DNA from: Candidatus Adlerbacteria bacterium
GTDB taxonomy: Bacteria; Patescibacteriota; Minisyncoccia; Phycocordibacterales; SBAW01
Direction: 5' to 3'
Length of the DNA: 64,000 nucleotides
Assembly (NCBI GenBank): GCA_029288895.1
Contig: JARIGK010000002.1
Coordinates: forward strand, 29,545-93,544
Shown piece by piece: positions 1 through 64,000 of this stretch. How positions within the stretch are numbered: the stretch's first letter is position 1; each line of letters starts with the position of its first letter. The translations under genes were made by a program, and so were the position numbers. The notes under the pieces are model-generated. The model was given only the letters and a program-made list of their open reading frames with translations. It was not told the origin of the DNA and searched no databases.

Positions 1-762
1 GTGTGGAGTACTGATGCGCCACCCGACATGTCCATGTGCATCTCGTACATGTGGTCGCCAGTTTTGATATTCAAACCTCCTGAATCAAACGTGACACCCT
101 TCCCTACAAGGACGACAGGCTTCTGAGATTTCGATGCGCCCCAATATTCGGCAATAACAAACTGTGGCTCGTTGTCGCTCCCTTTACCTATACCCACAAC
201 GCCGCCCATGCCGAGCTTCTCCATTTCTTTGCGGCCAAGCACAGTCACTTTCGTATTAGCACCTTTGATTGTGTTCTTTGCGAGCGCAGCAAATTGCTTC
301 GGGGTGAGGTCGCCGCCTGGTGTGTTTGCCAACTCGCGGCAGGCGTTTACTTCGTCGCCAATAGCGTGGCCGCGCTTTGCGCCCTCGATACCTTCTTTCG
401 AGATTCCAGACATGCAGACAACGTCTACATGTGCGAAGCCGTCTTTGGGTGCACGTTTGTAGGTGTTGTGCTCGTAGTCGGCCATCACAAACGATGTTGC
501 AGCAATCTGTGCTGCCTCAGCATCCGAGCAGCCTTGAGGTGCCAGCGCCTTCAATTCTTTAAAATCAATCGCAATAGATTTAATGCGGTTTGCTTTTGCA
601 ACGCTCACCACCTTGCGAGTAAACAATACAAACTTACGTCGGTTGAGCGGCTTTTCTTTTCCGTACCCTATCGACAATGCCTTGCCATCAAAACGATTTA
701 AACTTCCTTCAATAAGCTCAACAGTAACAGCGCCCTTATCAGGGGTAGTCTGGAATTTCATA
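1..762 (-). CDS. pepA: Leucyl aminopeptidase (M17 family). The C-terminus is cut by the window edge; the start codon is at about 760-762.
   Basis: The reverse-strand translation begins MKFQTTPDKG... and contains the M17 motif VGKGVTFDSGGLNIK. The reading frame is open to position 1. It is absent from the ORF track because there is no stop inside the window. Confidence 0.8.
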
Positions 763-801
763 GCTAAATTATAGCTCTATTTTGAGCCTATTTCAGCTAC
801 C

Positions 802-829
802 TTGACTTTTTACTTAAATAAAGTATAAT
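802..829 (+). promoter_or_regulatory. Near-consensus sigma70-type promoter, TTGACT-16 nt-TATAAT.
   Basis: TTGACT at about 802-807 and TATAAT at about 824-829 with a 16-nt spacer. The predicted TSS is about 836, roughly 65 nt upstream of the ORF at 901, which has a GGGAGAG SD. Confidence 0.5.
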
Positions 830-900
830 TTAAAACGGATCTAGCCAATGCTAGCCTAGAGGCGAAACCTCTATAACACTCTTTCAAATGGGAGAGTCTG

Positions 901-1311
901 ATGTTTAAAAATTACGGTGTCGTCACCGCTGCTCGTTCTGAAGTAATGGAAAAGATTCGTCTCGCGGCCGAGGTCTATACTGGCAAGCGTGTGCGCATCA
1001 AGCACATCAATTTCGACAAAGGCGGGGTGTCCCTGTACTTAGGGAGCGGGCCGGAACAAGTCGAAATAGAAGCTGCTTTCTACTGCGTCAGAAGCGACGA
1101 CCTCTCTCTTCGCCTCGGTGATGAAACCCAGCCGTTTCTTTCGTGCCGCTTTAACGACGAAGGAGACGTGCAGGTCTCGAATTCGAACGAAGACAGAGGC
1201 GCTCCGATTGGTAGCCCTGAGCGCTTGCCACCGATGGTGTGGATTGGCTCCGGCTACTCGAAGCATGAACGGCACCGCGTTCCTTTGTACCCGAGCCGTA
1301 AGTTAATTTAA
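901..1311 (+). CDS. Hypothetical protein (136 aa) with no recognisable family.
   Basis: ORF with a GGAG SD 6 nt upstream and codon usage similar to neighbouring genes. It has its own promoter and a downstream structured terminator. Confidence 0.4.
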   Translation: MFKNYGVVTAARSEVMEKIRLAAEVYTGKRVRIKHINFDKGGVSLYLGSGPEQVEIEAAFYCVRSDDLSLRLGDETQPFLSCRFNDEGDVQVSNSNEDRGAPIGSPERLPPMVWIGSGYSKHERHRVPLYPSRKLI

Positions 1312-1364
1312 CCCACCTGGGTTGCGGAAAATCTACCGCACTCCGGTGGGTTTTCTGTTTTTTA
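1312..1364 (+). terminator. Structured hairpin (CCCACC...GGTGGG with an inner GCGG/CCGC stem) followed by TTTTCTGTTTTTTA.
   Basis: Seen directly. It lies between the ORF ending at 1311 and the convergent aspS-like gene that ends at 1362. Confidence 0.45.
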
Positions 1365-2693
1365 TTTATTGGTTTCGCCTTCCGAAAGCGGGAGGTCGAT
1401 GCGGTGCATGTCGCGCGGGAAGAGTGTTGCTTCACGGATGTTTTTGAGGCCAAGGATCTGCATGGTCATGCGCTCGGCGCCCAAGGCAAAGCCACCTTCA
1501 GGTGGGGCGCCATAGCGGAAGGCTTCAAGGAACATCTCGATTTTCTTCGGGTCCATGTTCCATTTCTCGACATGAGAAAGGAGCTGCTGGTAGTCGTTGA
1601 TACGGCGGCCGCCCGAGAGCCATTCGATACCGCGGCATAGCAAGTCCATGCCTTCGTTAAACTCTGGGTTCTCTGGGTTTGGGTACACATAAAACGGCTT
1701 CTTCATTGTTGGGTAGCCGTAGACGTACACAAAGTCTGAACCTGTTTCTTCTTTTACTACTTCGCAGAGTTTGCGTTCCTGTTCTGGGTTTAGGTCTTTA
1801 TCTTCTGGTACACCCAACTTCGCAAACGCTTCTGTCAGCGAATAGGTGGGCGTCTTGTCGATCATTGTCGGCAACGTTGCGCCCAAGACTTCCAACTCAT
1901 GCGCACACTTCTGCTGTACTTGTTCAAGCACGTAGCGCACGGTTGCTTCTGACATATCGCGGACATCGGTCCACGAATCAATGAACGCCATTTCAGCATC
2001 CAACGAAACAATTTCTGTGATGTGGCGGGTGGTTGCAGACGGCTCTGCGCGGAAGACTTTGTTTACCGAGAAGACGCGCTCAAACGCGGTCATAACAATT
2101 TGTTTGTAGAGCTGCGGCGATTGCGTAAGGTATGCTTTTTTGTCGAAGTAGTTTACCTGGAAGACCTCTGCCCCACCCTCGGCTGTAGCTGGCGTAATTG
2201 CCGGCGCCTGGAATTCCATAAAGCCTTGCGACTTCATATATTCGCGGAAGGAGTCGATAATAACAGCCTGCACTTTAAAGATTGCCTGCAAGCGCGGATG
2301 GCGCAGCGTAAGCGCGCGGTGGTCCAACTCGGTGTTCAATTCCAAATTGTAGCCATCGGCCGACATGTCGAACGGAAGCGGCTCTGCCTTTGCCAATACT
2401 TCGATGCCGGTGACTTCTAGTTCGATATCGCCATTCTGCACTTTTGCGTTGACGTTCTTTTCTGGGCGGGCGTTTACTTTGCCGGTGATAGAAACGACAT
2501 ATTCGTTGCGCACTTCTTTTGCAGTTTCAATGGCGGCCGAACTCGGCAACACAACGCCCTGCACCGTGCCAGTGCGGTCGCGGAAATCAAAAAATACCAT
2601 CTTGCCCTGGTCACGGCGTACGCTTACCCAGCCTTTAATGGTTACCTCTTCATTTTTATGCGCACTTAAATCGCCAATTAACGTTCGCTGCAT
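1362..2693 (-). CDS. aspS: Class IIb aminoacyl-tRNA synthetase, most likely an archaeal/eukaryal-type (possibly non-discriminating) aspartyl-tRNA synthetase.
   Basis: 443 aa. Motif 2 reads FRAEPSATTRHITEIVSLDAEMAF, with the D..EMAF typical of AspRS type 2. GLG.ERM.M motif 3 is present, as is an N-terminal OB anticodon-binding region. An AsnRS cannot be fully excluded. Confidence 0.75.
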   Translation of the reverse strand: MQRTLIGDLSAHKNEEVTIKGWVSVRRDQGKMVFFDFRDRTGTVQGVVLPSSAAIETAKEVRNEYVVSITGKVNARPEKNVNAKVQNGDIELEVTGIEVLAKAEPLPFDMSADGYNLELNTELDHRALTLRHPRLQAIFKVQAVIIDSFREYMKSQGFMEFQAPAITPATAEGGAEVFQVNYFDKKAYLTQSPQLYKQIVMTAFERVFSVNKVFRAEPSATTRHITEIVSLDAEMAFIDSWTDVRDMSEATVRYVLEQVQQKCAHELEVLGATLPTMIDKTPTYSLTEAFAKLGVPEDKDLNPEQERKLCEVVKEETGSDFVYVYGYPTMKKPFYVYPNPENPEFNEGMDLLCRGIEWLSGGRRINDYQQLLSHVEKWNMDPKKIEMFLEAFRYGAPPEGGFALGAERMTMQILGLKNIREATLFPRDMHRIDLPLSEGETNK

Positions 2694-2744
2694 GATTGCT
2701 CTACTGTACCAAAAAAATCCTTATTTCGCGCTCTTTATATAAAC

Positions 2745-2774
2745 TTGACAAAACTGCATAATATAGTATATAAT
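2745..2774 (+). promoter_or_regulatory. Promoter-like TTGACA-18 nt-TATAAT upstream of a small ORF.
   Basis: TTGACA at about 2745-2750 and TATAAT at about 2769-2774. The spacer is 18 nt, slightly long. Confidence 0.4.
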
Positions 2775-2824
2775 TATAGGCGTAGTTCGCTAGTTCCCCT
2801 ACATGTGAAAAGAAGGAGTTGTTA

Positions 2825-3043
2825 ATGTCTGCGACTATCAAAGGTATCGACCCAAAGACCTATCCCGAAGCCCTCTGGGGTACGCAAGGTGGCGGCTTGG
2901 CTCGCCAGGTCGGTACCGGCAACCACTACGTGTTTGTCGAGGCGCCAGGCCATTCTGGTCTGAACGTCGGCGACGCTGTGCCAGGCGACTGGGACATCCA
3001 GCCCGCCAACCAGCTGGCACGTGAACAAATGCCGGGCTTCTAA
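2825..3043 (+). CDS. Small hypothetical protein (72 aa).
   Basis: AAGGAG SD 7 nt upstream of the ATG at 2825. The ORF-track start at 2819 is a TTG in the same frame. A terminator follows. Confidence 0.5.
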   Translation: MSATIKGIDPKTYPEALWGTQGGGLARQVGTGNHYVFVEAPGHSGLNVGDAVPGDWDIQPANQLAREQMPGF

Positions 3044-3055
3044 AAGCCCTCCCTC

Positions 3056-3112
3056 GCCCATCGAAAACGGAACCGCTCATCGGGTCTATTTCGATGGGCG
3101 ATTCTGTTTTTT
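3056..3112 (+). terminator. Rho-independent terminator: GCCCATCGAAA...TTTCGATGGGCG stem plus ATTCTGTTTTTT.
   Basis: 12-bp stem with an internal sub-hairpin, then a U-tract. It sits between the small ORF and the convergent trpS. Confidence 0.5.
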
Positions 3113-3121
3113 ATATAGCTT

Positions 3122-4066
3122 TTATATCGCTACGCCTACCTTCTGTCGCACGTCTTCCATTTTTGCTGATGCGACTGCTTTTGCTTTTGCTGCGCCGTCT
3201 GCCAAGATCTTCTTTACATCATCATTGCTGATCGAGTTTCTCTTCTCGCGCATTGGGCCAATGACGTTTTCGATATCTTCTACCAACGCATCTTTCAAGT
3301 TTTTATACTTGCCTGCATTTTCTGCATAGAGTGTCTCAAGTTCTGCCTCTGTGCGGAAGAGTTTGTGTATCGCGTACACATTTTCTGGTTTCTGGCCCGA
3401 CGAGTCTGTCACGATGCTCATCACTGCTTTTTGTATTTCTTCTTTTGTGCCAAAGAGCGGGATAGTGTTACCATAGCTCTTGCTCATTTTTTTGCCATCG
3501 GTGCCCGGGATGGTTCCTACCGCTTTAACGATATGTTCCTTCGGCTCGATAAATGTTTGACCGTAGGTGTTGTTGAATTTGGCAGCTGCCTCGCGTGCGT
3601 ATTCGATATGCTGGCGCTGATCTTCCCCCACCGGCACGATAACGGTGTCGTACAACAAAATGTCTGCGGCCATAAGCATCGGGTAGGTAAAGAGGCCGGC
3701 GTTTGCCTCAAGCCCCTTCGCAACTTTGTCTTTGTATGCGTGGCCAAGTTCCAAAAATGGCACGGTTACCAAGCAGTCAAAGATCCATGCGAGTTCGGTG
3801 TGCTCTTGTACGTCGGATTGTTTAAAGATGACAGCTTTGGACGGGTCGACGCCTGCTGCAACGAAATCTTTTACAGAATTATAGATGCATTCCTGCACCA
3901 ACTTTGGGTCTTTAAGAGATGTGAGTGCGTGATAGTCTGCGACCATCAAAAAACTTTCGTACCCCTCGTACATATCGACGAAAGGCTTGATCGAGCCAAA
4001 ATAGTTGCCGATATGCAACGCGCCACTGCTCTGTAGCCCGGTCAAAAGCCGTTTCTTTTCTGTCAT
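3122..4066 (-). CDS. trpS: Tryptophanyl-tRNA synthetase.
   Basis: 314 aa class I aaRS with HIGN (HIGH) and KMSKS motifs; the size is typical for TrpRS. Confidence 0.9.
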   Translation of the reverse strand: MTEKKRLLTGLQSSGALHIGNYFGSIKPFVDMYEGYESFLMVADYHALTSLKDPKLVQECIYNSVKDFVAAGVDPSKAVIFKQSDVQEHTELAWIFDCLVTVPFLELGHAYKDKVAKGLEANAGLFTYPMLMAADILLYDTVIVPVGEDQRQHIEYAREAAAKFNNTYGQTFIEPKEHIVKAVGTIPGTDGKKMSKSYGNTIPLFGTKEEIQKAVMSIVTDSSGQKPENVYAIHKLFRTEAELETLYAENAGKYKNLKDALVEDIENVIGPMREKRNSISNDDVKKILADGAAKAKAVASAKMEDVRQKVGVAI

Positions 4067-4073
4067 ACGCGTA

Positions 4074-5141
4074 TTATATCCCCTCTTCTTTGAGTTTCTC
4101 GACTAGACCCTTTGCCGTGCGGGAGAGTTTTTGCGGCAAGTTTATTTTGACGCGTACAAAGAGGTCGCCGCGTTTGCCGTGGCCTGTGGGCACACCTTTG
4201 TTTTTGATGCGGAGCAATTCGCCATGAGTGACACCGCCATGGACGGTGACAGTTTCCTCGCCATCGAGCGTTGCGACTTTGTAGTCGGCGCCAAGCAATG
4301 CATCGGAGAGTTTTACTGAAAGGTCGGTCAAGATATTGTGGCCATCCTTTTTAAAGCGCGAGTCTGGTGTGACATGTACTTTGACGTACAAGTCGCCGGA
4401 GGCGCCGCCCTGGATTGCCTCGCCAGCGCCAGAAAGACGGATCATTTCGCCACCTTCAATACCTGCGGGTACCGCGATATCAATTTCTTCTTGTTTTTTG
4501 TAGACGCCAGCGCCGCGGCAGGTGTGGCACTTTTCTTCTGGGATCTTGCCTGTGGCATGGCAGTGGCGGCACGGGCTCTGCATCGTGATCTGGCCAAAGA
4601 TCGAGTTGTTTGTTTCGTGGATCTTACCTGTGCCGTTGCAGTAGGTGCAGGTGTTCATCTTGGTGCCCGGCTCGGCGCCGTTGCCTTTGCATGTTTCGCA
4701 CTGCGCTGTCTTTGCCAAGAGTACGTGGCGCGTCACACCGAAGACACTCTCTTTAAATGTAAGTTCGAGGTCGATAGAAATATCGCGGCCGCGGCGTTGG
4801 CGTCCGCCGCCATTAAAGACATCACCGAAGATGTCGCCGAAGTCGAAGCCGGCAAACCCGCCCTGGTTAAATGCCTGCTGGAATTGTGAGAAGTCGAAGC
4901 CTGCGCCACCAAAGCCACCAGCGCCGCCGCCAAATGTCTGGCCGTAGCTGTCATACTCGGCACGCTTTTTGTCGTCCGAAAGCACGCTATATGCCTCGCT
5001 TACCTCTTTGAATTTTGCATCATCACCTGATGCTTTGTCGGGGTGATATTTATGGGCGAGCTTGTGGAACGCCTTCTTTATCTCATCCTTGGAAGCACCT
5101 TTCTCGACCCCAAGCACGTCGTAGTAGTTTTTAGATGCCAT
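4074..5141 (-). CDS. dnaJ: Chaperone DnaJ.
   Basis: J domain (HPD in KYHPDK), a Gly/Phe-rich linker, four CxxCxGxG zinc-finger repeats and a C-terminal domain. Confidence 0.9.
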
Positions 5142-5153
5142 CGTTTTTCTATC

Positions 5154-6989
5154 TTACGCCTCGCGTTCCTCCTCTGCAACTTCTGGACCCATTTCGTCGT
5201 CTTGGAGGAAGCCGCCTGCCTGGATGCTCCACAGTTTGTGATAGAGGCCTTTGTGTTCGATCAATTCTTGGTGCGTACCTTGTGCCGCAACGCGGCCGTT
5301 TTCAATCACGATGATGCGGTCCATATTCATGATGGTCGAGAGGCGGTGCGCGATAACGATGACCGTTTTGCCTTCCATCAAATTTTTCAGTGCGTCTTGG
5401 ATGAGTGCTTCCGATTCAGAATCCAAACTCGACGTTGCTTCGTCGAGCACAAGTATCGGCGAGTTCTTTAATATCGCGCGGGCAATGGCAACACGCTGCC
5501 GCTCGCCGCCCGAGAGTTTGATGCCGCGCTCGCCCACGTACGTTTCGTACCCATCTTTCAATTTCGAAATAAACTCGTGGCAATGCGCTTTTTTTGCAGC
5601 TTCTATCACTTCAGCTTGTGTCGCATCGCGTTTGCCGTAGCGAATGTTTTCGAACAACGTGCGATGGAAGAGTATCGGTTCTTGCGGTACAAAGCTAATC
5701 GCCTCACGCAAGCTGTCCTGGGTCACCTGTGCAATATTCTGCCCATCTATCTCAATGGCACCTCCTTTAATATCAAACATGCGCAGCAAGAGGCGCGTTG
5801 TTGTTGATTTGCCTGCGCCAGATGGGCCAACAAACGCCACCTTCTCAGCACCTTTAATAGAGAGATTGAAATCGGAAAGAATACTTTTGTCGTCAGCGAA
5901 TGAGAACGAAACATTGGCGAAATTTATATTTGCCTTCTCTACTGCGAGAGGTTTCGCATCTTGTGCATCACGTATTTCGTGCGGTGTTTTCAATATCTCG
6001 ACCATCTCGCCCGCGTCAGCAAATGCATCATAGAAACGGCGTAGCTGGCCGCCGATACCCATCAATTGGTTGAAGGTGCCAAGCAGGTACGATTGGATAA
6101 GCACGAAATCGCCAACCGTCAGCAACCCGCGTTCCCAATAAATAATCGCACCGTAGAGAAGCCCGCCTTGGATGCACAGCACGAAGAGGCCAATAATCCC
6201 CCAGGTCCATCCGTCGATAAGCCATGAGCGCAGCGTTGCTTTGTGCCAGAAACGCACAACGTCGCTCAGGATGCTTTGTTCGTGTATAACACCGGCAAAT
6301 TGCATCACGGTGGGCTGGTTAGAAATGGCGTCAGCGATCGTACCGGTAACTTTTGTTTCTGCTTCAGCACGGGATGTGCGTGATGCTTGCCGAAGTTTTG
6401 CGATATATACCTGGCAGACAATAAAGAGAATTGCCCATGCGGCCAAAATACTGCCGAGCATATGATTGCGGGTATACAGCACAAATATTGCACCCGACAC
6501 GAACAATAGCGCAGGGAAAAACTGCGTAAGGATCGTATCCGAGATCATTTCAAACGAGCGGACAAGGCGGCTGATGCGATGCGTAAGCGTGCCCGCAAAG
6601 TTTGAGATAAAGAAGCTGTATGAGTGGCCAAGCAAATAGCCAAATGAGTCGTTGTATAGGTCATGCATCACATCTGCCACGTAGAAGATGTTTGCGGTGT
6701 CCTGGAGGCGCTGCATAAGCCAACTGATAAACCACATCAGGCCAACAAGCGCGAGCGTCATCACAAGTGCGTGGATGGTCGTGGGTGTAGGTGTCTCAAG
6801 TGCAAGCAGGTTAAAGAATTTACGCAAGAAAAGAGGCGCCGCCAAGTTGCTTGCCTGGAGGAATATACCGGTAAGGAAAATGGCGAGGAGCCACTTCCAT
6901 TGGCGCCGTACGTACGGGAGGTACACACGCAATATTTCGCCGGCCGGAACCGACTTTTTAGGCTTATGTTCGGACATTTTTTCTATCAT
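5154..6989 (-). CDS. ABC exporter with fused TMD and NBD, MsbA/multidrug-like.
   Basis: 611 aa. Walker A GPSGAGKST, signature LSGGERQRVAIARA, Walker B ILVLDEATS and an N-terminal 6-TM domain. Confidence 0.85.
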   Translation of the reverse strand: MIEKMSEHKPKKSVPAGEILRVYLPYVRRQWKWLLAIFLTGIFLQASNLAAPLFLRKFFNLLALETPTPTTIHALVMTLALVGLMWFISWLMQRLQDTANIFYVADVMHDLYNDSFGYLLGHSYSFFISNFAGTLTHRISRLVRSFEMISDTILTQFFPALLFVSGAIFVLYTRNHMLGSILAAWAILFIVCQVYIAKLRQASRTSRAEAETKVTGTIADAISNQPTVMQFAGVIHEQSILSDVVRFWHKATLRSWLIDGWTWGIIGLFVLCIQGGLLYGAIIYWERGLLTVGDFVLIQSYLLGTFNQLMGIGGQLRRFYDAFADAGEMVEILKTPHEIRDAQDAKPLAVEKANINFANVSFSFADDKSILSDFNLSIKGAEKVAFVGPSGAGKSTTTRLLLRMFDIKGGAIEIDGQNIAQVTQDSLREAISFVPQEPILFHRTLFENIRYGKRDATQAEVIEAAKKAHCHEFISKLKDGYETYVGERGIKLSGGERQRVAIARAILKNSPILVLDEATSSLDSESEALIQDALKNLMEGKTVIVIAHRLSTIMNMDRIIVIENGRVAAQGTHQELIEHKGLYHKLWSIQAGGFLQDDEMGPEVAEEEREA

Positions 6990-7096
6990 ATCATAATATT
7001 GACAAATTTTAAATCTTTGGTTTATTGAGTGACGATGAGTTCGGCTAAGGCATCCCGCCTTTGACGATTAATGAATATCGTTCATGGAGGATATGA

Positions 7097-7903
7097 TTGA
7101 GCGACCTAGCGTCTATGCTTCTCAGTCGGGAAGCTTTCGACGTCCTGAAGGACGTGTTTGTTGCCGAGATTGGCGACAAAACCATGATGGTAACCTTGGG
7201 CCTTGCCGAGGTGTTCGCCATCCGACTCGTGCTTGCGGGCGTCACGCCCGCTTGCTTCGTGGTCCCGGCCGTCGGCGTCCTTATCGGTATCGGCCTGAAA
7301 GGGATCATTCCTATTGCTGCGCTGAACTATAGCTGCGCCGTCCTCTTCCTGGGGCTGGCCTGGTGGTCTATCAAAGAAGGCCAAGAGGACGGCGAGGAGG
7401 ACGAAGAAGAGAAACCGCTCTCGGAATGGTTCTTCATCCGCGCCTTCCAGATTTTCCTCCGCACGCTGAACCAGCTGACCCATTGGCTCAAGCACAAGGC
7501 GCGGCATAGCGGAGGGTGGGCAGTCGCCCTTGCCTTCACCATCTTCTCCATCGCCGAGATGGCGGACCGGACGCAGTTGGTCACGATTACCAAGACGGTC
7601 GAAGGCTCGAACTGGGTCACCGATCTGGTGGCCTCGGGCCTCGGCCTGCTGTTCGCAAACGTGGCGGCGCTGATCATCTTCTACTTCGCCCGTTCGCTGT
7701 TGAAACGACGGGTTCTGATGTACGCTGCTGCCACGCTCTTCCTGCTCTCGGCGGCCCGGATTATCCTCCAGGGCTGGGGCTATGACCCATCATGGTATCT
7801 GCTGGCGTCGGTTTTCTTTGCCTTGTTGGCCACCTACCCTATCGGGTCTCGGGTGTTCAATTTCCCAACAGGCCCTGAAAAGCCAAAACAGATCTACGCC
7901 TAA
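7097..7903 (+). CDS. UPF0016/GDT1/TMEM165-family cation (Ca2+/Mn2+ : H+) transporter-like membrane protein. The gene is high-GC and probably foreign.
   Basis: Two E-x-G-D-(K/R)-T repeats (AEIGDKTMM and AEMADRTQL) separated by an acidic loop (EDGEEDEEE). It may start with TTG at 7097 (SD GGAGG) or with ATG at 7115. Confidence 0.7.
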   Translation: MSDLASMLLSREAFDVLKDVFVAEIGDKTMMVTLGLAEVFAIRLVLAGVTPACFVVPAVGVLIGIGLKGIIPIAALNYSCAVLFLGLAWWSIKEGQEDGEEDEEEKPLSEWFFIRAFQIFLRTLNQLTHWLKHKARHSGGWAVALAFTIFSIAEMADRTQLVTITKTVEGSNWVTDLVASGLGLLFANVAALIIFYFARSLLKRRVLMYAAATLFLLSAARIILQGWGYDPSWYLLASVFFALLATYPIGSRVFNFPTGPEKPKQIYA

Positions 7904-7912
7904 GGCGCGTCG

Positions 7913-7946
7913 CCGGATGATGACTTCCATCATCCGGTTTTTTCTT
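7913..7946 (+). terminator. Rho-independent terminator CCGGATGATG-ACTTC-CATCATCCGG plus TTTTTTCTTT.
   Basis: Perfect 10-bp stem and a U-tract immediately after the stop of the GDT1-like gene. Confidence 0.65.
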
Positions 7947-7961
7947 TGGTACACTACAGTC

Positions 7962-8267
7962 ATGATTGATTCATTGAGAAGAGTCACAACGGCCGTATTT
8001 TTTGTTGCGCTTGTCGGCGTGATTGGAGGTGCTTCCTCCACATTTCTTACGTGCACCAACGCATCGGAATGTGCAGCTTCAGCTATTCTCTCATCTTCCA
8101 ATTTCACATCGCTCGATAACACCTCTGAGCTTTTTATAATCAGCGCAGCAATCTGGGTAGTGTCGCTTTATACCCTCGGTGTAAGTGTTGGCCTTCTTGT
8201 AGCCCTAGAAATCTTTAAGCCAAAACTCTTCAGACGTCATACAAGACGCGTGCATCGTCGCAGATAG
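7962..8267 (+). CDS. Small hypothetical membrane protein (about 101 aa, 2 predicted TM).
   Basis: The ATG follows the terminator. Hydrophobic segments and a basic C-terminus (RRHTRRVHRRR). The ORF-track extension to 7782 overlaps the upstream gene and is probably spurious. Confidence 0.35.
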   Translation: MIDSLRRVTTAVFFVALVGVIGGASSTFLTCTNASECAASAILSSSNFTSLDNTSELFIISAAIWVVSLYTLGVSVGLLVALEIFKPKLFRRHTRRVHRRR

Positions 8268-8270
8268 TTT

Positions 8271-10145
8271 TTACTGCTGCGGAGGGGTGTCGCCTGCTGG
8301 CGGTGTGTCGGTGTTTTCTTGCGTAGGTGGAGTTTGTGTACCGCCTGCTTTCTGAACCGCTTCGTAGACCTTGGAGAGTTCTTTCGAGAGCTCTTCTGTT
8401 GCAGCTTTGATGTCCGCCGCGTTTTCTGATGTCTTCTTTGCCTCGACGTTCTTGATCTTCTCTTCTATCGCAGCCTTCAAGTCTGCTGGGACTTTATCTT
8501 TATTGTCATCAAGCGACTTCTTTGCAGCGTACGCTGCCTGCTCTGCCATGTTGCGCGCCTCGGCCAACTCTGCCTTTTGTTTGTCGGCATCAGCATTTGC
8601 CTCGGCATCTTTGCGCATCTTTTCGATATCGGCATCCGAGAGGCCCGACGATGCTTCAATGCGGATGCTTTGCTCTTTGTTTGTTGCTTTGTCTTTTGCT
8701 TTGACCGAGAGGATGCCGTTTGCATCAACATCGAAGGTCACTTCTACTTGCGGCAAGCCGCGCGGTGCCGGCGGGATGCCATCGAGCACAAAGCGGCCAA
8801 GCGACTTATTGTCTGCGGCCATCGCGCGCTCGCCCTGAGTGATGTGGATCTCTACGGATGTCTGGTTGTCTGCTGCCGTGGAGAAGACCTGGCTGCGGCT
8901 TGTTGGGATTGTTGTGTTGCGGTCGATCAATTTTGTTGCAACGCCGCCCATGGTCTCGATACCCAAGGAAAGCGGAATAACGTCGAGCAAGAGCACGTCG
9001 CGTACTTCCCCGCCCAAGATGCCACCCTGGATGGCTGCGCCAATCGCAACAACCTCATCAGGGTTGACGGACATGTTCGGCTTCTTGCCGAAGTATGCTT
9101 CCACTGCTGCTTGCAATGCCGGCATGCGGGTCTGGCCGCCGACCAAGATCACTTCGTTGATGTCAGTAACCTTAAATGGCGATGCTTCCATTGCACGCTT
9201 GGTAATCATAAGCGCGCGATCTATGAATTCTTGTGAAAGTTCTTCGAGCTTTGCGCGCGAAAGCTTCAACAGCAAGTGGCGCGGACCCGATGCGTCCGAG
9301 GTAATGAACGGGATGTTGATTTCAGTCTCAACGGCAGTCGAAAGCTCGATCTTTGCCTTTTCTGCGGCCTCATCCAAGCGCTGGCGGCCAAGCGGGTCAA
9401 GGCGCACATCAATGCCGCTTTCTTTCTGGAATTCCGTAGCGAGCCAGTCGATTATTTTCTGATCCAAGTCTTTGCCGCCCAAGTGTGCGTCGCCGTCGGT
9501 CGACTTTACTTCGATGACATCATCGCCTACCTCAAGTACCGAGATGTCGAAGGTACCGCCGCCGAAGTCGAAGACGACGATCTTTTCATTCTTCTTTTTA
9601 TCAAAGCCATATGCAAGCGCGGCCGCAGTTGGCTCGTTAATGATGCGCTTAACGTCGAGGCCGGCGATCTTGCCTGCATCGCGCGTTGCTGCGCGCTGGG
9701 CGTCGTTAAAGTAGGCAGGGACGGTAATGACAGCTTCGGTGATTGTTTCGCCCAGGCGCTTTTCAGCATCCTGCTTCAATTTTTGCAGGATCATCGCTGA
9801 GATTTCTTCTGGGCGATACCACTGGCCGCCCATCTCTACCTCGATGCCGCCGTTTGCGGACTTGCGCATCTCAAACGGTACAGCAGCTTTGTCCTTCTGG
9901 ACCATCTCTTCTTCAAAGTTATGGCCGATGAAGCGCTTTATTTGGTAGACCGTGTTCTTGGGGTTGGTGACTGCCTGGCGGCGTGCGATAAGACCGACGA
10001 GTTTTTCGCCCGTCTTTGATGACGCAACAATAGACGGCGTCGTGCGTGCGCCTTCTGCATTCTCCAAAATCTGCGGCTCACCTCCGCGCATGACTGCCAT
10101 TGCAGAGTTTGTCGTACCCAAGTCGATACCAAGAATCTTTCCCAT
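8271..10145 (-). CDS. dnaK: Chaperone DnaK (Hsp70).
   Basis: IDLGTTNS and DLGGGTFD motifs. Full-length Hsp70 with an acidic/Pro-rich C-terminal tail. Confidence 0.95.
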
Positions 10146-10176
10146 ACTTCTATATAGTTAGCTCGTAAACTTGCTG

Positions 10177-10656
10177 TTAAATAATCACTTGCGCTGGTCT
10201 GATAACTTTGTCTCCTACTTTATATCCGCTGCGTTGCACTTCTACTATTGTGTCTCCATTGCCCTGCTGCGCTATTGCTTCGTGTTTGTAGTGGTCGTAT
10301 GCATCGCCCTTGTCTCCAAATTTTTCTACGCCCATCTTTTTTAAGGAATCCATCAGCTGCTTTTCTACCATCTTGAGCTCGTCTGAGGGGTTATGCTTTT
10401 GCGCCATCTCAAACGAGTCGAGTGCGGGCAGAATATTCTCGACGAATTCGGCTTTGATGCGAGCCTCTTTCTCGCCGAGCATCGCCGCTTCCTCCTTCTT
10501 AAAATTGACGAAATCGGCGCGGGTCCGCTGCCATCCGTCCAAATACTCCTGTTTTTCCTTCACTGCCTGATTTAGCTTTTCGCGGAGCTTTTTGACGGCT
10601 GCGGGACTCTGTTCTTCCTCTTCCTCAATAAATTCTTCATCAGAGTCGTTCAACAT
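10177..10656 (-). CDS. grpE: Nucleotide exchange factor GrpE.
   Basis: 159 aa. Acidic N-terminus, a coiled coil, and a GrpE C-terminal beta domain (VGDKVIRPAQVI). Confidence 0.85.
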   Translation of the reverse strand: MLNDSDEEFIEEEEEQSPAAVKKLREKLNQAVKEKQEYLDGWQRTRADFVNFKKEEAAMLGEKEARIKAEFVENILPALDSFEMAQKHNPSDELKMVEKQLMDSLKKMGVEKFGDKGDAYDHYKHEAIAQQGNGDTIVEVQRSGYKVGDKVIRPAQVII

Positions 10657-10662
10657 TGCACC

Positions 10663-10701
10663 ATTCTACCGAAAAAAAGCTAGCAGTCAAATTCTGCTAG
10701 C
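10663..10701 (-). promoter_or_regulatory. Candidate leaderless grpE promoter (TTGACT-16-TAGAAT, with the -10 6 nt from the ATG). It overlaps an 8-bp inverted repeat GCTAGCAG-N7-CTGCTAGC, which is also the terminator of the upstream DUF1993 gene.
   Basis: Seen on the minus strand. The inverted repeat is followed by T7 (terminator). The -35 lies inside the repeat and TAGAAT is at 10663-10668. The half-sites weakly resemble CIRCE (TTAGCACTC). Confidence 0.4.
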
Positions 10702-10726
10702 CTTTTCCCTCCAACGCTTCCTGCTC

Positions 10727-11230
10727 CTAGAGGTCCTGCAATGGGAGGCCGTTGATGTAGTCGGCTTTGCCGATTTGGACGCCATTTTTGCGGACTATTG
10801 CGTACGCAGTTGCGACATGGAAGAAGAAGTTCGGGATTGCATACTCGCGAGCGTAGTCAAAGCCTGTCATAAACTTGCCTGGGAAGTATTTTATTTCCAC
10901 GCGAGTATCAGCAGCATTTTTGAATGACTCTTTTGAGATTGTTTGCAGATACGCAATTGTTCTATCGATGCGGGCATCGAGCTCTGCAAAGGTAGTCTCG
11001 GTGTCTTCGTAGCTCGGGGTCTCTGTGCCAGAAAGGCGTGAAGCCAAACCTTTGGCATTGTCTGTCGCAACTTGCACCTGCTTTACCAGTGGGAACATGT
11101 CGGGCGCCAAACGGTCGTTTAACAATGTTGTCTCATCTAGCCCGTGCTCTTTGGCCTTCTGTAACACACCCTTCAAACCGCCAAGCATTTTAATAAAAAC
11201 TGGGATCGTAAATTCGTAGATTGATTCCAT
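10727..11230 (-). CDS. DUF1993-family protein (uncharacterised).
   Basis: 167 aa, beginning MESIYEFTIPVFIKMLGGL... with LAPDMFPLVKQVQ. This matches my memory of the DUF1993 consensus. Confidence 0.5.
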   Translation of the reverse strand: MESIYEFTIPVFIKMLGGLKGVLQKAKEHGLDETTLLNDRLAPDMFPLVKQVQVATDNAKGLASRLSGTETPSYEDTETTFAELDARIDRTIAYLQTISKESFKNAADTRVEIKYFPGKFMTGFDYAREYAIPNFFFHVATAYAIVRKNGVQIGKADYINGLPLQDL

Positions 11231-11293
11231 AGGTCGTTCAGTATAGCAGAATTCTTCAGCAAACCTTAAGTTAGAAGAGAGTATGGTCGAGAG

Positions 11294-12451
11294 ATGTGGC
11301 CTGTGGGCATTTTTTTGTTGTGCGCTTCCATTGTGTTGCGGGTCATTTCCTACCCAGTCATTACCTCCGACTACACATACTTCTTAAAGGAATGGTTCAA
11401 CGCCCTTTCCACGCCTGGCCTTTCCGCCTTTACCAGCCCCTTTGCCGACTACGCGCCTCTCTACCTTTACCTAATCAAGTTCTTGACCCTCTTCCCTGTT
11501 TCGAGCCTCTATAGCATCAAGACACTCTCTGTCGTGTTTGATGTTGGTATCACGGCGCTTACATGCCTCATCCTCTATATGCTTGGTATTACAGATAGGG
11601 CGCGGTTGTTCCTTTCATTTGCGATTGTATTCATCACGCCAACCTTCTTGGTGAATAGCGCGCTCTGGGGTCAGTCCGACTCGCCATACGCGTTCTTTGT
11701 ATTACTTTCGTTTTACTTTTTACTGAGAGACAAACCGTCGTTTGCAACGCTCTCGTTTTCCGTGGCTCTGTGTCTCAAGGTACAGGCGATATTCTTCCTG
11801 CCTATTCTTGCAGGCTACCTCTTCCGCCGCAGAGAAGACTTGCCCTACATTGTGCTTGTGCCGATTGTTTTTTTGGCGAGCATCTTGCCTGCGTGGGTTG
11901 CGGGCGGCTCGTTCTCATATTGGTTTATGATCTACGCAAAACAGTCGGGCGAATATACGAGCCTTTCTGTCTCGGCGCAGAGTCTATTGTCGTACGCACA
12001 AGCGCTCTACTTCCCCGGACCTGTACAGAACGCACTTTTTTGGATATCGATCATCGCTTCGCTTTTGGCGGCGCTTTATATATTCGTCCTTGTTGCACGC
12101 GCAGGCCTCTCGGGCCCCGAGCGTATGATGCTGCTCACACTTTTGTGCGTCGCGCTTCTCCCGTACCTCCTTCCGCGCATGCACGAACGGTATTTCTACT
12201 TGGCTGATGTCTTTGCCGTACTCTTCGCACTGTGGCGGCCGCGCGCGTGGTACATTGCGGTGCTTGTGGTGCTCTCGTCGCTTCTTTCGTATCAACCATT
12301 TCTCTCACAACTCTCATTTGTAAAAGCACTTCCCTACGTCGACTTGCGCATGCCTGCGACCATACTTCTCTTTGCAATTATTTTTATCGTGGCCGAAGTT
12401 CGACGCACTCCTGAAATTGAGCATGAAGACGCGCGCTTCAGTCTGCCTTAA
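11294..12451 (+). CDS. GT-C fold integral-membrane glycosyltransferase (DUF2029/GT87-like).
   Basis: 385 aa polytopic membrane protein. It has the HERYFY-type motif typical of DUF2029 mannosyl/glycosyltransferases. It is the first gene of the plus-strand polysaccharide cluster. Confidence 0.55.
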   Translation: MWPVGIFLLCASIVLRVISYPVITSDYTYFLKEWFNALSTPGLSAFTSPFADYAPLYLYLIKFLTLFPVSSLYSIKTLSVVFDVGITALTCLILYMLGITDRARLFLSFAIVFITPTFLVNSALWGQSDSPYAFFVLLSFYFLLRDKPSFATLSFSVALCLKVQAIFFLPILAGYLFRRREDLPYIVLVPIVFLASILPAWVAGGSFSYWFMIYAKQSGEYTSLSVSAQSLLSYAQALYFPGPVQNALFWISIIASLLAALYIFVLVARAGLSGPERMMLLTLLCVALLPYLLPRMHERYFYLADVFAVLFALWRPRAWYIAVLVVLSSLLSYQPFLSQLSFVKALPYVDLRMPATILLFAIIFIVAEVRRTPEIEHEDARFSLP

Positions 12452-12570
12452 TGGTTGCCCGCGTATGGTGGCATTACACGAGGCCCTAAAACAGTTTTTG
12501 GACCCGTTGCAATCTGTAGAACTTATGAGCCCTTTAGTCAGAGCTTCGCTCCAAGCTCGTCCACATACAT

Positions 12571-13698
12571 ATGACCAAACCCATATCGCTGTCGATTTTC
12601 TTCCCCACCTACAATGAGGAAGACAACATTCGCGAAACTGTGCTGCGCACCATTGATGTAGTTGAAGGCTCACCCTACGTTGATGAGTACGAAATTCTCG
12701 TCGTAAACGACGGCAGTAAAGACAAAACTCTCGAGATCGCGCGCGAACTTGAGCGTGACTACCCCGGCGTGCGCGTGGTAAACCACGAACAAAACAAAGG
12801 CTATGGCGCTGCGCTTAAAAGCGGCATGGCTGCAGCAACGAAAGACTACGTCTTTTTTACCGATGCCGACTTACAGTTCGATATTAAAGAATTGCAAAAC
12901 TTGCTGGTGCACTTGGACACGCACCCTGTTGTCATTGGCTATCGCGCGCCCCGCCGCGACAGTGCGATGCGCCTTTTTAATGCGTGGGGGTGGAACAAGC
13001 TCAACCGTTTATTGTTTGGCCTGCGTATCCGCGATATCGACTGCGCATTTAAACTCTTCCGTCGCAGCGAACTGCAGAAAATAAAATTGAAATCAAAAGG
13101 CGCAATGATCAGTGCCGAAACATTGATCCGCCTCACACGCCGCAATGTGGCCGTCAAAGAGGTACCGGTCTCTCACTTGCCGCGTACCGCGGGCTCGCCC
13201 ACGGGCGCCAAGCCGTCGGTTATTTTGCGCGCGTTCCAGGAAATGATTGAACTCTATCGTGGCGAATTAGGTGGTGCAACACAAAAAGAAGCGTTGCGTT
13301 TTATGTCGGTCGGCGTCATCAACACACTGCTTGATGCTGCGATCTACATCATGCTCACGCGTGGTATGGAATTCTTCGCTGTGCACCTGACGGTCGCAAA
13401 GTTTGTCTCATTCTTGGGCGGCACGCTCTCAAGTTTGCTCTTAAACCGCAGTTGGACCTTTGGTATCCGTACGCCTCTTACAACCGGCGAAGTTGTGCGT
13501 TTCTACACGACGACCTCGGCTGCAATTGTCGTCAACGTACTCGTGATGAATGCACTCGTTGGTGCGGGTATGTACGACTTGCTGGCGCTTGCAGTCACTA
13601 CCGTCTTTACTTTCGCGGTTAACTTCACCCTCTCGAAATTCTGGGTCTTCCGCCAAAAGGATGCCCCATCTGCTCAACAAAAAGGCTATGCGATTTAA
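12571..13698 (+). CDS. GT2 glycosyltransferase (polyprenyl-phosphate sugar synthase-like, DPM1/GtrB-type) fused to a C-terminal GtrA-like 4-TM domain.
   Basis: IFFPTYNEEDNI and VVNDGSKDKT GT2-A motifs. The C-terminal 120 aa carry GtrA-like TM helices (MSVGVINTLLDAAIYIML..., KFWVFRQ). Confidence 0.8.
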   Translation: MTKPISLSIFFPTYNEEDNIRETVLRTIDVVEGSPYVDEYEILVVNDGSKDKTLEIARELERDYPGVRVVNHEQNKGYGAALKSGMAAATKDYVFFTDADLQFDIKELQNLLVHLDTHPVVIGYRAPRRDSAMRLFNAWGWNKLNRLLFGLRIRDIDCAFKLFRRSELQKIKLKSKGAMISAETLIRLTRRNVAVKEVPVSHLPRTAGSPTGAKPSVILRAFQEMIELYRGELGGATQKEALRFMSVGVINTLLDAAIYIMLTRGMEFFAVHLTVAKFVSFLGGTLSSLLLNRSWTFGIRTPLTTGEVVRFYTTTSAAIVVNVLVMNALVGAGMYDLLALAVTTVFTFAVNFTLSKFWVFRQKDAPSAQQKGYAI

Positions 13699-14179
13699 CT
13701 CACTTCTTACATCACCCATATTCCACGCCGTAGCGAAAAAGCCCGCTAAGACTGAAAAGCAACACGCTACTTCTACAACTCCAGCGCCTGTACAAGCAAC
13801 GCCTGTGGTTGTAGCGACCAGCACACATCCCGTGCCACCTCCGGCGGCTCATACAGCAACGACGAGTGCGGCGACATCGTCTGCTCCTGTCGCGGCAACA
13901 ACTGTGGGGGGCAAACAATCATCAGCGCAAACACGAACACTCTCTACCAGCGTTGGCGTAGTTTCGGCGCCAGAACATAGCACACTCCTTAACCCCTATG
14001 CGGGCGCAGGCGGCCTTACGCCTGTGGGTACGGCAAGCCTCGTGCTTGGTGCCGCGGTGATGGCAAGCCTCGGCCTCCTCTTTGTGCGCGGAGAAACGCT
14101 CGGAAACTCGTACGAGCGCCTGGTGCGATTTATTGGGGTCAAGGCCCCGCCCCGTGCTGTGCGTTCACGTCACGCATAA
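13688..14179 (+). CDS. Ala/Thr/Pro-rich low-complexity protein with a C-terminal hydrophobic anchor (hypothetical).
   Basis: Same frame as ORF-track 13550..14179, with the probable start at the ATG overlapping the GT2 stop. The sequence reads ATSTTPAPVQATPVVVATSTHPVPPPAAHTATTSAATSSAPVAATT... followed by LVLGAAVMASLGLLFV. Confidence 0.4.
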   Translation: MRFNSLLTSPIFHAVAKKPAKTEKQHATSTTPAPVQATPVVVATSTHPVPPPAAHTATTSAATSSAPVAATTVGGKQSSAQTRTLSTSVGVVSAPEHSTLLNPYAGAGGLTPVGTASLVLGAAVMASLGLLFVRGETLGNSYERLVRFIGVKAPPRAVRSRHA

Positions 14180-14191
14180 ACAAACACATAT

Positions 14192-15409
14192 ATGGTGTCG
14201 CGATTGCTGGGCTACATATTGCTCCTGTGTGCAGCTGTGCTCATAGGCGTGGCAATTTATCGCAACTCGACCAAGAGCGAAGTGCCGCTTACCTTTGCGC
14301 CCAACCAAGTGCTTGACGCAACGTGGGTTGCGTACAAAAAAACTTTCATCGAGGCAGGAACCTTCCGCACCTTAGATAAACAGCGCGGCGACATTACCAC
14401 ATCGGAAGGCCAGAGCTACACGATGCTGCGCGCAGTGTGGATGGGCGATAAAGATACCTTCGATGGTGCATGGAAGTGGACCGGGAGCTATCTCCATCGA
14501 AATGATGATCATTTGTTTTCGTGGCTGTGGGGCCAGCGCCCGGGTGGTGCATACGGCGTGATCACAGAACAGAGCGGTCAAAACACCGCGTCGGATGCCG
14601 ATGAAAATATTGCGCTTGCACTTATCTTCGCCTACGCACGCTGGCAAGACCCCGCATATCTGGCGAGTGCGCGCGACATAGTGGGCGACATCTGGGATAA
14701 GGAGGTGATCGTCATTGGCGGCGTCCCCTACCTCACCGCAGACAACTTAGAAAAAACATCCGCGAGCCAAACTGCAGTGCTCAACCCGTCCTACATGGAG
14801 CCTGCGGCGTACAAAATCTTTGCCGCTATCGACCCGACGCATCCGTGGAACAAACTCGCCGACAGTTCGTACATCGTTCTGCAAAAAAGCATGAACGCAG
14901 AACTGGGGAGCGGTGCATCTGCTGGCCTTCCGCCCAACTGGGTTGGGATCGACAAAACATCAGGGAGCCTTGTGCCGCTGCCTGGCACAAACGACACCAA
15001 CTATAGCTACGACGCGATGCGCGTGCCATGGAATATCGCGCTCGACTGGCAATGGTTTGGCGACAAACGTGCACAGACCCTCCTTTCGAAGATGTCGTTC
15101 TTGGGGGCGCAGTGGGACAAGAACCACGCACTTGCAAGCGTCTACAACCACGCAGGCGGTACGGTCACTCCGGAAGAATCGCCGGCCATCTACGGAGGCG
15201 ACCTCGGCTACTTCCTTGTTGCGCAACCGGTAAAGGCAAAAGACGTGTACGAACAAAAGCTCCTCTTCCTCTACAACCCTGGCCTTAACGACTGGAAGCA
15301 ACAACTTTCCTACTACGACGCAAATTGGGTGTGGTTTGGCATCGGGCTCTACAACAATTTGCTCCCCAACTTAGCAAACGACGTACCAAAGACCGCGATT
15401 ACTCATTAA
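14192..15409 (+). CDS. Glycoside hydrolase family 8 endo-beta-1,4-glucanase (BcsZ/CelA-like) with an N-terminal signal anchor.
   Basis: TTSEGQSYTM (the GH8 catalytic-acid region SEGQ.Y), ASDADENIALALIF and an aromatic-rich C-terminus. The size is 405 aa. Confidence 0.8.
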   Translation: MVSRLLGYILLLCAAVLIGVAIYRNSTKSEVPLTFAPNQVLDATWVAYKKTFIEAGTFRTLDKQRGDITTSEGQSYTMLRAVWMGDKDTFDGAWKWTGSYLHRNDDHLFSWLWGQRPGGAYGVITEQSGQNTASDADENIALALIFAYARWQDPAYLASARDIVGDIWDKEVIVIGGVPYLTADNLEKTSASQTAVLNPSYMEPAAYKIFAAIDPTHPWNKLADSSYIVLQKSMNAELGSGASAGLPPNWVGIDKTSGSLVPLPGTNDTNYSYDAMRVPWNIALDWQWFGDKRAQTLLSKMSFLGAQWDKNHALASVYNHAGGTVTPEESPAIYGGDLGYFLVAQPVKAKDVYEQKLLFLYNPGLNDWKQQLSYYDANWVWFGIGLYNNLLPNLANDVPKTAITH

Positions 15410-15419
15410 CAAAACGCGT

Positions 15420-16979
15420 ATGAACACGAACTACGATCACACACCACACGACCTCCGCACCGACTTTTTGGAAACAAAGACGCCTAAGATGCTGTTTGTC
15501 ATAAACGCAGTGCTTGCGGTGGCATATTTTGCCGTACTCGTGTTCTTCTTCCCTATCGGCAACAAGCTATTGTTTGCGTTGCTTATCGCAGGCGAAATAT
15601 TCCACCTGTGGCAGGTGCTCACCTTCCTCTATACGGTGTGGGATACAGAATATGAGGCACCGCGGAACCCATCATTCCATCCGCCTGTCGATGTGTTTAT
15701 TACCGTGGCAGGCGAACCTGTCGAGCTCGTACAAAAAACAGTGGCCGCTGCGCGCGCAATGAACTACCCGAACTTTGATGTCTATATATTGAATGACGGC
15801 TACGTTGCGGGCAAAGACAACTGGCGCGACATCGAAGCGCTCGCGAGCCGCATGGCGGTCAATTGCATTACACGCACAGTGCCTGGTGGTGCCAAAGCCG
15901 GCAACATTAACAATGCACTCAAATTAACGAAGAGCCCGCTTGTAGCAATATTTGACGCCGACCATGTGCCGCGCGGCGACTTCTTGCGCGCAACGGCTGC
16001 CTACTTTGCCGACCCTACGGTGGCCTTTGTGCAGACGCCGCAGTTCTACAAAAACTATAGCGAAAACTTCATCACCAAAAGCTCGTGGGAACAGCAAGAA
16101 CTTTTCTTCGGGCCCATCTGCAAAGGTAAAAATCGGTTAAACGCAGCGACCATGTGCGGCACCAACATGTTGATTTCGCGCGAGGCACTTGTTGATGTGG
16201 GCGGTATGTGTACCGAGTCGATCGCGGAAGATTTTATCACCGGCCTTATGATCCACGCGCGCGGGTGGCGTTCTGTCTACCATGGAGAAGTGTTGGCCGA
16301 AGGGTTGGCTACAGAAGATCTTCTGTCATATTCAAAGCAACAGTTCCGCTGGGCACGCGGCGCGCTTGATGTTATCTTCCGCTACAACCCGCTTTTTATG
16401 CGTGGGTTGTCATGGGCGCAAAAAATACAGTACTTGGCGTCGGCGAGCTTCTACCTCTCTGGATTGTTCGTGGTGCTTGATGCACTTCTCCCCGTTATTT
16501 ACTTCTACACCGGCACTGTGCCTGTGATCATCTCCGGCATGCTCTTGGCCTCCTTCTTTTTGCCGTACCTCTTCTTTACGTTCTACGTCATTCAACGCAC
16601 CAGTAACTCAACCTTTACCTTCCCGAGCCTTGGCTTCTCGATGGGCAGCTTCAATATCCAATTGCAAGCGCTCTACTCGGCAGCGACATTCCAACGTTCA
16701 GCATTCGGCATCACGCAAAAGAAAAAACTTGAAGGTAATTTCGTTGGGCTGGTCAAATGGCACATTGCTTATGCGGCACTGGTCGTGGGCGGCATCGTTG
16801 TGGCCTTCCTACGCGAAGGGTTCTCGGCGTCGCTCTTCAATAACATTGCGTGGGGCGCATTGAATATCATCATCTTCCTGCCGTTTATCCGTGCCGCATT
16901 CCCTGAACGTACACGCAATCAGTCTGTACCGCTCGGGACACCTGTAGCACAGAGAACATATGCCGTACGAAAACACTAA
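15420..16979 (+). CDS. Processive family-2 beta-glycosyltransferase (cellulose synthase/BcsA-like catalytic core) with no PilZ domain.
   Basis: DAD (IFDADHVP), TED-like (AEDFITG) and QxxRW (QQFRWARG) motifs. It has 2 N-terminal and about 4-5 C-terminal TM helices and is 519 aa. Confidence 0.8.
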   Translation: MNTNYDHTPHDLRTDFLETKTPKMLFVINAVLAVAYFAVLVFFFPIGNKLLFALLIAGEIFHLWQVLTFLYTVWDTEYEAPRNPSFHPPVDVFITVAGEPVELVQKTVAAARAMNYPNFDVYILNDGYVAGKDNWRDIEALASRMAVNCITRTVPGGAKAGNINNALKLTKSPLVAIFDADHVPRGDFLRATAAYFADPTVAFVQTPQFYKNYSENFITKSSWEQQELFFGPICKGKNRLNAATMCGTNMLISREALVDVGGMCTESIAEDFITGLMIHARGWRSVYHGEVLAEGLATEDLLSYSKQQFRWARGALDVIFRYNPLFMRGLSWAQKIQYLASASFYLSGLFVVLDALLPVIYFYTGTVPVIISGMLLASFFLPYLFFTFYVIQRTSNSTFTFPSLGFSMGSFNIQLQALYSAATFQRSAFGITQKKKLEGNFVGLVKWHIAYAALVVGGIVVAFLREGFSASLFNNIAWGALNIIIFLPFIRAAFPERTRNQSVPLGTPVAQRTYAVRKH

Positions 16980-18498
16980 AACACCAACAAGAGATATAGT
17001 GCTGCTCGTATGCATTATGCTCATTCCGCTTGCCTTGTCCGCCTTCTTCTTTATGGGGCAGAGCTTGCGGCTCGACGAAGCACAGAGCCTCTGGCAAACC
17101 AGCCGCAGCGTGTCAGCTATCTTCAAGCAAGTGGGCAGCGATGTGCACGTCCCCTTCTACCACCTATTACTGCACTTCTGGCAGATATATTTTGGCGCGA
17201 CAATTGTCTCGGCGCGCCTGATGTCGCTGCTGTTTTACGAACTCTCGATCCCTGCGCTCTACCTGCTTGGGCGAACAAGCTTTAACCGCCGCATTGGGCT
17301 GTATGCTGCATTTCTCTTTGCACTCTCGCCGTTTATGAATTGGTATGGCAACGAGATACGCATGTACACGCTGTTTACGTTCTTCACTATTTTGAACCAA
17401 TACTTCTTTGTACGTATATGGAAAGCGCGCACGAGCCTTGCGGGCGAAGAGCAGCGGCAGTCGCATATATGGGCTGGATACATTCTCACCGCCGTGTTTG
17501 GCGTCTTCTCGCACTACTTTTTCTTCCTCAACCTGCTTGCACAAGTTGTATTTTATTTTGTGCGATGGAAGACATTCCCCGAGGGATCGTTCCGCCGGTT
17601 TCTCTTTTCTGCGGGGGTTGTCGTCGCGGCATTTGTGCCGTGGGTGCTGTATGTGCTGCGCTTGGGAACCATTGGTTTCCAAGAGCCGCTGCTTACGCCG
17701 CCCACATCAGTGAATCTCTTTAGCACGTTTGCACAATTTCTCTTTGGTTTCCAAAACGACAACATTAACACCTTCTTCTTGGCGCTGTGGCCATTGGTTG
17801 TAGTGTTGGCGCTCTTAGCGCTGCGGCGCAAACGTCGTGCGCTGCCCGAGACAGAATATTTCTTGGCGACCATTATTCTTTCCTTTGCGGTGGCGTTCGT
17901 AGTGAGCTTGGCCATAGCGCCTGTATTCGTAAGCCGCTACCTTATCTTTACGATCCCCTCCTTTTACCTATTGCTCGGCAGTTTGTTTGTCACGTATGAA
18001 GCGCGGTTTGCGGTATTTCTTCAGCGTTCGCTCGCATTGCTCATGGTGGTGATGTTGGCGGTCGAGATTGCGAGCCCAAGTACGCCGGTGAAGGAAAATT
18101 ACGAGCAAGCGACTGCCTACATCAGCGCGCATGCGACACCGCAAGATGTGATTGTGTTGTCGGCGCCGTTTACGCTCTACCCAGTGCAGTACTACTACCG
18201 CGGCGCGTCGCCTATCGAGACTCTGCCGCTGTGGGATAGATACGATTTTGGCCCCATCCCGCCGTTTGTTGCTGCAAACTTAGAGAGTGAGGCCAAAACT
18301 GCCGTAGGAAGCAGCCAGAATGTGTATTTGTTGTTGTCGTACGACCAGGGCTACGAGAAGACAGTGTATGACTACTTCAACTCACACTACCAGATGGTCG
18401 ACAAGGAGCATTTCTCGGATGACCTTAACTTGTACGTGTACAAGTTGCGCTACGACACGGCCAAAACGAGTCAGGCGACAACAACGGCTCTGCGCTAA
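16960..18498 (+). CDS. GT-C fold membrane glycosyltransferase, PMT_2/ArnT-like (GT39/GT83-like).
   Basis: 512 aa with more than 10 TM helices and an ArnT-like N-terminal region (SARLMSLLFYELSIPALYLLGR). It overlaps the upstream gene by 20 nt. Confidence 0.6.
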   Translation: MPYENTKTPTRDIVLLVCIMLIPLALSAFFFMGQSLRLDEAQSLWQTSRSVSAIFKQVGSDVHVPFYHLLLHFWQIYFGATIVSARLMSLLFYELSIPALYLLGRTSFNRRIGLYAAFLFALSPFMNWYGNEIRMYTLFTFFTILNQYFFVRIWKARTSLAGEEQRQSHIWAGYILTAVFGVFSHYFFFLNLLAQVVFYFVRWKTFPEGSFRRFLFSAGVVVAAFVPWVLYVLRLGTIGFQEPLLTPPTSVNLFSTFAQFLFGFQNDNINTFFLALWPLVVVLALLALRRKRRALPETEYFLATIILSFAVAFVVSLAIAPVFVSRYLIFTIPSFYLLLGSLFVTYEARFAVFLQRSLALLMVVMLAVEIASPSTPVKENYEQATAYISAHATPQDVIVLSAPFTLYPVQYYYRGASPIETLPLWDRYDFGPIPPFVAANLESEAKTAVGSSQNVYLLLSYDQGYEKTVYDYFNSHYQMVDKEHFSDDLNLYVYKLRYDTAKTSQATTTALR

Positions 18499-19800
18499 TT
18501 AGTGCGCGTTTTGCGCCAAGCCTTGTGCGTACTGCTGCCACCAGGTACCTGCTGAGGGGCCGCCATTGCAGTAGCCATCGCTTTCTCCTGGGGTTTTGAC
18601 CCACAAGTAGGCGTCAACAAGTGCGTTGCCCGTTGATGTGGTTGGGGCTTGGCCAATTGCGCGGCCAGATGGGTTGCACCAGTCGCCGTTTGAACCATTG
18701 CCGTTGCGGCTTGTGTCGATAATGAAGTGCGATGTTTTACCAATTTTCTGCTGGAGGGCTGCGCTAATCTGCGAGCCGTACGATGCTTCGCTTGCAGTGC
18801 CGTCGAAGTTGGAGACATTCAACGAGAAGCCATCCGCTTGCGCAATATTTGCAGCTGCGAGACGGCCTGCCATAACAGATGGGTCGTTCCATCCAGAGTG
18901 GCCGGCATCAAGGTAGACCTTTGTGTTTCCGTTTTGCTTCAAGATCTGCACCGCTTGGCTCAAAAGCGAGTAGCGCGTGCTTTGGTCGCCTGAGGAGAGG
19001 CACGTGATATTTGCGAGCGCGTCAGGCTCCAAGATAACGGTTGCAGGAGATGAGCCAATGCCTGAAGCAAGAGAGCGGATCCAATTTATATAGTTTGATT
19101 GGCTTGTGCCGCCCGATGAATACCCACCGCAGTCGCGGCCTGGGATGTCGTAGGCAACCATCACGGCATTTTTACCTCCTGCGTTTGCGACAAGCGAGTG
19201 GGCATCGTTTTGGATATTCGAATTCCAATCACCAAACCATGTTGCAACTGGTTGCGATGCCAATGCTTGGATGCCGCTCTTCGCTACGCTTGTATTCGGG
19301 TTTACATAGAAACCGTTTGTAGAGAATTGAACAGGGCTCTGCAGCGTAAAAGTCTGCGTAGGCTGAACAGCAGTTACTGTTGGAAACGATGCTGGCGCCA
19401 CAGTTGCTGGTTGGTCGATGTAGATCTGCTCAGACTGCTGAGCGATAACCGCGCCGTTTTTGCGCTCGATAAAGTTAATAGTATATGGGCCTGAGCCGCG
19501 CCAGTTCCATCCGGAGACATTTACGCTTGCCTCTTTGTGCTGGTAGTCGGTGTAGTTGTTGTCCATGGGGACCCACTGCCCGCCGTCGACTTGCCAAAAC
19601 ATGTCGTACTGGGAGACGTCGGTGCCCGGCACCATTGCCTTAAATGGCTGCGTGCCGGTAACATGGGCGCCATTGGTTGGCCACCAGACGTTAACGTCCG
19701 ACGCAGCAGTCACAAGCGGCAAGCCATAGAGATAGATTGATAACGCTATTGTTAAGAGTGTGAGAACTCGCACCTTCTTCACGTTATGTACAGTTTTCAT
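18499..19800 (-). CDS. Secreted glycoside hydrolase family 6 (cellulase/cellobiohydrolase-like) with a novel ~95-aa N-terminal module.
   Basis: Signal peptide MKTVHNVKKVRVLTLLTIALSIYLYGLPLVTAAS. GH6 motifs ILEPDALANI and DAYLWVKTPGESDG. The ORF track extends to 19905; the internal start at 19800 is preferred because of the signal peptide. Confidence 0.75.
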   Translation of the reverse strand: MKTVHNVKKVRVLTLLTIALSIYLYGLPLVTAASDVNVWWPTNGAHVTGTQPFKAMVPGTDVSQYDMFWQVDGGQWVPMDNNYTDYQHKEASVNVSGWNWRGSGPYTINFIERKNGAVIAQQSEQIYIDQPATVAPASFPTVTAVQPTQTFTLQSPVQFSTNGFYVNPNTSVAKSGIQALASQPVATWFGDWNSNIQNDAHSLVANAGGKNAVMVAYDIPGRDCGGYSSGGTSQSNYINWIRSLASGIGSSPATVILEPDALANITCLSSGDQSTRYSLLSQAVQILKQNGNTKVYLDAGHSGWNDPSVMAGRLAAANIAQADGFSLNVSNFDGTASEASYGSQISAALQQKIGKTSHFIIDTSRNGNGSNGDWCNPSGRAIGQAPTTSTGNALVDAYLWVKTPGESDGYCNGGPSAGTWWQQYAQGLAQNAH

Positions 19801-19977
19801 AACTTCACGAGTATAAAGATCTCGTTCCCTTGACCGCAACGCACTTCCTATCCCACAGTCAAAAATTTTCAAATCGTTGTTCTCTGTAATGCTCAAAAAC
19901 TTCATGAACCAACATGACGTTTTAACAATAGCGCATTAGCAATTCATCATCTGTGGATGAGATTTTCTTGCGTTATA

Positions 19978-20012
19978 AAAAATCCCCTGAGCGGGGATTT
20001 TTCTTGTATGTT
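19978..20012 (-). terminator. Rho-independent terminator (AAAATCCCC-TGAGC-GGGGATTTT) for the minus gene ending at 20021.
   Basis: 9-bp GC-rich stem followed by TTTTTTAT on the minus strand. Confidence 0.55.
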
Positions 20013-20020
20013 CTCTTTTT

Positions 20021-20407
20021 TTACTGCGCGCGCTTCCCTGCTTCCATGATAGGGATGTTCGCTTCTGTGGGCACGTAGATGACAGAGCTTTCTGGGCGCT
20101 CTTCCATCATTTTGATCCACTGCCATTTTAGGTAGAGATCGTGCTGTGTAAGCGTTTTGCCTATTGTTTCTATCTGGGTAGCCACAGCTTCTGCCTCGAT
20201 AATTGCGGCTTGCTTGTTGATGGTTGCAGCGTCCAAACGGCCTTGGGCTTTCGACACCTGAATTTGCTGTTCCTTATGAGCCTGCTGCAAATCAGCCTCG
20301 CCCTGCTTTTGCTGTGCCCATACGCGCCACACCGGTGCGCCAAACAACGCCCACAAAATAAGAACGGCGACTAACACTACCGGCCAAAATACAATTGAAA
20401 TATCCAT
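20021..20407 (-). CDS. Hypothetical membrane-anchored coiled-coil protein (128 aa).
   Basis: N-terminal TM (ISIVFWPVVLVAVLILWALFGA), then a Q/A-rich coiled coil. No family recognised. Confidence 0.45.
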   Translation of the reverse strand: MDISIVFWPVVLVAVLILWALFGAPVWRVWAQQKQGEADLQQAHKEQQIQVSKAQGRLDAATINKQAAIIEAEAVATQIETIGKTLTQHDLYLKWQWIKMMEERPESSVIYVPTEANIPIMEAGKRAQ

Positions 20408-20510
20408 ATAAAGAGTGAGTAATTATTGGTACGGCTCTATTGTACCAAACTGCTAATTTTTAAAACAAAAAACTCCCTGAAGGGAGCCTTTTGAATTGAA
20501 TGTGAGAGAT

Positions 20511-20924
20511 TTAGCGCTTCGACCACTGCTTGCGCTTGCGAGCTTTGACGAGGCCTGGCTTCTTGCGCTCCTTTGCACGTGGGTCGCGCTTGAGGAAGCC
20601 TTCCTTTTTAAGGGTGCCGCGGAGGTTTTTGTCGTAGTCGATGAGTGCGCGCGAGATTGCGTGGCGAACTGCTGTTGCCTGGCCAGCGATACCGCCGCCC
20701 GAAACAACAACTGTTACATCAAACTGCGTGCCCAATGCCACTTTGAGGAATGCCTCAAGTGCCACCGTGCGGAGTGCGTCGGTATCAAAATACTTGTTGA
20801 TGTCCTTGCCGTTGATGACAACAGAAGTCTTTGCCGACGGCGTGATGCGTGCGCGTGCAATAGCTGTCTTGCGGCGGCCGACTGCTTCAATGTATTTTTC
20901 TGCTGTTTTTGTTGCGGTTGCCAT
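20511..20924 (-). CDS. rpsI: 30S ribosomal protein S9.
   Basis: C-terminal GGGIAGQATAVRHAISRAL...KRDPRAKERKKPG..KARKR..SKR is diagnostic. Confidence 0.9.
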   Translation of the reverse strand: MATATKTAEKYIEAVGRRKTAIARARITPSAKTSVVINGKDINKYFDTDALRTVALEAFLKVALGTQFDVTVVVSGGGIAGQATAVRHAISRALIDYDKNLRGTLKKEGFLKRDPRAKERKKPGLVKARKRKQWSKR

Positions 20925-20925
20925 A

Positions 20926-21285
20926 TTACTTTTCTATCGTGAGGTTCTTGATGCGCTTTGCCTGGAGGCGGTTCTTCGGCAACATGCCGAGGACTGCGCG
21001 GCGGATAGCTTCTTCCTGGCCACGGCGCGCCGTGAGCATAGCATAGCTTTCCTCCTTCTGCCCACCCGGGTAGCCCGAGTAGCGGACGTAGGTCTTGTCG
21101 CCTTCCTTTGCGCCCGAAATTTTTACTTTCGAGGCATTGATGATGCTGACCTTTTCATCAGCAACAAGGTTCTTTGCGAACGATGCCGAGTGTTTGCCGA
21201 GCAGCGCCTTAGCCGCAGCTGATGCTACGCGTCCAAGAGTTTTGCCGTTTGCGTCGATGGTAATCATAAATTTATACGAACTCAA
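20926..21285 (-). CDS. rplM: 50S ribosomal protein L13.
   Basis: IDANGKTLGRVAS...LLGKH...YSGYPGG motifs. The start overlaps the 3' end of rplQ by about 14 nt. Confidence 0.9.
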   Translation of the reverse strand: MSSYKFMITIDANGKTLGRVASAAAKALLGKHSASFAKNLVADEKVSIINASKVKISGAKEGDKTYVRYSGYPGGQKEESYAMLTARRGQEEAIRRAVLGMLPKNRLQAKRIKNLTIEK

Positions 21286-21619
21286 TTACTGCCATAGCTG
21301 CGCCATCCCCTTTGCGTGGGCCCATCTTTGTGATGCGGAGATAGCCGCCGTTGCGCTCTGTGTAGTTTTCTGCGGTCTTGATGAGCTTGGTTGCAGTTGA
21401 TGCATCGCCAAGGGCCGAAATAAGCATGCGGCGATTTGCCACAGATGCTACTTTGCCGCGGGTGATCATCTTTTCGACGAGCGGGCGAATTTCCTTCGCA
21501 CGAGCCTCAGTCGTTTTGATTTTGCCCTTGATGACGAGCGAACGCGCCAAAGACTTCAGCAATGCAGAGCGCTGATTGGTGGGGCGACCGAATTTTCTGA
21601 CGTTGTTTCCGTGGCGCAT
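21272..21619 (-). CDS. rplQ: 50S ribosomal protein L17.
   Basis: MRHGNNVRKFGRPTNQRSALLKSLARSLV... is the typical L17 N-terminus. Confidence 0.9.
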   Translation of the reverse strand: MRHGNNVRKFGRPTNQRSALLKSLARSLVIKGKIKTTEARAKEIRPLVEKMITRGKVASVANRRMLISALGDASTATKLIKTAENYTERNGGYLRITKMGPRKGDGAAMAVIEFV

Positions 21620-21637
21620 AATACTGACTTACTTCTA

Positions 21638-22603
21638 TTACTTAAGGATGATGCCGAAGTTTGCGAGTGCGCGCTTGACCTCCTGGATCGATTTTGGACC
21701 CAAGCCGTCAATTTCGAGCAAATCTGCCTCCTTCTTGCGTGCCAAACCGCCGACAGTGCGGATGTTTGCCTTCTCGAGTGCCGAGATAGTGCGTGCCGAG
21801 AAGTCCAAATCTTCGATGCGGGTCTTCAATGCATCTGCATTTGCCTCGCTCGGAGCTTCTGCACTCTGCGGTGCGACCATTGCAGCTGATGTCGGAAGTT
21901 CTTCCTCACGGAAGCCAACAACCGCTTTAAGCTGTGTGATCATCACCTCGATCGACTGCTCCAATGCTGCGCGAGGAGTAATGGTGCCGTCGGTCTCAAT
22001 AGAAATGCGGAGGCGGTTAAAGTCGGTGCGGTCGCCAACGCGCATGTTTTCCACCTCGTAGTTTACGCGGCGGATAGGAGAAAAGATTGCATCAACAGAG
22101 ATCTCGCCGATTTCGACGCGCTCTTTCTTAAGCGCTTCGCGCGGGACGTAGCCCAAACCGCGTTCGATGCGGAATTCTGCTTCAAGCGATGCATTCTTGT
22201 CGGTAAGCTCGCAGATGTATGAGTTCGGGTTAAGCAAGCGGACCTGGCCAGGAACATTCAAATCTGCACCTGATACTTTCTTCGGGCCTTTTGCCGAGAT
22301 GGTAACCGTCTGCGGCTCGCCGGTGAGCATTTCAAAGCGGAGCTTCTTCAAGTTCAAAAGGATAGTAACGACATCTTCGCGGACGCCGTCCATAGTCGAG
22401 AACTCATGTTCGACGCCATCGATCTTAACCGAGGTAATAGCTGCGCCCGGGAGTGACGAAAGGATGATGCGGCGGAGGCTGTTGCCCAAGGTATGACCGT
22501 AGCCCGGATAGAGACCATCTATCTCATACGTGCCCGAATGCTCCTCTTCGGAGGTGATGCGAGGCTTGCTCGGCAGTGTGATTGAATATTCCATCATAGA
22601 CAA
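21638..22603 (-). CDS. rpoA: DNA-directed RNA polymerase alpha subunit.
   Basis: 321 aa with N-terminal dimerisation/assembly domains and a C-terminal domain (DLDFSARTISALEKANIRTVGGL). Confidence 0.92.
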   Translation of the reverse strand: MSMMEYSITLPSKPRITSEEEHSGTYEIDGLYPGYGHTLGNSLRRIILSSLPGAAITSVKIDGVEHEFSTMDGVREDVVTILLNLKKLRFEMLTGEPQTVTISAKGPKKVSGADLNVPGQVRLLNPNSYICELTDKNASLEAEFRIERGLGYVPREALKKERVEIGEISVDAIFSPIRRVNYEVENMRVGDRTDFNRLRISIETDGTITPRAALEQSIEVMITQLKAVVGFREEELPTSAAMVAPQSAEAPSEANADALKTRIEDLDFSARTISALEKANIRTVGGLARKKEADLLEIDGLGPKSIQEVKRALANFGIILK

Positions 22604-22642
22604 TACAAAATTACTGGGTAATTAATAAAACAAAATAAAATG

Positions 22643-23257
22643 TTAGCGGCTGTAGAACTGGATGATGACTGCCGGGTTGAATGGGCTCTCCGTTTCGCCT
22701 ACTGAAGGGGTGGCAATAACCTTGAACGAAAGGCCACCCTCTTCAAACTGCATCCATACTGGAGTCTTCTGTTCTGCCATCTGCTCGCTGCGATTTGCGA
22801 AAAGTGCGCTGCCACGGCTTTCCTGGCGGATAGCGACGGTATCACCTTCCATCACTTTGTGCGAAGGGATAGTCATACGCTTGCCATTAACGGTAACGTG
22901 GCCGTGGCTTACAAGCTGGCGTGCTGCGCGGCGAGTCTTGGTGAGGCCTGCGCGCCACACAACGTTGTCGAGGCGGCTTTCGAGGCGCGACATAAGTGCC
23001 ATAGTGCTCTGTGCACCTTTCTTCTCCATCGCTTCGTGTACGTAGCGAGAGAACTGGCTTTCAGTAAGGCCGTACGTAAAACGAGCCTTCTGCTTTTCCA
23101 AAAGCTGTGCGCCGAAGTCAGTACCACCGCCACGCTTTGGGCGTGCCGAGCGGCGCGGTGCGCGTGCTTCCGCGGTCTGGAACTTCGCAGTCTGGCATTT
23201 TTCAAATACCGATGCTCCGAGGCGCTTGCAGATTTTGTACTTAGGTCCTACCAACAT
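22643..23257 (-). CDS. rpsD: 30S ribosomal protein S4.
   Basis: N-terminal KYKICKRLG and a C-terminal S4 RNA-binding domain. Confidence 0.9.
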   Translation of the reverse strand: MLVGPKYKICKRLGASVFEKCQTAKFQTAEARAPRRSARPKRGGGTDFGAQLLEKQKARFTYGLTESQFSRYVHEAMEKKGAQSTMALMSRLESRLDNVVWRAGLTKTRRAARQLVSHGHVTVNGKRMTIPSHKVMEGDTVAIRQESRGSALFANRSEQMAEQKTPVWMQFEEGGLSFKVIATPSVGETESPFNPAVIIQFYSR

Positions 23258-23284
23258 AAATGAAATAATTTAGATAACTAGAAA

Positions 23285-23710
23285 TTAGACGCGGCGAGGC
23301 TTCGGCGGGCGTGGGCCGTTGTGCGGAACTGGGGTGGTGTCTTTGATGCTCGTGATGTGGATGCCCTTGCTTGCAAATGCGCGAATAGCAGACTCGCGGC
23401 CAGAACCAACGCCTGACACAACGACAGCTACTTCTTTGAGGCCCATTGCAGCGCCTTTGTCGGCGAGCAATTCGCCTACTTTTGCAGCTGCAAACGGAGT
23501 GCCTTTCTTTGCACCAGCAAAGCCAAGGCTGCCCGACGATGACCATGCGACGATATTGCCGCGGTCATCAGTAATAGAGACCTTGGTGTTGTTGTAGGTT
23601 GCTTCGACGTAGAGCTTGCCCGAGTCCAATTTGCGGCGTGATGACGCGCGCGAAGAGCCGCCCTTTGCGGAATCGTCCCCACCCTTTTTGACTATTCGTT
23701 TCTTACCCAT
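23285..23710 (-). CDS. rpsK: 30S ribosomal protein S11.
   Basis: The conserved S11 core is present, ending in the ...PHNGPRPPKPRR tail. Confidence 0.9.
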   Translation of the reverse strand: MGKKRIVKKGGDDSAKGGSSRASSRRKLDSGKLYVEATYNNTKVSITDDRGNIVAWSSSGSLGFAGAKKGTPFAAAKVGELLADKGAAMGLKEVAVVVSGVGSGRESAIRAFASKGIHITSIKDTTPVPHNGPRPPKPRRV

Positions 23711-23739
23711 AGGATTAAGTCAGTATATTACAATATATT

Positions 23740-24117
23740 TTAAGTCTTTTCAACCTTGCGACGACCCGAGCCCATGGTCTTGCGGACGTTGCCACGAACA
23801 GTGCGGGAGTTAGTTTTGGTGCGCTGGCCGCGAACTGGGAGCTTCTTTGAGTGGCGGTAGCCGCGGTTTGAGCCGATATCCTTCAAGCGTTTGATGTTGC
23901 CTGCGACTTCGCGCTTCAAATCACCTTCCAATTTAAAGGTCTCGATGATTGCGCGGAGCTTGTTTTCTTCCTCTGCAGTAAGTTCGTCTGCTTTTTTGAC
24001 AGGGTCAACCTTTGCATCTGCACAAATATTCTTTGCGCGTGAAATACCAATACCGTAGAGCGCCGTAAGAGCGTACTGAGTTTGTTTATTCGGAAGTGTG
24101 ATACCTGATATACGCAT
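23740..24117 (-). CDS. rpsM: 30S ribosomal protein S13.
   Basis: MRISGITLP...ALTALYGIG...RGYRH are typical S13 motifs. Confidence 0.9.
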   Translation of the reverse strand: MRISGITLPNKQTQYALTALYGIGISRAKNICADAKVDPVKKADELTAEEENKLRAIIETFKLEGDLKREVAGNIKRLKDIGSNRGYRHSKKLPVRGQRTKTNSRTVRGNVRKTMGSGRRKVEKT

Positions 24118-24129
24118 ATAAAAAATGAG

Positions 24130-24243
24130 TTAGCCCTGGCGCTGCTTGTGGCGCGGGTTGCTGCATACAACATACACCCGCCCTTTCCGGCGGAGCATTT
24201 TGCAGTTCGCACAACGTACTTTTAGGGATGCTTTGATCTTCAC
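24130..24243 (-). CDS. rpmJ: 50S ribosomal protein L36 (GTG start).
   Basis: Manual translation gives [37 protein letters not shown] (37 aa, C..C..C..H zinc ribbon). It is not in the ORF track because it is below the length cutoff. Confidence 0.75.
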
Positions 24244-24249
24244 GTGTGT

Positions 24250-24459
24250 TTACAGTCGGCGCGTGATACGTGCCTTGCCGCCGTAGGGGTCGAGTTTCAT
24301 AAGTACTTTGTCCCCGACTAGCACTTTGATGCGATGTAAACGCATCTTGCCAGCCAGGTATGCAAGCACCACCTCACCTGAATCAAGCGACACGCGGAAA
24401 AGCGTGTTTGGTAGAGCTTCTTCTACCGTGCCCTGTGTTTCTGGTGTAGCGTTCTCCAT
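24250..24459 (-). CDS. infA: Translation initiation factor IF-1.
   Basis: 69 aa S1-like OB fold (GTVEEALPNTLFRVSLDSGEVVLAYLAGKMR...), at the canonical position next to rpmJ. Confidence 0.85.
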   Translation of the reverse strand: MENATPETQGTVEEALPNTLFRVSLDSGEVVLAYLAGKMRLHRIKVLVGDKVLMKLDPYGGKARITRRL

Positions 24460-24494
24460 TACCCTGCGGTGTGAAAGCTATAGTAGCAGATACC

Positions 24495-25766
24495 CTATTC
24501 TGCGTCAACGGTGACCTGAAGTTTGGAGGAATCAGTTGGGAAGGTTGTCTTCCAGAAGGGGCGGATGCTTGCCTGGGCCTTCTCTATCGCAGGCGAGAAT
24601 TGCTGGACTACAGACTGAAAGGCGCTTTTGTCTTTACCAAGGAGTGCTGTTTTGAGGGCGTCCTGGTCAAATTGCCATACCAAGGTTGGGCTGCCCTGGA
24701 GCAAAAGGGTCAACGGTCCAGTATTTACAGGGGTTTTTGAGGTGCTTGTTGCAAGCTGGAGGATAAGCGGGTTTGGGGTCGCAAAATCGACATTCTCCCC
24801 GGCGTAGCCTTGGACGAGCAGCTTTGCGAGTGCAGATGCCAGGTCGGCGCTTTTTACAATTGCCAAGGTTGCGTTGGCTGTTTGCGTAAGGCTAACTTTT
24901 CCGCCATCAACAGGGCTCTGGGCAATTGCGCTGTAGGTAATCGCAAGCGAGCCTTGGACGGGCAAAAAGTTTTCGGGTACCGAGTTGCCGGACGCAGAGC
25001 TCAATGCTGCATCAAGTTGGCTCTTGAGTGTGTCCTCTGCTTTTTGCATATCAGCATCGGTGATGCCAGCCTGGTCGCCGACAAACCCGCCCGTGATATC
25101 TGCTGTCGACTGAGCTGTAATTTTGGTGTAACGCGCATCGCCCTTAAAACCTGGGATAGTAAACGATGTTGGGCCTGTGCGGTTATAGTCTGCCCCTGGC
25201 GCATCGGCGTAGATAGTTGCGACAACGGTGCCTGCGGTGAAGGTTCCGTCAGCCTTTTTCTTGCCGCCGGGGACAGTTACTGCGCTGTGGATGCGGTAGA
25301 TCTTGCCGTCTGCTGCTGCAAAACGAGTGTTTGCGATAAGTGCCTGCGGCGCTGCGCTAAAGGTATTGGAAATAGTGACGGCGCCGCTCGCCTGTTTCGA
25401 GATATGCTGCGTGCCTGATGCCGAAACGGCCGTCGTTGCCGACTGCGAAAGAGACACTGTTTGGTAGCCAAGGCTGCCGCTTGGCGCATTTGGTGCCGCG
25501 GTGAGATTTGCTGGCGGGTTTACGCTCTGCATCTTAGGCGTAATGGTTACTGTCGCGCCTGCAAAGAGTGTCGAAAGCAAAAGGCCCGCAATAGCGCAAA
25601 CTACAACAACCGCAACTGTTATCCAGAGCCAACGGCGCGAGCGCTTTCTTCGTTTAGGCAAAGGGATGTCGCCTGGGAAGCGTTCTGGGTTGGAACGGCG
25701 GTGGCTGCCGCCCGAAACAGGGATGTTGCGGATCGAGCGTTCGCCCGGTGGAGTCATGTCTTTCAT
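24495..25766 (-). CDS. Hypothetical bitopic membrane protein (423 aa): basic cytoplasmic N-terminus, one TM, large Ala/Thr/Ser-rich extracytoplasmic domain. It may be a PilN/PilO-like partner of the upstream PilM-like gene.
   Basis: N-terminal KRRKRSRRWLWITVAVVVVCAIAGLLL, and no enzymatic motifs. Its position directly downstream of the actin-like ATPase is the only support for the PilN/O idea. Confidence 0.45.
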   Translation of the reverse strand: MKDMTPPGERSIRNIPVSGGSHRRSNPERFPGDIPLPKRRKRSRRWLWITVAVVVVCAIAGLLLSTLFAGATVTITPKMQSVNPPANLTAAPNAPSGSLGYQTVSLSQSATTAVSASGTQHISKQASGAVTISNTFSAAPQALIANTRFAAADGKIYRIHSAVTVPGGKKKADGTFTAGTVVATIYADAPGADYNRTGPTSFTIPGFKGDARYTKITAQSTADITGGFVGDQAGITDADMQKAEDTLKSQLDAALSSASGNSVPENFLPVQGSLAITYSAIAQSPVDGGKVSLTQTANATLAIVKSADLASALAKLLVQGYAGENVDFATPNPLILQLATSTSKTPVNTGPLTLLLQGSPTLVWQFDQDALKTALLGKDKSAFQSVVQQFSPAIEKAQASIRPFWKTTFPTDSSKLQVTVDAE

Positions 25767-25784
25767 ATATTCAATATATCACTT

Positions 25785-26771
25785 CTAAATACCATCGATA
25801 AAAAGGGCTTCTATCATGCATGCAAGGTCGGGTTTTGTTGCGTGTGCCGCCAAGTGCGGTGCCAAGTGGTGCGTGTGGAGGGCCTGGATCGTGGTGCCTT
25901 CATCAAAGGTGGAGGAAAGGTCGTTTGTCCCGAGGTTTTGTGCTACCCATTCCCCCACTGGCTCGCGGGCAATAACGAGGATGCCGCCCACAGGCGTGTG
26001 TGCAACAAGCGGCTTAGCTGCCGTATTAAACATCGAGGCAAACTCGTTGCTTGATGCATACAAGGCTTCTTCGGCTGGCGTTTCGTGGCGCGTCATGCGC
26101 GAAAGGCGCAAAAGCGACTGTGCTTCTGCGGGGCTGTAGCCTCCGTGCGTACGCAATGTGCGGGTAAACAAATTGGAACCAAGCGGCATGGTTGCGTGTG
26201 CAAGCACCTGGCCGCCATCAACAATAGACAGTTCGCTTACTTCGCCGTGTACTGCACACAACAAAAGTGGTGGAATATTTTGGAAAAGCTTGCCTGTTGC
26301 GTGTGCAGATGCAACGCCTGCTGCATGGAAGGAGGCTGGCGTTGTGCCAAACGTGTCGAGCAGCGCTTTACGCACTTCGTCTTGCAGTGCTTTTTCAATT
26401 GTCCAGTTCAATGTGTGGCCCGAGATACTTGGCAGCGCCCACGGCGATGCGACAAATACGGAAATTGCACTCACCTCGCCTACGGGCGCCAACTTTTGGT
26501 GGTTGCGCATGCGTGCGGCCACAATGGCGGTGCGCGAAAGTGCTTCGCGGAGGGCTTTATCAGTTTCTTTAAGTAATTTCTCGGCAGAGAGGGTCTGTAT
26601 GTTCGAAAATGCAACGCGTGTTTCAGCAAAAAGCTTCGGTTGTTTGCCGGGCGTAATTCGCACCAGCCCCGCGCCAACGGAGCCGTTTTCAATATCAACA
26701 ATGAGCACTGTCTTTTCAGCGGGAACTTTTTTTGTCCCGAACAGCCCTGCCATATAAATAAAAGTATACAC
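25785..26771 (-). CDS. Actin/HSP70-fold ATPase-like protein, PilM/FtsA-like (putative type IV pilus assembly protein PilM).
   Basis: N-terminal phosphate-1 region TVLIVDIENGSVGAGLVRI, about 320 aa, followed by a bitopic membrane gene. Similarity to PilM rather than FtsA is not proven. Confidence 0.4.
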   Translation of the reverse strand: MYTFIYMAGLFGTKKVPAEKTVLIVDIENGSVGAGLVRITPGKQPKLFAETRVAFSNIQTLSAEKLLKETDKALREALSRTAIVAARMRNHQKLAPVGEVSAISVFVASPWALPSISGHTLNWTIEKALQDEVRKALLDTFGTTPASFHAAGVASAHATGKLFQNIPPLLLCAVHGEVSELSIVDGGQVLAHATMPLGSNLFTRTLRTHGGYSPAEAQSLLRLSRMTRHETPAEEALYASSNEFASMFNTAAKPLVAHTPVGGILVIAREPVGEWVAQNLGTNDLSSTFDEGTTIQALHTHHLAPHLAAHATKPDLACMIEALFIDGI

Positions 26772-26852
26772 CCGTAAAAATCACAGAGGCCGCACATTTG
26801 ACAAATGCTCTAATTTATCATAAAAACAATACAGAAATGGAGGACGTGTTCG

Positions 26853-27287
26853 ATGGTTTACAGAATCAAGCTGCGTGAGGATAAGGCGATCGAGGGATAT
26901 CGATACATCAACCGACACCCTACCACTGTGGCTGTCAGCAAGACTGGTGAAGTGTATGCTGCCGGGCATAAGTTTGCTTTTGGCAGAGTGGTGATTGTTG
27001 TTTTCGAGCGGCACAGCACCCTTGCGCTGCTTGGAGACGCTGGCCGTCTTGTTTTGGTAAATGATGTGAGCTCGAAGGCAGACGACATCATGCGGGACTT
27101 CGAAGAGCTCTACAAAACCTACGTCGCGCAGACGCGCAAGACGCGGGAGAATGCCAAAGCTGCGCTCGAGGCTTTCTGGGTGAAGAGGCTGGCGCCAGAG
27201 TTGCATCAGCATCTCTATCCAGGATTTACACAGCCCTCGCCGGAGGTGAGCTTCGCCAAAATGACTACCTTCGTCCTCCAGAGGTAG
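26853..27287 (+). CDS. Hypothetical protein (144 aa).
   Basis: GGAGG SD 9 nt upstream, and the terminator below follows. No family recognised. Confidence 0.5.
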   Translation: MVYRIKLREDKAIEGYRYINRHPTTVAVSKTGEVYAAGHKFAFGRVVIVVFERHSTLALLGDAGRLVLVNDVSSKADDIMRDFEELYKTYVAQTRKTRENAKAALEAFWVKRLAPELHQHLYPGFTQPSPEVSFAKMTTFVLQR

Positions 27288-27295
27288 GACGACCG

Positions 27296-27335
27296 TCCCG
27301 CGCACAACCTGCGCGGGTTTTTTCTTTTTATTCCA
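27296..27335 (+). terminator. Rho-independent terminator CCCGCGCACAACCTGCGCGGG plus TTTTTTCTTTTT.
   Basis: 7-bp GC stem and a U-tract. It also lies at the 3' end of the convergent alaS. Confidence 0.55.
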
Positions 27336-29202
27336 AGACCGCTTTAATGCGGCGGACGCCTTGCGCGACGGCTTCTTCTTTTTGGATTTTGAAATGTTTG
27401 CCACCAGTTGCCAACTCACCCGTGTGTCCGACGTGCGGGCCGCCGCAGAATTCAATTGAGAATGCGTTGTCGACAGGGCCGACAGAGTAGACAGAGACCA
27501 TATCTGGGTATTTAGCACCAAATTCGTGCTCTGCACCCAAACGCTCTGCCTCGTCTTTGCTCATTTCGGTGCGGACAACCGTAATGTCTTCGTTGATTTT
27601 TTCGTTGACGATGCGCTCAACTTCTTTTTTCTGCTCATCGGTCATCTTCGCACCGTAGTTAAAGTCGATACGCAAACGCTCTTGCGTGATGTTCGAGCCG
27701 CGCTGGTGAACTTCTGGCCCAAGCACGATCTGCAGCGCTTTAAGCAGCAAGTGGTGTGCGGTGTGGAGGCGGACGGTCTTTTCTTCCGTATCTGCCAAAC
27801 CGCCTTTAAATTTCTGCTCGGAACCCGAACGCGAAAGATCCTGATGCTTCTTGAGTAATTCCTTAAAGCCCTCAATATCGATTTGTTTGATGCCACGCTC
27901 CCCTGCCTCTTCGATAATCAATTCGAGCGGGAAACCAAACGTTGTCACAAGCTGGAATGCATCCTGTGCAGACACAGAACCGTTGCCAGTAAACCGCTCA
28001 AGCTCTTTCTTGCCGCGGGCAAGTGTTTTGCGGAACTTCTCTTCTTCACCAGAAATCGAAGCTTCGATCTCTTGGATCTTTTCAACAAGTTCTGGGTACT
28101 GGTCTTTGTACATATCGACAACCGGCTGCACAACCTGTGCAAACCCTGCCTCTGCGATGCCAAGTTTGTCTGCGTAGCGCACAGAGCGGCGGATAAGGCG
28201 GCGCACAAAGTAGCCTTGGTCTGCAGCGCCTGGTTTTACACCGTCGGCAATCAAAAAGACCGCTGCCTTCATGTGGTCGGCAATGATGCGGAAGGAACGT
28301 ACGTCGTCTTTGTATGACTTGCCCGATGCTTTTTCCAAATACTCGATGATAGGAGCATGATTGGATGTGATGATGTCTGGGCTGTTTGTTGCAGCCATAA
28401 CAATGCGCTCCAAACCGCCGCCGAAGTCGACGTTTTGTTTTGGAAGCAATGCAAATGTGCCATCATCTTGCTTGATGTACTGCATAAACACTGAGTTACC
28501 GATTTCGAGGAAGCGGCCGCAATCGCAGTTAGGGTGGCAGTGTTCGCCAAACTTCGTGTCGTGCGGCGTGCCAAAGTCGTAAAAGACTTCAGAGTCTGGG
28601 CCGCCTGGCTCGCCTGCCGGCATTTTGTCGGGCGTACCTGCGCGCGACCACCAGTTTTTCTTTGCGTCGTAGTAGAAGATGCGCTCGCCCTCTTTAATAC
28701 CCTTTATGTACCCATCTTCTTCCGAACCTATTTCTGCAACTTTTGCATCAATGCCTTTTCCTGCAAACAACTTCTGCCAGAGTTCTGCAGATTCTGTGTC
28801 TTTAGGCACGTTGTTTTTCTCATCACCTAAAAAGACAGTAACGTAGAGGTTCTTCGGGTCGAGACCAACCTCATCAACTAAAAACTCAAAAAACCACGGC
28901 AGCTGTTCTTGTTTAAAATAGTCACCAAGCGACCAGTTACCGAGCATCTCAAAGAAAGTCGTGTGGCGATTATCGCCCACTTCTTCAATATCGCCCGAGC
29001 GGAAGCACTTTTGGCTGTCGCAGATTCGAGCGCCCGCAGGGTGATTTTTGCCCAAAAGGTATGGCACCAACGGCTGCATACCTGAGCCGGTAAAGAGCGT
29101 TGTCGGGTCGTTCTGTGGTACGAGCGGCGACGACGGTATAACCGCATGCCCGCGCGCTTCATAGAACTTTAAATACTTTTGTCTAACCTCAGTAGGGGTC
29201 AT
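27328..29202 (-). CDS. alaS: Alanyl-tRNA synthetase, a short form lacking the C-terminal C-Ala domain.
   Basis: Class II AlaRS catalytic core (FTGSGMQP..., GNWSLGDYFK), editing-domain HxxxH (HTAHHLL) and CGGPHVGHTGE. It is 624 aa, versus about 870 in typical bacteria. Confidence 0.9.
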   Translation of the reverse strand: MTPTEVRQKYLKFYEARGHAVIPSSPLVPQNDPTTLFTGSGMQPLVPYLLGKNHPAGARICDSQKCFRSGDIEEVGDNRHTTFFEMLGNWSLGDYFKQEQLPWFFEFLVDEVGLDPKNLYVTVFLGDEKNNVPKDTESAELWQKLFAGKGIDAKVAEIGSEEDGYIKGIKEGERIFYYDAKKNWWSRAGTPDKMPAGEPGGPDSEVFYDFGTPHDTKFGEHCHPNCDCGRFLEIGNSVFMQYIKQDDGTFALLPKQNVDFGGGLERIVMAATNSPDIITSNHAPIIEYLEKASGKSYKDDVRSFRIIADHMKAAVFLIADGVKPGAADQGYFVRRLIRRSVRYADKLGIAEAGFAQVVQPVVDMYKDQYPELVEKIQEIEASISGEEEKFRKTLARGKKELERFTGNGSVSAQDAFQLVTTFGFPLELIIEEAGERGIKQIDIEGFKELLKKHQDLSRSGSEQKFKGGLADTEEKTVRLHTAHHLLLKALQIVLGPEVHQRGSNITQERLRIDFNYGAKMTDEQKKEVERIVNEKINEDITVVRTEMSKDEAERLGAEHEFGAKYPDMVSVYSVGPVDNAFSIEFCGGPHVGHTGELATGGKHFKIQKEEAVAQGVRRIKAVLE

Positions 29203-29250
29203 GCTGGGTATCGTACCAATTTTTTTGGCATTAGGGTATCATCAACATCT

Positions 29251-31197
29251 ATGAAGACTTCTCACAACCACTGGGGCTTTGACGTTAAAAATATGGACAA
29301 AACCGTCCGCCCGCAGGACGATTTTTACAATTACGCCAATGGCACGTGGATCAAGAAATCAAAAATCCCTCCAGAAGAGGCACAAGTCGGTAGTTTTTAT
29401 GATTTGCGCATAGATACTGAAAAGCAGCTCAAAGCGATTATGGATACGCTGCTTTTGAAGAAGCACAAAGCTGGCACCGCAGAACAAATGGTCTCCGACT
29501 ACTACCGTGCTGCAACAGACATGGATCGTCGAAACGCCCTGGGTATGTCGCCGCTTGCGCCGTTTCAAAAAAAGATTACGGACATCTCCAACCACATCGA
29601 GTTGTTTGAGACGCTCGCCTATTTACATAAAGAAGGAGTGTCTGGGGTGTGGAGTTGGTTCGTCGACCAAGACTCAAAAAACAGCACGGCCTACATTATG
29701 CACCTGTGGCAAGGCGGCTTGGGGCTTCCCGAGCGAGACTACTACTTGAAAGATGAGCCCGAGCAAAAGCGTGTCCGCGATGCATACATCGTACACGTCG
29801 AAAAGCTTCTCAAGTTGGCCTCCTTTTCTAAAAAGGATATTGAACGCGCTCAAGACATTGTGATGCGTATCGAAACTCGCCTCGCCCGCGCGTCGATGAA
29901 GAAGGAAGATGTCCGCGACCCAGAAAAGGTGTACCACAAAGTCTCACTTTCGCCGTTTTGGAAAACGTACTTTGCACGCGTTGGCGCCAAAAATATACAA
30001 AAGATGATTATGGGCCAGCCAGACTTCTTCAAGGAGGTCATGGTGATGTTTAAAGAAATCCCGCTCGATGAATGGAAGGTCTATTTGGAATGGCACCTCA
30101 TTAACGATTTTGCGGGCGCGCTGTCCGACCCGTTTGTAAAAGAAAATTTCCGTTTCTACAGCCAGGTGATGTATGGCACCAAAAAAATGAAGCCGCTCTG
30201 GCGCCGCGGACTTTCGGCGACCAATGGCGCACTTGGCGAGCCGTTTGGCACCCTCTACGTCAAAGCCTACTTCCCTGAGAGCGCAAAGAAGAAGATGGAC
30301 GCGCTCGTGAGCGACCTCTTTGATGTGTATGCGGAGCGCATGCAGAAGCTCGACTGGATGAGCCCTGCAACCAAGAAAAAAGCAATCACTAAACTTCGCG
30401 CTATCAGCCGCAAAATCGGCTATCCAAAAAAGTGGGACATGTACAAAGGCGTTGTCATTAAAGCTGACGACTATTTTGGCAACATCGAACGAGTCCACGT
30501 GCATGCGCACAACAAAACGATGCGGAAGCTGAGCAAAAGCGTCGACCGCAACGAATGGTTTATGTCGCCGCAGACAGTGAACGCATACTGCAGCCAGACG
30601 CTCAACGACATCGCCTTCCCTGCAGCAATCTTGCAGTGGCCGTTCTTTGACCCTAACGCCGATGACGCGCTCAACTACGCAGCTATTGGTTCGGTCATTG
30701 GCCACGAGATGACGCACGCGTTTGATGACAATGGCGCCAAGTTCGACATCAACGGCAATATGAAAAACTGGTGGACGCCTGCCGACAAAAAGAAATTTGA
30801 AGCAAAAGGAAAATTAGTCGTGCAGCAAGCAGATGCGTACGAGGTGCAGCCAGGTGTACGTATGAGCGGCAAACTTACGCTCGGCGAGAACATTGCCGAT
30901 TTGGGAGGCCTCGTTATTGGCTGGGATGCGTATCAAAAACGCCTTGAAAAAACCGGACGTAAAGATATTGATGGATTCTCGCCCGAACAGCGCTTCTTTT
31001 TGGCATTTGCACAGATGGAGCGTGCGAAATACCGCCCAGAAATTATTAAAGTTCGTGCGCTGACAGACCCGCACGCCGCAGCGCCGTTCCGTATCAATAT
31101 GCCAGTTGCAAACTTCGACCCGTTCTACGAAGTCTTTAATGTGCAAAAAGGCGACAAACTCTGGCGCGAGCCAAAAATGCGCGCACGCATCTGGTAA
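29251..31197 (+). CDS. pepO: M13-family zinc metalloendopeptidase (PepO/neprilysin-like).
   Basis: HEMTHAF zincin motif, GENIADLGG (ENxADxGG) and N-terminal DDFYNYANGTW. No signal peptide or TM is evident. The start at 29251 is preferred over 29179, which overlaps alaS. Confidence 0.85.
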   Translation: MKTSHNHWGFDVKNMDKTVRPQDDFYNYANGTWIKKSKIPPEEAQVGSFYDLRIDTEKQLKAIMDTLLLKKHKAGTAEQMVSDYYRAATDMDRRNALGMSPLAPFQKKITDISNHIELFETLAYLHKEGVSGVWSWFVDQDSKNSTAYIMHLWQGGLGLPERDYYLKDEPEQKRVRDAYIVHVEKLLKLASFSKKDIERAQDIVMRIETRLARASMKKEDVRDPEKVYHKVSLSPFWKTYFARVGAKNIQKMIMGQPDFFKEVMVMFKEIPLDEWKVYLEWHLINDFAGALSDPFVKENFRFYSQVMYGTKKMKPLWRRGLSATNGALGEPFGTLYVKAYFPESAKKKMDALVSDLFDVYAERMQKLDWMSPATKKKAITKLRAISRKIGYPKKWDMYKGVVIKADDYFGNIERVHVHAHNKTMRKLSKSVDRNEWFMSPQTVNAYCSQTLNDIAFPAAILQWPFFDPNADDALNYAAIGSVIGHEMTHAFDDNGAKFDINGNMKNWWTPADKKKFEAKGKLVVQQADAYEVQPGVRMSGKLTLGENIADLGGLVIGWDAYQKRLEKTGRKDIDGFSPEQRFFLAFAQMERAKYRPEIIKVRALTDPHAAAPFRINMPVANFDPFYEVFNVQKGDKLWREPKMRARIW

Positions 31198-31207
31198 AAG
31201 AAGGACC

Positions 31208-31438
31208 CTATTCGTCTAGGGTCCGATGGCTTCTGGGCCGCTCTATCATGAGCGTGGCGGTAATAACGATATCAGCACAGTACGCAGCACTTCCAAATGC
31301 TTGTCGAGCTGCTTGTCTGATAGCCTTCTGTTGCAATTCTTCTTCTGTCGAGGCGTACATTTCGAATGCGCCTCCCGTGATCGTATGGCTCAGTCGTGTA
31401 CCCTCTTTTACCCTCCAGGTAATTTTGTACCAACTCAT
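31208..31438 (-). CDS. Small hypothetical protein (76 aa).
   Basis: GGAGGG SD 6 nt upstream. The hairpin GGACCCTA-TTCGTC-TAGGGTCC plus T-rich tract at its 3' end acts as a terminator. It is antisense to the spurious 5' extension of the ung ORF. Confidence 0.4.
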   Translation of the reverse strand: MSWYKITWRVKEGTRLSHTITGGAFEMYASTEEELQQKAIRQAARQAFGSAAYCADIVITATLMIERPRSHRTLDE

Positions 31439-31469
31439 CCCTGGCCCTCCAATTTGTTACACTGCTGCT

Positions 31470-32156
31470 ATGGCCGAGCGCGACAGCAGTGCTGTAAAGA
31501 TCCCACCACTGTGGAAGGAGCTTGTCGTCGACGAGCTATCTAAACCGTATTTTACGGAGCTGACAAAAAGGGTGCGTGAAGAGTATCTGCATGAGGTAGT
31601 CTTTCCTCATCCGTCAAACATATTTCGCGCGTTCAATTATTTCGAACCACAAGACACCAAAGTGGTGATTTTGGGGCAAGACCCGTACCACACACCAGGT
31701 GTCGCGCACGGGCTCTCGTTTTCGACAGAAAGTTCAAACCCTATTCCCCCGTCGCTCCTCAATATCTTTAAAGAAATAGAGTTAGAGTACGGACAAAAAA
31801 TAAATCGCGACCCAGACTTAACTCGCTGGGCCAAGCAGGGTGTGTTGCTATTAAATGCATCGCTCACAGTAAAAGCAGGGCTTGCGAATTCTCATGCCGA
31901 CTATGGCTGGCACATATTTACAGACGCTGTCATACAAGCTCTTTCAGAAAAACACGAGCATATCGTCTTTTTACTCTGGGGCGCATTTGCTGGCAAAAAA
32001 GAAGCAGAGATAGATTCTTCAAAACATCTGATTTTAAAATCAGTGCACCCGTCGCCTCTCTCTGCCCACCGCGGCTTCTTTGGTTCGAACCATTTCAAAC
32101 TCGCGAACGACTACCTCAAACAAAACGGCCGCACTGAAATAGATTGGGTTTCATAA
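31470..32156 (+). CDS. ung: Uracil-DNA glycosylase (family 1).
   Basis: GQDPYH water-activating loop, HPSPLS leucine loop and LLLN motifs. The start is at the internal Met (MAERD...); the upstream extension is spurious. Confidence 0.9.
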   Translation: MAERDSSAVKIPPLWKELVVDELSKPYFTELTKRVREEYLHEVVFPHPSNIFRAFNYFEPQDTKVVILGQDPYHTPGVAHGLSFSTESSNPIPPSLLNIFKEIELEYGQKINRDPDLTRWAKQGVLLLNASLTVKAGLANSHADYGWHIFTDAVIQALSEKHEHIVFLLWGAFAGKKEAEIDSSKHLILKSVHPSPLSAHRGFFGSNHFKLANDYLKQNGRTEIDWVS

Positions 32157-32169
32157 AAGAAAAAAGCCG

Positions 32170-32577
32170 TTACTCATAACGGCCAGTCCGATTGAACGTA
32201 TCTTTTTTCTTTAATTGTTCAAGCTTTGTACATTCAAAACAGCGATCCTGACTATTCACAGGATTCCGAACTGCTTTTGTAGATCGGAGCTCGTAATCAC
32301 CACAACTGCACCGGACTACCCAGCGACCATTCGCTCCCCCATTTTTTATTTTCTTTTCCTGACGTCTGTATTTGCCGATGACAGTAAATCTTCCAAAAAT
32401 CGTCCCTGTAAGATTTGGCATACCAAAAGGAACGGGTTCGGTTTTTGGAGGTGCTTTCCAGTGCCTTTCATTTTCTGGAATATTCACCTCAAAATGAGCT
32501 CCTCTGCCTAAGACTTTTCCTGCATTAGTGTCGATTGGAACTGAGGTCGGCGAGTTGTATATCTTACTTATTTTCAA
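32170..32577 (-). CDS. Hypothetical protein with a C-terminal zinc-ribbon-like Cys cluster (135 aa, TTG start).
   Basis: CSCG...(17)...CFEC motif. GGGAG SD 7 nt upstream of the TTG. It lies in an AT-rich patch. A hairpin plus T-tract terminator sits at its 3' end, on the minus strand. Confidence 0.4.
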   Translation of the reverse strand: MKISKIYNSPTSVPIDTNAGKVLGRGAHFEVNIPENERHWKAPPKTEPVPFGMPNLTGTIFGRFTVIGKYRRQEKKIKNGGANGRWVVRCSCGDYELRSTKAVRNPVNSQDRCFECTKLEQLKKKDTFNRTGRYE

Positions 32578-32628
32578 CTGGAACTCCCTTGTATCTGTAT
32601 CTATAAAAACACAGAGTCATGTAACAAA

Positions 32629-33075
32629 TCAAGCGTGGTGGTATTTGCCACCGTCCAATATTGAAGTGGCGCGGTAGAGTTGCTCGGTGATGATGAGGCG
32701 CGCGAGCATGTGCGGAAAGACGAGCGATGAAAGTTTAAGTGTGAGGTCGGCGCGAGCTTTCACCTCATCTGCAGCGCCAAATGCTCCGCCGATTATGATG
32801 GCAAGCCTCTTGGTAGACTGCTGTTCAAGCTTTGAAATTAATTTTGCCAAGCCAGGGCTGTCTATGTCATTCCCCCGCTCATCAAGGAGGACGACGAAAT
32901 CATCGTCTTTAAGAGCTTTCAAAATCGCTTTTGCCTCAGTTTCTTTGTCGGACGGTTTTGGCAGCAACCACTCTATAGGCAAACGCTTTGAAAGGCGTTT
33001 TTCATACTCACCAATCGCATCTTTGAGTGATGCGTCGTGATTCTTGCCCGGTGAGATAATTAAAACTTTCATCAT
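32629..33075 (-). CDS. rlmH: 23S rRNA (pseudouridine1915-N3)-methyltransferase RlmH (SPOUT).
   Basis: 148 aa. Motifs LAIIIGGAFG and LSSLVFPHMLARLIITEQLYRA are typical of RlmH. Confidence 0.85.
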   Translation of the reverse strand: MMKVLIISPGKNHDASLKDAIGEYEKRLSKRLPIEWLLPKPSDKETEAKAILKALKDDDFVVLLDERGNDIDSPGLAKLISKLEQQSTKRLAIIIGGAFGAADEVKARADLTLKLSSLVFPHMLARLIITEQLYRATSILDGGKYHHA

Positions 33076-33383
33076 CTGCGGGTCTTTTTTACTGCATTCT
33101 CAGCGCGAATGGCGCCCTCTTCTTCCAAGAGTTTTAATTTGCGCGCAGCACCGCCACGGTTGTAGTCGCCCATTTTACCGTCCGAGCGGATAACACGGTG
33201 ACACGGCACCGTAGGATCGTAGTTCATCGACATGATATAGCCCACAGCGCGCGCGGCGCCTGACTTTCCAGCCTTTTTGGCAACCTCGCCGTAGGTCATG
33301 GTTTTACCTTTTGCGATCTTACGCACCACTGCACGCACATCGTTTGCAAATTTAGAAGAGGGTGGAGTTTTCAGTGTTCTCAT
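33072..33383 (-). CDS. Methylated-DNA-protein-cysteine methyltransferase C-terminal (DNA-binding/active-site) domain only.
   Basis: TYGEVAKKAG...AARAVGYIMSMN...PCHRVI shows the active-site PCHR motif. It is 103 aa with no N-terminal MGMT domain. Confidence 0.8.
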   Translation of the reverse strand: MRTLKTPPSSKFANDVRAVVRKIAKGKTMTYGEVAKKAGKSGAARAVGYIMSMNYDPTVPCHRVIRSDGKMGDYNRGGAARKLKLLEEEGAIRAENAVKKTRR

Positions 33384-34221
33384 ACGAGTCAGCTATCTTT
33401 TTGCTTTTAATGGCTGGGGCTTGTGGGATGGTTGGTGCGGCAGAGGCAGCGGATGGTTTGGGCATATATGGCTGCAGCGCCTGGCCTACCGCTTCTCTAT
33501 AGGTGCAGTAGTCGCAGTCTGCGCCTGGCTTTGGAAGCGCATCGCTGTCGAGGCATGCTTTCAAATCAATAAGCGTGCCTTCGATCCAGTCGGTATTACC
33601 TTTGTACGGCACGAGTGTGAGTTCGAAATCAAGTTGGCCGTCGAACGCCTCGCGGTCTTTGGTGGCATTCGCATAAAACCAATATCCCATATCAGATACT
33701 TTGAAGCCGTTTTTGCGAAGAAGCCACTGATACACTTCCAACTGGCGTTTATAGCCGCGATGCCATTCTTCGTCCAATGATTCGATGCGAGCATCTTTGC
33801 TGGTTGCTTTGTAGTCGATCACGATAAGCTCACCATCGCTGTTGACCCAAATATCGTCGACACCGCCGCGCACCGTGAGCCCCGTCTCTGGGTGCACGTA
33901 CTTAACACCTTGGCTGAGTGCGTTGCGCCATTCATCCATCTTTTCGTGATTGAACGGAATAGCATCCAAGCCGTACTCTTTCGCGAGCGGGTGCTGCGTC
34001 CCTTGTGCGCGGTGTGTATCGAGTTCTTTTTTGAGCAATGCGTCGACCGCGGAGTTTAAGTTAAATGGGAAGCCCGGCGGACGCGCCGTACCCAATTTAT
34101 TGTCGATGTAAAAACATCGAGCACACTCCATGAAGAGGTCGATTTTGGAGCGGGACAGCGTCCATTTGGGGCCGCCGTAGTTATAGTCGGGCCTGCGATG
34201 TGGTTTGTAGTAGGAGCTCAT
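33352..34221 (-). CDS. PD-(D/E)xK nuclease-superfamily protein, Cas4/RecB-like, with Fe-S-type cysteines.
   Basis: Motifs GGVDDIWV...LIVIDYKATS (D..D-x-K) and QLEVYQWLL (QxxxY). An N-terminal C-A-R-C and a C-terminal C...C-D-Y-C give a 4-Cys pattern like the Cas4/AddB iron-sulfur module. It is standalone, with no cas genes nearby. Confidence 0.6.
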   Translation of the reverse strand: MSSYYKPHRRPDYNYGGPKWTLSRSKIDLFMECARCFYIDNKLGTARPPGFPFNLNSAVDALLKKELDTHRAQGTQHPLAKEYGLDAIPFNHEKMDEWRNALSQGVKYVHPETGLTVRGGVDDIWVNSDGELIVIDYKATSKDARIESLDEEWHRGYKRQLEVYQWLLRKNGFKVSDMGYWFYANATKDREAFDGQLDFELTLVPYKGNTDWIEGTLIDLKACLDSDALPKPGADCDYCTYREAVGQALQPYMPKPSAASAAPTIPQAPAIKSKKIADSYENTENSTLF

Positions 34222-34245
34222 AGAATAGGATTTCCCTATTCTACC

Positions 34246-34695
34246 TTACTTAGGCTCTACGCCCCAACGTGCGCGAACTTTACGTTCCAAACGCGAGAAG
34301 AGCGTAAATATCAGGAGAGAAATCACAGCAGTAGCGACAGCTAAAATATAGAAACCAAAGCCGCATGCCATACCAACAGCCGAGACAACCCAAATACCCG
34401 ACGCGGTAGTCAGTTCAAGATGGTCGCCGCGATAGATAGCCAAACCGCTGCCGATAAAGCCGATCCCAACAACAATAGAACCAGCAATTTGGAGTGGGTT
34501 TACGCCAGAGAAGATCGAGAGGCTATATGCCGCGAGTGTGCCCACGAGTACAAACAACGCCGAACCAAGCGACACCATCGCGTACGTGCGCATGCCTGCG
34601 TGTTTACCGGCGACAGAACGCTCGAGCCCCATGGCCATACCAAGGATGGCTGCGACAACCAAACGGACAGCGAACGTCATTTCAATACCTGTCAT
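34246..34695 (-). CDS. mgtC: MgtC/SapB family membrane protein.
   Basis: 149 aa. AAILGMAMGLER and 4 TM helices are typical of the MgtC N-terminal domain. Confidence 0.8.
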   Translation of the reverse strand: MTGIEMTFAVRLVVAAILGMAMGLERSVAGKHAGMRTYAMVSLGSALFVLVGTLAAYSLSIFSGVNPLQIAGSIVVGIGFIGSGLAIYRGDHLELTTASGIWVVSAVGMACGFGFYILAVATAVISLLIFTLFSRLERKVRARWGVEPK

Positions 34696-34720
34696 ATGCC
34701 TTGTAGTATACGGCTAGTTT

Positions 34721-35356
34721 TTACTTCGTCTCGAACTTCACCCACAACGGATTGCCGTTTGCATCACGAACAGCAGGGTCATTTGCCATTGAGAATTTGT
34801 GATCGCCGTCATCGCGCGCTTCGCCGACAAAATATGTCTGGCCTGGCAATGTGCCACGCAGAAGGTCGACTGCGCCGCTTGTGCGGCCGGACGTAAAGAG
34901 TGCTGCGCCCAAGACATTCCCTGGCTGGCCATTGTAATTTTCGTAGACAACAATCCAGGTTGGTACAGAGACGCGCACGTTTGCAACTGTGATTTCAAGC
35001 CCTGCGTCTTGCGGCGATGGAATAGTGACGCTGCCATCCTGAAGCGAGGATCCTGTTGTAGTGCCCGCTGCGTTTCCGCTATTGTTCCACGCTGCGGCGG
35101 TCTTTTCAGTTTCCGGAGCTTTACTCTTGCTTGCAAAGGTTGCCCAGCCGATTCCCACAACTGCAAGGAGCGCAACAATGATACCTACGTTACGAAATGT
35201 GTTGCTTTTCTGTACAGGAGCCTGCGATTTTTTTGTTGAGCTTGGAGTAAAACCTGGTTTATTCTGCGGTTCTGTTTTCTGAGTTGAGGTTGTCAGCGGT
35301 TGCGACCATGACAACTGTGCCTTCTTTTCGCCCCCGTTCTGATTATTCGCATCCAT
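34721..35356 (-). CDS. Hypothetical membrane-anchored extracytoplasmic protein (211 aa).
   Basis: N-terminal low-complexity region, one TM (VGIIVALLAVVGIGWA) and a C-terminal beta-rich domain. Confidence 0.45.
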   Translation of the reverse strand: MDANNQNGGEKKAQLSWSQPLTTSTQKTEPQNKPGFTPSSTKKSQAPVQKSNTFRNVGIIVALLAVVGIGWATFASKSKAPETEKTAAAWNNSGNAAGTTTGSSLQDGSVTIPSPQDAGLEITVANVRVSVPTWIVVYENYNGQPGNVLGAALFTSGRTSGAVDLLRGTLPGQTYFVGEARDDGDHKFSMANDPAVRDANGNPLWVKFETK

Positions 35357-35390
35357 ACGTATGAGTCCTGATTTATCTAAGTAAAAAGCG

Positions 35391-36236
35391 CTACGGCTTA
35401 ATCATACTCAGGGGGGTTCTCGCACACAAGGCAGCGGCTTCGTGGAGGACATCTTCAACACGCTTCCCCGCAATACCAACCCCTTCAAGGATGTCAGGGT
35501 GGCCCAAAAGGTCGCGGCAGAGCACTAATTTTTGGCTTAGAAGGGCGATTTTTTCGTGTTTGGTGAGTGTTGTGAGCGCCGTTGTCGGGTACATCCTGTG
35601 GGTTTCAATCCTGGAGTGCAAATTGCTTTTGTTCGGGTAGTCCCAGCCCAAAAGTTCGAGACCTTGGCATGACGCATACTCGATAGCCCTGCCGGTAAAT
35701 TTAGTGTTAGTGACGATAAGGCCCGCTACTGTTTCGTGCGGCTTTGCGTTCCGTATATCATCGATGCGGGCTTTGACATAGAGCGCAACTTTCAAATCGC
35801 TTTTGAGCGCCGCAGTATTGTGGAATTTTGCCTCAACGAAATAGTTGATGCCGTCCTTCTCCATAACCACGTCAACTTCGTGTTCGACGCAGCCGCCTTG
35901 CACTATTTGGTCGGTTTTGACGTGCTCATACCCTTCTGCACGGAACAGCTCGCCTAGAAATGTTTCAAACGGGAAGCCTGTGGGGCCAAATTCAAGCAGA
36001 GCGCGCTTCAATGAGTAATGTGCAGCGGCTTCGCGTCGATGTTCGCGGAGCAATGCAAACGCGTGATGATAAATTTTTTCGGTTGGAATGCCGTCGTAAA
36101 GCTCACTCTGAACCTTTTCAACAATGTGGACGGTTGCTTCTTCGTCGGCGCCTGCTTTATGGAGTGATGTGCGGAGCTTCAGTGGGTCAAATGGTTCTGT
36201 CGTACCGTCGGCCTTCGCAACAAGTATTGTTGGCAT
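35391..36236 (-). CDS. ATP-cone domain fused to a restriction-endonuclease-like (PD-(D/E)xK, Mrr-like) domain.
   Basis: N-terminal MPTILVAKADGTTEPFDPLKLRTSLHKAG... is an ATP-cone. The following region GYEHVKTDQIVQGGCVEHEVDVVMEKDGINYFVEAKFH has an E..D..E.K nuclease core. The start at the internal Met abuts the upstream stop codon. Confidence 0.6.
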   Translation of the reverse strand: MPTILVAKADGTTEPFDPLKLRTSLHKAGADEEATVHIVEKVQSELYDGIPTEKIYHHAFALLREHRREAAAHYSLKRALLEFGPTGFPFETFLGELFRAEGYEHVKTDQIVQGGCVEHEVDVVMEKDGINYFVEAKFHNTAALKSDLKVALYVKARIDDIRNAKPHETVAGLIVTNTKFTGRAIEYASCQGLELLGWDYPNKSNLHSRIETHRMYPTTALTTLTKHEKIALLSQKLVLCRDLLGHPDILEGVGIAGKRVEDVLHEAAALCARTPLSMIKP

Positions 36237-36237
36237 A

Positions 36238-36678
36238 CTACTTTTTCTCGACAACGGCGTAGTGGACGGCCTGGCCGTTGAGCATGACGGTATCGAGAAC
36301 TGGCGCCCCAGTGCCAGAACCTTTAAATGACACTTCGAACATACTTTGCGATGTTGTTGCCGTGTTTTCGCACGCGCCCGATGACGTCTCAAGCATTAAC
36401 GTGACATGGACGGGGTTTTCTCCTGTTGTTGTAATACCGCTTGAGCGGACGCCGCACGCAGTGTTGGAAGCGAGTGCGCCTTCGTATGTATGTACGCCTT
36501 GAGAGAGTGAGTGTTGGAGAGTTATTGGAAGTGTAAAGGTTGTCTTGTTTGAAGGTGCGGTATTTTGCGCCGCATCTGTGTGAGGCACAGGCGACGTGTG
36601 CATGTTTTGCAAGAGCCACCACCCACCCACAAGCAGCATGATAAGTACAAGGAGGAGCAGGATCCCGTGGCGCTTCAT
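36238..36678 (-). CDS. Hypothetical secreted/membrane-anchored protein (146 aa).
   Basis: N-terminal signal anchor (MKRHGILLLLVLIMLLVGGWWLL); no family recognised. Confidence 0.45.
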   Translation of the reverse strand: MKRHGILLLLVLIMLLVGGWWLLQNMHTSPVPHTDAAQNTAPSNKTTFTLPITLQHSLSQGVHTYEGALASNTACGVRSSGITTTGENPVHVTLMLETSSGACENTATTSQSMFEVSFKGSGTGAPVLDTVMLNGQAVHYAVVEKK

Positions 36679-36701
36679 ATCTCTAGTATAGGCTGCTTAG
36701 C

Positions 36702-37811
36702 TTATGTAAACGATGACTTGTCAACAATCCCGCCGCCCAAGCATTGGGCAGCTTCGGTATAGAGCACAAGCGACTGCCCAAGTGGCACATAATGAGGCAT
36801 TTTGAGCACCACTTCTGCCCCATCTTTCAAAACCTCTGCGGGTATCAGTGTCTGGTGGTAGCGATACCGGGCCATGCAAGTTGCTGGCAATTCGCCGGTC
36901 CAGTTTGTCTCTACAAGAGATAGTCTGGTGAGAGAAGCCTTCTTAGGGAAACGCTCAGTCGAAACAGTGATCGTGTTTTTTTCAATATCTTTGCCAATAA
37001 CGAAGTGGGGTTTTGTTTCTGGATTTTGCGCAAACAATACAAAACCATGGCGCTGACCCATGGTGTACAACAAAGCGCCGTCGTGTACGCCAACGATATT
37101 CCCCTCCTCATCAACTACATTGCCGGGTTCTGGCTTTAGTTCTTTATGCAGCATGTCATCGAGCGATATATCGCCTAAAAAGCACAACCCTTGGCTGTCG
37201 CGGCGGCGTGAGTTTGGCAGCTCAAATTTCTCAGCCAATGTTCGCACCTCTGTTTTGTGCATATGGCCAATTGGAAAGATAGTCTTTTTCAAGATCTCTT
37301 TTTTAACCATCCACAAAAAGTAGCTTTGATCTTTTGATGCATCGGGTGCGGCAAACAACTCACCATCTTTTACTTGCGCGTAATGGCCGGTTGCAACAAA
37401 GTCGGCACCTTTTTGCAGCGCAAACTCAAAGAATGCACCAAACTTTATTTCGCGGTTGCAGAGCGTGTCGGGGTTAGGAGTTCTCCCCTTTGTAAATTCA
37501 CTAAGTGACTCTTTAAACACACCCTCTTCGTAATTCTTCGACAAATCGAGTTCCAAAAACGGGATTTCTAAATGCGCCGCAACACGCATGGCGTCGAGCT
37601 TATCTACCCCAGCCGAGCATGGGTACCCAGGCAGTGCAATGCGTATAAACACACCCGTAACGTCGTAGCCCTGCTTCTTCAAGAGTGCAGCCGACACAGC
37701 CGAATCGACCCCTCCCGAGAGGCCAACAAAGACTTTTGTATTCTTTTTATTTCCAAACCCAAACATAAATCGAGAGTACCACACCGTTTCAGCAAAAGAA
37801 AAAGATGGCAT
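36702..37811 (-). CDS. mnmA: tRNA-specific 2-thiouridylase MnmA.
   Basis: PP-loop VGLSGGVDS, catalytic Cys motifs, 369 aa. Confidence 0.9.
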   Translation of the reverse strand: MPSFSFAETVWYSRFMFGFGNKKNTKVFVGLSGGVDSAVSAALLKKQGYDVTGVFIRIALPGYPCSAGVDKLDAMRVAAHLEIPFLELDLSKNYEEGVFKESLSEFTKGRTPNPDTLCNREIKFGAFFEFALQKGADFVATGHYAQVKDGELFAAPDASKDQSYFLWMVKKEILKKTIFPIGHMHKTEVRTLAEKFELPNSRRRDSQGLCFLGDISLDDMLHKELKPEPGNVVDEEGNIVGVHDGALLYTMGQRHGFVLFAQNPETKPHFVIGKDIEKNTITVSTERFPKKASLTRLSLVETNWTGELPATCMARYRYHQTLIPAEVLKDGAEVVLKMPHYVPLGQSLVLYTEAAQCLGGGIVDKSSFT

Positions 37812-37820
37812 TAAGCCATC

Positions 37821-38135
37821 TTAGTTGTGAGGCCGAAGCGCTCCCCTCATAACCTGCCGGAAAGTCAGATGGCCATTCCCTCGGCCATAGACACCTTCCT
37901 TCGGGTCATTCAAAAACTTGGCGACCACTCTGCAGAGTTCTTCACCTCCGACAGCGCGGGCGTTCCGAATCATTTGGTCGACATCGTCACGGTCTGCTTT
38001 TATCCTGGTGAGGCCATTCTTCAGTATTTCTTTTTTGAAGAGTGTGGGGCCAAGCTCATTTGTATTGATGCAAACACAAAAGAGCTCGACAAGAAAATCC
38101 ACCGCTTCTTCGGGGATAGCCACAGTATTCGTCAT
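37821..38135 (-). CDS. Hypothetical protein (104 aa).
   Basis: ORF only. It sits in a co-directional gene string with 10-nt spacing to mnmA. Confidence 0.35.
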   Translation of the reverse strand: MTNTVAIPEEAVDFLVELFCVCINTNELGPTLFKKEILKNGLTRIKADRDDVDQMIRNARAVGGEELCRVVAKFLNDPKEGVYGRGNGHLTFRQVMRGALRPHN

Positions 38136-38180
38136 TTCTACCTCCAGAACTTTCTTTGCTAGTCTAGATAAGAAACAATC

Positions 38181-39065
38181 TTAGTGCAAATACTTCTTTT
38201 CGTTTGCGAGCTGTTGCGCGTACGTTTGGCTATAGTGGAAATTCCCTTGTTTGTCAGATATGTAGTAGAGGTACGGCGTTGAGGTCGGGGTTGCGGCGGC
38301 AATGATGGCGTCGAGGCCTGGGTTTGCAATTGGCACTGCTGGGAGGCCAACTGTGGCGTACGTTGCGCGGTCGACATCAACTTGCAGAGGCATGCCCATC
38401 GACAAGCGTTTCCACAAAATGCCAGAAATGATGAGGCGGTTTTGCGTATCAGGTGCTTCTTTTTCTATAAGCGACGCCATCGTGATGATGTTCGCAAACG
38501 ATTGGTTTGATGATGTAATCGCCTGCTGCACTCGGGGCGCTGCAACCTGCGAATTAAAATTGTCGCGCATCGTTTTGACGATGTCGGTCATACTCTCGCC
38601 CGGGTAGAAGAAGTACGTATCCGGAAAGAGATACCCTTCTTGTGGTTTTGCCACATACAAAAATGTTTGCTTGTCGAAGGTTGGAAGCGATTGCGCAAGT
38701 ATGGCTGCTATCTCTTCAGAATCGAGCCCTTCCGGCACTGTAACTTTGACAGGCTCAATATTGAAATTACCTATGCGTAGGCGCCACGCGATAGCAAAGG
38801 CATTGGTTGGCTCGGCAAAATAATATGTGCCTGTCTTTATATGTGTTTGGCCGCCATAGAGGCGCAGCAATACGCGGAACAAAAATTGCGAACGGACGGC
38901 GTGGTCGATGGTAAGTGCCTCTGCAATATCTTGCCCTGTTTCGCCGCTATGCACGGGCAAGAGAAGTTGTTTTGGAAAGTCGCGCGGTGCCGAAAACAGA
39001 ACGACATAGAGCACAAAGCCCAGCACAAGCCCTGCTATGATGCTGGCGCGGATATAAAGACCCAT
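38181..39065 (-). CDS. mltG: Endolytic murein transglycosylase MltG (YceG-like).
   Basis: N-terminal TM, a YceG domain and the C-terminal YYISDKQGNFHYSQTYAQQ. Confidence 0.8.
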   Translation of the reverse strand: MGLYIRASIIAGLVLGFVLYVVLFSAPRDFPKQLLLPVHSGETGQDIAEALTIDHAVRSQFLFRVLLRLYGGQTHIKTGTYYFAEPTNAFAIAWRLRIGNFNIEPVKVTVPEGLDSEEIAAILAQSLPTFDKQTFLYVAKPQEGYLFPDTYFFYPGESMTDIVKTMRDNFNSQVAAPRVQQAITSSNQSFANIITMASLIEKEAPDTQNRLIISGILWKRLSMGMPLQVDVDRATYATVGLPAVPIANPGLDAIIAAATPTSTPYLYYISDKQGNFHYSQTYAQQLANEKKYLH

Positions 39066-39066
39066 A

Positions 39067-40434
39067 CTACTGAGGCAAGGTCGGCAAATTGGTAGGCGCC
39101 TCTGATGTGCGCGACGGCACGCGGTTCAAACCTGGGGTCTTTACGCTCGAGTATGGGAAGTGCCACAGCGTCGCAACCTCTTCTGGGCTCATGATCGATG
39201 GCACTTGGTCGTATGGCACGCCAAAGTATGCGCGGTATTTGTAGTGGAAGAAGAGCAAACGTTTAACGATACGTTCTCGTATACCCATGAAGTCTTCCCA
39301 TGGATAGTCGAATTGCACCATGCCGCGCATAGGCTTACCGCCAAGGCCATTGCCTCGAGATTTAAACACTTGGAATATACGGAAGAGGTATGCGCCCCAA
39401 ATGCCATGAAACTTTTCTTTCTTGGCGATATACAGGATACGTATACCAATTTCAAATGGGTTTTTCGAAAGAGAATTCTCAATTCCTTTTACAATTTCGC
39501 GTTCGCCGTCGGTGAGCGACATCGTTGGCGAACCGCCGTTCGTACCCTCTTCTTTCAGCGCCCCCTGTATACCTTTGCTACGCTTCGCCGCATCAGACAT
39601 TATTTTTTCTATTTGGGCTTTCCCTGCGTCTCTATACCGACTAGTTTTCTCAGGGAAACCATACCATTCAAATTGATTGTGTGGTTTGAGCATCAGCTGG
39701 TACCACAAATACTGGTCTTTACCGACATTATTCATCAACTCAAAAATGTTGGTGAGTGGGTCAGTTTTTGTTTCCGGCACATCAGGGTTTTTGTCGAGTT
39801 CAAAGTCAACATAGGTTCGAATAGGCACGGGGCTAAGCGGGTCACTTTTCATGTACTCAGCACCCCAAATTTCGTACTCGTCCATATTAAAATTTATTTT
39901 AGGCACATAGTCTTCCGCAGCCGTAACTTTTGCTTCTGGGAATTGGCCGTAAATACGCGCCTCAATAGCTGGATGCCACACTTTCAGTGCGTGGATATAG
40001 AAACTAATTTGACCTTCGTTTGAGGCAATTTCAAGCGTCCACACTGCTTTGTAGCCGCCGCGCAGGATACGATCGAGGAATGTTGTTTCGCTGCCCGTCG
40101 TCCAAATAGAGTTAAGGAAAATTTCCATCGCAGCCGGTGATTTGGTTACCTCGGCAGGAAGCTGCACCTCAAGAAGCCCGCGTTCGCGCGAGAACCAAAA
40201 CTTGTAGCGCGCGTAGTGGATCCACGTAATGTAGAGGATCGTAAAAAGGAAAACCGGCAGCCACAGAGGAGAAAAAGCGACCGTCATCGCGAGTGTCGAC
40301 GTAACGGTGTCGGGGTCAACAATAGAGGCAAAAATAACTATCAGAAGGAGCGCCAACGACATAAATATCGGAGGGCTTAATTTCCAATCGGTAAGCCAGT
40401 TACGAACCTCGTGCGCCTCGTGGTATAGAAGCAT
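39067..40434 (-). CDS. Hypothetical polytopic membrane protein (about 455 aa) with a large soluble domain.
   Basis: The start is taken at MLLYHEAHEV..., because the further upstream extension overlaps the divergent gene. TM helices are followed by a hydrophilic domain with no known motifs. Confidence 0.45.
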   Translation of the reverse strand: MLLYHEAHEVRNWLTDWKLSPPIFMSLALLLIVIFASIVDPDTVTSTLAMTVAFSPLWLPVFLFTILYITWIHYARYKFWFSRERGLLEVQLPAEVTKSPAAMEIFLNSIWTTGSETTFLDRILRGGYKAVWTLEIASNEGQISFYIHALKVWHPAIEARIYGQFPEAKVTAAEDYVPKINFNMDEYEIWGAEYMKSDPLSPVPIRTYVDFELDKNPDVPETKTDPLTNIFELMNNVGKDQYLWYQLMLKPHNQFEWYGFPEKTSRYRDAGKAQIEKIMSDAAKRSKGIQGALKEEGTNGGSPTMSLTDGEREIVKGIENSLSKNPFEIGIRILYIAKKEKFHGIWGAYLFRIFQVFKSRGNGLGGKPMRGMVQFDYPWEDFMGIRERIVKRLLFFHYKYRAYFGVPYDQVPSIMSPEEVATLWHFPYSSVKTPGLNRVPSRTSEAPTNLPTLPQ

Positions 40435-40460
40435 GTGGTATAGTATACCGCACGTAACGT

Positions 40461-40856
40461 ATGTACCCCGTGTACTCCACCGACTCCTTATTGTCGTTTT
40501 GGCAATCAATGCTTGCCGCTCCGCTGCATTATGTGGAGATGGTGTTTGCCTTTTTGGCGACACTCGCCTTCCTTCTATATCTGCGCGGATTCCTTGGTAG
40601 CATAGGCAATATTTTCAAGCTGAATGCCCATGAAGAACATTTAGAGCACGCGCAGGTTCGCGCAGTGCACGGCATACTATTTCTTTTGATGCTTTTTGCA
40701 GTATGGGAGATGGTCCGCACCATCGCTATTTGGGTGGGGCTTTTAACCGGCAGCCCCGTACTCGGCCTTTATATTTTCTGCCTTATTCTGCTTGTTTACG
40801 CGTACAGGTTTGTTGCAAAAAATCTCTTCTCCGGTGGTGGCGGAGGCGGCCACTAA
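40461..40856 (+). CDS. Small hypothetical membrane protein (131 aa) with a C-terminal GGGGGGH tail.
   Basis: 3-4 TM helices and a perfect terminator immediately downstream. It is divergent from the 39067..40434 gene. Confidence 0.4.
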   Translation: MYPVYSTDSLLSFWQSMLAAPLHYVEMVFAFLATLAFLLYLRGFLGSIGNIFKLNAHEEHLEHAQVRAVHGILFLLMLFAVWEMVRTIAIWVGLLTGSPVLGLYIFCLILLVYAYRFVAKNLFSGGGGGGH

Positions 40857-40858
40857 GT

Positions 40859-40888
40859 AAAAATCCCCCAATTGGGGGATTTTTTTGG
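40859..40888 (+). terminator. Rho-independent terminator AAATCCCCC-AATT-GGGGGATTT plus TTTTGG (bidirectional-looking).
   Basis: Perfect 9-bp stem with U-tracts on both strands. It separates the plus-strand gene from the convergent sigma-like gene. Confidence 0.6.
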
Positions 40889-40889
40889 T

Positions 40890-41945
40890 TTATTTTACGA
40901 GCGAGAAGCGATTGTCTTTGCCGCGTTTGAAGTATTTCTGGTTCTGGAGGTTTACCACAATGGTGCCTGGTTTGACGTGGCGCTCCTTCATCACCTTCTC
41001 GACGATTTCGTCTTTGGTAAGCGGACCGTTGTCGCGGAGCACTTCGCGGATCACATCGCGCACGACACCCGAGGTGTAGCCCCACTCCTTAAGCGCGTAC
41101 ATACCGCGGCCAACGAGCACGAAGCGGTCGTCTTTGATGAGTTCGTTGTGGGTCGTTGCCACATGCGCTGCGCGGTCGAACATTTTTTCAATAAGTTCTG
41201 CAACTTCGCGGAAGTGCAACGGCGAGCCGTGCTTTTTGACAGCCAAGTATGCGTAGTCACGGACACCCTTTGTCTTAACATTCGGCGATGCCGACGGGCC
41301 CCACTCGCCAAGCGGGTTTTTACCGATATTCTTCGAGATCGCCAACCAGCGTCTCAGAATTTCTTCGTTGCGGTGTTTGTCGTTGATGTTCTGGAGTTCC
41401 TTCAAGAAGCGGTCGATCATCTCGCCTTCCGGGATAAGGTCTTCGTCTGAGAGCCCAGAATAGAGGTTCGAAAGTGCAGACTCAACCTGCTTTGCCAAGT
41501 CTGGGTCAACGTACCAGCAGCGGTTTACTTCGTCATCTTCCTTGCGGAATTTGAATGGGTCGCCAAGTACTAAAAGGAAGTAGATGTGGTTCTGCATCGC
41601 CTTGTCTTTGGTGATGAAGTTCAAAAGGTCGTCTTCGCAGACGATGCCACCCAAGCTGTCGATGATGCGTTCGAGTTCGTTAAATGCCGCGTGTGCGTCC
41701 GCAAATGCAGGCGACTTCTTCAACGCTGCAAGTGCATGATTTTCGATCTGGCGAACGCGTTCGCGGGTAATAGAGTAGCGCTGGCCGATAGCTTCCAAGG
41801 TAACGCGCTCAGGATTTTGGCCCAAACCAAAGCGTTGTTCCAAGACAATGCGAGAACGCTCCGGGAGCGAGGAGAGAAGGCGCTTTACGATCGCCTTTGG
41901 CTTAAAACCTGTTTTGTCTGCTGTTTTCTCGTTTACTGTGGCCAT
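40890..41945 (-). CDS. Sigma-70 region-4-like HTH protein with a C-terminal HARE-HTH-like domain; it is not a complete sigma factor.
   Basis: Residues about 25-80, LPERSRIVLEQRFGL...TLEAIGQRYSITRERVRQIENHALAALK, form a sigma70 region 4.2. The C-terminal HFREVAELIEKMF...DDRFVLVGRGMYALKEWGY matches the HARE-HTH pattern (D.RF..VGRG.Y.L..W). No region 2 or 3 is present. Confidence 0.55.
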   Translation of the reverse strand: MATVNEKTADKTGFKPKAIVKRLLSSLPERSRIVLEQRFGLGQNPERVTLEAIGQRYSITRERVRQIENHALAALKKSPAFADAHAAFNELERIIDSLGGIVCEDDLLNFITKDKAMQNHIYFLLVLGDPFKFRKEDDEVNRCWYVDPDLAKQVESALSNLYSGLSDEDLIPEGEMIDRFLKELQNINDKHRNEEILRRWLAISKNIGKNPLGEWGPSASPNVKTKGVRDYAYLAVKKHGSPLHFREVAELIEKMFDRAAHVATTHNELIKDDRFVLVGRGMYALKEWGYTSGVVRDVIREVLRDNGPLTKDEIVEKVMKERHVKPGTIVVNLQNQKYFKRGKDNRFSLVK

Positions 41946-41997
41946 ATATTCGATGTGTTCTAATATATCACACTCTATCTAATAGGTCAAACCAGCC

Positions 41998-44823
41998 CTA
42001 GACAACGACAAAATTGATGATTTTACCGGGCACATAAATAGCCTTTTGCTCCTTCCCTTCTGCCAAATACTTAGCAACTGCCTCTACAGCACGGGCTGCC
42101 GTTAACGCTTCATCTTCTGTTGCACCCTTGCCAAGCTCTATCGAACCGCGGACTTTACCATTGATCTGTATTGCCACTGTAACGGTGTCGGCGACGAGCT
42201 TCGACTCATCGTACGAAGGCCAGGTAGATGCGTGAATAGAGTCCGTGTGGCCGAGCTTCTCCCATAACTCGTCTGTGATGTGTGGCGCAAACGGTGCCAA
42301 CACTTGCAAAAACATCTCGAGCTGATTCTTGCCAATGCCGCCTTCTTTTTCTGCAGCGTTGAGGAAAATCATCATCTGGCTCACGGCCGTGTTGAATTTG
42401 AATGCTTCAATATCTTCAGTGACTTTTTTGATGGTCTGGTGGAGCACGACATCAAGTGCCGGGATATCATTACCTACCTTTTCTGCCAAGCGCCAGACGC
42501 GTTCCATAAAACGGGCAGTGCCAGCGATAGAAGCGGTGCTCCATGCAACGGTATTTTCGAACGGACCCATAAACATTTCGTAGGTACGGAAGGCGTCTGC
42601 GCCGTAGTTGTTCACTACATCTGTTGGGTTTATGACATTGCCGTAGCGTTTGCTCATCTTGCGGCCGTCTTCTGCCAAGATAAAGCCCAAGAATTCGAGG
42701 CGTGCGAATGGTTCGATGGTAGAAACAGCGCCAATGTCGTACAAGAATTTGTGCCAGAAGCGCGCATAGATTAAGTGGCGTACGGCGTGGTCGCCGCCGA
42801 CGTAAACGTCAACAGGCGCCCAGTACTTTTCTTTCTCTTTCGATACAAGCGCTGCGTTGTTGTCCGGATCCATAAAGCGGAGGTAGTACCACGAAGAACC
42901 TGCCCATTGCGGCATGGTGTTTGTTTCGCGTTTTGCTGGACCGCCACAGGTTGGGCACGTTGTGTTTACCCAGTCGGTAATATTTGCCAACGGCGACTCG
43001 CCCGTGCCCGACGGCTCGTATGACTCAACGTCCGGCAACAGCACAGGTAACTGATCTTCTGGCACCGCAACTGCGCCATCCTTTTCGCAATGAATAATCG
43101 GAATGGGTTCGCCCCAATATCGCTGGCGGCTAAACACCCAGTCTTTAATTTTGTATGTGGTGGTCAACTTCCCCCCAACCTTTTCTGTGATTGCTTTACG
43201 TGCTTCTTCCGACGTCATCCCATCAAACTCCCCGGAATTAACAAGCACGCCATCATCCGCAAATAGCTTTTGGTTCAAATACTGTTCGAATATATGTCTA
43301 TGGTGTGGCCAGGTGATAGTTTCAAGTACTTTATCTTTAGGAACTTTTACAAGTTCATGTTTTCCATCTTCGACTTCTGAATGGACACGAGTATCTGAAT
43401 TTAAAATAACCTCGTAGGCGTATCCAACAGAGCGTTGATTCCTATTTTTTGTGTGTCGATATGCCCACACCGTAGAATTTGGGAGAATTTTCCTCCCAAT
43501 TGTGAAATCGGTAAAGCCTGTTTCTTCCGTAATCTCGCGTGCGAGCGTTTGCTCATCAGTCTCGCCCTCCTCAACGCCACCGCCTGCAAAATGGACATGT
43601 TCCGGACCTTCTTTTACGAGATAAAAGTTATTATCTTTATCCCTCAAAATTGGGTCTACTACTTTGCGATGTACTGTCTCTACACCAGGACGCTCAGCAC
43701 TAATACCATTGAGTTCGAATTTCTCTGATATAACATCGCGGATTTCAATGTTGTATTTCTTGGCAAAGGCACCATCACGTTCGTCGTGGGCAGGGACAGC
43801 CATGATGGCCCCGGTGCCATAGCCGCTCAAGACATAGTCGGCAACGAACATTGGGATTTCTTCGCCGTTTGCCGGATTGATTGCTTTAATGCCCTTTAAT
43901 TCAACACCGGTTTTTTCTTTATCGGCATTCGTGCGCTCTATCTCAGTCTTTGCTGCAGCTGCGGCAACATACTTCTCTACCTCATCTTTATTTTCTATCT
44001 GCGCCGACAACTCTTTTACAAGTTCGTGTTCTGGCGCCAACACCAAAAACGTTGCACCAAACAACGTATCTGCGCGCGTGGTAAATACTCTGACTGTTTT
44101 ATCAGTACCTATGAGTTTGAAATCAATTTCTGAGCCTTCCGAGCGGCCAATCCAGTTGCGCTGGGCAGTTTTAATGTGTTCTGGCCAGCGTAATGTGTCC
44201 AAATCAGTAAGCATGCGGTCGGCATATGCGGTAATTTTGAGCACCCACTGTGGAAGTGCGCGCTTTTCTACAACGCTGCCGCAGCGCTCACACACATTGC
44301 CGTCCAAGTCTTCGTTGGCCAACCCTGTCATGCACGACGGGCACCAGTTAATCGGTTCGTTGCTCTGGTACGCCAACCCTTTCTTAAAAAGCTGCAAGAA
44401 AATCCACTGCGTCCATTTGTAGTACGCAGGGTCGGTGGTATTTATCTCACGCGACCAGTCGTAGTTAAACCCAATGACAGAAAGCTGCTCTTTAAACGTC
44501 GCAATGTTTTTTTCGACTGCAACACGCGGATGTACTTTGTTTTTAAGCGCGAAGTTTTCGGCAGGCAACCCAAACGCATCCCACCCCATTGGGTGCAACA
44601 CGTTGTGGCCCTGCATGCGCTTGGTGCGCGAGTAGATATCAGTGGCAATGTAGCCTTTCGGATGGCCAACATGGAGCCCTTCACCAGACGGGTACGGGAA
44701 CATGTCGAGCACGTAGCTCTTAGGCTTCCCTGAATCTTCCGTAGTTTTATACAAACCAGAATCCGCCCAGCGTTTCTGCCACTTTGCTTCTATCTCTTTG
44801 TGGTCGTATCTCTCCCCTGACAT
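41998..44823 (-). CDS. leuS: Leucyl-tRNA synthetase with an inserted NUDIX-hydrolase-like domain.
   Basis: HVGHPKGY (HIGH), KMSKRYGN (KMSKS) and a CP1 editing domain. A Nudix box GGGVEEGETDEQTLAREITEETGF (Gx5Ex7REx2EExG) lies in an insertion of about 140 aa between the VPAHDERD and LVNSGEF landmarks. Confidence 0.92.
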   Translation of the reverse strand: MSGERYDHKEIEAKWQKRWADSGLYKTTEDSGKPKSYVLDMFPYPSGEGLHVGHPKGYIATDIYSRTKRMQGHNVLHPMGWDAFGLPAENFALKNKVHPRVAVEKNIATFKEQLSVIGFNYDWSREINTTDPAYYKWTQWIFLQLFKKGLAYQSNEPINWCPSCMTGLANEDLDGNVCERCGSVVEKRALPQWVLKITAYADRMLTDLDTLRWPEHIKTAQRNWIGRSEGSEIDFKLIGTDKTVRVFTTRADTLFGATFLVLAPEHELVKELSAQIENKDEVEKYVAAAAAKTEIERTNADKEKTGVELKGIKAINPANGEEIPMFVADYVLSGYGTGAIMAVPAHDERDGAFAKKYNIEIRDVISEKFELNGISAERPGVETVHRKVVDPILRDKDNNFYLVKEGPEHVHFAGGGVEEGETDEQTLAREITEETGFTDFTIGRKILPNSTVWAYRHTKNRNQRSVGYAYEVILNSDTRVHSEVEDGKHELVKVPKDKVLETITWPHHRHIFEQYLNQKLFADDGVLVNSGEFDGMTSEEARKAITEKVGGKLTTTYKIKDWVFSRQRYWGEPIPIIHCEKDGAVAVPEDQLPVLLPDVESYEPSGTGESPLANITDWVNTTCPTCGGPAKRETNTMPQWAGSSWYYLRFMDPDNNAALVSKEKEKYWAPVDVYVGGDHAVRHLIYARFWHKFLYDIGAVSTIEPFARLEFLGFILAEDGRKMSKRYGNVINPTDVVNNYGADAFRTYEMFMGPFENTVAWSTASIAGTARFMERVWRLAEKVGNDIPALDVVLHQTIKKVTEDIEAFKFNTAVSQMMIFLNAAEKEGGIGKNQLEMFLQVLAPFAPHITDELWEKLGHTDSIHASTWPSYDESKLVADTVTVAIQINGKVRGSIELGKGATEDEALTAARAVEAVAKYLAEGKEQKAIYVPGKIINFVVV

Positions 44824-44871
44824 TCACTACAGAATGCCACAGAGTCGTGAGTTTGGGTAGTGCGGCCGATT

Positions 44872-45408
44872 TTATTTGAACCGGCGGGCGCCGAACCAAA
44901 TGAGGGCTGCCAAAGCGACAGCGAGGATGATGACCTGGAGGAGAGTCTGTGCGTGCGACCAGTAGCGAGCCGATGCGACAATCAGCGAGAGTACGCCGCC
45001 CCACGAAAGGCCTGCAGCAACGACTGGAGCTGAGCCAAAGAGGAAGCTTACGCCAAGCGCTGCGACGCCAAGGACGACGAGTGCGATAAAGACATTACGT
45101 GCGTACGTGTCAGTTGCATGCTGGTAGTTGGTATTGCAGGTGTAGTCAGGGTTGCAGTAGCCAGCCGGAGCCGGAGTGCCGTCAGAGAATGATTTAGGGC
45201 CGGCATTCGTATTCCACTGGCCGTCTGCAGCAACGCACGAGGCCTGCGTAGTGTACGTTGGCGGTACCTGCACTTGCGGACAGAACGTGTCGTACTGCGG
45301 TTCTGGGTAGACCAAAAAGATCGAGTAATTGAAAAAGAGATTCAGCACAACGACGATACCGATAATAAATGCTGCGCGAAGCCAGCGTGAGCCGTGTGGG
45401 TTATCCAT
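44872..45408 (-). CDS. Hypothetical membrane protein (178 aa).
   Basis: An N-terminal TM and two C-terminal TM helices flank a Cys/Tyr/Thr-rich extracytoplasmic segment. It overlaps the ychF stop. Confidence 0.45.
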   Translation of the reverse strand: MDNPHGSRWLRAAFIIGIVVVLNLFFNYSIFLVYPEPQYDTFCPQVQVPPTYTTQASCVAADGQWNTNAGPKSFSDGTPAPAGYCNPDYTCNTNYQHATDTYARNVFIALVVLGVAALGVSFLFGSAPVVAAGLSWGGVLSLIVASARYWSHAQTLLQVIILAVALAALIWFGARRFK

Positions 45409-46501
45409 GTAAAAATTCTATCACGTCACCATTTTTGACGATATAATCCTTTCCTTCTGTGCGAACTAAGCCCTTTGCGCGTGCTTCTGCGTACGAGCCC
45501 GCCTCCAAAAGCGCATCCCAGGCAATAACTTCAGCGCGGATGAATTTATTGAAGAAATCGGTATGAATTGCGGCACCAGCCTCGGGCGCCGAGGAGCCTA
45601 CCGGCACCGTCCAAGCGCGGGTTTCGTCGGCACCTGTCGTGAAGAAGCTCATAAGCCCGAGCAACTGATAGCCTGCGCGAATAAGGCCGTTTACGCCATC
45701 ATCAAACACACCATACTCCTGGCGGAAGGATGCTTTGTCGTCTGCATGCAAATCGCGCAATTCGCTTTCGACGTTTGCGTCCACAAACACATACGAGCTT
45801 GCAGTTTTTTGGATAAATTCTTTAAGCAATGCAAAGCGGCCGTCGTTTAATTCGTCCAAGTTGTGACCTCCCGCCTCTTTGTTCAATACATAGAGCACCG
45901 GCTTCATCGTAAGAAGATGTAGCCCTTTGAGCGCATTGCGTTCTTCGTCGGTATAGTCAGCCTCGATAGCAAGGCGGCTGTCGCGCAAACACGCAAGCGC
46001 TTTTTCAACTGCGGAATGTTCTGCAATCGCCTCCTTTTTGCCCTGCTTTACATCGCGCGAAAGCGAATCGACGCGTTTGTTGGCAGTTTCTAAATCGGCC
46101 AAGATAAGCTCCAGGTTAATGGTTTCGATATCGCGGAGCGGATTGACCTCGCCGTCGACGTGCAAAATATTTGGATTGTCGAAGAGGCGCACCACGTGTG
46201 CAATCGCATCCACTTCGCGAATGTGTGAAAGAAATTTGTTGCCGAGCCCCTCGCCTTCTGACGCACCTTTTACCAAGCCCGCGATGTCGACGAATTCGAC
46301 AGCAGCTGGCACAACGTTTATAGAGTTGGAGAGTGCCGCGAGTTTATCCAAGCGCTCGTCGGGCACCGACACGACGCCGACTGAGGGGTCGATAGTCGCA
46401 AACGGATAATTTGCCGCCAACACGCTCTTTTTCGTGAGCGCGTTAAATAGCGTACTTTTGCCTACGTTTGGCAGGCCAACGATACCAATTGATAACCCCA
46501 T
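45401..46501 (-). CDS. ychF: Ribosome-binding ATPase YchF (Obg-family GTPase).
   Basis: G1 GLPNVGKST, a TGS domain and the typical YchF length of 366 aa. Confidence 0.9.
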   Translation of the reverse strand: MGLSIGIVGLPNVGKSTLFNALTKKSVLAANYPFATIDPSVGVVSVPDERLDKLAALSNSINVVPAAVEFVDIAGLVKGASEGEGLGNKFLSHIREVDAIAHVVRLFDNPNILHVDGEVNPLRDIETINLELILADLETANKRVDSLSRDVKQGKKEAIAEHSAVEKALACLRDSRLAIEADYTDEERNALKGLHLLTMKPVLYVLNKEAGGHNLDELNDGRFALLKEFIQKTASSYVFVDANVESELRDLHADDKASFRQEYGVFDDGVNGLIRAGYQLLGLMSFFTTGADETRAWTVPVGSSAPEAGAAIHTDFFNKFIRAEVIAWDALLEAGSYAEARAKGLVRTEGKDYIVKNGDVIEFLHG

Positions 46502-46580
46502 AGATTCAATCGTTATAGCAAATATTACTCAAAATAAAAACCCTCGGATTGCTCCAAGGGCTCTCGTCTTCGTTTCGATT

Positions 46581-46946
46581 TTACCAACGACGATGATGCC
46601 AGCTGTGCCAGCCACCGTATCCGCGGCCAATATTCAGCCGGACAGACGCAGCGACTGGTGCGCCGACAACGACGCCAGGGCCGCCCGAGTAGACGTATCC
46701 GTAGGTCGGATGCGGTCGGACGCAAACGGGCCCATTGTACGTGTCGTAGTAGTACGCGCAGTTGTATTGCGTGTAGTACGGGTAGGGGGAAACGTACGTG
46801 GTTGTTGTTGACGCTGGTGCTGGCACGTACGCAGGTGCTGGTGCCGGCGCTGCAGCGTAGTAGCCTGAGGCTGGGTATACTGTACAGCCACCAAGCAACG
46901 TTAGAGCCAAGACTCCAAGAACTGAGAGCTTCATCCTCTTCTCCAT
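46581..46946 (-). CDS. Tyr/Pro-rich putative lipoprotein (121 aa).
   Basis: Signal peptide with lipobox LLGGC, then low complexity rich in Y, P, A and G. A hairpin plus T-tract terminator lies downstream at about 46540-46575. Confidence 0.45.
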   Translation of the reverse strand: MEKRMKLSVLGVLALTLLGGCTVYPASGYYAAAPAPAPAYVPAPASTTTTYVSPYPYYTQYNCAYYYDTYNGPVCVRPHPTYGYVYSGGPGVVVGAPVAASVRLNIGRGYGGWHSWHHRRW

Positions 46947-47029
46947 CGATTAGAACAAAAGACGTCAGTTGTTCAGGAAGTGCTCCCCAACCGTATAGTG
47001 TGCACAATCTCTGCTGAACAGCGGATGAA

Positions 47030-47644
47030 TTACTCTGCAGTATGGCCTAACCGAGCCACTTTCCGGCGCCACTCGTTGAGCTTCCACTCCGGCGCGTGTT
47101 CGGACGGGCCCAACCGCGTAAGTTTTGTCTTGAACCCAGCAAACCATAAAATGCCGCGGCCGATTTCGTTCGTGTAGTCGCCAAAGAAGAGGTGGATCAG
47201 CATCGGGTGTGTGCCAGAGATAACAATGACGCGCGCCGTTCTCCCCTTCAGCAATTTGTGCCAACCCATTTTTTGCTGACCCTGCTCATTCTTAATCATA
47301 TGGAAGCAAAACCCTGGCAACCAGATGCGGTCGAAGAGGCCTTTTAAGAGCGCCGGCATCGTGCACCACCAATTTGGATAGATGATTACGAAGTGGTCGC
47401 TCCACTTAATTGCATCTTGGAGTTTGATCAAATCAGGTTCGAGCGGTTGGATCGATTTGTAACCTTTGTGGAGTATTGGGTCGAAGCTTATTTCGCCCAA
47501 GTTAAAACGTTTGACTTCGTGCCCTGCTTTTTTTGCAGCAGTTTCATAGAGCAATGCCAACTCGCCCGACAAGGTTTGCGATGTGTCAGGGTGCCCAAGC
47601 AAGAGTACGATCTTTTTCTTTTTTCTTTCAGAAAATAGCGACAT
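47030..47644 (-). CDS. Flavodoxin-like fold NAD(P)H-dependent oxidoreductase (Flavodoxin_2 / NAD(P)H dehydrogenase (quinone)-like).
   Basis: [20 protein letters not shown]...[24 protein letters not shown] is typical of the KefG/MdaB-type family. Confidence 0.7.
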
Positions 47645-47647
47645 ACA

Positions 47648-48643
47648 TTATTGAGTGGCTCGGCGCTGCTGGACTTCTTCCATGGTGCGCGGCATCACAT
47701 GGAGGCCGGGCATCTTTTCTGGCTGCGCCGGAGGCGCTGTATACGTTGGCTTCGGTGCTGGTGGCGGTACTGGCGCTGCAGGCGGTGGTGGTGGAGGGAC
47801 CGGTGCAGCCGCAGGTTGAGGAGAAGAAGGTACTGGAGCTGGTGCCGGAGGTGGCGGTACCGGTATAGCAACAGGTGGTTTTGGAGGAGGTGTTGGAACA
47901 ATAGACGGTTTCGGCGGAGGTGGCGTAGGTACAGGCGCCACAACTTTTACCGGTGCAGGTGCCGGTTTTGGGACTACAGGAACTGGAGCTGGTGCTGGCG
48001 TCGGTTTAGGAGTAGATGGCGTGATAACCACTGTTGGAGGGACCGGCGCAGCTGATGCCGAAGCCCCGACGCTAACGGTCGGGGTCCCGACTTTTGACGT
48101 CGGGACAAAACTTTGCGCAGGCTTGCTCACCTTCTTCCCTCTTAAGGCGAAGATAAGAAGCGTCCAGCACAGGGTAAACCCGAGCATCCATACGGCGTAG
48201 AGTTCGCCCAGTTCGTACCATGCAGCATCTGGCGCCAATATATGCACCACAAACAATGCGTACCAGGTGCCTGCAGCAACGCCTTGCAGCAATTCATTTG
48301 CAAACGAAAAGCCTCTGTTGGTGAGGGAGAAAAACAGAACGATTAATATAAGCGCCCACTTAAAAAGAAATGGCGTCGAAAACGTAAACTCTACATTCCC
48401 TGCTAAGAAGCTTGTTGCGATAACGCCGAGGCCAGAGATAACAATAAAGAAAAGGCCCCAGTCCATCGTGCGGCGCACTGCGCGGGCAAACCCTTGTTCT
48501 TTTTCGTCGACGACGCCATCGCGCATCGATTGGATGTAGGCGGCCAACAACACAGTCTCGGCACCAACGCCAAGCATGACGCCAAGCTGTTGCATGCAAT
48601 ACAACAGCAAATTGAGCAGCGATAACCCAATCGCAAAGGACAT
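47648..48643 (-). CDS. Hypothetical polytopic membrane protein with a ~130-aa proline-rich (PxP/PPPP) C-terminal tail.
   Basis: 6 TM helices in the first 190 aa, then a low-complexity P/A/V/T tail (...PPPPPPAAPVPPPAPKP...). Confidence 0.5.
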   Translation of the reverse strand: MSFAIGLSLLNLLLYCMQQLGVMLGVGAETVLLAAYIQSMRDGVVDEKEQGFARAVRRTMDWGLFFIVISGLGVIATSFLAGNVEFTFSTPFLFKWALILIVLFFSLTNRGFSFANELLQGVAAGTWYALFVVHILAPDAAWYELGELYAVWMLGFTLCWTLLIFALRGKKVSKPAQSFVPTSKVGTPTVSVGASASAAPVPPTVVITPSTPKPTPAPAPVPVVPKPAPAPVKVVAPVPTPPPPKPSIVPTPPPKPPVAIPVPPPPAPAPVPSSPQPAAAPVPPPPPPAAPVPPPAPKPTYTAPPAQPEKMPGLHVMPRTMEEVQQRRATQ

Positions 48644-49086
48644 ATAAAAATTTTAGCATAAGAAAAAACGCCGCAGATCAAAATCAACGGCGCAATAGGT
48701 TTAGGCAACGCACGGATGCGTGTTAGTCGTCTCCGATCGCTTCAGCAACTTCTGTCGTAGTCCTATTTCGCAGGCGGCGGAACAAGGCCAGGACAACCAT
48801 CGCTGTTTTGTACCAGAACCAGAGCTCCGGATGATCGAACTTGTAGAGGGGTAGCATTTTCTGCCACCATTATTGCAGAAACGAAGAGTCAAACCTTCTT
48901 TTGTTTTGATGGTTTTGTGGTTATTAAGACCGATGATCTTTTCGCATTGCACACATTGAGCCACGCTACTCTCCCCTAAAAACCAAAAGGACACACTCTT
49001 TTTCTTTATAACACTGACGAGTCAGCATAGTAAAAGTTACGCACAGTTTCAGTGCATTTTGCTAAACCGTTCATCAAACAATGAAT

Positions 49087-49323
49087 TTACAAAAGTATAA
49101 TTGCGCCGTCGTGGCGAACTTCGAGCATGCCGCCTGAGATGGGGATTTGGAGAGGTTCCACATCAGCAAGCTGGCGCACAACAATCGTACCTGCGCGCAG
49201 CGTTGTAATGAGCGGCTCGTGGCCGCCTAATACCGTCATCTCCCCTGCGGCGCCTGGTACAGTCACAGACTTTGCTTCGCCGTCGAAAAGATTTTCGTTA
49301 ACTTTTGCAATAACTAAGTGCAT
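49087..49323 (-). CDS. atpC: ATP synthase F1 epsilon subunit, beta-sandwich domain only (78 aa).
   Basis: MHLVIAKVNENLFDGEAKSVTVPGAAGEMTVLGGHEPLITTL... is an epsilon N-terminal domain. There is no C-terminal helical hairpin. The ORF-track upstream extension overlaps atpD. Confidence 0.8.
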   Translation of the reverse strand: MHLVIAKVNENLFDGEAKSVTVPGAAGEMTVLGGHEPLITTLRAGTIVVRQLADVEPLQIPISGGMLEVRHDGAIILL

Positions 49324-49324
49324 T

Positions 49325-50719
<1,395 letters not shown>

Positions 50720-51631
50720 CTAATTGGCCATTGCCTCCATACCACCGATAATTTCTGACACTTCGCGCGTAATTGCTGCCTGGCGTGCTTTGTTGTACTC
50801 CAAGGTCAACTCTTCTTCTTTCTCGCCCGCTTTGTCCGACGCCGACTTCATCGACACCATGCGCGCCGAGTGCTCGGACGCCTGGCTTTCCAAGAGCGCG
50901 TGATAGACAAAGATTGCGGCCAGTTTGGGAAGAAGAGCTTCGAGCACCGCCTCGTCCGACGGCTCGACAGTGTAAGCATTGGGCACTTCAAGTTCGTTTG
51001 ATGGTTCGCTAAATGCGCCTTTGGATGGAGCGATACCATCAACAACTTTCGAAAGTTCGCCGAGCGAGAGCGGCAGCATCGTGTAGAGAGCCGGCTTCTG
51101 TTCCAACGTTGATATAAAGTTTTGGAATGCAATTTTGACCGTACCAACTTCGCCCATCGAGAAACGGTTCATCGCTTCGCGGACAATCTGCTCGACCATG
51201 TCGGCCGTGATTTTGTCGTTATTGTTGTGGAATGCTTCCACGCGGAAGCCGCGGGTCGAGAAAAAGTCATTTGCCTTCTTCCCTATTGCAATGACAGACA
51301 CTGCATCGCGCTTGAGGCCAAGCGAATTGATATCAGCCAACGTTGCACGCAACACAGAGCTATTCAATGCGCCTGCCAAACCCTTATCTGACGTGATCAC
51401 AACATAGAGCGCGTTTGTATTTGAGCCATTCGAAAAGTTTTGCGAAAGCTCTTTCATACCTGATACTCTCGCCAAGATAGAAACAGCGGCTTTTGCATAC
51501 GGTCGGCCGGCAAGTGCCGTCACCTGCGCTTTGCGCATCTTGGCAGCAGAAACAGCCTCCATCGCTTTGGTGACGGTCTGAGTTTTTTCGTACGAACGAA
51601 TTTGCGATTTTATCTGCTTAAGGCCTGCCAT
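50720..51631 (-). CDS. atpG: ATP synthase F1 gamma subunit.
   Basis: MAGLKQIKSQIRSYEKTQTVTKAMEAVSAAKMRKAQ is the typical gamma N-terminus. Confidence 0.9.
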   Translation of the reverse strand: MAGLKQIKSQIRSYEKTQTVTKAMEAVSAAKMRKAQVTALAGRPYAKAAVSILARVSGMKELSQNFSNGSNTNALYVVITSDKGLAGALNSSVLRATLADINSLGLKRDAVSVIAIGKKANDFFSTRGFRVEAFHNNNDKITADMVEQIVREAMNRFSMGEVGTVKIAFQNFISTLEQKPALYTMLPLSLGELSKVVDGIAPSKGAFSEPSNELEVPNAYTVEPSDEAVLEALLPKLAAIFVYHALLESQASEHSARMVSMKSASDKAGEKEEELTLEYNKARQAAITREVSEIIGGMEAMAN

Positions 51632-51638
51632 GTCTGTG

Positions 51639-53198
51639 TTATGCGACGAACAAGTCTTTGTGCGTATCCTGGAATTTCTCCAATGACTTTTTCAATTCTT
51701 CTTCGAACTCCGCGGTGATTTCGCGAGACTTCTCAATACCTGGAAGCAAATTCTTTGCATTTGCCTCAAGGAACGACACAAGCTTTTCTTCAAACTCACC
51801 AACACGCTCGACAGGCACCTTCGAAAGGTAGCCGTTTACTGCCGAATAGATAACCACTGCCTGCACCTGGAACGGAAGCGGCGATGCATTTTTCTGGCGA
51901 AGGACTGCCATCATGCGCTGGCCTGAGTCGATACGCTTCTTGGTGTCGGCATCCAAGTCCTGCGAGAACTGCATAAAGGCTTCAAGTTCGCGGAACTGCG
52001 CCAACTCGAGCTTGATGCGGCCCGACACTTTCTTCATTGCTTTGGTTTGTGCCGACGAACCCACGCGAGACACCGAGATACCTGCGTTGATTGCTGGACG
52101 CACACCTTTGTTAAAGAGTTCAGTTTCAAGGAAGATCTGGCCGTCGGTAATTGAGATAACGTTCGTTGGGATGTAGCCCGACACGTCGCCTTCTTGCGTT
52201 TCGATAATTGGGAGCGCGGTCAATGAACCACCACCCTTTTCTTTCGAAAGCTTTGCTGCGCGTTCAAGCAAGCGTGAGTGCAAGTAGAAAACGTCGCCTG
52301 GGTATGCTTCGCGGCCCGGCGGGCGGCGGAGCAAGAGCGAAAGTTCGCGGTATGCAACAGCGTGCTTGGAAAGGTCATCGTAGATGATGAGCGCATCCTG
52401 ACCTTTGTCCATGAAGTACTCGCCGATTGCCGCACCTGCAAACGGTGCCAAGTACTGGAGGGCTGCCGGCGCCGAAGCGCCTGCGTCAACAATAATGGTG
52501 TATTCAAGCGCGCCGCGTTCGCGGAGCATCTGCACCAAGCGTGCGGTTTTTGACTCCTTCTGGCCGACAGACACATAAATACAAATTGGACGAGTTTCTT
52601 TCGGTTCCGACTTTTGGTTCAAGATCGTATCCATCGCGACGGTCGTTTTACCGGTGTAGCGGTCGCCAATGATAAGCTCGCGCTGGCCACGGCCGATTGG
52701 GATCATTGAGTCGATAGCTTTGATGCCAGTGTGCAGAGGCTGATTCACGCTCTGGCGGTCCATAACGCCGTACGCTTCGCGTTCGATCGGGTTGCGCTGT
52801 GAGGTAACAATCGGGCCCTGGCCGTCCAACACTTCGCCAAGCGGCGAAACAACACGGCCAAGCAATGCTTCACCGACAGGAATAGAGAGCACTTCGCCGG
52901 TCGATTCTACCTTCATGCCTTCTGAAACTGCTGCAGTGTCGCCCAAAATAACGACACGAACTGATTCTTCTTCGAGGTTAAGCACGAGGCCGAAAACTTC
53001 GGGCGTTCCAATCGCATCTTCAAGCTTTTTATTGCCAGCAGTTTCGAAACGCACCATTTCGGACATCACGGCACCTGGCAACCCTTCCACTTCTGCAACG
53101 CCGTCGCCCACGCGCGTCACAACACCCGCTTTCTTGGTGCGAGGTGCAGGAGAAAAGTTCTCTATTTCTTTTTTAAATTGTTCGATGAAGTTGTTCAT
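51639..53198 (-). CDS. atpA: ATP synthase F1 alpha subunit.
   Basis: Walker A GDRYTGKT; 519 aa. Confidence 0.95.
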
Positions 53199-53452
53199 GC
53201 CGTTTTCGTTAGTTTCCTATAGAGCTCAAGTAGTGTTCTCGTGCGCTCCTGTTCTGGTGATTCCTGCTGGTACTTTTCGCTTCTCTCTTTTGCCATTTGG
53301 AGTTTTTGGAACTCACTAAATATTTTAGGCAAAAGTTTTTGATGGCCTCTGCTTTTTAGTACGCCATCCAAATTATGCAGATACGTCGCAGCTTTCTTGG
53401 GGCTTTCTTCTATGAGCGCGAATAGTGCGCGTGCGTAGTAAGAAGCATTCAT
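53195..53452 (-). CDS. atpH: ATP synthase delta (OSCP) subunit, N-terminal domain only (85 aa).
   Basis: [15 protein letters not shown] resembles the delta N-terminal helix. The operon position between atpF and atpA fits. The length is about half of a normal delta. Confidence 0.55.
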
Positions 53453-53454
53453 GG

Positions 53455-53898
53455 CTACTTCTGTTTAGCGAGCTTTTCCATGCCAAGCACAATAAGCTTC
53501 GCGACCTCTTGCTTACTTTCTGCAATAGCCCGCGCCTTCATTTCCGACGCTTGCGCTTCTGCAGCTTTCAAGATGTTTGCTGCCGAAGTTTCGCCTTGAG
53601 CGACAAGCTCGCGCTCTTTTGCAGAACCAGCGGCACGCGCGTCAGCGACAAGTTTGTCTGCTTCTTTGCCTGCATCGGAAAGGAGCCCTGCGCGTGCGTT
53701 CTGCACATCACGGAGTTCTTGCGCAGCATTCTCTGCATCTTCGACACCCTGTGCAATTTTTTGGCGGCGTGCTTCAAGCGTCCGCGTCAGCGGGCCATAG
53801 AGGAAATACCACAATGCCGCGAGCAAAAGCCCGAAGTTAATGCAGTTTACGACCAGCAAATGCCAGTCGAGGCCGAAAGCAGAAAATAGTTCGCTCAT
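53455..53898 (-). CDS. atpF: ATP synthase Fo subunit b.
   Basis: An N-terminal TM and a long Ala/Glu/Lys-rich helix. Confidence 0.8.
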   Translation of the reverse strand: MSELFSAFGLDWHLLVVNCINFGLLLAALWYFLYGPLTRTLEARRQKIAQGVEDAENAAQELRDVQNARAGLLSDAGKEADKLVADARAAGSAKERELVAQGETSAANILKAAEAQASEMKARAIAESKQEVAKLIVLGMEKLAKQK

Positions 53899-53916
53899 GC
53901 GAGTGCGAGAATCGGC

Positions 53917-54147
53917 TTAGCCGACGAATTTGATAATGAAGGAAACGACGAGCGCCAAGATGCCGAGCGCTTCGGTGAAGACGATAGCCAAGATCATGTT
54001 CGAAACGACCTTGTCCGATGCTTCTGGGTTGCGACCAATAGCGTCCATCGCGCGGCCACCAATGAGGCCAATGCCGATACCCGGGCCCAAAACGCCGAGG
54101 CCTGCTGCAATTGCCATAGCGATCAAACGTGCTGCATCAATATCCAT
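53917..54147 (-). CDS. atpE: ATP synthase Fo subunit c.
   Basis: 76 aa hairpin with the GxGxGxG-like motif and a conserved carboxylate (E in FTEALG). Confidence 0.85.
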   Translation of the reverse strand: MDIDAARLIAMAIAAGLGVLGPGIGIGLIGGRAMDAIGRNPEASDKVVSNMILAIVFTEALGILALVVSFIIKFVG

Positions 54148-54251
54148 ATATCTAACGGTAGAATTACCTAACTACTTATATAATCGCCCAAAGGAAGATA
54201 GCACTACTCTAACATAAAGCTACCCCTCTTCCTACCCCTCCTTGAGCCTCC

Positions 54252-55034
54252 TTAGTGGGCGGCGTGGGGCTCGGTCATCGCGAGCTTGAGGAAGAACAAG
54301 GTGAGCATGGCAAACACGGCTGCCTGGACGATACCGACGAAGGTTTCAAAGCCCATAAGCGGCACCGGCAATACGTACGGCATAAAGTAGGAAATCACGG
54401 CCAACAACACCTCACCGGCGAAGATGTTGCCAAAGAGACGGAAGGAAAACGAGATAAAGCGCGACATTTCAGACACAAATTCGATAAGGCCCACAGTCAT
54501 ATTGAGAAAGCGCTCACCTATCGTGTGGCCGCGGAAGGTAAAGAATTTGCCGAGGTAGGTCCAGAAGCCAAGCGCTACAACGCCGGCCACTTCGATAGAA
54601 ATAACGCAGATGATTGCTAATGCGAGCGTAACGTTCAAGTCGGTGTTAACAGGATGGAAGAGCGGCACAAACTTTCCCGCCTCAGTAAAGCCGACGCTGC
54701 CAAAGAACGGTAAGAAGTCGAAGAGATTTGATGTTGCGATAAACAAAAAGATGGTTGCGATGAATGGGAAAAACTGGAGGGCGCGCTTTCGGCTTCCAAA
54801 AATGTCGGACATGTAGCCGATAACGAACTCGAAGATCATCTCAAAGAAGTTCTGTACTTTGCCAGGTACGAGCGTCGGTTTTTTGCCGACAATCACTGCC
54901 ACAACAATAAGTACGATCATGACGAACCAGGCCGTCAAAAGGGTGTTGGTGATGGGCAAACCAAAAACATTGCCCAGCCGCTCTGCCGAGAGCGATATGT
55001 CCAGACCTGATTTCTCCATTGCGTTAGTAGGCAT
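54252..55034 (-). CDS. atpB: ATP synthase Fo subunit a.
   Basis: 260 aa with 5-6 TM helices and the conserved Arg region (SFSFRLFGNIFAGEVLL). Confidence 0.85.
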   Translation of the reverse strand: MPTNAMEKSGLDISLSAERLGNVFGLPITNTLLTAWFVMIVLIVVAVIVGKKPTLVPGKVQNFFEMIFEFVIGYMSDIFGSRKRALQFFPFIATIFLFIATSNLFDFLPFFGSVGFTEAGKFVPLFHPVNTDLNVTLALAIICVISIEVAGVVALGFWTYLGKFFTFRGHTIGERFLNMTVGLIEFVSEMSRFISFSFRLFGNIFAGEVLLAVISYFMPYVLPVPLMGFETFVGIVQAAVFAMLTLFFLKLAMTEPHAAH

Positions 55035-55072
55035 GATAGCATAGAGGTGTACTCGGGAAAAGATTTCTATTT

Positions 55073-55558
55073 ATGGCGCGCATTACTATTTCGCTCGTCC
55101 TCATAGCAGCCATCGCTGGCATGGTTGCCAATAATGCCAGTGCCGCAGTGCCGGGCCAGATGCTCTACCCCTTCAAAACCAATGTAAACGAAAGTTTGGG
55201 CCGCCTTTTTTCTGTAACTGATGCATCAAAAGCCCGTTTTGCGGCCGACCTAGCGCACCAGCGTCTGCTCGAGCTCCAGACACTGACAGAAAACGGCTCT
55301 CTCACGCCAGATACAAAAAAAGAGCTTATGGATTCGTTTGATACCGAGGTTAAAGACATGACCGACGCGGTTAATTTTATGCAAACCGAATATGCCTATG
55401 GCAGTGCGCTCGATATCGTCACACAATTCCAAAAAACGCTCAGTGACCACATCGCAATCCTTACTGCGCTCCACTCGGACACTCTTCCCCACCTGCAGCA
55501 AACCCTCGACGCAACATCGCAAATGATGAGCGTCCTTTCGCAGCAGATTGTGAAATAA
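55073..55558 (+). CDS. Hypothetical secreted helical protein (161 aa).
   Basis: Signal peptide (MARITISLVLIAAIAGMVANNASA), followed by an alpha-helical Q/L/T-rich sequence. Confidence 0.45.
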   Translation: MARITISLVLIAAIAGMVANNASAAVPGQMLYPFKTNVNESLGRLFSVTDASKARFAADLAHQRLLELQTLTENGSLTPDTKKELMDSFDTEVKDMTDAVNFMQTEYAYGSALDIVTQFQKTLSDHIAILTALHSDTLPHLQQTLDATSQMMSVLSQQIVK

Positions 55559-55569
55559 AACTTGTTTTG

Positions 55570-55640
55570 TGGACCCGGCGAGAATCGAACTCGCGCCTCT
55601 GCAATGCGAATGCAGCGTTGTACCACTTAACTACGGGCCC
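55570..55640 (-). tRNA. tRNA-Ala (anticodon CGC).
   Basis: Manual fold: acceptor GGGCCCG/CGGGUCC with G3:U70 (the Ala identity element), anticodon loop UUCGCAU and T-arm GGUUCGAUUCC. CCA is not encoded. Confidence 0.8.
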
Positions 55641-55670
55641 ATCGCTCAATATATAGAGCGGGAAACTGGT

Positions 55671-55739
55671 CGGGATGCCGAGAATCGAACTCGGGTCTTA
55701 CGCACCCGAAGCGTACATAATGCCACTATACGACATCCC
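55671..55739 (-). tRNA. tRNA-Pro (anticodon CGG).
   Basis: Manual fold: 5' GGGATGT..., anticodon stem-loop UACGC-UUCGGGU-GCGUA and T-arm GAGUUCGAUUCUC. Confidence 0.7.
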
Positions 55740-55788
55740 GTACTCCTCAAACCGCTCCGCGCATATCGGGTTTGCATCGCGAAGCGTG

Positions 55789-55862
55789 TGCACCTTGTAG
55801 GGCTCGAACCTACGACCTCACCCGTGTGAAGGGTGCGCTCTAGCCAACTGAGCTAAAGGTGC
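55789..55862 (-). tRNA. tRNA-Val (anticodon CAC).
   Basis: Manual fold: D-arm AGCUCAGUUGGCUAGAGC, anticodon loop UUCACAC and T-arm GGUUCGAGCCC. Confidence 0.8.
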
Positions 55863-55909
55863 AATAAAAGGCATCCTACCATATAGTTGTGTCAGAAGGG
55901 AGATGTTCC

Positions 55910-56032
55910 ATGCAACCAGTTCCCGACCGCAGTCCCTCGACACGAGTTTCACTTTTCTTTGCCGCAATTGTAATTGTGGCTCTGGTGTTGGTTATCCGCT
56001 TCTGTGCAGTGACAGGTAGTCATGGTGGGTAA
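55910..56032 (+). CDS. Tiny ORF (about 40 aa) encoding a single-TM peptide.
   Basis: GGGAG SD 6 nt upstream. It encodes MQPVPDRSPSTRVSLFFAAIVIVALVLVIRFCAVTGSHGG and is below the ORF-track cutoff. Confidence 0.3.
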   Translation: MQPVPDRSPSTRVSLFFAAIVIVALVLVIRFCAVTGSHGG

Positions 56033-56161
56033 AATCCTCATCCTCTGCCTGCTTCTGACAGGCTGTGCAGATTCCAACTGCTTTGTTGCAGTCGCTGGAT
56101 ACAAAATCGCTGCAGTACATGATCTGAACTGTAGAAAAGGCTACACACCACCTCGCTGAGG
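56021..56161 (+). CDS. Tiny ORF (about 46 aa) with a lipoprotein-like signal (LLLTGC lipobox).
   Basis: Its ATG overlaps the stop of the previous tiny ORF (ATGGTGGGTAA). It encodes MVGKILILCLLLTGCADSNCFVAVAGYKIAAVHDLNCRKGYTPPR. Confidence 0.3.
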
Positions 56162-56178
56162 CTAGCAAGGAGATTAGC

Positions 56179-56334
56179 ATGGCGCAGAAAGAGAAACTCG
56201 ACCTCACGAAAATGCTTAACGAAAAGCTCGATGAGGTCGCAGAAGAAAAAGGTATCTCAAAAGAAGAGATCTTGAAAAAGATCAAAAAGGGTACCGGCTC
56301 AAGCAAAGGCCAGAAAGTAATCCTCTTGAACTAA
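56179..56334 (+). CDS. Tiny ORF (51 aa), a hydrophilic Lys/Glu-rich helical peptide.
   Basis: AAGGAG SD 6 nt upstream. It encodes MAQKEKLDLTKMLNEKLDEVAEEKGISKEEILKKIKKGTGSSKGQKVILLN and is followed by a terminator. Confidence 0.4.
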   Translation: MAQKEKLDLTKMLNEKLDEVAEEKGISKEEILKKIKKGTGSSKGQKVILLN

Positions 56335-56335
56335 G

Positions 56336-56372
56336 CACCTCCGCCACCTCGGCGGAGTTTTCTTTTACTGCG
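56336..56372 (+). terminator. Rho-independent terminator CTCCGCC-ACCTC-GGCGGAG plus TTTTCTTTT.
   Basis: 7-bp GC stem and a U-tract immediately after the third tiny ORF. Confidence 0.55.
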
Positions 56373-58101
56373 TGTAGATATTTATTGATTTGGTGGAGAT
56401 TGCAGTACCGCTTGAGTTCGTGCTGGTAAAGGTTATGGTGTACGGCCCTGCACCCTTCCAGTGCCAACCACTAAGGTCGACGAGCGCTTCTTTGTGTGGA
56501 TAGTCTTGCGAGCTGTTGTACATCTGCACGCGCGCACCTCCGTCGACAGACCAGTACATGGTGTATTGCGAGACATCAAGTCCACTGACCATTGCCTTAA
56601 ATGGTTGCGTGCCAGTTACATGCGAGCCGTCGGATGGCCACCAAATGTTGGTTACGCTGCTGCCCGATGGTGGCGGTGTGCTTGGCGGAGGCTGCGAGCC
56701 TGCACTCACCGTTATAGTTGCAGCGCTGTCGTTCCAGCTGTAGGTCTTGGACCAGTCACCCGTAAAGACACCAATCTTAAACGTGTAGGTGCCCGCACTA
56801 TTTGGCATAAAGCTTCCGCCAAACGTTTTTGTTTGCCCTTGGCTAAAGTTTTGCCCACCTTGGAAGGTTTGATACACGCGTGTGCCGCCTTGGTACACCT
56901 CCAAGTCAACCAGTGTGCCGCTCGTGCTGCCCGCAGTCTCTGTAACATTTGCCGAAATTTGCACTGTCTGCCCCACAGTTGCAGTGGCTGGCGCACCGGC
57001 GCTTGTACTAAACGTTACCGAACTTGGCGGCGGGTTTGATGGCGTCGTGCCACTAAGCCACCACTGTTTAAGCGTCTGCTCTGCCGGTTTGTTTTGCGGC
57101 GTGTAGTCAGTGTCGCCAGCTCCGCCCGCATTTGGATTGCTCTTCCACCACCACATATCGACACCTGTCATGTACGAATATTTGTTCCAGTAATCAAACA
57201 GCGCGGTATAGTCATTTATCTGTTCTTGCGAATTATAGTTGCCGCTCATGCCAGAGTCCCAGGGGAAGCTGTGAGCATTGTCGACGCTTCTATATCCAAT
57301 TTCGGTAAAGATAATTGGCTTTGTTGGATACTTTTGGTGGATTGGGTTGATGTCGTAATCGTTCATCCCCTGCCAGTCGCTTTCAAGGGAGGCAACCGAA
57401 CCGTCGCCAAACAATCCGTAGTAGCCCGACACGCCGATCAAATCGAGCTTATCCCAAAAGCCAATATTTGGAAGTTCTGCGCCCCACGCGGTGTGATCTT
57501 GCTCGCCACGGTTGGCGCTATAGCTAAGCGCACCGCTATATACCGCGCGTACATTTGCGATCATCGTATTCCATCGCTGCGTGTTGTCACTATTTGTATT
57601 GGCCGACGCCATACTAATGAGTTCGGCACCCAAGACAAACTGCTCCACTCCATACTGCTGGCCCAGCCTGCCGTAGTACACGAGCGTGTTGCCATAGTTT
57701 CGGTACCACGTGTCGCGATCGCCCGGGTTAATCACGGCGCGCCACTCGCCCGAATATGTTTCCAAATAGAGCGCAATACTTACGTGGAGCCCAATCGAGT
57801 GCGCGTATTGGATGGCAGAAATAAGCGACGAGTCGGACGGCGTGTTCCATCCGCGGCCAATGTCAGTACTGCCCGAGTTCGATTGATAGTACGGGATGAT
57901 CAGGTTTACATAGTTCGCACCATCGGCTTTTAAATTTCGCAGCGATTGCTGGAACGAGGCCGAACTATAATCTTCTGTCCCTTGCGGGATGATGCTAAAA
58001 CTTTTCTGCCAACTGCTTACCGCCGCCTCTGCGTGTGGCACATATCCAAATTGCCCAATAAAAAGACCCACTAGTGCAACTATTGAAATAGCCTTTTTCA
58101 T
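56365..58101 (-). CDS. Secreted multidomain glycoside hydrolase. It has an N-terminal TIM-barrel GH-A-clan-like catalytic domain (mannanase/glucanase-like), a middle Ig/CBM-like domain, and a C-terminal ~95-aa module shared with the GH6 at 18499..19800.
   Basis: Signal peptide MKKAISIVALVGLFIGQFGYVPHAEA, candidate nucleophile motif IIFTEIGY, and Thr/Pro linkers. The C-terminus reads WWPSDGSHVTGTQPFKAMVSGLDVSQY...GPYTITF. Exact GH family is not resolved. Confidence 0.65.
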   Translation of the reverse strand: MKKAISIVALVGLFIGQFGYVPHAEAAVSSWQKSFSIIPQGTEDYSSASFQQSLRNLKADGANYVNLIIPYYQSNSGSTDIGRGWNTPSDSSLISAIQYAHSIGLHVSIALYLETYSGEWRAVINPGDRDTWYRNYGNTLVYYGRLGQQYGVEQFVLGAELISMASANTNSDNTQRWNTMIANVRAVYSGALSYSANRGEQDHTAWGAELPNIGFWDKLDLIGVSGYYGLFGDGSVASLESDWQGMNDYDINPIHQKYPTKPIIFTEIGYRSVDNAHSFPWDSGMSGNYNSQEQINDYTALFDYWNKYSYMTGVDMWWWKSNPNAGGAGDTDYTPQNKPAEQTLKQWWLSGTTPSNPPPSSVTFSTSAGAPATATVGQTVQISANVTETAGSTSGTLVDLEVYQGGTRVYQTFQGGQNFSQGQTKTFGGSFMPNSAGTYTFKIGVFTGDWSKTYSWNDSAATITVSAGSQPPPSTPPPSGSSVTNIWWPSDGSHVTGTQPFKAMVSGLDVSQYTMYWSVDGGARVQMYNSSQDYPHKEALVDLSGWHWKGAGPYTITFTSTNSSGTAISTKSINIYTQ

Positions 58102-58331
58102 TCCACAACCCTATCTCATCGGCACTGTAGCAGAGGTGAATTAAGAAGAGTTTATGAAACAAGCAATTGCTATTTTTGACAAATAGAAATTTTATGCTAG
58201 ATTACTACCGCTGTTCTTTATATATCAGATCGGACCTCCGACCCAGTAAATACAACGTTTATTGGCCCGGAGGTCTGATGACCTGTCCTGCTTTTGGCGT
58301 CCGCCACAAGCATCTCAAGGAGAGACTGCAA

Positions 58332-59306
58332 ATGAAGCATCGTATCCTGGCCTTCGCGGCCGTCGCCATGGTGGCGGGATTCGCTCCCCTCACCTCGGCT
58401 TTCGCCCAGAACCAGTCGGTCGGTTGCCCGGCCGGCGGCACCTGTCTGATGACAGGCGGTGAAAAGGGCGACTACTACAAGTACTTCGGCAAACCCGTTG
58501 CCGAAGTCTTGGCGAAGGTCGCCTGGGACGACGTGACCGTGTCGACGTCCAAGGGAACGCCGGACAACATGACGTCCGTGGCCGCCAACCCGGGCAACTA
58601 TGGCCTCGGCCAGGCCAACGTCGTCGCCAAACTGATCAACACCGAGCCGTACAAGGGCAAGGTGCAGATCGTCAACACCCAGTCGATCGGCCAGGAGCTC
58701 GTGTTTCTTGTCGTCTCGCCGAAGCTCTACGAGCGGGCGTCGTTCTATGGCACGATCGCCAACAACGCGGCCAACGTGAAGTTCGTGATGCCGGGCAAGG
58801 ATACTGGCCCCGGCGTGACGTTCGACCAGCTCACCGAGCTCGATCCGCGGCTGCAGAAGGCCAAGAGCGTCGAGCGCGTCAATTCGGTGGACGATGCCAT
58901 CGACGTGGTGGCCAGCGGCCAGGCGCAGGCGACTCTCGTGGTCCAGTTCGCCAACCCGAACAACGATCGCTTCAAGATCATCAAGGAGAAGGGCCTCCGG
59001 ATCGTCCCGGTGCGCCATCTCCCGATGCTCAGCGTGAAGCTGCCGGGCGGCCAGTCGGCCTTCGTGGCCTGCGGCGGCCAGGAAGTCGGCGACAAGGAGC
59101 CCACCTCGGGCGTCTGCACGCCCATCGTGCTGATGACGGGTGTCGCCAATACGAACCCGAAGATCGCCGATTTGGCGAACGTGCCGAGCGACCAGTTCGC
59201 GCCGAAGGATGTGTCCTTCGCCGCCTTCTGGAAGAAGGCCAAGGCGGCAGCCGCCAAGGCCACGGCCGAGGCAGCAACCTGGGCTAACGAGAAGATCGGC
59301 GGGTAA
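58332..59306 (+). CDS. Secreted periplasmic-type solute-binding protein (TAXI-TRAP/PhnD-like type-2 PBP fold). The gene is high-GC and probably horizontally acquired.
   Basis: AAGGAGAG SD and signal peptide MKHRILAFAAVAMVAGFAPLTSAFA. The GGTCLMTGGEKGDYYKYFG motif resembles the TAXI TGGTGG.YY motif. GC is above 60 %, with GCC/GGC/CTC/CCG codon bias unlike the neighbours. The ORF-track start at 58167 is a spurious extension. Confidence 0.65.
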   Translation: MKHRILAFAAVAMVAGFAPLTSAFAQNQSVGCPAGGTCLMTGGEKGDYYKYFGKPVAEVLAKVAWDDVTVSTSKGTPDNMTSVAANPGNYGLGQANVVAKLINTEPYKGKVQIVNTQSIGQELVFLVVSPKLYERASFYGTIANNAANVKFVMPGKDTGPGVTFDQLTELDPRLQKAKSVERVNSVDDAIDVVASGQAQATLVVQFANPNNDRFKIIKEKGLRIVPVRHLPMLSVKLPGGQSAFVACGGQEVGDKEPTSGVCTPIVLMTGVANTNPKIADLANVPSDQFAPKDVSFAAFWKKAKAAAAKATAEAATWANEKIGG

Positions 59307-59312
59307 CTCCTC

Positions 59313-59352
59313 TGGTCTGACAGATACCGACCCCCACGCGAGCAATTGCTTG
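59313..59352 (+). terminator. Terminator hairpin CCCCCACGCGAGCAATTGCTTGTGTGGGGG plus TTATTTTTTA.
   Basis: Long GC stem with G-U pairs, then a U-tract after the PBP gene. Confidence 0.5.
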
Positions 59353-59384
59353 TGTGGGGGTTATTTTTTATACAAAATTGCTCA

Positions 59385-59418
59385 AACAAAAAACCTCCCT
59401 AAGGAGGTTTTTTGTTAT
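59385..59418 (-). terminator. Bidirectional hairpin AACCTCC-CTAA-GGAGGTT with U-tracts on both sides, downstream of tRNA-Ala(UGC).
   Basis: 7-bp stem flanked by A6 and T6. Confidence 0.5.
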
Positions 59419-59421
59419 TTG

Positions 59422-59494
59422 TGGACCCTACCGGGATCGAACCGGTCGCCTCCTCATTGCAAATGAGGCGCTCTACCAAATGAGCTAAGGGCCC
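59422..59494 (-). tRNA. tRNA-Ala (anticodon UGC).
   Basis: Manual fold: acceptor with G3:U70, D-arm AGCUCAUUUGGUAGAGC, anticodon loop UUUGCAA and T-arm GGUUCGAUCCC. Confidence 0.85.
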
Positions 59495-59610
59495 GTATAC
59501 GGACGAACCAATAATACAATAGACGCCTAAAAAATGGTAGTCCAGTTGCCCCGTTGACTTTAGAGGCCAATTTGATTGACTGAGACCAGAACAGAACCGA
59601 GGGATATCCG

Positions 59611-59940
59611 ATGGAAAAGTGTCTGTGTTGTATGGTTTCGAAGGGACTCCTCGAAGTGACAGAAGTACCTTTGCAATCGAATAACGTAGTTTGCTTTATG
59701 CATCCAGAGCCGAAGCGGCCAGTCCATGCAGTGGTCATCCTGCGCGACGCCACATCGATGCCAGAGGTCATGCGCACAAAATCCACGTTGCTTATGGAAC
59801 TTGGCATGATTGCGCAAAAGATCATGGCCCAGTTGAAAATGGATCATCCGGGGCTTCGCTTCAGCGTTGTAATAGAAGGAGCGAATCCTGATGTTCATCT
59901 GATGATGAACATTGTTGGGTCAGAAAAGCCGGAGCTGTAA
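59611..59940 (+). CDS. HIT-superfamily-like protein with a degenerate histidine triad (109 aa).
   Basis: N-terminal C-x-C-C..., then VCFMHPEPKRPVHAVVILRD resembling the HIT alpha/beta core. The expected HxHxHxx motif is replaced by DVHLMMN. Confidence 0.45.
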   Translation: MEKCLCCMVSKGLLEVTEVPLQSNNVVCFMHPEPKRPVHAVVILRDATSMPEVMRTKSTLLMELGMIAQKIMAQLKMDHPGLRFSVVIEGANPDVHLMMNIVGSEKPEL

Positions 59941-59964
59941 GCCTAGGGGTAACCCCGGGCTTTT

Positions 59965-60297
59965 TTATTTTATTTCGTCTATCTTCGCCGCCAATATGAA
60001 GTCGTTTTCGGAAAGGCCGCCGATAGCATGGGTCATGAGTTCTATACCGACGTTGTCGTACGAAACGGTCATGTCTGGGTGATGCTGTTCTTCTTCAGCA
60101 ATCGCGGCAACTTTGTTTACAAACTCCATCGTCTTTTTAAAGTTGGGGAATTCGAAGCTGCGTGCAAGCAAACCTCCGCCGTCGACAAGCTGCCACTCTT
60201 CGTTAAGTTCCGGCATCAATTTTTCTGCCTCTGCTTGGGTGAGCGGTTCCACGCCACCTTCGCACGGGATGCATCGTTTTTCTGAAAGTTTTGCCAT
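59965..60297 (-). CDS. Pterin-4a-carbinolamine dehydratase (PCD/DCoH).
   Basis: The EEQHHPD motif with the [EDKH]-x(3)-H-[HN]-P pattern; 110 aa. Confidence 0.85.
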   Translation of the reverse strand: MAKLSEKRCIPCEGGVEPLTQAEAEKLMPELNEEWQLVDGGGLLARSFEFPNFKKTMEFVNKVAAIAEEEQHHPDMTVSYDNVGIELMTHAIGGLSENDFILAAKIDEIK

Positions 60298-60308
60298 ATA
60301 AAAGAAGA

Positions 60309-61292
60309 TTAGCTTCTGCGCCCCGCTCTCGCAAGTTCGACAACATGGCTCAAAAAGTCGGAGAGTTTGGCACCCACGGCACCAATCGCTTTGGGGAACA
60401 ACGACTCTTTTGTCATACCAACGCCCGCCGCGTTGTTTACTTCAAGGAAGTAAATGCCGCGCTTGGCAATAATAAAGTCGCTGCGCGAATAGTGCGAAAG
60501 GCCCATCGCCTCGTGCACCATGCGGGCCTGGGTCATCAATTCTTGTTTTTCGTCTGGCGTAAAGTTGCCGGGCACGCGCTCGATTGTTTCGCCGCTGTAC
60601 TTTGCGTCGTACGAAAAGAAGCCGTGTTTTTTTGGCGGGATGATTTCGACAGGCAACAGTGCGTACGTCTTTTCGCCGCGGAAGCCGTCGATGACGCCCA
60701 CCGTCGCTTCCCTGCCCGGCACAAACTCTTCAATCAAAATCTTGGGCGATATTGCAAACGCTTTGTGGAGCGCAGGTTCGAGCGCGTGGAAGTTGTGCAC
60801 TACTGTTGCACCAACAGACGAGCCGCCAATCGCCGGCTTTACAATCGCCGGGTGTGGGAAGGTGCGGAAAAGGTCGAATGCTGTCTTTTCGATATTATCT
60901 GTCGAGTCTTTGTCGAGCATGACGCCATGCGCGACTTTGATGCCAAGCTTCGACACGACATCTTTAGTGCTTTGTTTGTTAAAGGCCAAGGCCGATGCAA
61001 ATGCGTCCGAGCCTGTGTACGGAACAGCGACTGCGTCCAAGATTCGCTGCAGCTGGCCATCTTCGCCGTACTCGCCGTGGATCACGTTAAACGCGACGTC
61101 CACGCCGCGCAGTGCGCGTTCAGGCAACATCGGCGTGCCATGCACATGCCACTGACCATCTTTTCCGATAAAAATATCGCGCGCATCGTAGCGCTCTTTG
61201 TCGAGCGCCTCGAGCACCGTCGCGCCGCTCTTAAGCGACACTTCGTATTCGCTTGAAGGCCCGCCCCTCAACACTCCAACGACCGTTTTCAT
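60309..61292 (-). CDS. ddl: D-alanine--D-alanine ligase.
   Basis: ATP-grasp fold with an N-terminal VGVLRGGPSSEYEVSLKSG and the typical Ddl length of 327 aa. Confidence 0.88.
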   Translation of the reverse strand: MKTVVGVLRGGPSSEYEVSLKSGATVLEALDKERYDARDIFIGKDGQWHVHGTPMLPERALRGVDVAFNVIHGEYGEDGQLQRILDAVAVPYTGSDAFASALAFNKQSTKDVVSKLGIKVAHGVMLDKDSTDNIEKTAFDLFRTFPHPAIVKPAIGGSSVGATVVHNFHALEPALHKAFAISPKILIEEFVPGREATVGVIDGFRGEKTYALLPVEIIPPKKHGFFSYDAKYSGETIERVPGNFTPDEKQELMTQARMVHEAMGLSHYSRSDFIIAKRGIYFLEVNNAAGVGMTKESLFPKAIGAVGAKLSDFLSHVVELARAGRRS

Positions 61293-61304
61293 ACTTCCAT
61301 TGTA

Positions 61305-61340
61305 ACAAAGAAAAAACGCCGGAGGTTATCCGGCGCTGCT
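61305..61340 (-). terminator. Rho-independent terminator (CGCCGGATAACCTCCGGCG plus TTTTTTCTTTG on the minus strand) after the 61345..61785 gene.
   Basis: 7-bp GC stem and a U-tract. Confidence 0.5.
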
Positions 61341-61344
61341 TTTG

Positions 61345-61785
61345 TCACAGACTTTCACGGTATGGGCTATCGTACGGAACGCGTTGGCTCCCTTCCCCAT
61401 CTTCCTTTTTCTTCTTTTCGCGAGGGATGTATCCCCGTTTGCCTTCGATCACAGGGGCAAAAAACAACGTTCCGCACTCGCTACCATAGTACGTATGGTT
61501 CACTTTACTGGGCAGCGGAGCTTCTTGTACTTGGCCAATACGCAGCGGGCCAGAGTAAAGCGACTGAGCGTAATGTGGCTTTGCCAAATCACGAATCATG
61601 CAAGCTTCGTTACCGCAATGGCAGTGAAGAGCCGTGTTGAAGTCGCCGATGTACTTCTTGCGAAACTCTTCCAGACGATACTCCGGGGTAGTTCTGTAAA
61701 GCGCCTCTTCAACGCGCTTTGGGTCATAGGTTTTCGGCAGGGTGCTAGCGTCGGTGACAACGACTGTTTTCCCTTTTTCAATCAT
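61345..61785 (-). CDS. Hypothetical Cys/His-containing protein (146 aa).
   Basis: HCHCGNEAC and GSECG patterns suggest metal binding. A terminator lies downstream. Confidence 0.45.
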   Translation of the reverse strand: MIEKGKTVVVTDASTLPKTYDPKRVEEALYRTTPEYRLEEFRKKYIGDFNTALHCHCGNEACMIRDLAKPHYAQSLYSGPLRIGQVQEAPLPSKVNHTYYGSECGTLFFAPVIEGKRGYIPREKKKKEDGEGSQRVPYDSPYRESL

Positions 61786-61838
61786 GACGACTCCTTTCGA
61801 GCAGGACAGGTACGAAACTTGCTACATGGTAGCAGTGA

Positions 61839-63083
61839 TTACATCCCGCGCAATGGGTTACGAAGTTTTTTGTGATAGCCAATTGCGAAACGGTGGGCTT
61901 CGGCGTTTGCCAAGAGGATGTCGCGTTCGCGGCCCGCGATGACGTCACGCTCGCCTTGGATTTTGCGCGGACGATGCTTTTCGTCTTTGACGACACCAAT
62001 CACGGGTATCGCCATACCAAACTCTTCCAACACTTTCTTTGCTGTATTGATTTGCGCCGTGCTTCCGTCGACAGCCACAATGCGCGGCAGCGGCCACTCG
62101 TCGTGGCCCAAACGGCGCGTAAGTACTTCGCGGAGTGAGCCCGAATCATCACCACCCTTAGCAGTTTTTATTTTAAATTTACGGTACTGGTCTTTGTTGG
62201 CCTGTCCGTCTTCGACAACAACCATAACGCCCACAACATCTTTACCGCTCATATGCGCAATGTCATACGCTTCAATACGCGTATTTCCTACCGTCGCGCT
62301 CGCCGGGCCGCGGTACTCATCTTTAATAAGCGACACGTCGTGGATATGCTGCAATGCAAACACCTGGCCGCGTAGTTGTGCCGCCTCTTCGAAATTTTCT
62401 GCTTTTGCAGCCGCCTTCATATCGCGCTCCAAACTTTTGATAAGCTCTGCTTTTTTGCCCTGGAAAAGCATCGCAATGCGACGCACTATTTTTTTGTAGT
62501 CAGTTTTAGAAATTTCACCGGTACATACACCCGGGCACAACCCAATGTGGCGGTTAAAGCATGCCTTACCCATGTTTGGGATGCATTTGTCGTCGCGGTA
62601 CGGGAAAATTTTGCGAATTATTTTGAGCGCTTCTTTGAGCTGAAGCCCGTGTGGAAAAGGCCCAAACTCGTACAAAAACTCCCCTGCTTCGCGCATGGCC
62701 AATTCTCTTCCACGGATCAGCGAGATGCGCGGGAAATCTTCTTTGGTAATAACGACGTAGTTAAAGCTTTTGTCGTCTTTTAAGTCGGTGTTGTGTTTGG
62801 GTTTGTGGGTGCGGATAAGGTTTGCTTCCAACAGCAACGCCTCAAGCACTGAGTCGGTCTCGCGCCAGTCGATCGACTTCGCCTTTTCGACCATACCGGT
62901 AATCACCGGCCCACGGGTATGGATCAAATCGGGCGAGAAATAGCTACGCACACGGCTGCGCAGCGACGTCGCTTTGCCGATGTAGAGCACCTCTTTATTT
63001 TTTCCTAAAAAGAAATACACCCCGGGGCCGTCCGGAATCTTCGGCATTTTCTTTTTAAATTGCTCGAGGAGCATATTTGACAT
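61839..63083 (-). CDS. uvrC: UvrC-like excinuclease lacking the C-terminal (HhH)2 domain (about 414 aa).
   Basis: GIY-YIG (PGVYFFLGKNKEVLYIGKATSLRSRVRSYF), a UVR domain (ENFEEAAQLRGQVFALQ) and an RNase-H-like endonuclease domain (EAYDIAHMSG...). The start is at the internal Met; the upstream extension overlaps the divergent gene. Confidence 0.8.
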   Translation of the reverse strand: MSNMLLEQFKKKMPKIPDGPGVYFFLGKNKEVLYIGKATSLRSRVRSYFSPDLIHTRGPVITGMVEKAKSIDWRETDSVLEALLLEANLIRTHKPKHNTDLKDDKSFNYVVITKEDFPRISLIRGRELAMREAGEFLYEFGPFPHGLQLKEALKIIRKIFPYRDDKCIPNMGKACFNRHIGLCPGVCTGEISKTDYKKIVRRIAMLFQGKKAELIKSLERDMKAAAKAENFEEAAQLRGQVFALQHIHDVSLIKDEYRGPASATVGNTRIEAYDIAHMSGKDVVGVMVVVEDGQANKDQYRKFKIKTAKGGDDSGSLREVLTRRLGHDEWPLPRIVAVDGSTAQINTAKKVLEEFGMAIPVIGVVKDEKHRPRKIQGERDVIAGRERDILLANAEAHRFAIGYHKKLRNPLRGM

Positions 63084-63138
63084 TATAGCATTATAATGAT
63101 ATTCGTGAATTGAATCGGTCTTAATTTCGGAGGGGCTC

Positions 63139-63432
63139 ATGGGCGTTAAAAGCCGTCAGCGGCATATTGACCATATCATCAACTTGCTGCCTGGGCCTGA
63201 GCGGACCAGCAGAGAACTCGCTACAATCCGTGAAAGATTCCAAAAGCTTCCTACAAGCGAGCTCAGGGACGTGCACAACGCACTGCAAGAGCTGGCTACG
63301 AAAGGCACGAGCGAGAAATTCAAGAACGCTAATACCCGCGCCCGCGATCTCAGTTCTCTCAAACCTTTGTTAGCTAAATTTGCAGAGTTCAACGAGACTG
63401 CTCGAAAATTCCTGCACGAAGCAGGGCTCTAG
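63139..63432 (+). CDS. Hypothetical protein (97 aa) encoded between uvrC and uvrA on the opposite strand.
   Basis: GGAGG SD 7 nt upstream and a strong terminator immediately downstream. Confidence 0.5.
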   Translation: MGVKSRQRHIDHIINLLPGPERTSRELATIRERFQKLPTSELRDVHNALQELATKGTSEKFKNANTRARDLSSLKPLLAKFAEFNETARKFLHEAGL

Positions 63433-63437
63433 AACAG

Positions 63438-63470
63438 AGGCCGGATGAAATATTCCGGCCTTTTTATTTT
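63438..63470 (+). terminator. Rho-independent terminator AGGCCGGATGAAATATTCCGGCCT plus TTTTATTTT.
   Basis: 7-bp GC stem and a U-tract. The U-tract overlaps the uvrA stop codon on the other strand. Confidence 0.55.
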
Positions 63471-64000
63471 CCTTTGAGCACACGCTTCAAGTATTTGCCG
63501 GTGTGGGAGTTTTTGTTGTTTGCGACGTCTTCTGGCGTGCCCTTCGCAATAAGCTGGCCGCCGCCGATACCTCCTTCAGGACCAAAGTCCAACAGGTAGT
63601 CCGAGCATTTAATCACATCCATGTTGTGCTCGATAAGCACGACACTGTTCCCTGCTTGTACCAAGCGATTCAAGATATCGATCAACTTGCGAACGTCTTC
63701 GTAGTGCAAGCCGACCGTTGGCTCATCCAACAAATAGATCGTCTTCTGCAAATGCGGGCGGTAGAGTTCTGCCGAAATTTTGACGCGCTGTGCCTCGCCG
63801 CCCGAAAGCGTTGTTGCAGACTGTCCAAGTTCCAAGTACCCCAAGCCCACTTCGCCAAGCGTCTTCAAACGGTCGTGGATTGCAGGGATGTCGTTAAAGA
63901 ATTCAAGCGCCTCTTCTACTGTCATTTTTAAGACATCGTAGATGCTTTTCTTTTTATATTTCACCTCCAAGGTCTCCTTCATAAAGCGCTTGCCGTCGCA
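63464..64000 (-). CDS. uvrA: UvrA excinuclease ABC subunit A, C-terminal part only; the gene continues beyond the window end.
   Basis: The second ABC module end: [46 protein letters not shown] and [21 protein letters not shown]. The reading frame is open to position 64000. Confidence 0.85.

Follow-up and report, generated by a model that had tools for sequence, protein, structure and literature searches.

The locus at positions 11294 to 19905 raises the question of what a BcsA-like synthase would make when it is encoded without BcsB or PilZ and beside glycosyltransferases of the GT-C type. Hereafter, the window is the whole stretch of DNA that was analysed, 64 kb in length. The reading frames and domains of all seven genes of the locus were confirmed with the ORF list and profile searches. 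The first-pass annotation had described six co-directional plus-strand genes with short or overlapping junctions and a convergent GH6 gene, a domain for each of the seven genes, and a locus built around a BcsA-like processive GT2 with a BcsZ-like GH8 and a GH6; all of these claims held against the ORF coordinates and the Pfam and NCBIfam profiles. The seven genes and a distant GH113 gene are listed below.

11294-12451, plus strand: GT-C of the GT87/DUF2029 type, 385 aa (PF09594, E 1.4e-8); peripheral
12571-13698, plus strand: GT2-GtrA fusion, polyprenyl-phosphate-hexose synthase, 375 aa (PF00535, 5e-34; PF04138, 1.5e-18); accessory
13550-14179 as listed, likely start 13688, plus strand: small Ala/Thr/Ser/Pro-rich anchored protein (no Pfam family); accessory
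14192-15409, plus strand: membrane-anchored GH8 endoglucanase, BcsZ-like, 405 aa (GH8, 7e-40); core
15420-16979, plus strand: BcsA-like processive GT2 synthase-translocase, 519 aa (Pfam GT2 families and Cellulose_synt); core
16960-18498, plus strand: PMT_2 GT-C, ArnT-like fold, 512 aa (PMT_2, 2e-8); core
18499-19905, probable start about 19800, minus strand: secreted GH6 glucanase (GH6, 4.5e-65); accessory
56365-58101, minus strand: GH113-family hydrolase, 578 aa (GH113, 6.9e-47); possible distant accessory

The GT87 and GT2-GtrA genes are separated by 119 bp, while the small ORF, read from its likely start (ATG 13688, MRFNSLL...), shares 11 nt with the GT2-GtrA gene and lies 12 bp from the GH8 gene. 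The latter is followed after 10 bp by the BcsA-like GT2 gene, which overlaps the PMT_2 GT-C gene by 20 nt, and the stop codon of the convergent GH6 gene abuts that of the PMT_2 GT-C gene. Promoter and terminator scans of the locus gave a result no better than chance, and a single operon is therefore supported by nothing beyond spacing and synteny. The locus itself is far above chance, since 80 independent genomes share this gene order.

Conserved core and accessory genes

Comparison of 80 Patescibacteria loci, covering Parcubacteria, Microgenomates, WWE3, Doudnabacteria and Gracilibacteria, revealed that the GH8, BcsA-like GT2 and PMT_2 GT-C genes are co-directional and adjacent in this order in 76 to 77 loci, with GH8 immediately preceding the synthase in 76 and the GT-C adjoining it in 77. 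The conserved unit is this triad rather than six genes. The same cassette was found in cultured Actinobacteria (Geodermatophilus and Quadrisphaera) and is therefore not special to reduced genomes; the earlier description, which spoke of reduced-genome bacteria, is refined in this respect. Its presence in culturable hosts makes the system testable.

Synteny showed the GT2-GtrA, GH6, GH113, GT87 and small Ser/Thr-rich anchored proteins to be accessory to the core. A GT2-GtrA match (26-72% identity) lies near the triad in 41/80 loci and a GH6 gene in 40/80, the latter also in Geodermatophilus; in 11 loci a full-length GH113 gene maps no more than 8 kb from the triad, and in one locus (L091) GH113 directly follows the fusion gene. 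GT87 occurs in only 9/80 loci, at variable position and strand. GH26 or GH10 takes the place of GH8/GH6 in more distant fusion clades.

Single proteins joining the synthase to the GT-C (GT2::GT-C) were found in at least 23 protein clusters, 12 of which are CPR-like and others named Actinomycetota, and the reverse order (GT-C::GT2) in one further protein (P0329). GT2::GtrA (L027/P0253) and GT2::GH8 (P0341-P0358) fusions exist as well. Both catalytic centres are conserved in the fusions, since all 23 examined keep R-x-D-E in the GT-C half and [AV]ED and QQ[FY]RW in the GT2 half. The AF2 model of a natural fusion (P0241) reached a pLDDT of 93.7 and a pTM of 0.90, with its sole dip at a linker of about 20 aa, and thus predicts one confident rigid arrangement. 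Synteny and fusions together showed that the two GT-Cs of the locus are not equivalent: the PMT_2 GT-C is the obligate synthase partner, as judged from its adjacency (77/80 loci) and its fusions (at least 23 clusters), and GT87 is peripheral. The earlier claim of a polyprenyl-phosphate-sugar synthase with GT-C enzymes held with this refinement.

The GT2 synthase is nearest BcsA

The 519-aa GT2 has 2+4 TM helices, the first two of BcsA being missing. It scored 266.6 bits with the CelA profile TIGR03030 compared with 61.6 for PgaC and 32.4 for NodC, yet this is below the curated CelA cutoff of 699. Its top PDB sequence match was BcsA (4hg6/5ej1, 8e-53), with an alignment to Rhodobacter BcsA residues 94-583 that ends where PilZ starts, and the N-terminal half of a homologue matched the BcsA fold with an rmsd of 3.2-4.5 A. 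LNDG, FDADH, QQFRWARG and the gating loop FGITQK are present, and across 79 orthologs LNDG, GAKAGNIN, FDADH, VQTPQ, CGTN, AED, QQxRWARG and FxxTxK are at least 80-95% conserved. The DAD, QxxRW and TED-like motifs noted in the first-pass annotation were recovered, with 'TED' corrected to AED; every fusion protein checked has [AV]ED at this position. BcsA is thus the nearest relative of this GT2, whether judged by solved structures or by curated families.

NodC, hyaluronan synthase and chitin synthase were considered as identities for the GT2 and rejected, as they ranked far lower or were absent in HMM scores, the PDB sequence search and the fold ranking. Placement among these enzymes had been named beforehand as a phylogenetic refutation, which was not met. 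In the tree, BcsA (beta-1,4), BgsA-type and CrdS-like glycosyltransferases form one clade outside the family of the window GT2, and phylogeny therefore cannot fix the linkage.

No PilZ domain was matched in the 519-aa GT2 at E<0.01 (Pfam), and BcsB, PilZ and GGDEF were all lacking among the ORFs scanned across the window, so that the reported absence of PilZ and BcsB held. A canonical c-di-GMP-regulated Bcs had also been judged unlikely; polymer identity and c-di-GMP independence are still inferences.

The GT-C partner and its putative donor supply

The 512-aa GT-C ends in a small alpha/beta extracytoplasmic domain, and its AF2 model (pLDDT 87.4, pTM 0.88) gave ArnT 5ezm as the first Foldseek match (E 3e-8), followed by AglB/STT3/PglB, ALG9/12 and Pmt4. 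RLDE (D39, E40), VHxP, SPFxxWYxxExRMY, YPxxYYY and PxW are conserved across 76 orthologs, all unfused, in which the DE motif is kept at the 95% level. R-x-D-E is located after TM1, and the catalytic-type residues are retained even in orthologs with about 30% identity. The family-specific PMT model PF02366 did not match the window GT-C, and the NCBIfam mannosyltransferase model yielded 51 bits against a cutoff of 900. Homologues are labelled 'mannosyltransferase' or 'GT39' in source annotations.

The GT2-GtrA protein has the architecture of archaeal Dol-P-Man synthase, including a GtrA-type 4-TM domain (GtrA_DPMS_TM), and its best PDB match was P. furiosus DPMS (5mlz, full length, 1.2e-19), followed by ArnC and GtrB. 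GtrA and GT2 are separate genes in Geodermatophilus and Quadrisphaera. GT-C enzymes use polyprenyl-phosphate-linked donors in three-component glycosylation systems of the GtrA/GtrB/GtrC type, and the co-encoded DPMS/ArnC/GtrB-like synthase with GtrA would thus supply this type of donor.

Hydrolases and the small anchored protein

BcsZ was the best curated match of the GH8 protein, although its score (136 bits) is below the NCBIfam cutoff of 299. TTSEGQSY, ASDADxxIA (a PROSITE-type signature) and DAxR are conserved across 74 GH8 orthologs, and PxRDCG, LEPD, DAGH, NVSNF, WCNP and PGESDG across 32 GH6 orthologs; inferred from sequence alone, the catalytic signatures of both enzymes are intact. 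The true start of GH6 is likely M36 (about 19800), which yields a signal peptide. An N-terminal GH6 module of about 100 aa without known family recurs as the C-terminal 100 aa of GH113 (56% identity over 101 aa, GH6 residues 63-162). Characterised GH6 enzymes act on beta-1,4 glycans (PMC9040799). The GH8 family also includes chitosanases, lichenases and xylanases (CAZy).

A Pfam search with the small Ser/Thr-rich ORF gave no family; its C terminus consists of N-x-Y, a TM helix and a basic tail. At least 12 close loci have a syntenic ORF of 60-222 aa whose C terminus is built in this way, located between GT2-GtrA and GH8. No counterpart was found in close loci L004, L007, L010 and L020, and nothing matching it was detected in more distant loci.

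A proposed cellulose-like polymer decorated by a GT-C

We favour, with a probability of about 0.55 and no biochemical data for any family member, the reading that the locus is an operon for a synthase-dependent, cellulose-like surface polymer, most likely a beta-1,4-glucan, which is made independently of BcsB and PilZ and decorated by the GT-C partner. Gene content, motif conservation, synteny, fusions and fold assignments are shown. The 519-aa GT2 would polymerise sugar from a nucleotide-sugar and thread the chain through its own 6-TM channel; UDP-glucose as the substrate, the linkage and constitutive c-di-GMP-independent activity are inferred. In a fixed complex with the synthase, the ArnT-fold GT-C from the overlapping downstream gene would be catalytically active, adding sugar to the glucan as it emerges at the outer face. 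The sugar would come from a polyprenyl-phosphate donor that the DPMS-like GT2-GtrA synthesises and flips. The outcome would be co-synthetic decoration or branching, or alternatively a possible transfer of the chain, and both the identity of the lipid-linked sugar and the glucan as acceptor are inferences. The first-pass annotation had left the target as either the product or a surface protein; the glucan is more likely because the GT-C is linked to the synthase. The membrane-anchored GH8 and the secreted GH6 (and GH113) may trim, release or remodel the polymer. Against this reading, only about half of the loci have a GT2-GtrA match close to the triad, and the polymer may not be a pure glucan, given the variation of the hydrolases (GH113 in 11 loci, GH26/GH10 in distant fusion clades).

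Several rival explanations concern the GT-C. As a ligase, it would take the whole chain elongated by the synthase, bound to polyprenyl phosphate from the outset or at a later step, and move it en bloc to an acceptor such as lipid, protein or cell wall, as oligosaccharyltransferase and O-antigen ligase do, giving a covalently anchored surface glucan. The catalytic OST subunits AglB, STT3 and PglB do rank right after ArnT, the tight GT2/GT-C coupling (fusions, rigid AF2 model) would suit chain hand-over, and synthase-dependent O-antigen of Salmonella O:54 is assembled on a lipid primer and then ligated. However, no requirement for a lipid primer is known for BcsA-type synthases, single-sugar transfer is the better fit for a GtrA-type flippase with a DPMS-like monosaccharide-phosphate-lipid synthase, and ArnT, the best fold match, is a monosaccharide transferase; we consider ligation unlikely. 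Less probable still is that the GT-C is a PMT-like enzyme O-glycosylating Ser/Thr-rich surface proteins, such as that at 13688-14179, with only a loose link to the glucan. The PMT_2 match, the DE motif as in PMTs, the names given to homologues and, in the closest clade, the recurring Ser/Thr/Pro-rich anchored ORF that separates GT2-GtrA from GH8 speak for it, but that ORF is missing in several close loci and unmatched in distant ones, the GT-C adjoins the synthase (77/80) and is fused to it in both orders, and neither PF02366 nor the mannosyltransferase cutoff (51 versus 900 bits) was satisfied. The GT-C could instead be a non-catalytic BcsB/GlxA-like subunit that stabilises the channel and guides the chain outward. 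BcsA requires BcsB and Streptomyces CslA requires GlxA for activity (PMC11022532), neither of these is present here, yet the GT-C adjoins the synthase in 77/80 loci, and the P0241 fusion was modelled as one rigid body. This is rendered very unlikely by R-x-D-E, VHxP and ExRMY, kept at the 95% level in orthologs down to about 30% identity and in all 23 fusions examined, and by the co-encoded donor-supplying GT2-GtrA; a structural role possibly coexists with a catalytic one, as the two are not mutually exclusive.

Other rivals concern the polymer. A mixed-linkage or beta-1,3-glucan, a (gluco)mannan or a chitosan-like product remains possible: the GT2 family is separate from the BcsA/BgsA-type/CrdS-like clade, whose members differ in linkage, the GT2 is below the curated CelA cutoff, the beta-mannanase family GH113 is linked by synteny and the shared module, GH26/GH10 replace GH8/GH6 in distant fusion clades, and GH8 enzymes vary in substrate. 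Against this, the hydrolases of the window clade are GH8 (best curated match BcsZ) and GH6 with intact catalytic motifs, and BcsA is closest in solved sequence and fold, with NodC, PgaC and hyaluronan synthase far lower. A catabolic locus, in which GH6, GH8 and GH113 would break down cellulose from the environment or a host and the glycosyltransferases beside them would be unrelated, can be nearly ruled out. These are classical biomass-degrading families, and GH6 is secreted with an extra binding-type module, but many proteins carry GH8 and the synthase in one chain, GH8 is directly upstream of the synthase in 76/80 loci, the cluster showed neither a sugar transporter nor genes for downstream catabolism, and the layout matches that of biosynthetic operons with bcsZ or cslZ (PMC8892547, PMC9040799).

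Comparison with known systems

The c-di-GMP/PilZ-activated BcsA-BcsB(-BcsZ-BcsC) system (Rhodobacter 4hg6/4p00; E. coli) is the best sequence and fold match of the window GT2, and shares with it the GT2 core with D, DxD, xED and QxxRW, the FxxTxK gating loop, an integral TM channel and a BcsZ-type GH8 in the operon. In contrast, the locus has no BcsB or BcsC, its GT2 lacks PilZ and BcsA TM1-2 and shows about 33% identity, the CelA and BcsZ cutoffs are not reached, TED is replaced by [AV]ED across the family, and a GT-C is the obligate partner.

The apical glucan system CslA-GlxA-CslZ (+LpmP) of Streptomyces is likewise monoderm and lacks BcsB, and the PilZ domain of its BcsA-like GT2 is at most partial (PMC11022532, PMC9040799); as in the locus studied here, another membrane protein is needed as a partner, with translational coupling, and a GH6 gene lies beside the operon on the opposite strand. 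Its partner is the radical copper oxidase GlxA, not a GT-C, and GH8, GtrA and a polyprenyl-phosphate-sugar synthase are not reported for the CslA cluster. A sub-threshold 'GlxA beta-barrel' match occurred in the window only in an unrelated ORF (24495-25766).

GtrA/GtrB/GtrC, ArnC/ArnT, CsbB/GtcA/YfhO and Mtb PpgS/Rv3632/Rv3779 are three-component extracytoplasmic systems whose acceptors (O-antigen, lipid A, teichoic acid and arabinogalactan) each come from a separate pathway. They share with the locus a GT2 polyprenyl-phosphate-sugar synthase, a GtrA-family membrane domain and an outer-side GT-C, there acting on a pre-formed glycan, whereas here the GT-C is physically coupled to a processive synthase-translocase and in some organisms forms one protein with it. 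The literature searched contained no description of a BcsA-like synthase tied to a GT-C, and a synthase without BcsB or PilZ, paired and sometimes fused with a lipid-linked-sugar GT-C, is apparently an undescribed arrangement.

The E. coli BcsA-BcsG phosphoethanolamine transferase (PDB 9fmz, 9b8v) and the Wss/Ccs systems for acetylated cellulose follow the same concept, in that cellulose is modified at the outer face as it is made, by an enzyme bound to the synthase (PMC8892547). These systems add phosphoethanolamine or acetyl groups rather than a lipid-linked sugar, using enzymes of an alkaline-phosphatase-type or MBOAT fold and not a GT-C; the BcsA-BcsG complexes nevertheless set a precedent, as they show BcsA with a docked enzyme that modifies its product.

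Organization of the gene cluster

The first-pass annotation had claimed six plus-strand ORFs followed by a convergent one, and all were found in the ORF listing. Its domain calls also held, the assignments being backed by Pfam and NCBIfam.

Genes of the cluster (window coordinates, strand, and Pfam/NCBIfam assignment)
11294-12451, plus strand: GT87/DUF2029 protein
12571-13698, plus strand: GT2 with a GtrA_DPMS_TM domain (GT2-GtrA)
13550-14179 as listed, likely start at 13688, plus strand: Ala/Thr-rich ORF, no family
14192-15409, plus strand: GH8
15420-16979, plus strand: GT2 with Cellulose_synt similarity (the BcsA-like synthase)
16960-18498, plus strand: PMT_2 GT-C
18499-19905, minus strand: GH6 (4.5e-65)

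From 5′ to 3′, the junctions comprise a 119-bp gap, an overlap, gaps of 12 bp and 10 bp, a 20-nt overlap, and stops abutting those of the minus-strand gene. The cluster is flanked by housekeeping genes, with DnaK, GrpE, and DUF1993 upstream and rpsI, rplM, rplQ, rpoA, and others downstream, while aminoacyl-tRNA synthetases, an ATP synthase operon, Ddl, and UvrC are encoded elsewhere in the window. Since the GC content of the cluster (0.48 to 0.55) is uniform with that of the remaining window, a foreign origin is not indicated. Homologues bear the names Adlerbacteria, Kaiserbacteria, Paceibacterota, or Parcubacteria, which places the window in a CPR/Patescibacteria genome. Promoter and terminator consensus scans of positions 10600-20600 yielded counts not above those of shuffles and were put to no evidential use. 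A perfect palindromic hairpin with a 10-bp stem (window 19978-20002; AAAAATCCCC-TGAGC-GGGGATTTTT) sits between a 128-aa ORF (20021-20407, minus strand) and the start of the GH6 gene, and it could be a bidirectional terminator parting the ribosomal-protein transcript from GH6.

A BcsA-like synthase without PilZ or BcsB

In a PDB sequence search, the nearest solved relatives of the synthase were Rhodobacter and E. coli BcsA (8e-53 and 2e-49), with plant CesA next at about 1e-11; apart from an archaeal mannosyltransferase, every match was a BcsA/CesA/CslF6-type chain, and no chitin or hyaluronan synthase reached E=1e-3. The alignment spans BcsA residues 94-583, indicating that the synthase is without the first two TM helices of BcsA and ends where PilZ starts. 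Consistent with the first-pass claim that PilZ and BcsB are both missing, the synthase gave no PilZ Pfam match at E<0.01, PF07238 (PilZ) was found in none of the listed synthase homologues, and BcsB was detected neither among the window ORFs scanned nor in the Pfam-annotated related loci. As a control, an E. coli plasmid bcsA does adjoin bcsB.

The catalytic motifs are retained. Across 79 orthologs, LNDG, GAKAGNIN, FDADH, VQTPQ, WEQQELFFGPI, CGTN, AED, QQxRWARG, and FxxTxK (the gating loop) are kept, and the window synthase itself carries LNDG, FDADH, AED, QQFRWARG, and FGITQK. The DAD, TED-like, and QxxRW motifs reported earlier were thereby confirmed, with the reservation that "TED" reads AED, the T being replaced by A. 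Among NCBIfam models, TIGR03030 (CelA) scored 266.6 bits versus 61.6 for PgaC and 32.4 for NodC; the CelA score falls short of the equivalog cutoff (699.1). For a natural homologue with 59% identity, the AF2 model could be superposed on BcsA with an rmsd of 3.2 to 4.5 A, and the fold ranking runs BcsA, then CesA, CslF6, and hyaluronan synthase, the last far under BcsA and CesA. Identity as a NodC, chitin synthase, hyaluronan synthase, or PNAG synthase was ruled out by the NCBIfam scores, the PDB search, and the fold ranking, and the placement with NodC or hyaluronan synthases that would have refuted the first-pass annotation was not observed.

In a neighbor-joining (NJ) tree, E. coli BcsA formed one clade with 100% support together with a rhizobial and an Agrobacterium glycosyltransferase, which we take to be BgsA-type and CrdS-like, respectively, from labels inferred from gene neighbourhoods. 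This clade lies outside the entire family holding the window synthase, and because its three kinds of enzyme group together there, the product linkage cannot be fixed by phylogeny. Internal support inside the CPR clade was weak (10 to 50%), and only well-supported splits were used.

The conserved core is GH8, the synthase, and the GT-C

Window proteins were mapped onto 80 loci from species-representative genomes of Parcubacteria, Microgenomates, WWE3, Doudnabacteria, and Gracilibacteria, and occurrences near the synthase were counted. For genome context outside the window, a 74%-identical homologue of the window GT2 was used. The PMT_2 GT-C was present in 77/80 loci and GH8 in 76/80, with GT2-GtrA (any match, at 26 to 72% identity) in 41, GH6 in 40, and GT87 in 9. 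In several loci without GH8 or the GT-C, the synthase sits at a contig end. GH8, the GT2, and the GT-C share one direction throughout the 80 loci, with the order GH8/GT-C/GT2 in some Paceibacteria, and the flanking genes vary from genome to genome. These counts and the variable flanks indicated that the core is this trio rather than six genes. The six genes of the first-pass annotation are all present, with GH8/GT2/GT-C the ones conserved together.

The cassette is not confined to CPR. In the cultured Geodermatophilus sp. DSM 44513, it lies at about 219 to 226 kb of CP135963.1 and comprises GtrA, GT2, GT4, GH8, a BcsA-like GT2, PMT_2, and a convergent GH6; Quadrisphaera oryzae has the same set minus GH6 on JACNME010000006.1. 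The synthases of both (loci L083 and L090) nest in a CPR-containing clade beside a Saccharimonadales-labelled protein (NJ bootstrap 100), a nesting that raises the possibility of horizontal transfer between Actinomycetota and Patescibacteria. In more distant fusion clades, GH26 or GH10 stands in place of GH8/GH6, so the backbone may differ among clades.

Some genomes encode the synthase and the GT-C as a natural fusion

The architecture of the trio is matched by a physical coupling of its two glycosyltransferases, which form a single ORF in two related loci (L030, 995 aa; L045, 997 aa). A database search with this type of fusion revealed 12 CPR-like fusion clusters of 988 to 1009 aa and further GT2::PMT_2 fusions of 875 to 1232 aa, of which the source-named ones are labelled Actinomycetota, Gaiellaceae, or Actinobacteria; one protein (P0329) has the reversed order, PMT_2::GT2. 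The same GT2 is also fused to GtrA (locus L027, protein P0253), GH8, GH26, or a protein kinase. All 23 of the GT2::GT-C fusions examined carry R-x-D-E in the GT-C half and [AV]ED, replacing TED, plus QQ[FY]RW in the GT2 half. The AF2 model of one fusion, P0241, had a pLDDT of 93.7 and a pTM of 0.90, and its sole dip was the linker; since this pTM extends over two domains of about 500 residues, a single mutual arrangement is confidently predicted by the model. With BcsA and ArnT as guides, the synthase C terminus and the GT-C N terminus would both be cytoplasmic, a topology that fits fusion.

Related arrangements were observed in three loci of more distant relatives. GH26 lies beside a GT2::PMT_2 fusion in L084 (8813-11896), PMT_2 precedes a GT2::GH8 fusion in L085 (8001-10043), and a methyltransferase and GH10 lie downstream of a PMT_2::GT2 fusion in L086 (8001-11258). 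These pairings could point to a family of synthase/GT-C machines with differing backbones.

The GT-C, its putative donor, and the hydrolases

The AF2 model of the GT-C (pLDDT 87.4, pTM 0.88) had ArnT as its top fold match (E 3e-8, TM 0.61), followed by AglB/STT3/PglB, ALG9/12, and Pmt4. In a 56-sequence alignment of close homologues, R37-L38-D39-E40 (just after TM1), D61/H63/H68, and E132/R134 are invariant, and aromatic residues (Y407, Y411-413, and W425) cluster in the C-terminal domain. Among 76 orthologs down to about 30% identity, RLDE, VHxP, ExRMY, YPxxYYY, and PxW are kept at the 80 to 95% level, with D39 and E40 conserved at the 95% level. From this pattern, in the absence of activity data, we infer that the GT-C is catalytically active, with an outer domain that binds sugar, and is not a mere scaffold.

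GT2-GtrA (PF00535 at 5e-34 and PF04138 at 1.5e-18) aligns over its full length to the Pyrococcus Dol-P-Man synthase 5mlz (1.2e-19), with ArnC and GtrB next in the PDB search, and we therefore regard it as a polyprenyl-phosphate-hexose synthase that incorporates a domain of the GtrA type. It was under the cutoff in every NCBIfam equivalog model, so no sugar specificity can be assigned. GtrA is a separate gene in the Geodermatophilus and Quadrisphaera loci.

GH8 retains the catalytic Glu (TTSEGQSY), the GH8 signature, and the DAxR Asp, and it scored 136.1 bits against the BcsZ model NF008305, under the cutoff of 299. GH6 retains PxRDCG, LEPD, and PGESDG, and its N-terminal 100 aa are 56% identical to the C terminus of a GH113 protein encoded elsewhere in the window (56365-58101, minus strand; 578 aa). 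Full-length GH113 lies <8 kb from the trio in 11 loci, and in one (L091) it is directly 3′ of the fusion gene.

The shared module of about 100 aa (19414-19719, minus strand, in GH6) is aromatic-rich, with the pattern WWPxxG...GTQPFKA...W.VDGG...HKEA...GW.W.G, and 63 copies of it were counted across 42 related loci. Neither the module nor the small Ser/Thr-rich ORF gave a Pfam match even at E=10; the former is possibly a new carbohydrate-binding or cell-surface module. Small ORFs of 60 to 222 aa between GT2-GtrA and GH8 (window 13688-14179, plus strand, and loci L001, L003, L005, L006, L008, L009, L014, L015, L016, L037, L041, and L080) have a variable Ser/Thr/Pro/Ala-rich part, and all terminate in N-[IPV]-Y, about 10 residues, a TM helix, and a basic tail. 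This C terminus may resemble a sorting or anchoring signal, or the ORF may encode a membrane-spanning component of the synthase complex.

Comparison with known systems

Compared with canonical Bcs, the locus synthase shares the GT2 motifs (with TED changed to AED), the gating loop, and the TM channel, but the locus fails on PilZ, BcsB, and the curated CelA/BcsZ thresholds. Bcs-like function despite these absences is inferred, as are the product and activity of the system. The Streptomyces CslA-GlxA-CslZ system is alike in having no BcsB, needing an alternative partner, and including a GH6 (PMC11022532, PMC9040799). Its translationally coupled partner, however, is the radical copper oxidase GlxA, whereas the coupled gene here is the PMT_2 GT-C. 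A GlxA-type partner was sought and rejected, the sole signal being a sub-threshold beta-barrel match without an oxidase domain or a PDB sequence match. This match lies in a 423-aa single-pass membrane protein (24495-25766, minus strand; "GlxA beta barrel domain," Pfam E 2e-5, 25.6 bits versus a cutoff of 27) and probably reflects merely a shared beta-barrel fold. All three component types of GtrA/GtrB/GT-C systems are present in the locus (a synthase, GtrA, and a GT-C whose first outer loop bears an acidic motif), and E. coli BcsA-BcsG, in which a modifying enzyme is docked on the synthase, provides a conceptual precedent (PDB 9fmz, 9b8v; PMC8892547). No account of a GT-C coupled to a cellulose-type synthase, or of any cellulose synthase from CPR, was found in the full-text literature searched.

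A model for synthase-GT-C coupling and its alternatives

In the reading we favor, the GT2 would polymerize and export a beta-1,4-glucan without BcsB or PilZ, and the docked GT-C would modify the chain outside the membrane with sugar from a polyprenyl-phosphate donor made by GT2-GtrA. GH8, GH6, and GH113 would trim or release the polymer. We assign this reading a probability of about 0.55; the architecture and the coupling were observed directly, and substrate, linkage, acceptor, and regulation are all inferred.

Several alternatives compete with it. The product of the GT2 may not be cellulose; the inference of UDP-glucose as substrate and a beta-1,4-glucan as product draws solely on the GH8/GH6 partners and the similarity to BcsA. 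The GT-C might instead act as an en-bloc ligase or in anchoring, and the glucan is assigned as its acceptor from synteny and fusion only. A purely structural GT-C is the rival against which its residue conservation speaks. Protein O-glycosylation would have the Ser/Thr-rich ORF as acceptor; this possible acceptor is present in the window but not conserved, recurring in the closest clade only. The GT-C matched only the broad PMT_2 model, and the fold search placed Pmt4 and Pmt1/2 behind ArnT and OST. Finally, the locus could be catabolic; conversely, GH6/GH8/GH113 genes in CPR genomes may be biosynthetic, and if so, reading them as cellulose degradation is misleading.

A bolder interpretation, which we would not yet back against its alternatives, is that the locus belongs to a class of synthase-dependent machines for glycan secretion that has not been recognised before, in which a BcsA-type synthase is hard-wired to a GT-C by complex or fusion and the nascent beta-glycan is glycosylated or covalently transferred at the channel exit with lipid-linked sugars. 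Its product, a surface polymer, would be branched and of a "glycosylated cellulose" type, or anchored. This polymer could conceivably serve many Patescibacteria (CPR) and some Actinomycetota as an outer layer of the envelope, and the cognate hydrolase (GH8/GH6, GH113, GH26, or GH10) may track the backbone of each clade.

If the favored reading is correct, the GT-C would be a third answer, after BcsB and GlxA, to what BcsA-type synthases require besides themselves, and two major membrane glycosyltransferase folds, the GT2 synthase and the GT-C, would be joined in one machine. The envelopes and host attachment of CPR/Patescibacteria are poorly understood, and these bacteria cannot be grown alone; the locus suggests that a surface polysaccharide is conserved among them. 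Geodermatophilus and Quadrisphaera strains carrying the cassette are in culture, which opens the hypothesis to direct genetic and carbohydrate-chemical testing, and the natural single-chain fusions are ready targets for cryo-EM.

Other features of the window

An M13-family metallopeptidase (672 aa; 29179-31197, plus strand) and a YceG/MltG-like protein (38181-39065, minus strand) are also encoded, and in other genomes neither gene lies alongside the cluster. The leucyl-tRNA synthetase (941 aa; 41998-44823, minus strand) contains an apparent NUDIX insertion at residues 385-514 (Pfam 5e-11), which falls just past the editing domain.

Follow-up and report, generated by a model that had tools for sequence, protein, structure and literature searches.

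Two secreted glycoside hydrolases encoded in the window (the whole 64,000-nt stretch of DNA that was analysed), one of family GH6 and one of family GH113, share a module of ~95 residues that is an old, fixed and strongly conserved part of two enzyme architectures and is almost confined to the Patescibacteria (CPR). The module forms a sequence family without an entry in Pfam, NCBIfam or the PDB sequences, and it is predicted to adopt a known kind of fold, an immunoglobulin/Fn3-like β-sandwich. A binding or anchoring role is the best functional guess for it. The reading that we prefer, with a probability of roughly 0.45, is that the module is a glycan- or cell-wall-targeting domain that holds secreted hydrolases on an envelope β-1,4-glycan.

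Architecture of the two enzymes

The GH6 gene is located on the minus strand at 18499..19800. The mechanical open reading frame of 468 aa extends to 19905; the ATG at 19800 (M36), where the earlier note had also placed the end of the gene, is the more plausible and probable start because it puts the signal peptide at the N-terminus. From this start, the minus strand encodes a signal peptide or anchor (19702-19800), the first copy of the module (19420..19695, aa 71-162 of the 468-aa frame), which forms the mature N-terminus of the enzyme, a Pro/Thr linker (~19285-19419) and the catalytic domain (18502-19284). The enzyme belongs to GH6, as seen from a Pfam match at aa 208-448 of the same frame (E 4.5e-65) and from the catalytic-centre motifs DIPGRDC, EPDAL and PGESDG, which were read directly in the translation. 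Its closest solved relatives in the PDB were M. tuberculosis Cel6/CelA1 (1up0, 3.5e-63) and T. fusca E2. A terminator-like hairpin was observed upstream of the GH6 gene start region.

The second gene (56365..58101, minus strand) encodes a signal peptide (58024-58101), a catalytic domain (57091-57975), a CARDB/BatD-like Ig 'mid' domain (~56692-57033), a Pro/Ser linker (56653-56691) and, at the extreme C-terminus, the second copy of the module (56374..56652, aa 484-576), all on the minus strand. The catalytic domain, previously described as GH-A-type, was assigned to GH113 (PF22612, a family of clan GH-A) by a Pfam match at aa 43-337 (E 6.9e-47) that covered 279 of the 289 profile positions, and its relatives in the PDB were the β-1,4-mannanases 5ylh and 4cd6. 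When scanned alone against Pfam, the mid domain was BatD-like (E 8.3e-5), and its homologues exceeded the CARDB threshold; no further copies of it were found within the window.

The sharing of the module between the two enzymes, first claimed in the earlier note, is real, and a tblastn search with each module against the whole window revealed no copy besides these two. Its description there as a discrete mobile domain also agrees with the layout, in which it is N-terminal after the signal peptide in GH6 and C-terminal behind the Pro/Ser linker in GH113.

Fold and sequence family of the module

The Ig-like (E-set) fold is taken here as a confidently predicted two-sheet sandwich of 7-8 strands and about 90-100 residues. 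Both copies were predicted by AF2 as an Ig/Fn3-like sandwich of this kind, with eight strands, pLDDT values of 95.5 and 95.1 and pTM values of 0.87 and 0.86, and they superposed significantly on solved Ig-like domains. The best structural matches were the Ig-like modules of mannanases and Fn3-like X1 modules. According to these models, the fold is a known one and not a new one. The earlier note had proposed that the module is novel, and it named a confident match to a CBM or FN3/Ig family as the criterion that would remove this novelty. By that criterion the novelty is reduced, because both copies were predicted as Ig/Fn3-like with high confidence: it stands for the sequence family and falls for the fold.

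At E<=10, the Pfam search with the module returned noise only, NCBIfam gave no match, and the PDB sequences, queried both with one sequence and with a profile built from 44, gave E 0.08 at best. Against the curated Ig-like families, the window copies produced nothing or, at best, 13.1 bits for PKD_4 (cut-off 27), and they remained under the gathering cut-off in Big_9, PKD, PKD_4, Big_1, fn3 and Bact_surface_Ig-like. The 44 members showed sub-threshold Pfam matches, every one of them to Ig-like families; in one relative (P0014), Big_9 scored 27.1 bits (cut-off 23.6) for the full-length protein, but none of its individual stretches passed. The sub-threshold PKD, Big_1 and Big_9 matches are yielded by a motif of the F-G hairpin, 'tFtAkD..Gn....v.I.V', which the module has in common with these families. 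Compared with them and with X1, however, the module has its own signature and is nearly CPR-only, and its window copies stay below every gathering cut-off in Pfam. None of the CBM models in Pfam matched either protein or any of the 44 members, which, for CBM families that have a Pfam model, bears out the earlier statement that no CBM family fits. A T9SS C-terminal sorting domain (Por_Secre_tail) was rejected, as NCBIfam gave no match to it, GH6 enzymes carry the module at their N-terminus, and it can be repeated up to five times in tandem, whereas such a sorting domain would be a single copy at the extreme C-terminus. No description of the module or of the gene cluster described below was found in the literature on CPR cellulases, CBMs, GH6, GH113 and cellulose synthase.

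The mannanase Ig-like 'linker' domains of Thermotoga petrophila TpMan (6tn6) and Cellulomonas fimi Man26A (2bvt) are only 11-19% identical to the module, and neither 2bvt nor 6tn6 appeared in the profile search of PDB sequences at E<=10. These domains are located directly after the catalytic domain and before the CBM, whereas the window module lies at a free terminus behind a Pro-rich linker and can be tandem; in the GH113 enzyme, unlike in TpMan and Man26A, the post-catalytic position is taken by the different, CARDB-like Ig domain. The module thus belongs to the TpMan/Man26A type neither by sequence homology nor by architectural place. The X1 modules of Clostridium thermocellum CbhA (3pdd, 3pdg, 3pe9) are Fn3-like and, like the module, occur in tandem in secreted glycanases. 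The TpMan/Man26A Ig-like domains and the X1 modules are not known to bind carbohydrate, and a spacing or stabilising role is discussed for them (PMC3966859). A further likeness is to type A/B CBMs (CBM2, CBM3): the module is a predicted β-sandwich of about 100 residues, terminal, linker-attached and often tandem, found on cellulases and equipped with conserved Trp, His and charged residues. Unlike these CBMs, it has no sequence match to any Pfam CBM model, and its CBM-like role is putative.

Distribution and conservation of the module family

The Patescibacteria are mostly uncultured, and the building of their envelope and their attachment to hosts is the area on which the module family may bear. 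In an exhaustive profile search, 581 representative proteins were identified at E<=1e-3 and 205 at E<=1e-30, with one to five copies each, and nearly all of the 581 were from the CPR. Among the GTDB species representatives, a set without the window's own genome, the module was found at 172 places with a best module identity of 66-67%; 65 of the 80 loci listed were labelled as CPR lineages, and a few carriers were MAGs with Chloroflexota, Gammaproteobacteria or Clostridia labels, which may be mis-binned. Proteins of 2.5-4.7 thousand aa in which only profile positions ~88-125 matched, many times over, were taken as generic Big-type repeats and excluded.

The partners of the module included GH5, GH6, GH8, GH12, GH26, GH44 and GH113 as well as wall hydrolases (Peptidase_M23 in 6/35, CHAP in 2/35), and other carriers were an S8 protease, a caspase-like protein and PA14 proteins. 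GH6 and GH113 enzymes made up about 90% of the module proteins in the species-representative genomes, and the family (about 580 representative proteins) tags a limited set of recurring secreted enzymes, mainly from these two families. The module was located at the N- or C-terminus behind Pro/Ser/Thr linkers, with tandem copies in some proteins, and one relative (P0154) had a genuine CBM_2 besides it. Two architectures were observed: a signal peptide followed by one or two modules, a PT-linker and GH6, and GH113 followed by a CARDB-like Ig domain, a PS-linker and the module.

Conservation of the module equals or exceeds that of the catalytic domains. When GH113 orthologues were compared with the window enzyme (n=48), the module was 57.4% identical, against 49.9% for the catalytic domain and 38.7% for the Ig mid domain, and the module exceeded the catalytic domain in 44 of the 48. 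For the GH6 orthologues (n=34), both the module and the catalytic domain were 56.5% identical to those of the window enzyme. Across 106 modules, Y35, W39, V41, W68, W70 and Y76 were invariant, while W9, W10, P11, K24, D42, H58, K59 and E60 were at least 93% conserved; the family signature comprises WWP, QPFKA, YxMYWQVDGG, DYPHKE, SGWxW and GPY.

Age of the duplication

The similarity between the modules of the GH6 and GH113 enzymes is far above chance. BLASTP aligned aa 71-162 of the former with aa 484-576 of the latter at 55/93 identical residues (59%), 74% positives and one gap (E 5e-33); this is below the ~65% given previously. At the DNA level, the best-matching 165 nt were 72% identical and the 231 aligned coding nt 66%. 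The 34-nt stretch that the earlier note quoted as an example of about 80% identity in places is present in both copies with 31/34 identical positions and exactly the three differences listed. Its high local identity reflects constraint at the protein level, because the invariant HVTGTQPFKAM motif is encoded there.

Between the two window copies, dS was saturated, third-codon-position identity was 48% and the same codon was used at only 27 of 50 identical residues. The window GH6 module was 75% and 71% identical to the GH6 modules of Adlerbacteria MAGs, and the window GH113 module was 64-67% identical to GH113 modules in other Patescibacteria; each copy therefore has closer counterparts in other genera (75%, 67%) than in the window, where the two are only 58% identical to each other. 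Among the 106 modules compared, the nearest neighbour shared the catalytic partner for 43 of 47 GH113 and 40 of 50 GH6 modules, and both architectures were found again in dozens of Patescibacteria genomes. The duplication is not recent, because dS is saturated, the copies are nearer to other genera and both architectures recur; the window copies are ancient paralogues, each kept with its own catalytic partner. The earlier suggestion of a recent duplication or domain shuffle inside this genome, for which the 31/34-nt stretch had spoken, is scarcely credible against the low overall nucleotide identity, the third-position divergence and the conservation of both architectures across the CPR, and recent duplication or gene conversion was rejected on saturated dS and same-partner nearest neighbours.

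Glycan-synthesis cluster around the GH6 gene

The GH6 gene is preceded in the window by a cluster of plus-strand genes identified with Pfam. Its upstream members are a GT87-like glycosyltransferase (11294-12451) and a GT2+GtrA polyprenyl-phosphate-sugar-synthase-like gene (12571-13698), and these two types of gene were found near GH6 again in five other loci. They are followed by a GH8 glucanase without the module (14192..15409, GH8 7e-40) in a BcsZ-type position beside the synthase, a cellulose-synthase-like processive GT2 (15420..16979, Glyco_tranf_2_3 5e-30, Cellulose_synt 3e-13) and a PMT_2-like membrane glycosyltransferase of the GT-C type (16960..18498, PMT_2 2e-8); this last gene runs towards the GH6 gene in convergent orientation, and its end abuts the GH6 stop codon. 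In related loci, a PMT_2 homologue was present beside the GH6 gene in 23, mostly in the same convergent arrangement; the cellulose-synthase-like GT2, PMT_2 and GH6 occurred together in at least 10, GH8 adjoined GH113 or GH6 in six, and GH113 directly adjoined GH6 in at least eight. The GH113 gene of the window is separated from this cluster by 37 kb.

In Streptomyces, the GH6 enzyme CslZ, whose gene lies beside that of the GT2 CslA, degrades peptidoglycan and so enables the deposition of a cellulose-like glycan; CslZ is a lipoprotein without a CBM or accessory module and did not bind peptidoglycan (PMC9040799). As in the Streptomyces cslA-glxA-cslZ (+lpmP) cluster (PMC9040799), a cellulose-synthase-like GT2 gene lies beside a GH6 endoglucanase gene of opposite orientation (15420-19905 in the window), and the cluster is widely conserved. 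This likeness rests on GT2 and GH6 family membership. Unlike the Streptomyces cluster, that of the CPR contains PMT_2-like GT-C, GT87, GT2-GtrA, GH8 and often GH113 genes, and no GlxA copper oxidase or LPMO gene was present among the main open reading frames of 11294-19905 in the window (GT87, GT2-GtrA, GH8, GT2, PMT_2 and GH6).

Proposed function and alternative explanations

We propose that the non-catalytic module would bind a β-1,4-linked glycan of the cell envelope, namely the polymer of the adjacent cellulose-synthase-like GT2/PMT-like cluster, the peptidoglycan that it crosses, or both, and that this binding would keep the secreted hydrolases on the target polymer. The analogue of such a system would be the Streptomyces cslA/cslZ(GH6) pair, and a CslA/CslZ-type system gives a rationale for one targeting domain common to glucanases and peptidoglycan hydrolases. 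M. tuberculosis is a non-cellulolytic organism, and the nearness of the GH6 catalytic domain to its Cel6 was therefore counted toward an envelope link. The candidate contact residues are the family-invariant aromatics W9, W68 and W70 together with K24, H58, K59, E60 and D64; their probable exposure was judged solely by hydropathy alternation along the predicted strands. Against glycan targeting, the S8 protease, caspase-like and PA14 carriers equally fit a general surface tether or protein docking, the GH113 gene is distant from the glycan cluster, P0154 has its CBM_2 in addition, the nearest structural relatives are not known to bind carbohydrate, and Streptomyces CslZ lacks a CBM and did not bind peptidoglycan.

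A more specific version of the targeting reading is possible but doubtful: the proteins may be the founding member set of a new Patescibacteria-specific CBM family for envelope β-1,4-glycan or peptidoglycan, own or host's, which would co-localise GH6/GH113/GH8 and M23/CHAP hydrolases with the conserved cellulose-synthase-like/PMT-like machinery. Many CPR would then make a surface glycan layer of the CslA/CslZ type and remodel it, possibly for host attachment. If the module binds an envelope glycan, it would define a new CBM family, and a module-GFP fusion would be a ready-made probe for the CPR surface polymer. The 'cellulases' would be reannotated from plant-biomass degradation to self-envelope remodelling, which would affect metabolic inferences from CPR metagenomes.

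Alternatively, the module could act as a conventional substrate-targeting CBM: it would bring scavenging glycanases onto insoluble food polymers of exogenous plant or algal origin (cellulose, mannan) and would be unrelated to the envelope of the cell itself. The predominance of cellulase and mannanase families among the partners, the terminal, linker-separated and sometimes tandem copies, the Trp-rich and highly conserved sequence, and the CBM_2 alongside the module in P0154, as in multi-CBM cellulases, are all consistent with this. CBMs that bind cellulose, CBM2 and CBM3 for example, are distributed over many phyla, whereas the module is nearly CPR-only; it also occurs on M23, CHAP and S8 enzymes, the GH6 gene keeps a tight and widespread synteny with the glycan-synthesis cluster, and typical genomes hold just the GH6/GH113 pair and no degradative arsenal. 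We consider a scavenging role unlikely.

It is quite unlikely that the module is a ligand-free structural spacer or stabiliser, as proposed for the TpMan/Man26A 'linker' domain and the CbhA X1/Fn3-like modules. These are its best structural matches, and their proposed roles are spacing, thermostabilisation and interdomain geometry (PMC3966859). However, the module is conserved like the catalytic domains or more, far above the spacer-like Ig mid domain (57% vs 39%), and the conservation of K24, H58, K59, E60, W9, W68 and W70 exceeds the requirements of the fold. It lies at a free protein end behind a flexible linker instead of being packed between a catalytic domain and a CBM, is N-terminal in GH6 and is present in up to five tandem copies. 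If it were only an Ig-like spacer, the finding would come down to one domain family that the databases lack.

A role in protein-protein docking or surface display, comparable to that of dockerin/cohesin pairs or SLH-type address tags and directed to a CPR S-layer, pilus, scaffold or host-cell protein, is distinctly improbable. The lineage-restricted range, the terminal placement and the near indifference to enzyme class, proteases included, would suit it, and a protein interface would be an equally good reading of the putative conserved face of charged and aromatic residues. However, the analysis turned up no candidate receptor or scaffold; tandem repeats and PT-linkers are seen more typically in CBMs, and the concentration of the module on GH6 and GH113 enzymes is unlike a broad secretome.

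Module shared by the GH6 and GH113 enzymes

The GH6 gene lies at 18499..19905 (-) as a mechanical ORF of 468 aa and the GH113 ORF, of 578 aa, at 56365..58101 (-). Pfam placed the GH6 catalytic domain at aa 208-448 (E 4.5e-65), with M. tuberculosis Cel6 as its nearest solved relative, and the GH113 domain at aa 43-337 (E 6.9e-47), whose nearest solved relatives are characterised beta-1,4-mannanases. The earlier note had described a module common to both enzymes, and the pairwise alignment bore this out: GH6 aa 71-162 and GH113 aa 484-576 were identical at 55/93 positions (59%), with one gap, in BLASTP (E 5e-33, far beyond chance), and the module DNA was 72% identical across the best 165 nt. The sharing is real, but both figures fell somewhat below those estimated in that note. 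The 34-nt shared stretch it quoted could be read from the alignment with exactly the three differences listed. Only two module copies were located in the 64-kb window by tblastn.

The most likely start of the GH6 protein is the ATG at 19800 (M36), not the mechanical 19905 (-). A start at this position gives MKTVHNVKKVRVLTLLTIALSIYLYGLPLVTAAS, a signal peptide or anchor immediately ahead of the module, and the short N-termini of the GH6 orthologues agree with it. The terminator-like hairpin of the gene upstream of GH6 was located at 19978-20002. The N-terminal h-region, at ~20 residues, is long, so the protein could keep this segment uncleaved as a membrane anchor.

In the GH113 enzyme, the module is preceded by an Ig-like mid domain (56692-57033 (-), aa ~357-470) with weak BatD/Wzt_C matches, whose homologues passed the CARDB threshold. 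Compared with the module, this domain diverges far more quickly (39% vs 57% identity). A cassette of mid domain and module was also observed at the N-terminus of the GH6 enzyme in related loci L054-L056 and L077.

Age of the two copies

Over 77 ungapped codons, the two copies showed a nucleotide identity of 66% and a third-position identity of 48%, and the same codon was used at 27/50 identical residues. The dN was 0.28, and the Nei-Gojobori dS was undefined because synonymous sites were saturated. The locally high DNA identity coincided with the invariant HVTGTQPFKAM motif and therefore reflects protein constraint, not recency.

A comparison of 106 modules, drawn from 80 related genomic loci and the window, placed each copy closer to modules with the same partner elsewhere. 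The window GH6 module reached 75% and 71% identity with its GH6 counterparts in two Adlerbacteria MAGs, and the window GH113 module 64-67% with the GH113 modules of Paceibacterota, Kaiserbacteria and Adlerbacteria MAGs, as against 58% between the two window modules. The nearest neighbour shared the catalytic partner for 43/47 GH113 and 40/50 GH6 modules. Together with the synonymous saturation and low third-position identity, this excludes the recent intragenomic duplication or domain shuffle proposed in the earlier note. Both architectures were seen again in dozens of genomes, one ordered as signal peptide, one or two modules, linker and GH6, the other as GH113, Ig mid domain, linker and module.

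Sequence family and fold

The Pfam profile search at E<=10 gave no match for copy 1 and three noise matches for copy 2, the NCBIfam search gave none, and the best hit among PDB sequences had an E of 0.08, even with a 44-sequence profile. Neither window copy reached the threshold of a curated Ig, Fn3 or CBM sequence family in Pfam and NCBIfam. AlphaFold2, run with family alignments, modelled each copy confidently as a beta-sandwich of eight strands (pLDDT 95.5 and 95.1), and the weak Pfam matches among family members were all Ig-like (PKD, Big_1, Big_9, Bact_surface_Ig-like), via the F-G hairpin; the fold is therefore Ig/Fn3-like and already of a known kind. The sequence family itself is uncurated.

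A word-indexed search identified 13 relatives from one sequence and 107 from a profile, and 1.84 billion representatives, searched exhaustively with the profile, yielded 581 proteins at E<=1e-3, of which 205 also passed E<=1e-30; each protein has between one and five module copies. Scanning one genome per GTDB species revealed 172 places with the module. Among the 80 loci listed, 65 carried Patescibacteria (CPR) labels, covering Paceibacterota/Parcubacteria, Saccharibacteria, Adler-, Kaiser-, Magasanik-, Doudna-, Wildermuth-, Taylor- and Peribacteria, while eight were labelled 'bacterium' only and seven otherwise. In GH113-module numbering, the family signature comprises W9-W10-P11, G19, Q21-P22-F23-K24-A25, Y35, M37, W39, V41-D42, M49, P57-H58-K59-E60, V63, W68, W70, G74, Y76 and F80. 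We put at about 0.9 our confidence that the module's CPR-typical sequence family is uncurated, that its fold is Ig/Fn3-like, and that the window copies are old paralogues travelling with their enzymes in these architectures. The family is strongly constrained.

The seven other MAG loci (L021, L036, L040, L044, L061, L070, L074) were labelled Clostridia, Gammaproteobacteria, Chloroflexota/Chloroflexia and Acidobacteriaceae, which could reflect wrong labels, faulty binning or genuine transfer beyond CPR; L061, at least, shows the CPR-type GH6-GH113 adjacency. Five giant proteins (P0128, P0137, P0138, P0140, P0208; 2,494-4,676 aa) had 19-37 module-profile matches each and look like generic Big/PKD-type repeat proteins. 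In the stretches listed, their matches span only the last ~35 profile positions, the F-G hairpin, and show the motif common to the module and bacterial Ig domains.

Enzyme partners and constraint

The module was always located at a free end, either following the signal peptide or forming the very C-terminus, separated from the rest by Pro/Ser/Thr linkers and frequently in tandem. A T9SS-type C-terminal domain was ruled out by the N-terminal and tandem occurrences and the absence of a model match. Among 226 fetched proteins, many of them fragments, BLAST identified GH6 in 29 and GH113 in 51. The Pfam partners of 35 other full-length relatives were Peptidase_M23 (6), GH8 (4), GH5 (4), GH12 (2) and CHAP (2), as well as GH44, GH26, S8, C14, PA14, fn3 and CBM_2, in architectures such as GH5-CBM_2-module, module(s)-GH8, S8 with two modules and GH26-fn3-module. 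The module has its fold in common with mannanase Ig-like domains and X1/Fn3-like modules; the former differ from it in architectural position, and its placement and tandem copies resemble those of CBMs. We class it with the Ig-like accessory modules that secreted hydrolases carry.

One rival reading takes the module as an ordinary substrate-directed CBM. One 651-aa relative (P0154) combines GH5 and a bona fide CBM_2 with a C-terminal module, so the module is no simple replacement for a cellulose-binding CBM. Another rival is an inert spacer or stabiliser, the role put forward for its nearest structural relatives (PMC3966859). Judged by sequence comparison, such a spacer should evolve like the mid domain, yet across 48 GH113 orthologues the mean identity to the window enzyme was 57.4% for the module, 49.9% for the catalytic domain and 38.7% for the mid domain. 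In 34 GH6 orthologues, module and catalytic domain each averaged 56.5%. A further rival reading takes the module as a protein-docking tag. From the hydropathy alternation of the predicted strands, W9, K24, H58, E60 and D64 would point away from the A-B-E sheet, and W68/W70 would fall within the loop and short strand that come next.

Gene cluster and proposed function

In the window, the GH6 gene runs convergently towards a PMT_2-like GT-C gene and directly borders it; ahead of the latter lie a cellulose-synthase-like GT2, GH8, GT2-GtrA and GT87 (cluster 11294-19905). A PMT_2 homologue adjoined GH6 in 23 related loci, mostly convergent as in the window, with a GT2 behind it in at least 10; the conserved loci include L018, L026, L031, L032, L042, L045, L052, L057, L058, L068 and others. 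GT87, GT2-GtrA, GH8 and, often, GH113 were near this conserved core; GH113 was immediately adjacent to GH6 in at least eight loci, GH8 adjoined GH6 or GH113 in six, and two-hit genomes usually held exactly one GH6 and GH113 pair. We found no published description of this conserved CPR cluster in the literature.

Streptomyces offers a precedent: there, a conserved cluster pairs the GT2 CslA with the GH6 gene cslZ in opposite orientation, and local degradation of peptidoglycan by CslZ and an LPMO allows a cellulose-like glycan to be deposited on the surface (PMC9040799). The CPR cluster is similar to cslA/cslZ and bcsA/bcsZ and suggests a self-made beta-glycan envelope layer. By analogy, the CPR GH6 may process, or clear a path for, a beta-1,4-glycan from the adjacent GT2/PMT-like machinery, with GH113 and GH8 often joining in its handling. 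The Ig-like module would then be a targeting element keeping these enzymes, and M23/CHAP wall hydrolases in other genomes, on the envelope polymer. That it binds at all is a prediction we consider somewhat favoured; an envelope glycan or cell wall target, as opposed to an external substrate, is more tentative. On the envelope reading, the module may prove to be an envelope-glycan-binding CBM associated with a CslA/CslZ-like system of the CPR.

Other features of the window

A GC-rich island of ~1.1 kb (58200-59400; 62.5% GC vs ~51% around) directly adjoins tRNA-Ala(TGC) at 59421-59494 and contains long ORFs overlapping on both strands. One of these, 58167-59306 (+), opens with what resembles a signal peptide and matched no Pfam model; the island gene could have been acquired horizontally. 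Between the DUF5667 and GH113 genes, a tRNA cluster at 55569-55862 (-) encodes Ala(CGC), Pro(CGG) and Val(CAC), and the mechanical ORF 55569-55829 (+), which overlaps these three tRNA genes, is spurious.

Follow-up and report, generated by a model that had tools for sequence, protein, structure and literature searches.

An ATP-cone joined to an AF1548/Mrr-type nuclease in Patescibacteria, Archaea and Bacteroidota: a candidate adenine-nucleotide-gated enzyme

The window, the 64-kb stretch of DNA analysed here, carries a complete gene whose product combines an ATP-cone, an AF1548-type PD-(D/E)xK nuclease and a helix-hairpin-helix (HhH) domain (Table 1). Its reading frame runs on the minus strand from an ATG at 36236-36234 to a stop codon at 35391-35393, and the translation begins MPTILVAKADGTTEPFDPLKLRTSLHKAG. 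A public protein collection holds an identical protein (P0001), and no NCBIfam model matched it. A longer, TTG-started reading frame (to 36392) was rejected as the true start: it overlaps the upstream gene, and the homologues all start at the ATG position. Translational coupling to the preceding gene is likely, because the stop of that gene ends 1 nt before the ATG. No strong terminator-like site was found from mnmA to the end of the block.

Table 1. Features of the focal gene and its neighbours (positions in the window; aa, residues of the focal protein unless a protein length is given)
Feature	Position	Strand	Basis or occurrence
Focal gene, complete, 281 aa + stop: ATP-cone / AF1548-type PD-(D/E)xK nuclease / HhH domain	35391..36236	-	ORF and translation
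ATP-cone domain, aa 5-78, beta-hairpin lid and helices	36003..36224	-	Pfam PF03477
Cone-to-nuclease linker, aa 74-91, YSLKRAxxEFGPxGFPFE	35964..36017	-	Conservation
PD-(D/E)xK nuclease core, aa 87-199	35640..35978	-	Pfam Mrr_cat
Catalytic codons E91; D122; E135; K137	35964-35966; 35871-35873; 35832-35834; 35826-35828	-	
AF1548-like_C domain, helical, Rad51-N-like helix-hairpin-helix fold, aa 203-272	35421..35630	-	Pfam PF22357 just below cut-off; fold match
mnmA, tRNA 2-thiouridylase	36702..37811	-	Pfam
146-aa predicted membrane/secreted protein, no family match, upstream of focal gene	36238..36678	-	
211-aa single-pass membrane protein, weak DUF7282 match, directly downstream	34721..35356	-	In 28/54 loci
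MgtC-family membrane protein	34246..34695	-	Pfam MgtC, E=4e-29
Cas4/AddB-like PDDEXK_1 nuclease, N- and C-terminal cysteine motifs	33352..34221	-	Pfam PDDEXK_1, E=1e-15
103-aa MGMT C-terminal-domain-only protein, intact PCHR active site	33072..33383	-	Pfam DNA_binding_1, E=2e-27

An earlier sequence-only reading of this gene had proposed an N-terminal ATP-cone, and Pfam bears this out (PF03477, 39.9 bits against a cut-off of 25.8, E=6.3e-10); the domain has the beta-hairpin lid over a helical bundle that characterises the fold. Conserved cone residues include K8, G11, E14, F16, K20, T52 and Y74, with K8, G11 and K20 invariant in 27 diverse family members, and the adenine-pocket residues V6/K8/E14/P15/F16/K20/L21 correspond at equal spacing to V51/K53/E59/P60/F61/K65/L66 of Escherichia coli NrdR. 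The canonical V-x-K-R-D-G cone motif is present in archaeal members and reads KADG here. In Bacteroidota members the lid glutamate E14 is usually replaced by V or A, and members of the family may accordingly differ in their sensing of adenine nucleotides. The best-conserved stretch of the whole protein is the linker leading from the last ATP-cone helix into the first nuclease helix, which bears the catalytic E91. G84, G87, F90 and E91 are 100% invariant in the CPR, archaeal and Bacteroidota sets, and P85, Y74 and K77 are nearly so. We regard this linker as a candidate allosteric coupling element.

The region after the linker had been described as an Mrr-like nuclease with an E..D..E.K arrangement, and here too the profile scores above its curated cut-off (PF04471, aa 87-196, 33.9 bits against 21, E=3.7e-8), the motif being E91, (E120)/D122, E135 and K137. 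The alpha-beta-beta-beta-alpha-beta core fold is present, with support from Pfam, the PDB and structure search, and an NrdR-like zinc ribbon, the competing identity that had been considered for this part of the protein, is absent. Across about 500 homologues from CPR, Archaea and Bacteroidota, the four catalytic residues E91, D122, E135 and K137 are 100% invariant, as are E120, R157, D160 and N177; C116, H119 and C190 are nearly invariant. Both domains of the proposed two-domain architecture were thus correctly named, while a third had been missed: the C-terminal helical domain matches AF1548-like_C (PF22357, aa 216-270) at 20.6 bits, just below the cut-off of 23.9, contains an HhH-like motif (LEGVGIAGKRVEDVL) and probably binds DNA.

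Among solved structures, 1Y88 (AF1548) matches residues 95-269 with E=5e-32, collinearly over the nuclease and the C-terminal helical domain. The catalytic D/E/K residues of AF1548 were predicted in the GOS paper (PMC1821046), and the focal protein has the identical set. A full-length AF1548 orthologue (P0271, 265 aa, 99% identical to the crystallised chain) and orthologues from Ferroglobus and Geoglobus share the ATP-cone, nuclease and C-terminal domain architecture of the focal protein. Since near-identical full-length orthologues bear the ATP-cone, 1Y88 represents a truncated member of the same family; AF1548 has never been functionally characterised, and thus yields a fold rather than a function.

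The family is very large, ancient and catalogued. We recovered 5026 homologues at E<=1e-3. The family comprises 1192 clusters at 50% identity and more than 7,000 at 90%, was found in at least 585 GTDB species, and extends over Patescibacteria, Bacteroidota, a Chlamydiota plasmid, Archaeoglobi and DPANN archaea; a Micrarchaeia member was found among the clusters of 10 distant representatives. As the sequence-only reading had anticipated, the architecture is present in databases with thousands of members and yet uncharacterised: our literature search found no paper on an ATP-cone fused to a nuclease, restriction endonuclease or Mrr, or on such a protein in Patescibacteria or DPANN. The focal protein is an ordinary member (56-82% identity to homologues across many species), and the interest lies in the family rather than in this locus.

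In Patescibacteria, the gene belongs to a block (LeuRS, sigma factor, DUF8128, YceG, MnmA, focal gene) that is kept across Adler-, Nomura-, Taylor-, Kaiser- and Wolfebacteria, and its most conserved neighbour is mnmA, which in 47 of 52 loci lies upstream at a distance of no more than 4 kb. In the lineage of the window, this neighbourhood is generic core synteny. In Paceibacteria the gene is chromosomal, inherited vertically and of a housekeeping kind, as opposed to a mobile one for restriction or defence. On the downstream side, the Cas4-like PDDEXK_1 gene and the gene encoding only the MGMT C-terminal domain lie where the sequence-only reading had placed them, two and three genes away; TIGR00372 (cas4) scores the former at 33 bits, far under its cut-off of 65. 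That reading had seen here a small cluster of DNA-processing oddities. The synteny is real but not obligate, with PDDEXK_1, UDG and MGMT genes within 4 kb downstream in 34, 17 and 11 of 54 loci, respectively, so the linkage that speaks for a DNA-damage role is loose.

The same linkage, probably within one transcription unit, could nonetheless point to a structure- or lesion-specific repair or recombination endonuclease (NucS/EndoMS-, Hjc- or XPF-like), licensed by dNTP/ATP through the ATP-cone and acting with the Cas4-like nuclease, MGMT and UDG. The Rad51-N-like HhH domain is in keeping with this idea, and together with the NucS/restriction-enzyme-like fold it would suit a double-stranded DNA repair nuclease just as well as a role in salvage. 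We nevertheless consider such a function unlikely. In more distant lineages the repair genes drop out while the focal gene holds its place after MnmA, and no repair genes stand beside its homologues in the archaeal and Bacteroidota contexts examined. In addition, the fold likeness is generic to PD-(D/E)xK enzymes, and the N-terminal dimerisation/DNA-binding domain and the PCNA motif of NucS are absent.

A defence role had also been suggested, and Mrr_cat does provide the catalytic domain in Mrr as in many defence nucleases. Gene context and missing domains led us to reject a known defence system as well as a classical restriction-modification or type IV enzyme. A solitary Mrr-like type IV restriction enzyme or abortive-infection effector, triggered by a phage-disturbed ATP/dNTP pool, would still account for the Mrr_cat domain, for structural neighbours such as Can2, Card1, Cdn1, NucC and MspJI, which are defence nucleases activated by a ligand, and for the matches in PADLOC-DB 2.0, which are weak, partial and of a generic-nuclease kind (the Mrr-like part of ZorD, 5e-5; CARF-PDDEXK, 6.5e-4). 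We judge this the least probable of the readings considered. It sits poorly with the fixed place in a conserved core block and the identity retained over many species, with the absence of Mrr_N or another target-recognition domain, and with the lack of a partner gene or of any system-level PADLOC or NCBIfam match. The family is also virtually missing from mobile elements, with a single weak partial match in 50,697 phage records and just 2 full-length matches in 72,556 plasmids, and its non-CPR contexts consist of metabolic and transport genes rather than defence islands. The association with methyltransferases or defence islands that a neighbourhood survey might have revealed was found in none of the contexts examined: the block in the window contains no DNA methyltransferase partner (the one methyltransferase there, RlmH, is a SPOUT enzyme acting on rRNA and is encoded five genes away), none was present in 11 Pfam- or record-annotated contexts, and in Sporocytophaga one Methyltransf_24 gene lies 2 kb from the homologue, unlinked and on the opposite strand.

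Outside the Patescibacteria, the most informative contexts were those of the two plasmid matches. An operon consisting of the focal homologue, a beta-CASP/RMMBL nuclease, an archaeal-type thymidine/AMP phosphorylase and a ribose-phosphate diphosphokinase, in this order, was found on a Pontibacter plasmid, on a Criblamydia plasmid and in Cyclobacterium, where PPK2 comes after it. The pair of focal gene and beta-CASP gene recurs in two more Bacteroidota (L083, L175). On an archaeal contig, ribose-1,5-bisphosphate (R15P) isomerase (TIGR00511, 400 bits against a cut-off of 314) and AMP phosphorylase (TIGR03327, 619 bits against 535) precede the focal homologue, with a 4-nt overlap. In total, about 6 of roughly 25 independent non-CPR contexts showed this association with nucleotide catabolism; AMP phosphorylase, R15P isomerase, Prs and beta-CASP genes were all absent from the window and from 80 CPR loci. 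A triad of MBL, Prs and thymidine phosphorylase genes is induced by microoxia in Bradyrhizobium (PMC6515984), and nucleotide salvage through Form III RuBisCO has been described for DPANN and Patescibacteria (bioRxiv 10.64898/2026.05.13.725050). The presence of the family in CPR, DPANN and Archaeoglobi is a lineage pattern that we count in favour of a role in salvage.

Cation and heavy-metal transporters and other membrane proteins adjoin the focal gene equally often. The gene directly upstream in Archaeoglobi encodes a channel or transporter protein, namely MscS, CorA or an amino-acid permease. Elsewhere the adjoining genes encode CopA-type ATPases, a Na+/H+ exchanger, RND pumps and HMBD proteins, and MgtC is found near the focal gene in 23 of 54 CPR loci (directly adjoining in several distant ones) and in an archaeal locus (L137). 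In archaeal-type loci, multi-TM proteins made up 11 of 30 probable-operon-partner families but 33 of 316 background families (Fisher p=3.7e-4), a difference that depends on a crude TM predictor and crude ORF calls. These observations could be explained if the protein were an adenylate-sensing partner of membrane ion or metal transport, for instance in Mg2+/ATP balance or metal stress, with a nuclease activity that is secondary or metal-responsive. This seems very improbable to us, given that the transporter families are heterogeneous, that metal-resistance islands gather many unrelated genes, and that no mechanism links a cytoplasmic HhH nuclease to transport.

The same operons, with their nucleotide-catabolism genes and ATP-driven pumps, might alternatively be regulated by the protein. 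As an NrdR-like transcription factor, it would sense ATP/dATP through the cone and use the nuclease fold and HhH domain mainly as a DNA-binding unit to repress or activate adjacent genes. NrdR is the sole other known DNA-binding ATP-cone protein and forms nucleotide-dependent oligomers, the gene is often the first of its module in Bacteroidota, and one family member is labelled 'NrdR family' by JGI. Complete conservation of the catalytic residues in two domains of life would be unexpected for a purely DNA-binding relic, however, and the zinc ribbon is lacking; in Patescibacteria, moreover, the genes on either side belong to a housekeeping block and offer no evident target for regulation. We therefore regard regulation of transcription as quite improbable. 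A search of the window with phmmer, using an approximate E. coli NrdR sequence, found no NrdR, and no RNR genes were noted nearby.

From the architecture, the intact catalytic residues and the preserved adenine-binding residues of the cone, a nucleotide-regulated nuclease, as the sequence-only reading had supposed, is the natural interpretation, with gating as its predicted element. Taking the observed architecture, intact motifs, distribution and gene neighbourhoods together, we see about an even chance that the protein is an adenine-nucleotide-gated nuclease acting in nucleic-acid turnover or nucleotide salvage. It would act in the cytoplasm as an AF1548/Mrr-type endonuclease that requires metal, has a PD-(D/E)xK fold and uses E91-D122-E135-K137 for catalysis, and the C-terminal HhH domain would most likely grip nucleic acid without sequence specificity. 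The N-terminal ATP-cone is predicted to bind adenine nucleotides (ATP versus dATP, possibly ADP/AMP), and binding would most likely toggle the enzyme on or off, by analogy with ribonucleotide reductases and NrdR, either through an altered oligomeric state or through a shift of the invariant linker that carries E91. In its most likely role, the enzyme would degrade nucleic acid in a regulated manner, tied to adenylate/dNTP status, and thereby supply nucleotide salvage or AMP catabolism, with a probable exonuclease partner in the Cas4-like PDDEXK_1 protein of Patescibacteria and the beta-CASP nuclease of Bacteroidota. A more specific version is possible, though we hold it tentatively: gated by energy charge (ATP/AMP/dATP), the nuclease may initiate a controlled digestion of rRNA or DNA, whether the cell's own or imported, and, with its beta-CASP or Cas4-like exonuclease partner, pass NMPs to AMP phosphorylase and the pentose-bisphosphate pathway.

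If this energy-charge version were true, nucleic acid would be a regulated reserve of carbon, phosphate and energy in Patescibacteria, DPANN, Archaeoglobi and Bacteroidota, and the family would represent a third kind of ATP-cone output, after ribonucleotide reductase (RNR) and NrdR. To our knowledge, the ATP-cone is understood functionally only in ribonucleotide reductases and their repressor NrdR, where it serves as the allosteric switch. In the present family it is joined to an intact nuclease, a combination found in hundreds of ultra-small patescibacterial species, in DPANN and Archaeoglobi, and broadly among Bacteroidota. If ATP/dATP truly gates the cleavage of DNA or RNA, this would be a new tie between nucleic-acid breakdown and the nucleotide or energy state of the cell, and it would matter most to organisms that are unable to make nucleotides and depend on salvage. 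The family is also tractable, as the protein is small and soluble, 1Y88 covers two of its three domains, and there are members in culturable Bacteroidota and in Archaeoglobus.

Several known systems share parts of this design. Similarity to NucS/EndoMS does not extend beyond the common core, where it covers about 110 residues (22-24% identity), and the N-terminal domain of NucS has no counterpart here. Mrr, a type IV restriction endonuclease, shares the Mrr_cat family, but the focal protein lacks the Mrr_N winged-helix domain, has an ATP-cone and an HhH domain in addition, and its gene belongs to the conserved core genome, with no patchy or mobile distribution; the protein is not Mrr proper. 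Can2, Card1 and Cdn1 follow the same logic, in which a sensor of small adenine nucleotides is joined to a PD-(D/E)xK nuclease, but their sensor is CARF, whereas that of the focal protein is an ATP-cone and not CARF or SAVED, with plain ATP/dATP rather than cyclic oligoadenylates as presumed ligands and no CRISPR or CBASS context. The crystallised AF1548 chain, unlike the focal protein, is without the ATP-cone. NrdR and the activity site of ribonucleotide reductases share the ATP-cone itself by HMM and fold, including the adenine-pocket residues, although E. coli NrdR has KS where the focal protein has KADG and archaeal members have KRDG. NrdR places its cone after an N-terminal four-Cys zinc ribbon, whereas here the cone is N-terminal and followed by the invariant linker. 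The outputs likewise differ, being a zinc ribbon in NrdR, a reductase in RNR, and a nuclease with an HhH domain in this family, for which an ATP/dATP-dependent oligomeric switch would be expected by analogy.

We read the target gene from an ATG, with the stop codon of the upstream gene 1 nt before it; the longest mechanical ORF would start at a TTG at 36392 and overlap that gene, a start with no support from homologues. The sequence-only reading, an ATP-cone fused to an Mrr-like nuclease, was borne out by two Pfam matches above cut-off and by a PDB sequence search, which retrieved 1Y88, the structure of Archaeoglobus fulgidus AF1548 (E = 5e-32, aa 95-269). That reading had missed a third domain at the C-terminus, which is HhH/Rad51-N-like and probably binds DNA. 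An AlphaFold2 model (50 homologues as input, mean pLDDT 91) also matched 1Y88 in Foldseek (E = 3.5e-16), and we regard the three-domain architecture, with intact nuclease and adenine-pocket motifs, as close to certain.

Features of the target and its surroundings (window positions unless stated otherwise)
Feature	Position	Strand	Description
Target gene	35391-36236	-	281 aa, N-terminus MPTILVAKADGTTEPFDPLKLRTSLHKAG
Target, ATP-cone	aa 5-78		Pfam 39.9 bits (cut-off 25.8)
Target, Mrr_cat	aa 87-196		Pfam 33.9 bits (cut-off 21)
Target, AF1548-like_C	aa 216-270		Pfam 20.6 bits, sub-threshold (cut-off 23.9)
MGMT-C protein	33072-33383	-	103 aa; C-terminal DNA-binding/active-site domain of O6-methylguanine methyltransferase alone
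Cas4/AddB-like PDDEXK_1 nuclease	33352-34221	-	289 aa, stand-alone
498-aa protein	39067-40563	-	No Pfam match; weak DUF8128 matches in homologues
Sigma-70 region-4 + HARE-HTH protein	40890-41945	-	351 aa
LeuRS	41998-44823	-	941 aa
LeuRS, NUDIX hydrolase domain	aa 385-514		E = 5e-11
Reductive pyrimidine-catabolism set	10150-14846 of locus L176	opposite	One Bacteroidetes genome

Across about 500 aligned homologues (near relatives within the CPR, representatives at 50% identity, and members from archaea and from Bacteroidota), E91, E120, D122, E135, K137, R157, D160 and N177 were 100% invariant, as were G84, G87 and F90. D122, E135 and K137 are the counterparts of the D/E/K residues that the GOS paper (PMC1821046) predicted to be catalytic in AF1548, and invariance of the E91/D122/E135/K137 tetrad makes it likely that the family is an active nuclease. 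After the lid lysine of the cone the target has Ala where E. coli NrdR has Ser, so lacking the Arg of the 'KR' motif is not disqualifying; archaeal members carry KRDG. Most Bacteroidota members have Val or Ala in place of the lid Glu, and their ligand preference may therefore differ. Conservation peaked in YSLKRAxxEFGPxGFPFE, which links the last cone helix to the E91-bearing helix and is a likely candidate for the cone-nuclease coupling element. Adenine nucleotides binding the cone would gate the nuclease via oligomerisation or the linker; by analogy with RNR and NrdR, and given the invariant linker, we lean towards such gating, probably by oligomerisation. Further Foldseek matches comprised NucS/EndoMS, Can2, MspJI, Cdn1 and NrdR, and that the target is itself an NrdR-like regulator appears improbable.

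The fusion had been described as present in databases yet uncharacterised, and our searches agree: we found 5026 relatives (E <= 1e-3, among 90%-identity clusters) and no paper describing or testing it, although databases list the family under 'ATP cone domain-containing protein' or 'restriction endonuclease'. The best 120 relatives share the target's architecture (~275 aa, 56-100% identity), and those with a named source come from Patescibacteria, Adlerbacteria or Paceibacterota. Among 1.84 billion 50%-identity representatives there were 1192 matches (431 at E <= 1e-30), nearly all full length in the best 150, and a Bacteroidota query added >7500 clusters from Pontibacter, Sporocytophaga, Flavobacterium, Cyclobacterium and Saprospiraceae. 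Of the GTDB species representatives, at least 585 have a member, mainly Paceibacteria-type Patescibacteria, with some Bacteroidota and one Kapaibacterium; the target is an ordinary member at a locus with no unusual feature of its own. The N-terminal cone shared by all close orthologues is absent from the crystallised 'hypothetical protein AF1548'. A search with its chain retrieved a cone-bearing 265-aa orthologue of 99% identity, and the cone also occurs in Ferroglobus, Geoglobus, Nano-, Aenigm-, Woese- and Pacearchaeota, Altiarchaeota and Bathyarchaeia, so 1Y88 is a truncated member of the three-domain family and provides a crystal structure for two of those domains; either the original gene model has its start placed too late or the crystallised construct had been shortened.

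In the window, the target lies in a co-directional block (LeuRS, sigma70-r4/HARE-HTH, DUF8128, YceG, MnmA, a small protein, the target, a 211-aa membrane protein, MgtC, PDDEXK_1, MGMT-C, RlmH) with no strong terminator-like site from mnmA to its end, and this order recurs in Adlerbacteria and related genomes. Clustered ORFs within 4 kb on each side of 80 GTDB loci showed MnmA (47/52) and YceG (41/52) upstream, and PDDEXK_1 (34/54), the 211-aa protein (28/54), MgtC (23/54), UDG (17/54) and MGMT (11/54) downstream. These recurrent neighbours place the target in the conserved core genome, not among defence genes. The proposed cluster of DNA-processing genes is real synteny, but it fades with growing phylogenetic distance; a repair or recombination nuclease is an unlikely, though the strongest, rival identity. 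The suggested defence role fared worse: neither a DNA methyltransferase nor a matching defence-system model was found in the target context, 50,697 phage records gave one weak partial match, and 72,556 plasmids no more than two of full length. We therefore rejected defence or restriction as the leading explanation, and defence or type IV restriction is very improbable.

Among other members of the block, the NUDIX domain of LeuRS is inserted within the editing-domain region, as in two related Patescibacteria (L001, L004), with a HAD domain there in a third locus (L006). The 498-aa and 351-aa proteins are uncharacterised and strictly syntenic with the block across Paceibacteria. The MGMT-C protein keeps its PCHR motif, lacks the N-terminal MGMT domain and overlaps at its start the end of the upstream Cas4-like gene by 32 nt; the latter encodes an N-terminal CxxC and a C-terminal C...CxxC, with no CRISPR-Cas genes nearby.

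Transporter genes are repeatedly co-oriented with family members, often overlapping them. In three Archaeoglobi loci (L087, L088, L089) the immediate upstream gene, which overlaps or almost overlaps the target homologue, encodes a different transporter each time (MscS, CorA, an amino-acid permease with a Usp domain). Other loci (L162, L127, L173, L176, L058) carry flanking HMA-type P-type ATPases on either side, a Na+/H+ exchanger or Cus-type RND pumps including CusB; HMBD proteins and a MacB-type ABC system also occur next to family members. Multi-TM families made up 11/30 probable operon partners vs 33/316 in the background of archaeal-type loci (Fisher p = 3.7e-4, with crude TM prediction and ORF calls), and MgtC recurs in L137, an archaeal metagenome contig. 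This second pattern is unexplained, and we consider a transport-linked function a low-probability rival.

Outside Patescibacteria, AMP-phosphorylase-pathway and beta-CASP genes recurrently adjoin the family. The two plasmid matches, in Criblamydia sequanensis (Chlamydiota, L170) and Pontibacter actiniarum (Bacteroidota, L171), share one operon: target homologue, beta-CASP/RMMBL metallo-beta-lactamase nuclease, archaeal-type thymidine/AMP phosphorylase (589-602 bits with TIGR02645, which clears the cut-off, and 480-506 bits with TIGR03327 AMP_phos, slightly short of the 535 required) and ribose-phosphate diphosphokinase. In Cyclobacterium (L174) all four genes are present, with PPK2 and a P-type ATPase after them, and two further Bacteroidota (L083, L175) keep the target and beta-CASP order. 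In L137, ribose-1,5-bisphosphate isomerase (TIGR00511 400 bits, cut-off 314) and AMP phosphorylase (TIGR03327 619 bits, cut-off 535) precede the target with a 4-nt overlap. The conserved beta-CASP, phosphorylase and Prs (PRK07199 subfamily) module of L170, L174 and L171 spans several phyla, lies near PPK2, phosphoketolase, acetate kinase, glycogen phosphorylase and P-type ATPases, and resembles an as yet uncharacterised island for low-energy or hypoxic conditions; microoxia induces its Bradyrhizobium counterpart, an MBL-Prs-thymidine-phosphorylase triad (PMC6515984). The L176 set (PreA/PreT-like genes, CN_hydrolase, a dihydropyrimidinase-like gene), beside the target homologue and a metal-efflux cluster, could be coincidence.

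As these links span three phyla and both domains, we prefer a role in the regulated breakdown of nucleic acids that supplies nucleotide salvage or catabolism. The target endonuclease would be paired with an exonuclease, Cas4-like in Patescibacteria and beta-CASP in Bacteroidota, plausibly a common theme across lineages. Nucleic-acid turnover or salvage as the physiological role is tentative, resting on ~6 of ~25 independent non-CPR contexts, and the composite of an adenine-nucleotide-gated nuclease acting there stands at about an even chance. This testable lead may be moderately surprising to the ATP-cone, nucleotide-metabolism and ultra-small-prokaryote fields. The AMP-recycling pathway described for archaea, DPANN and Patescibacteria includes AMP phosphorylase and R15P isomerase and ends in Form III RuBisCO (bioRxiv 10.64898/2026.05.13.725050).
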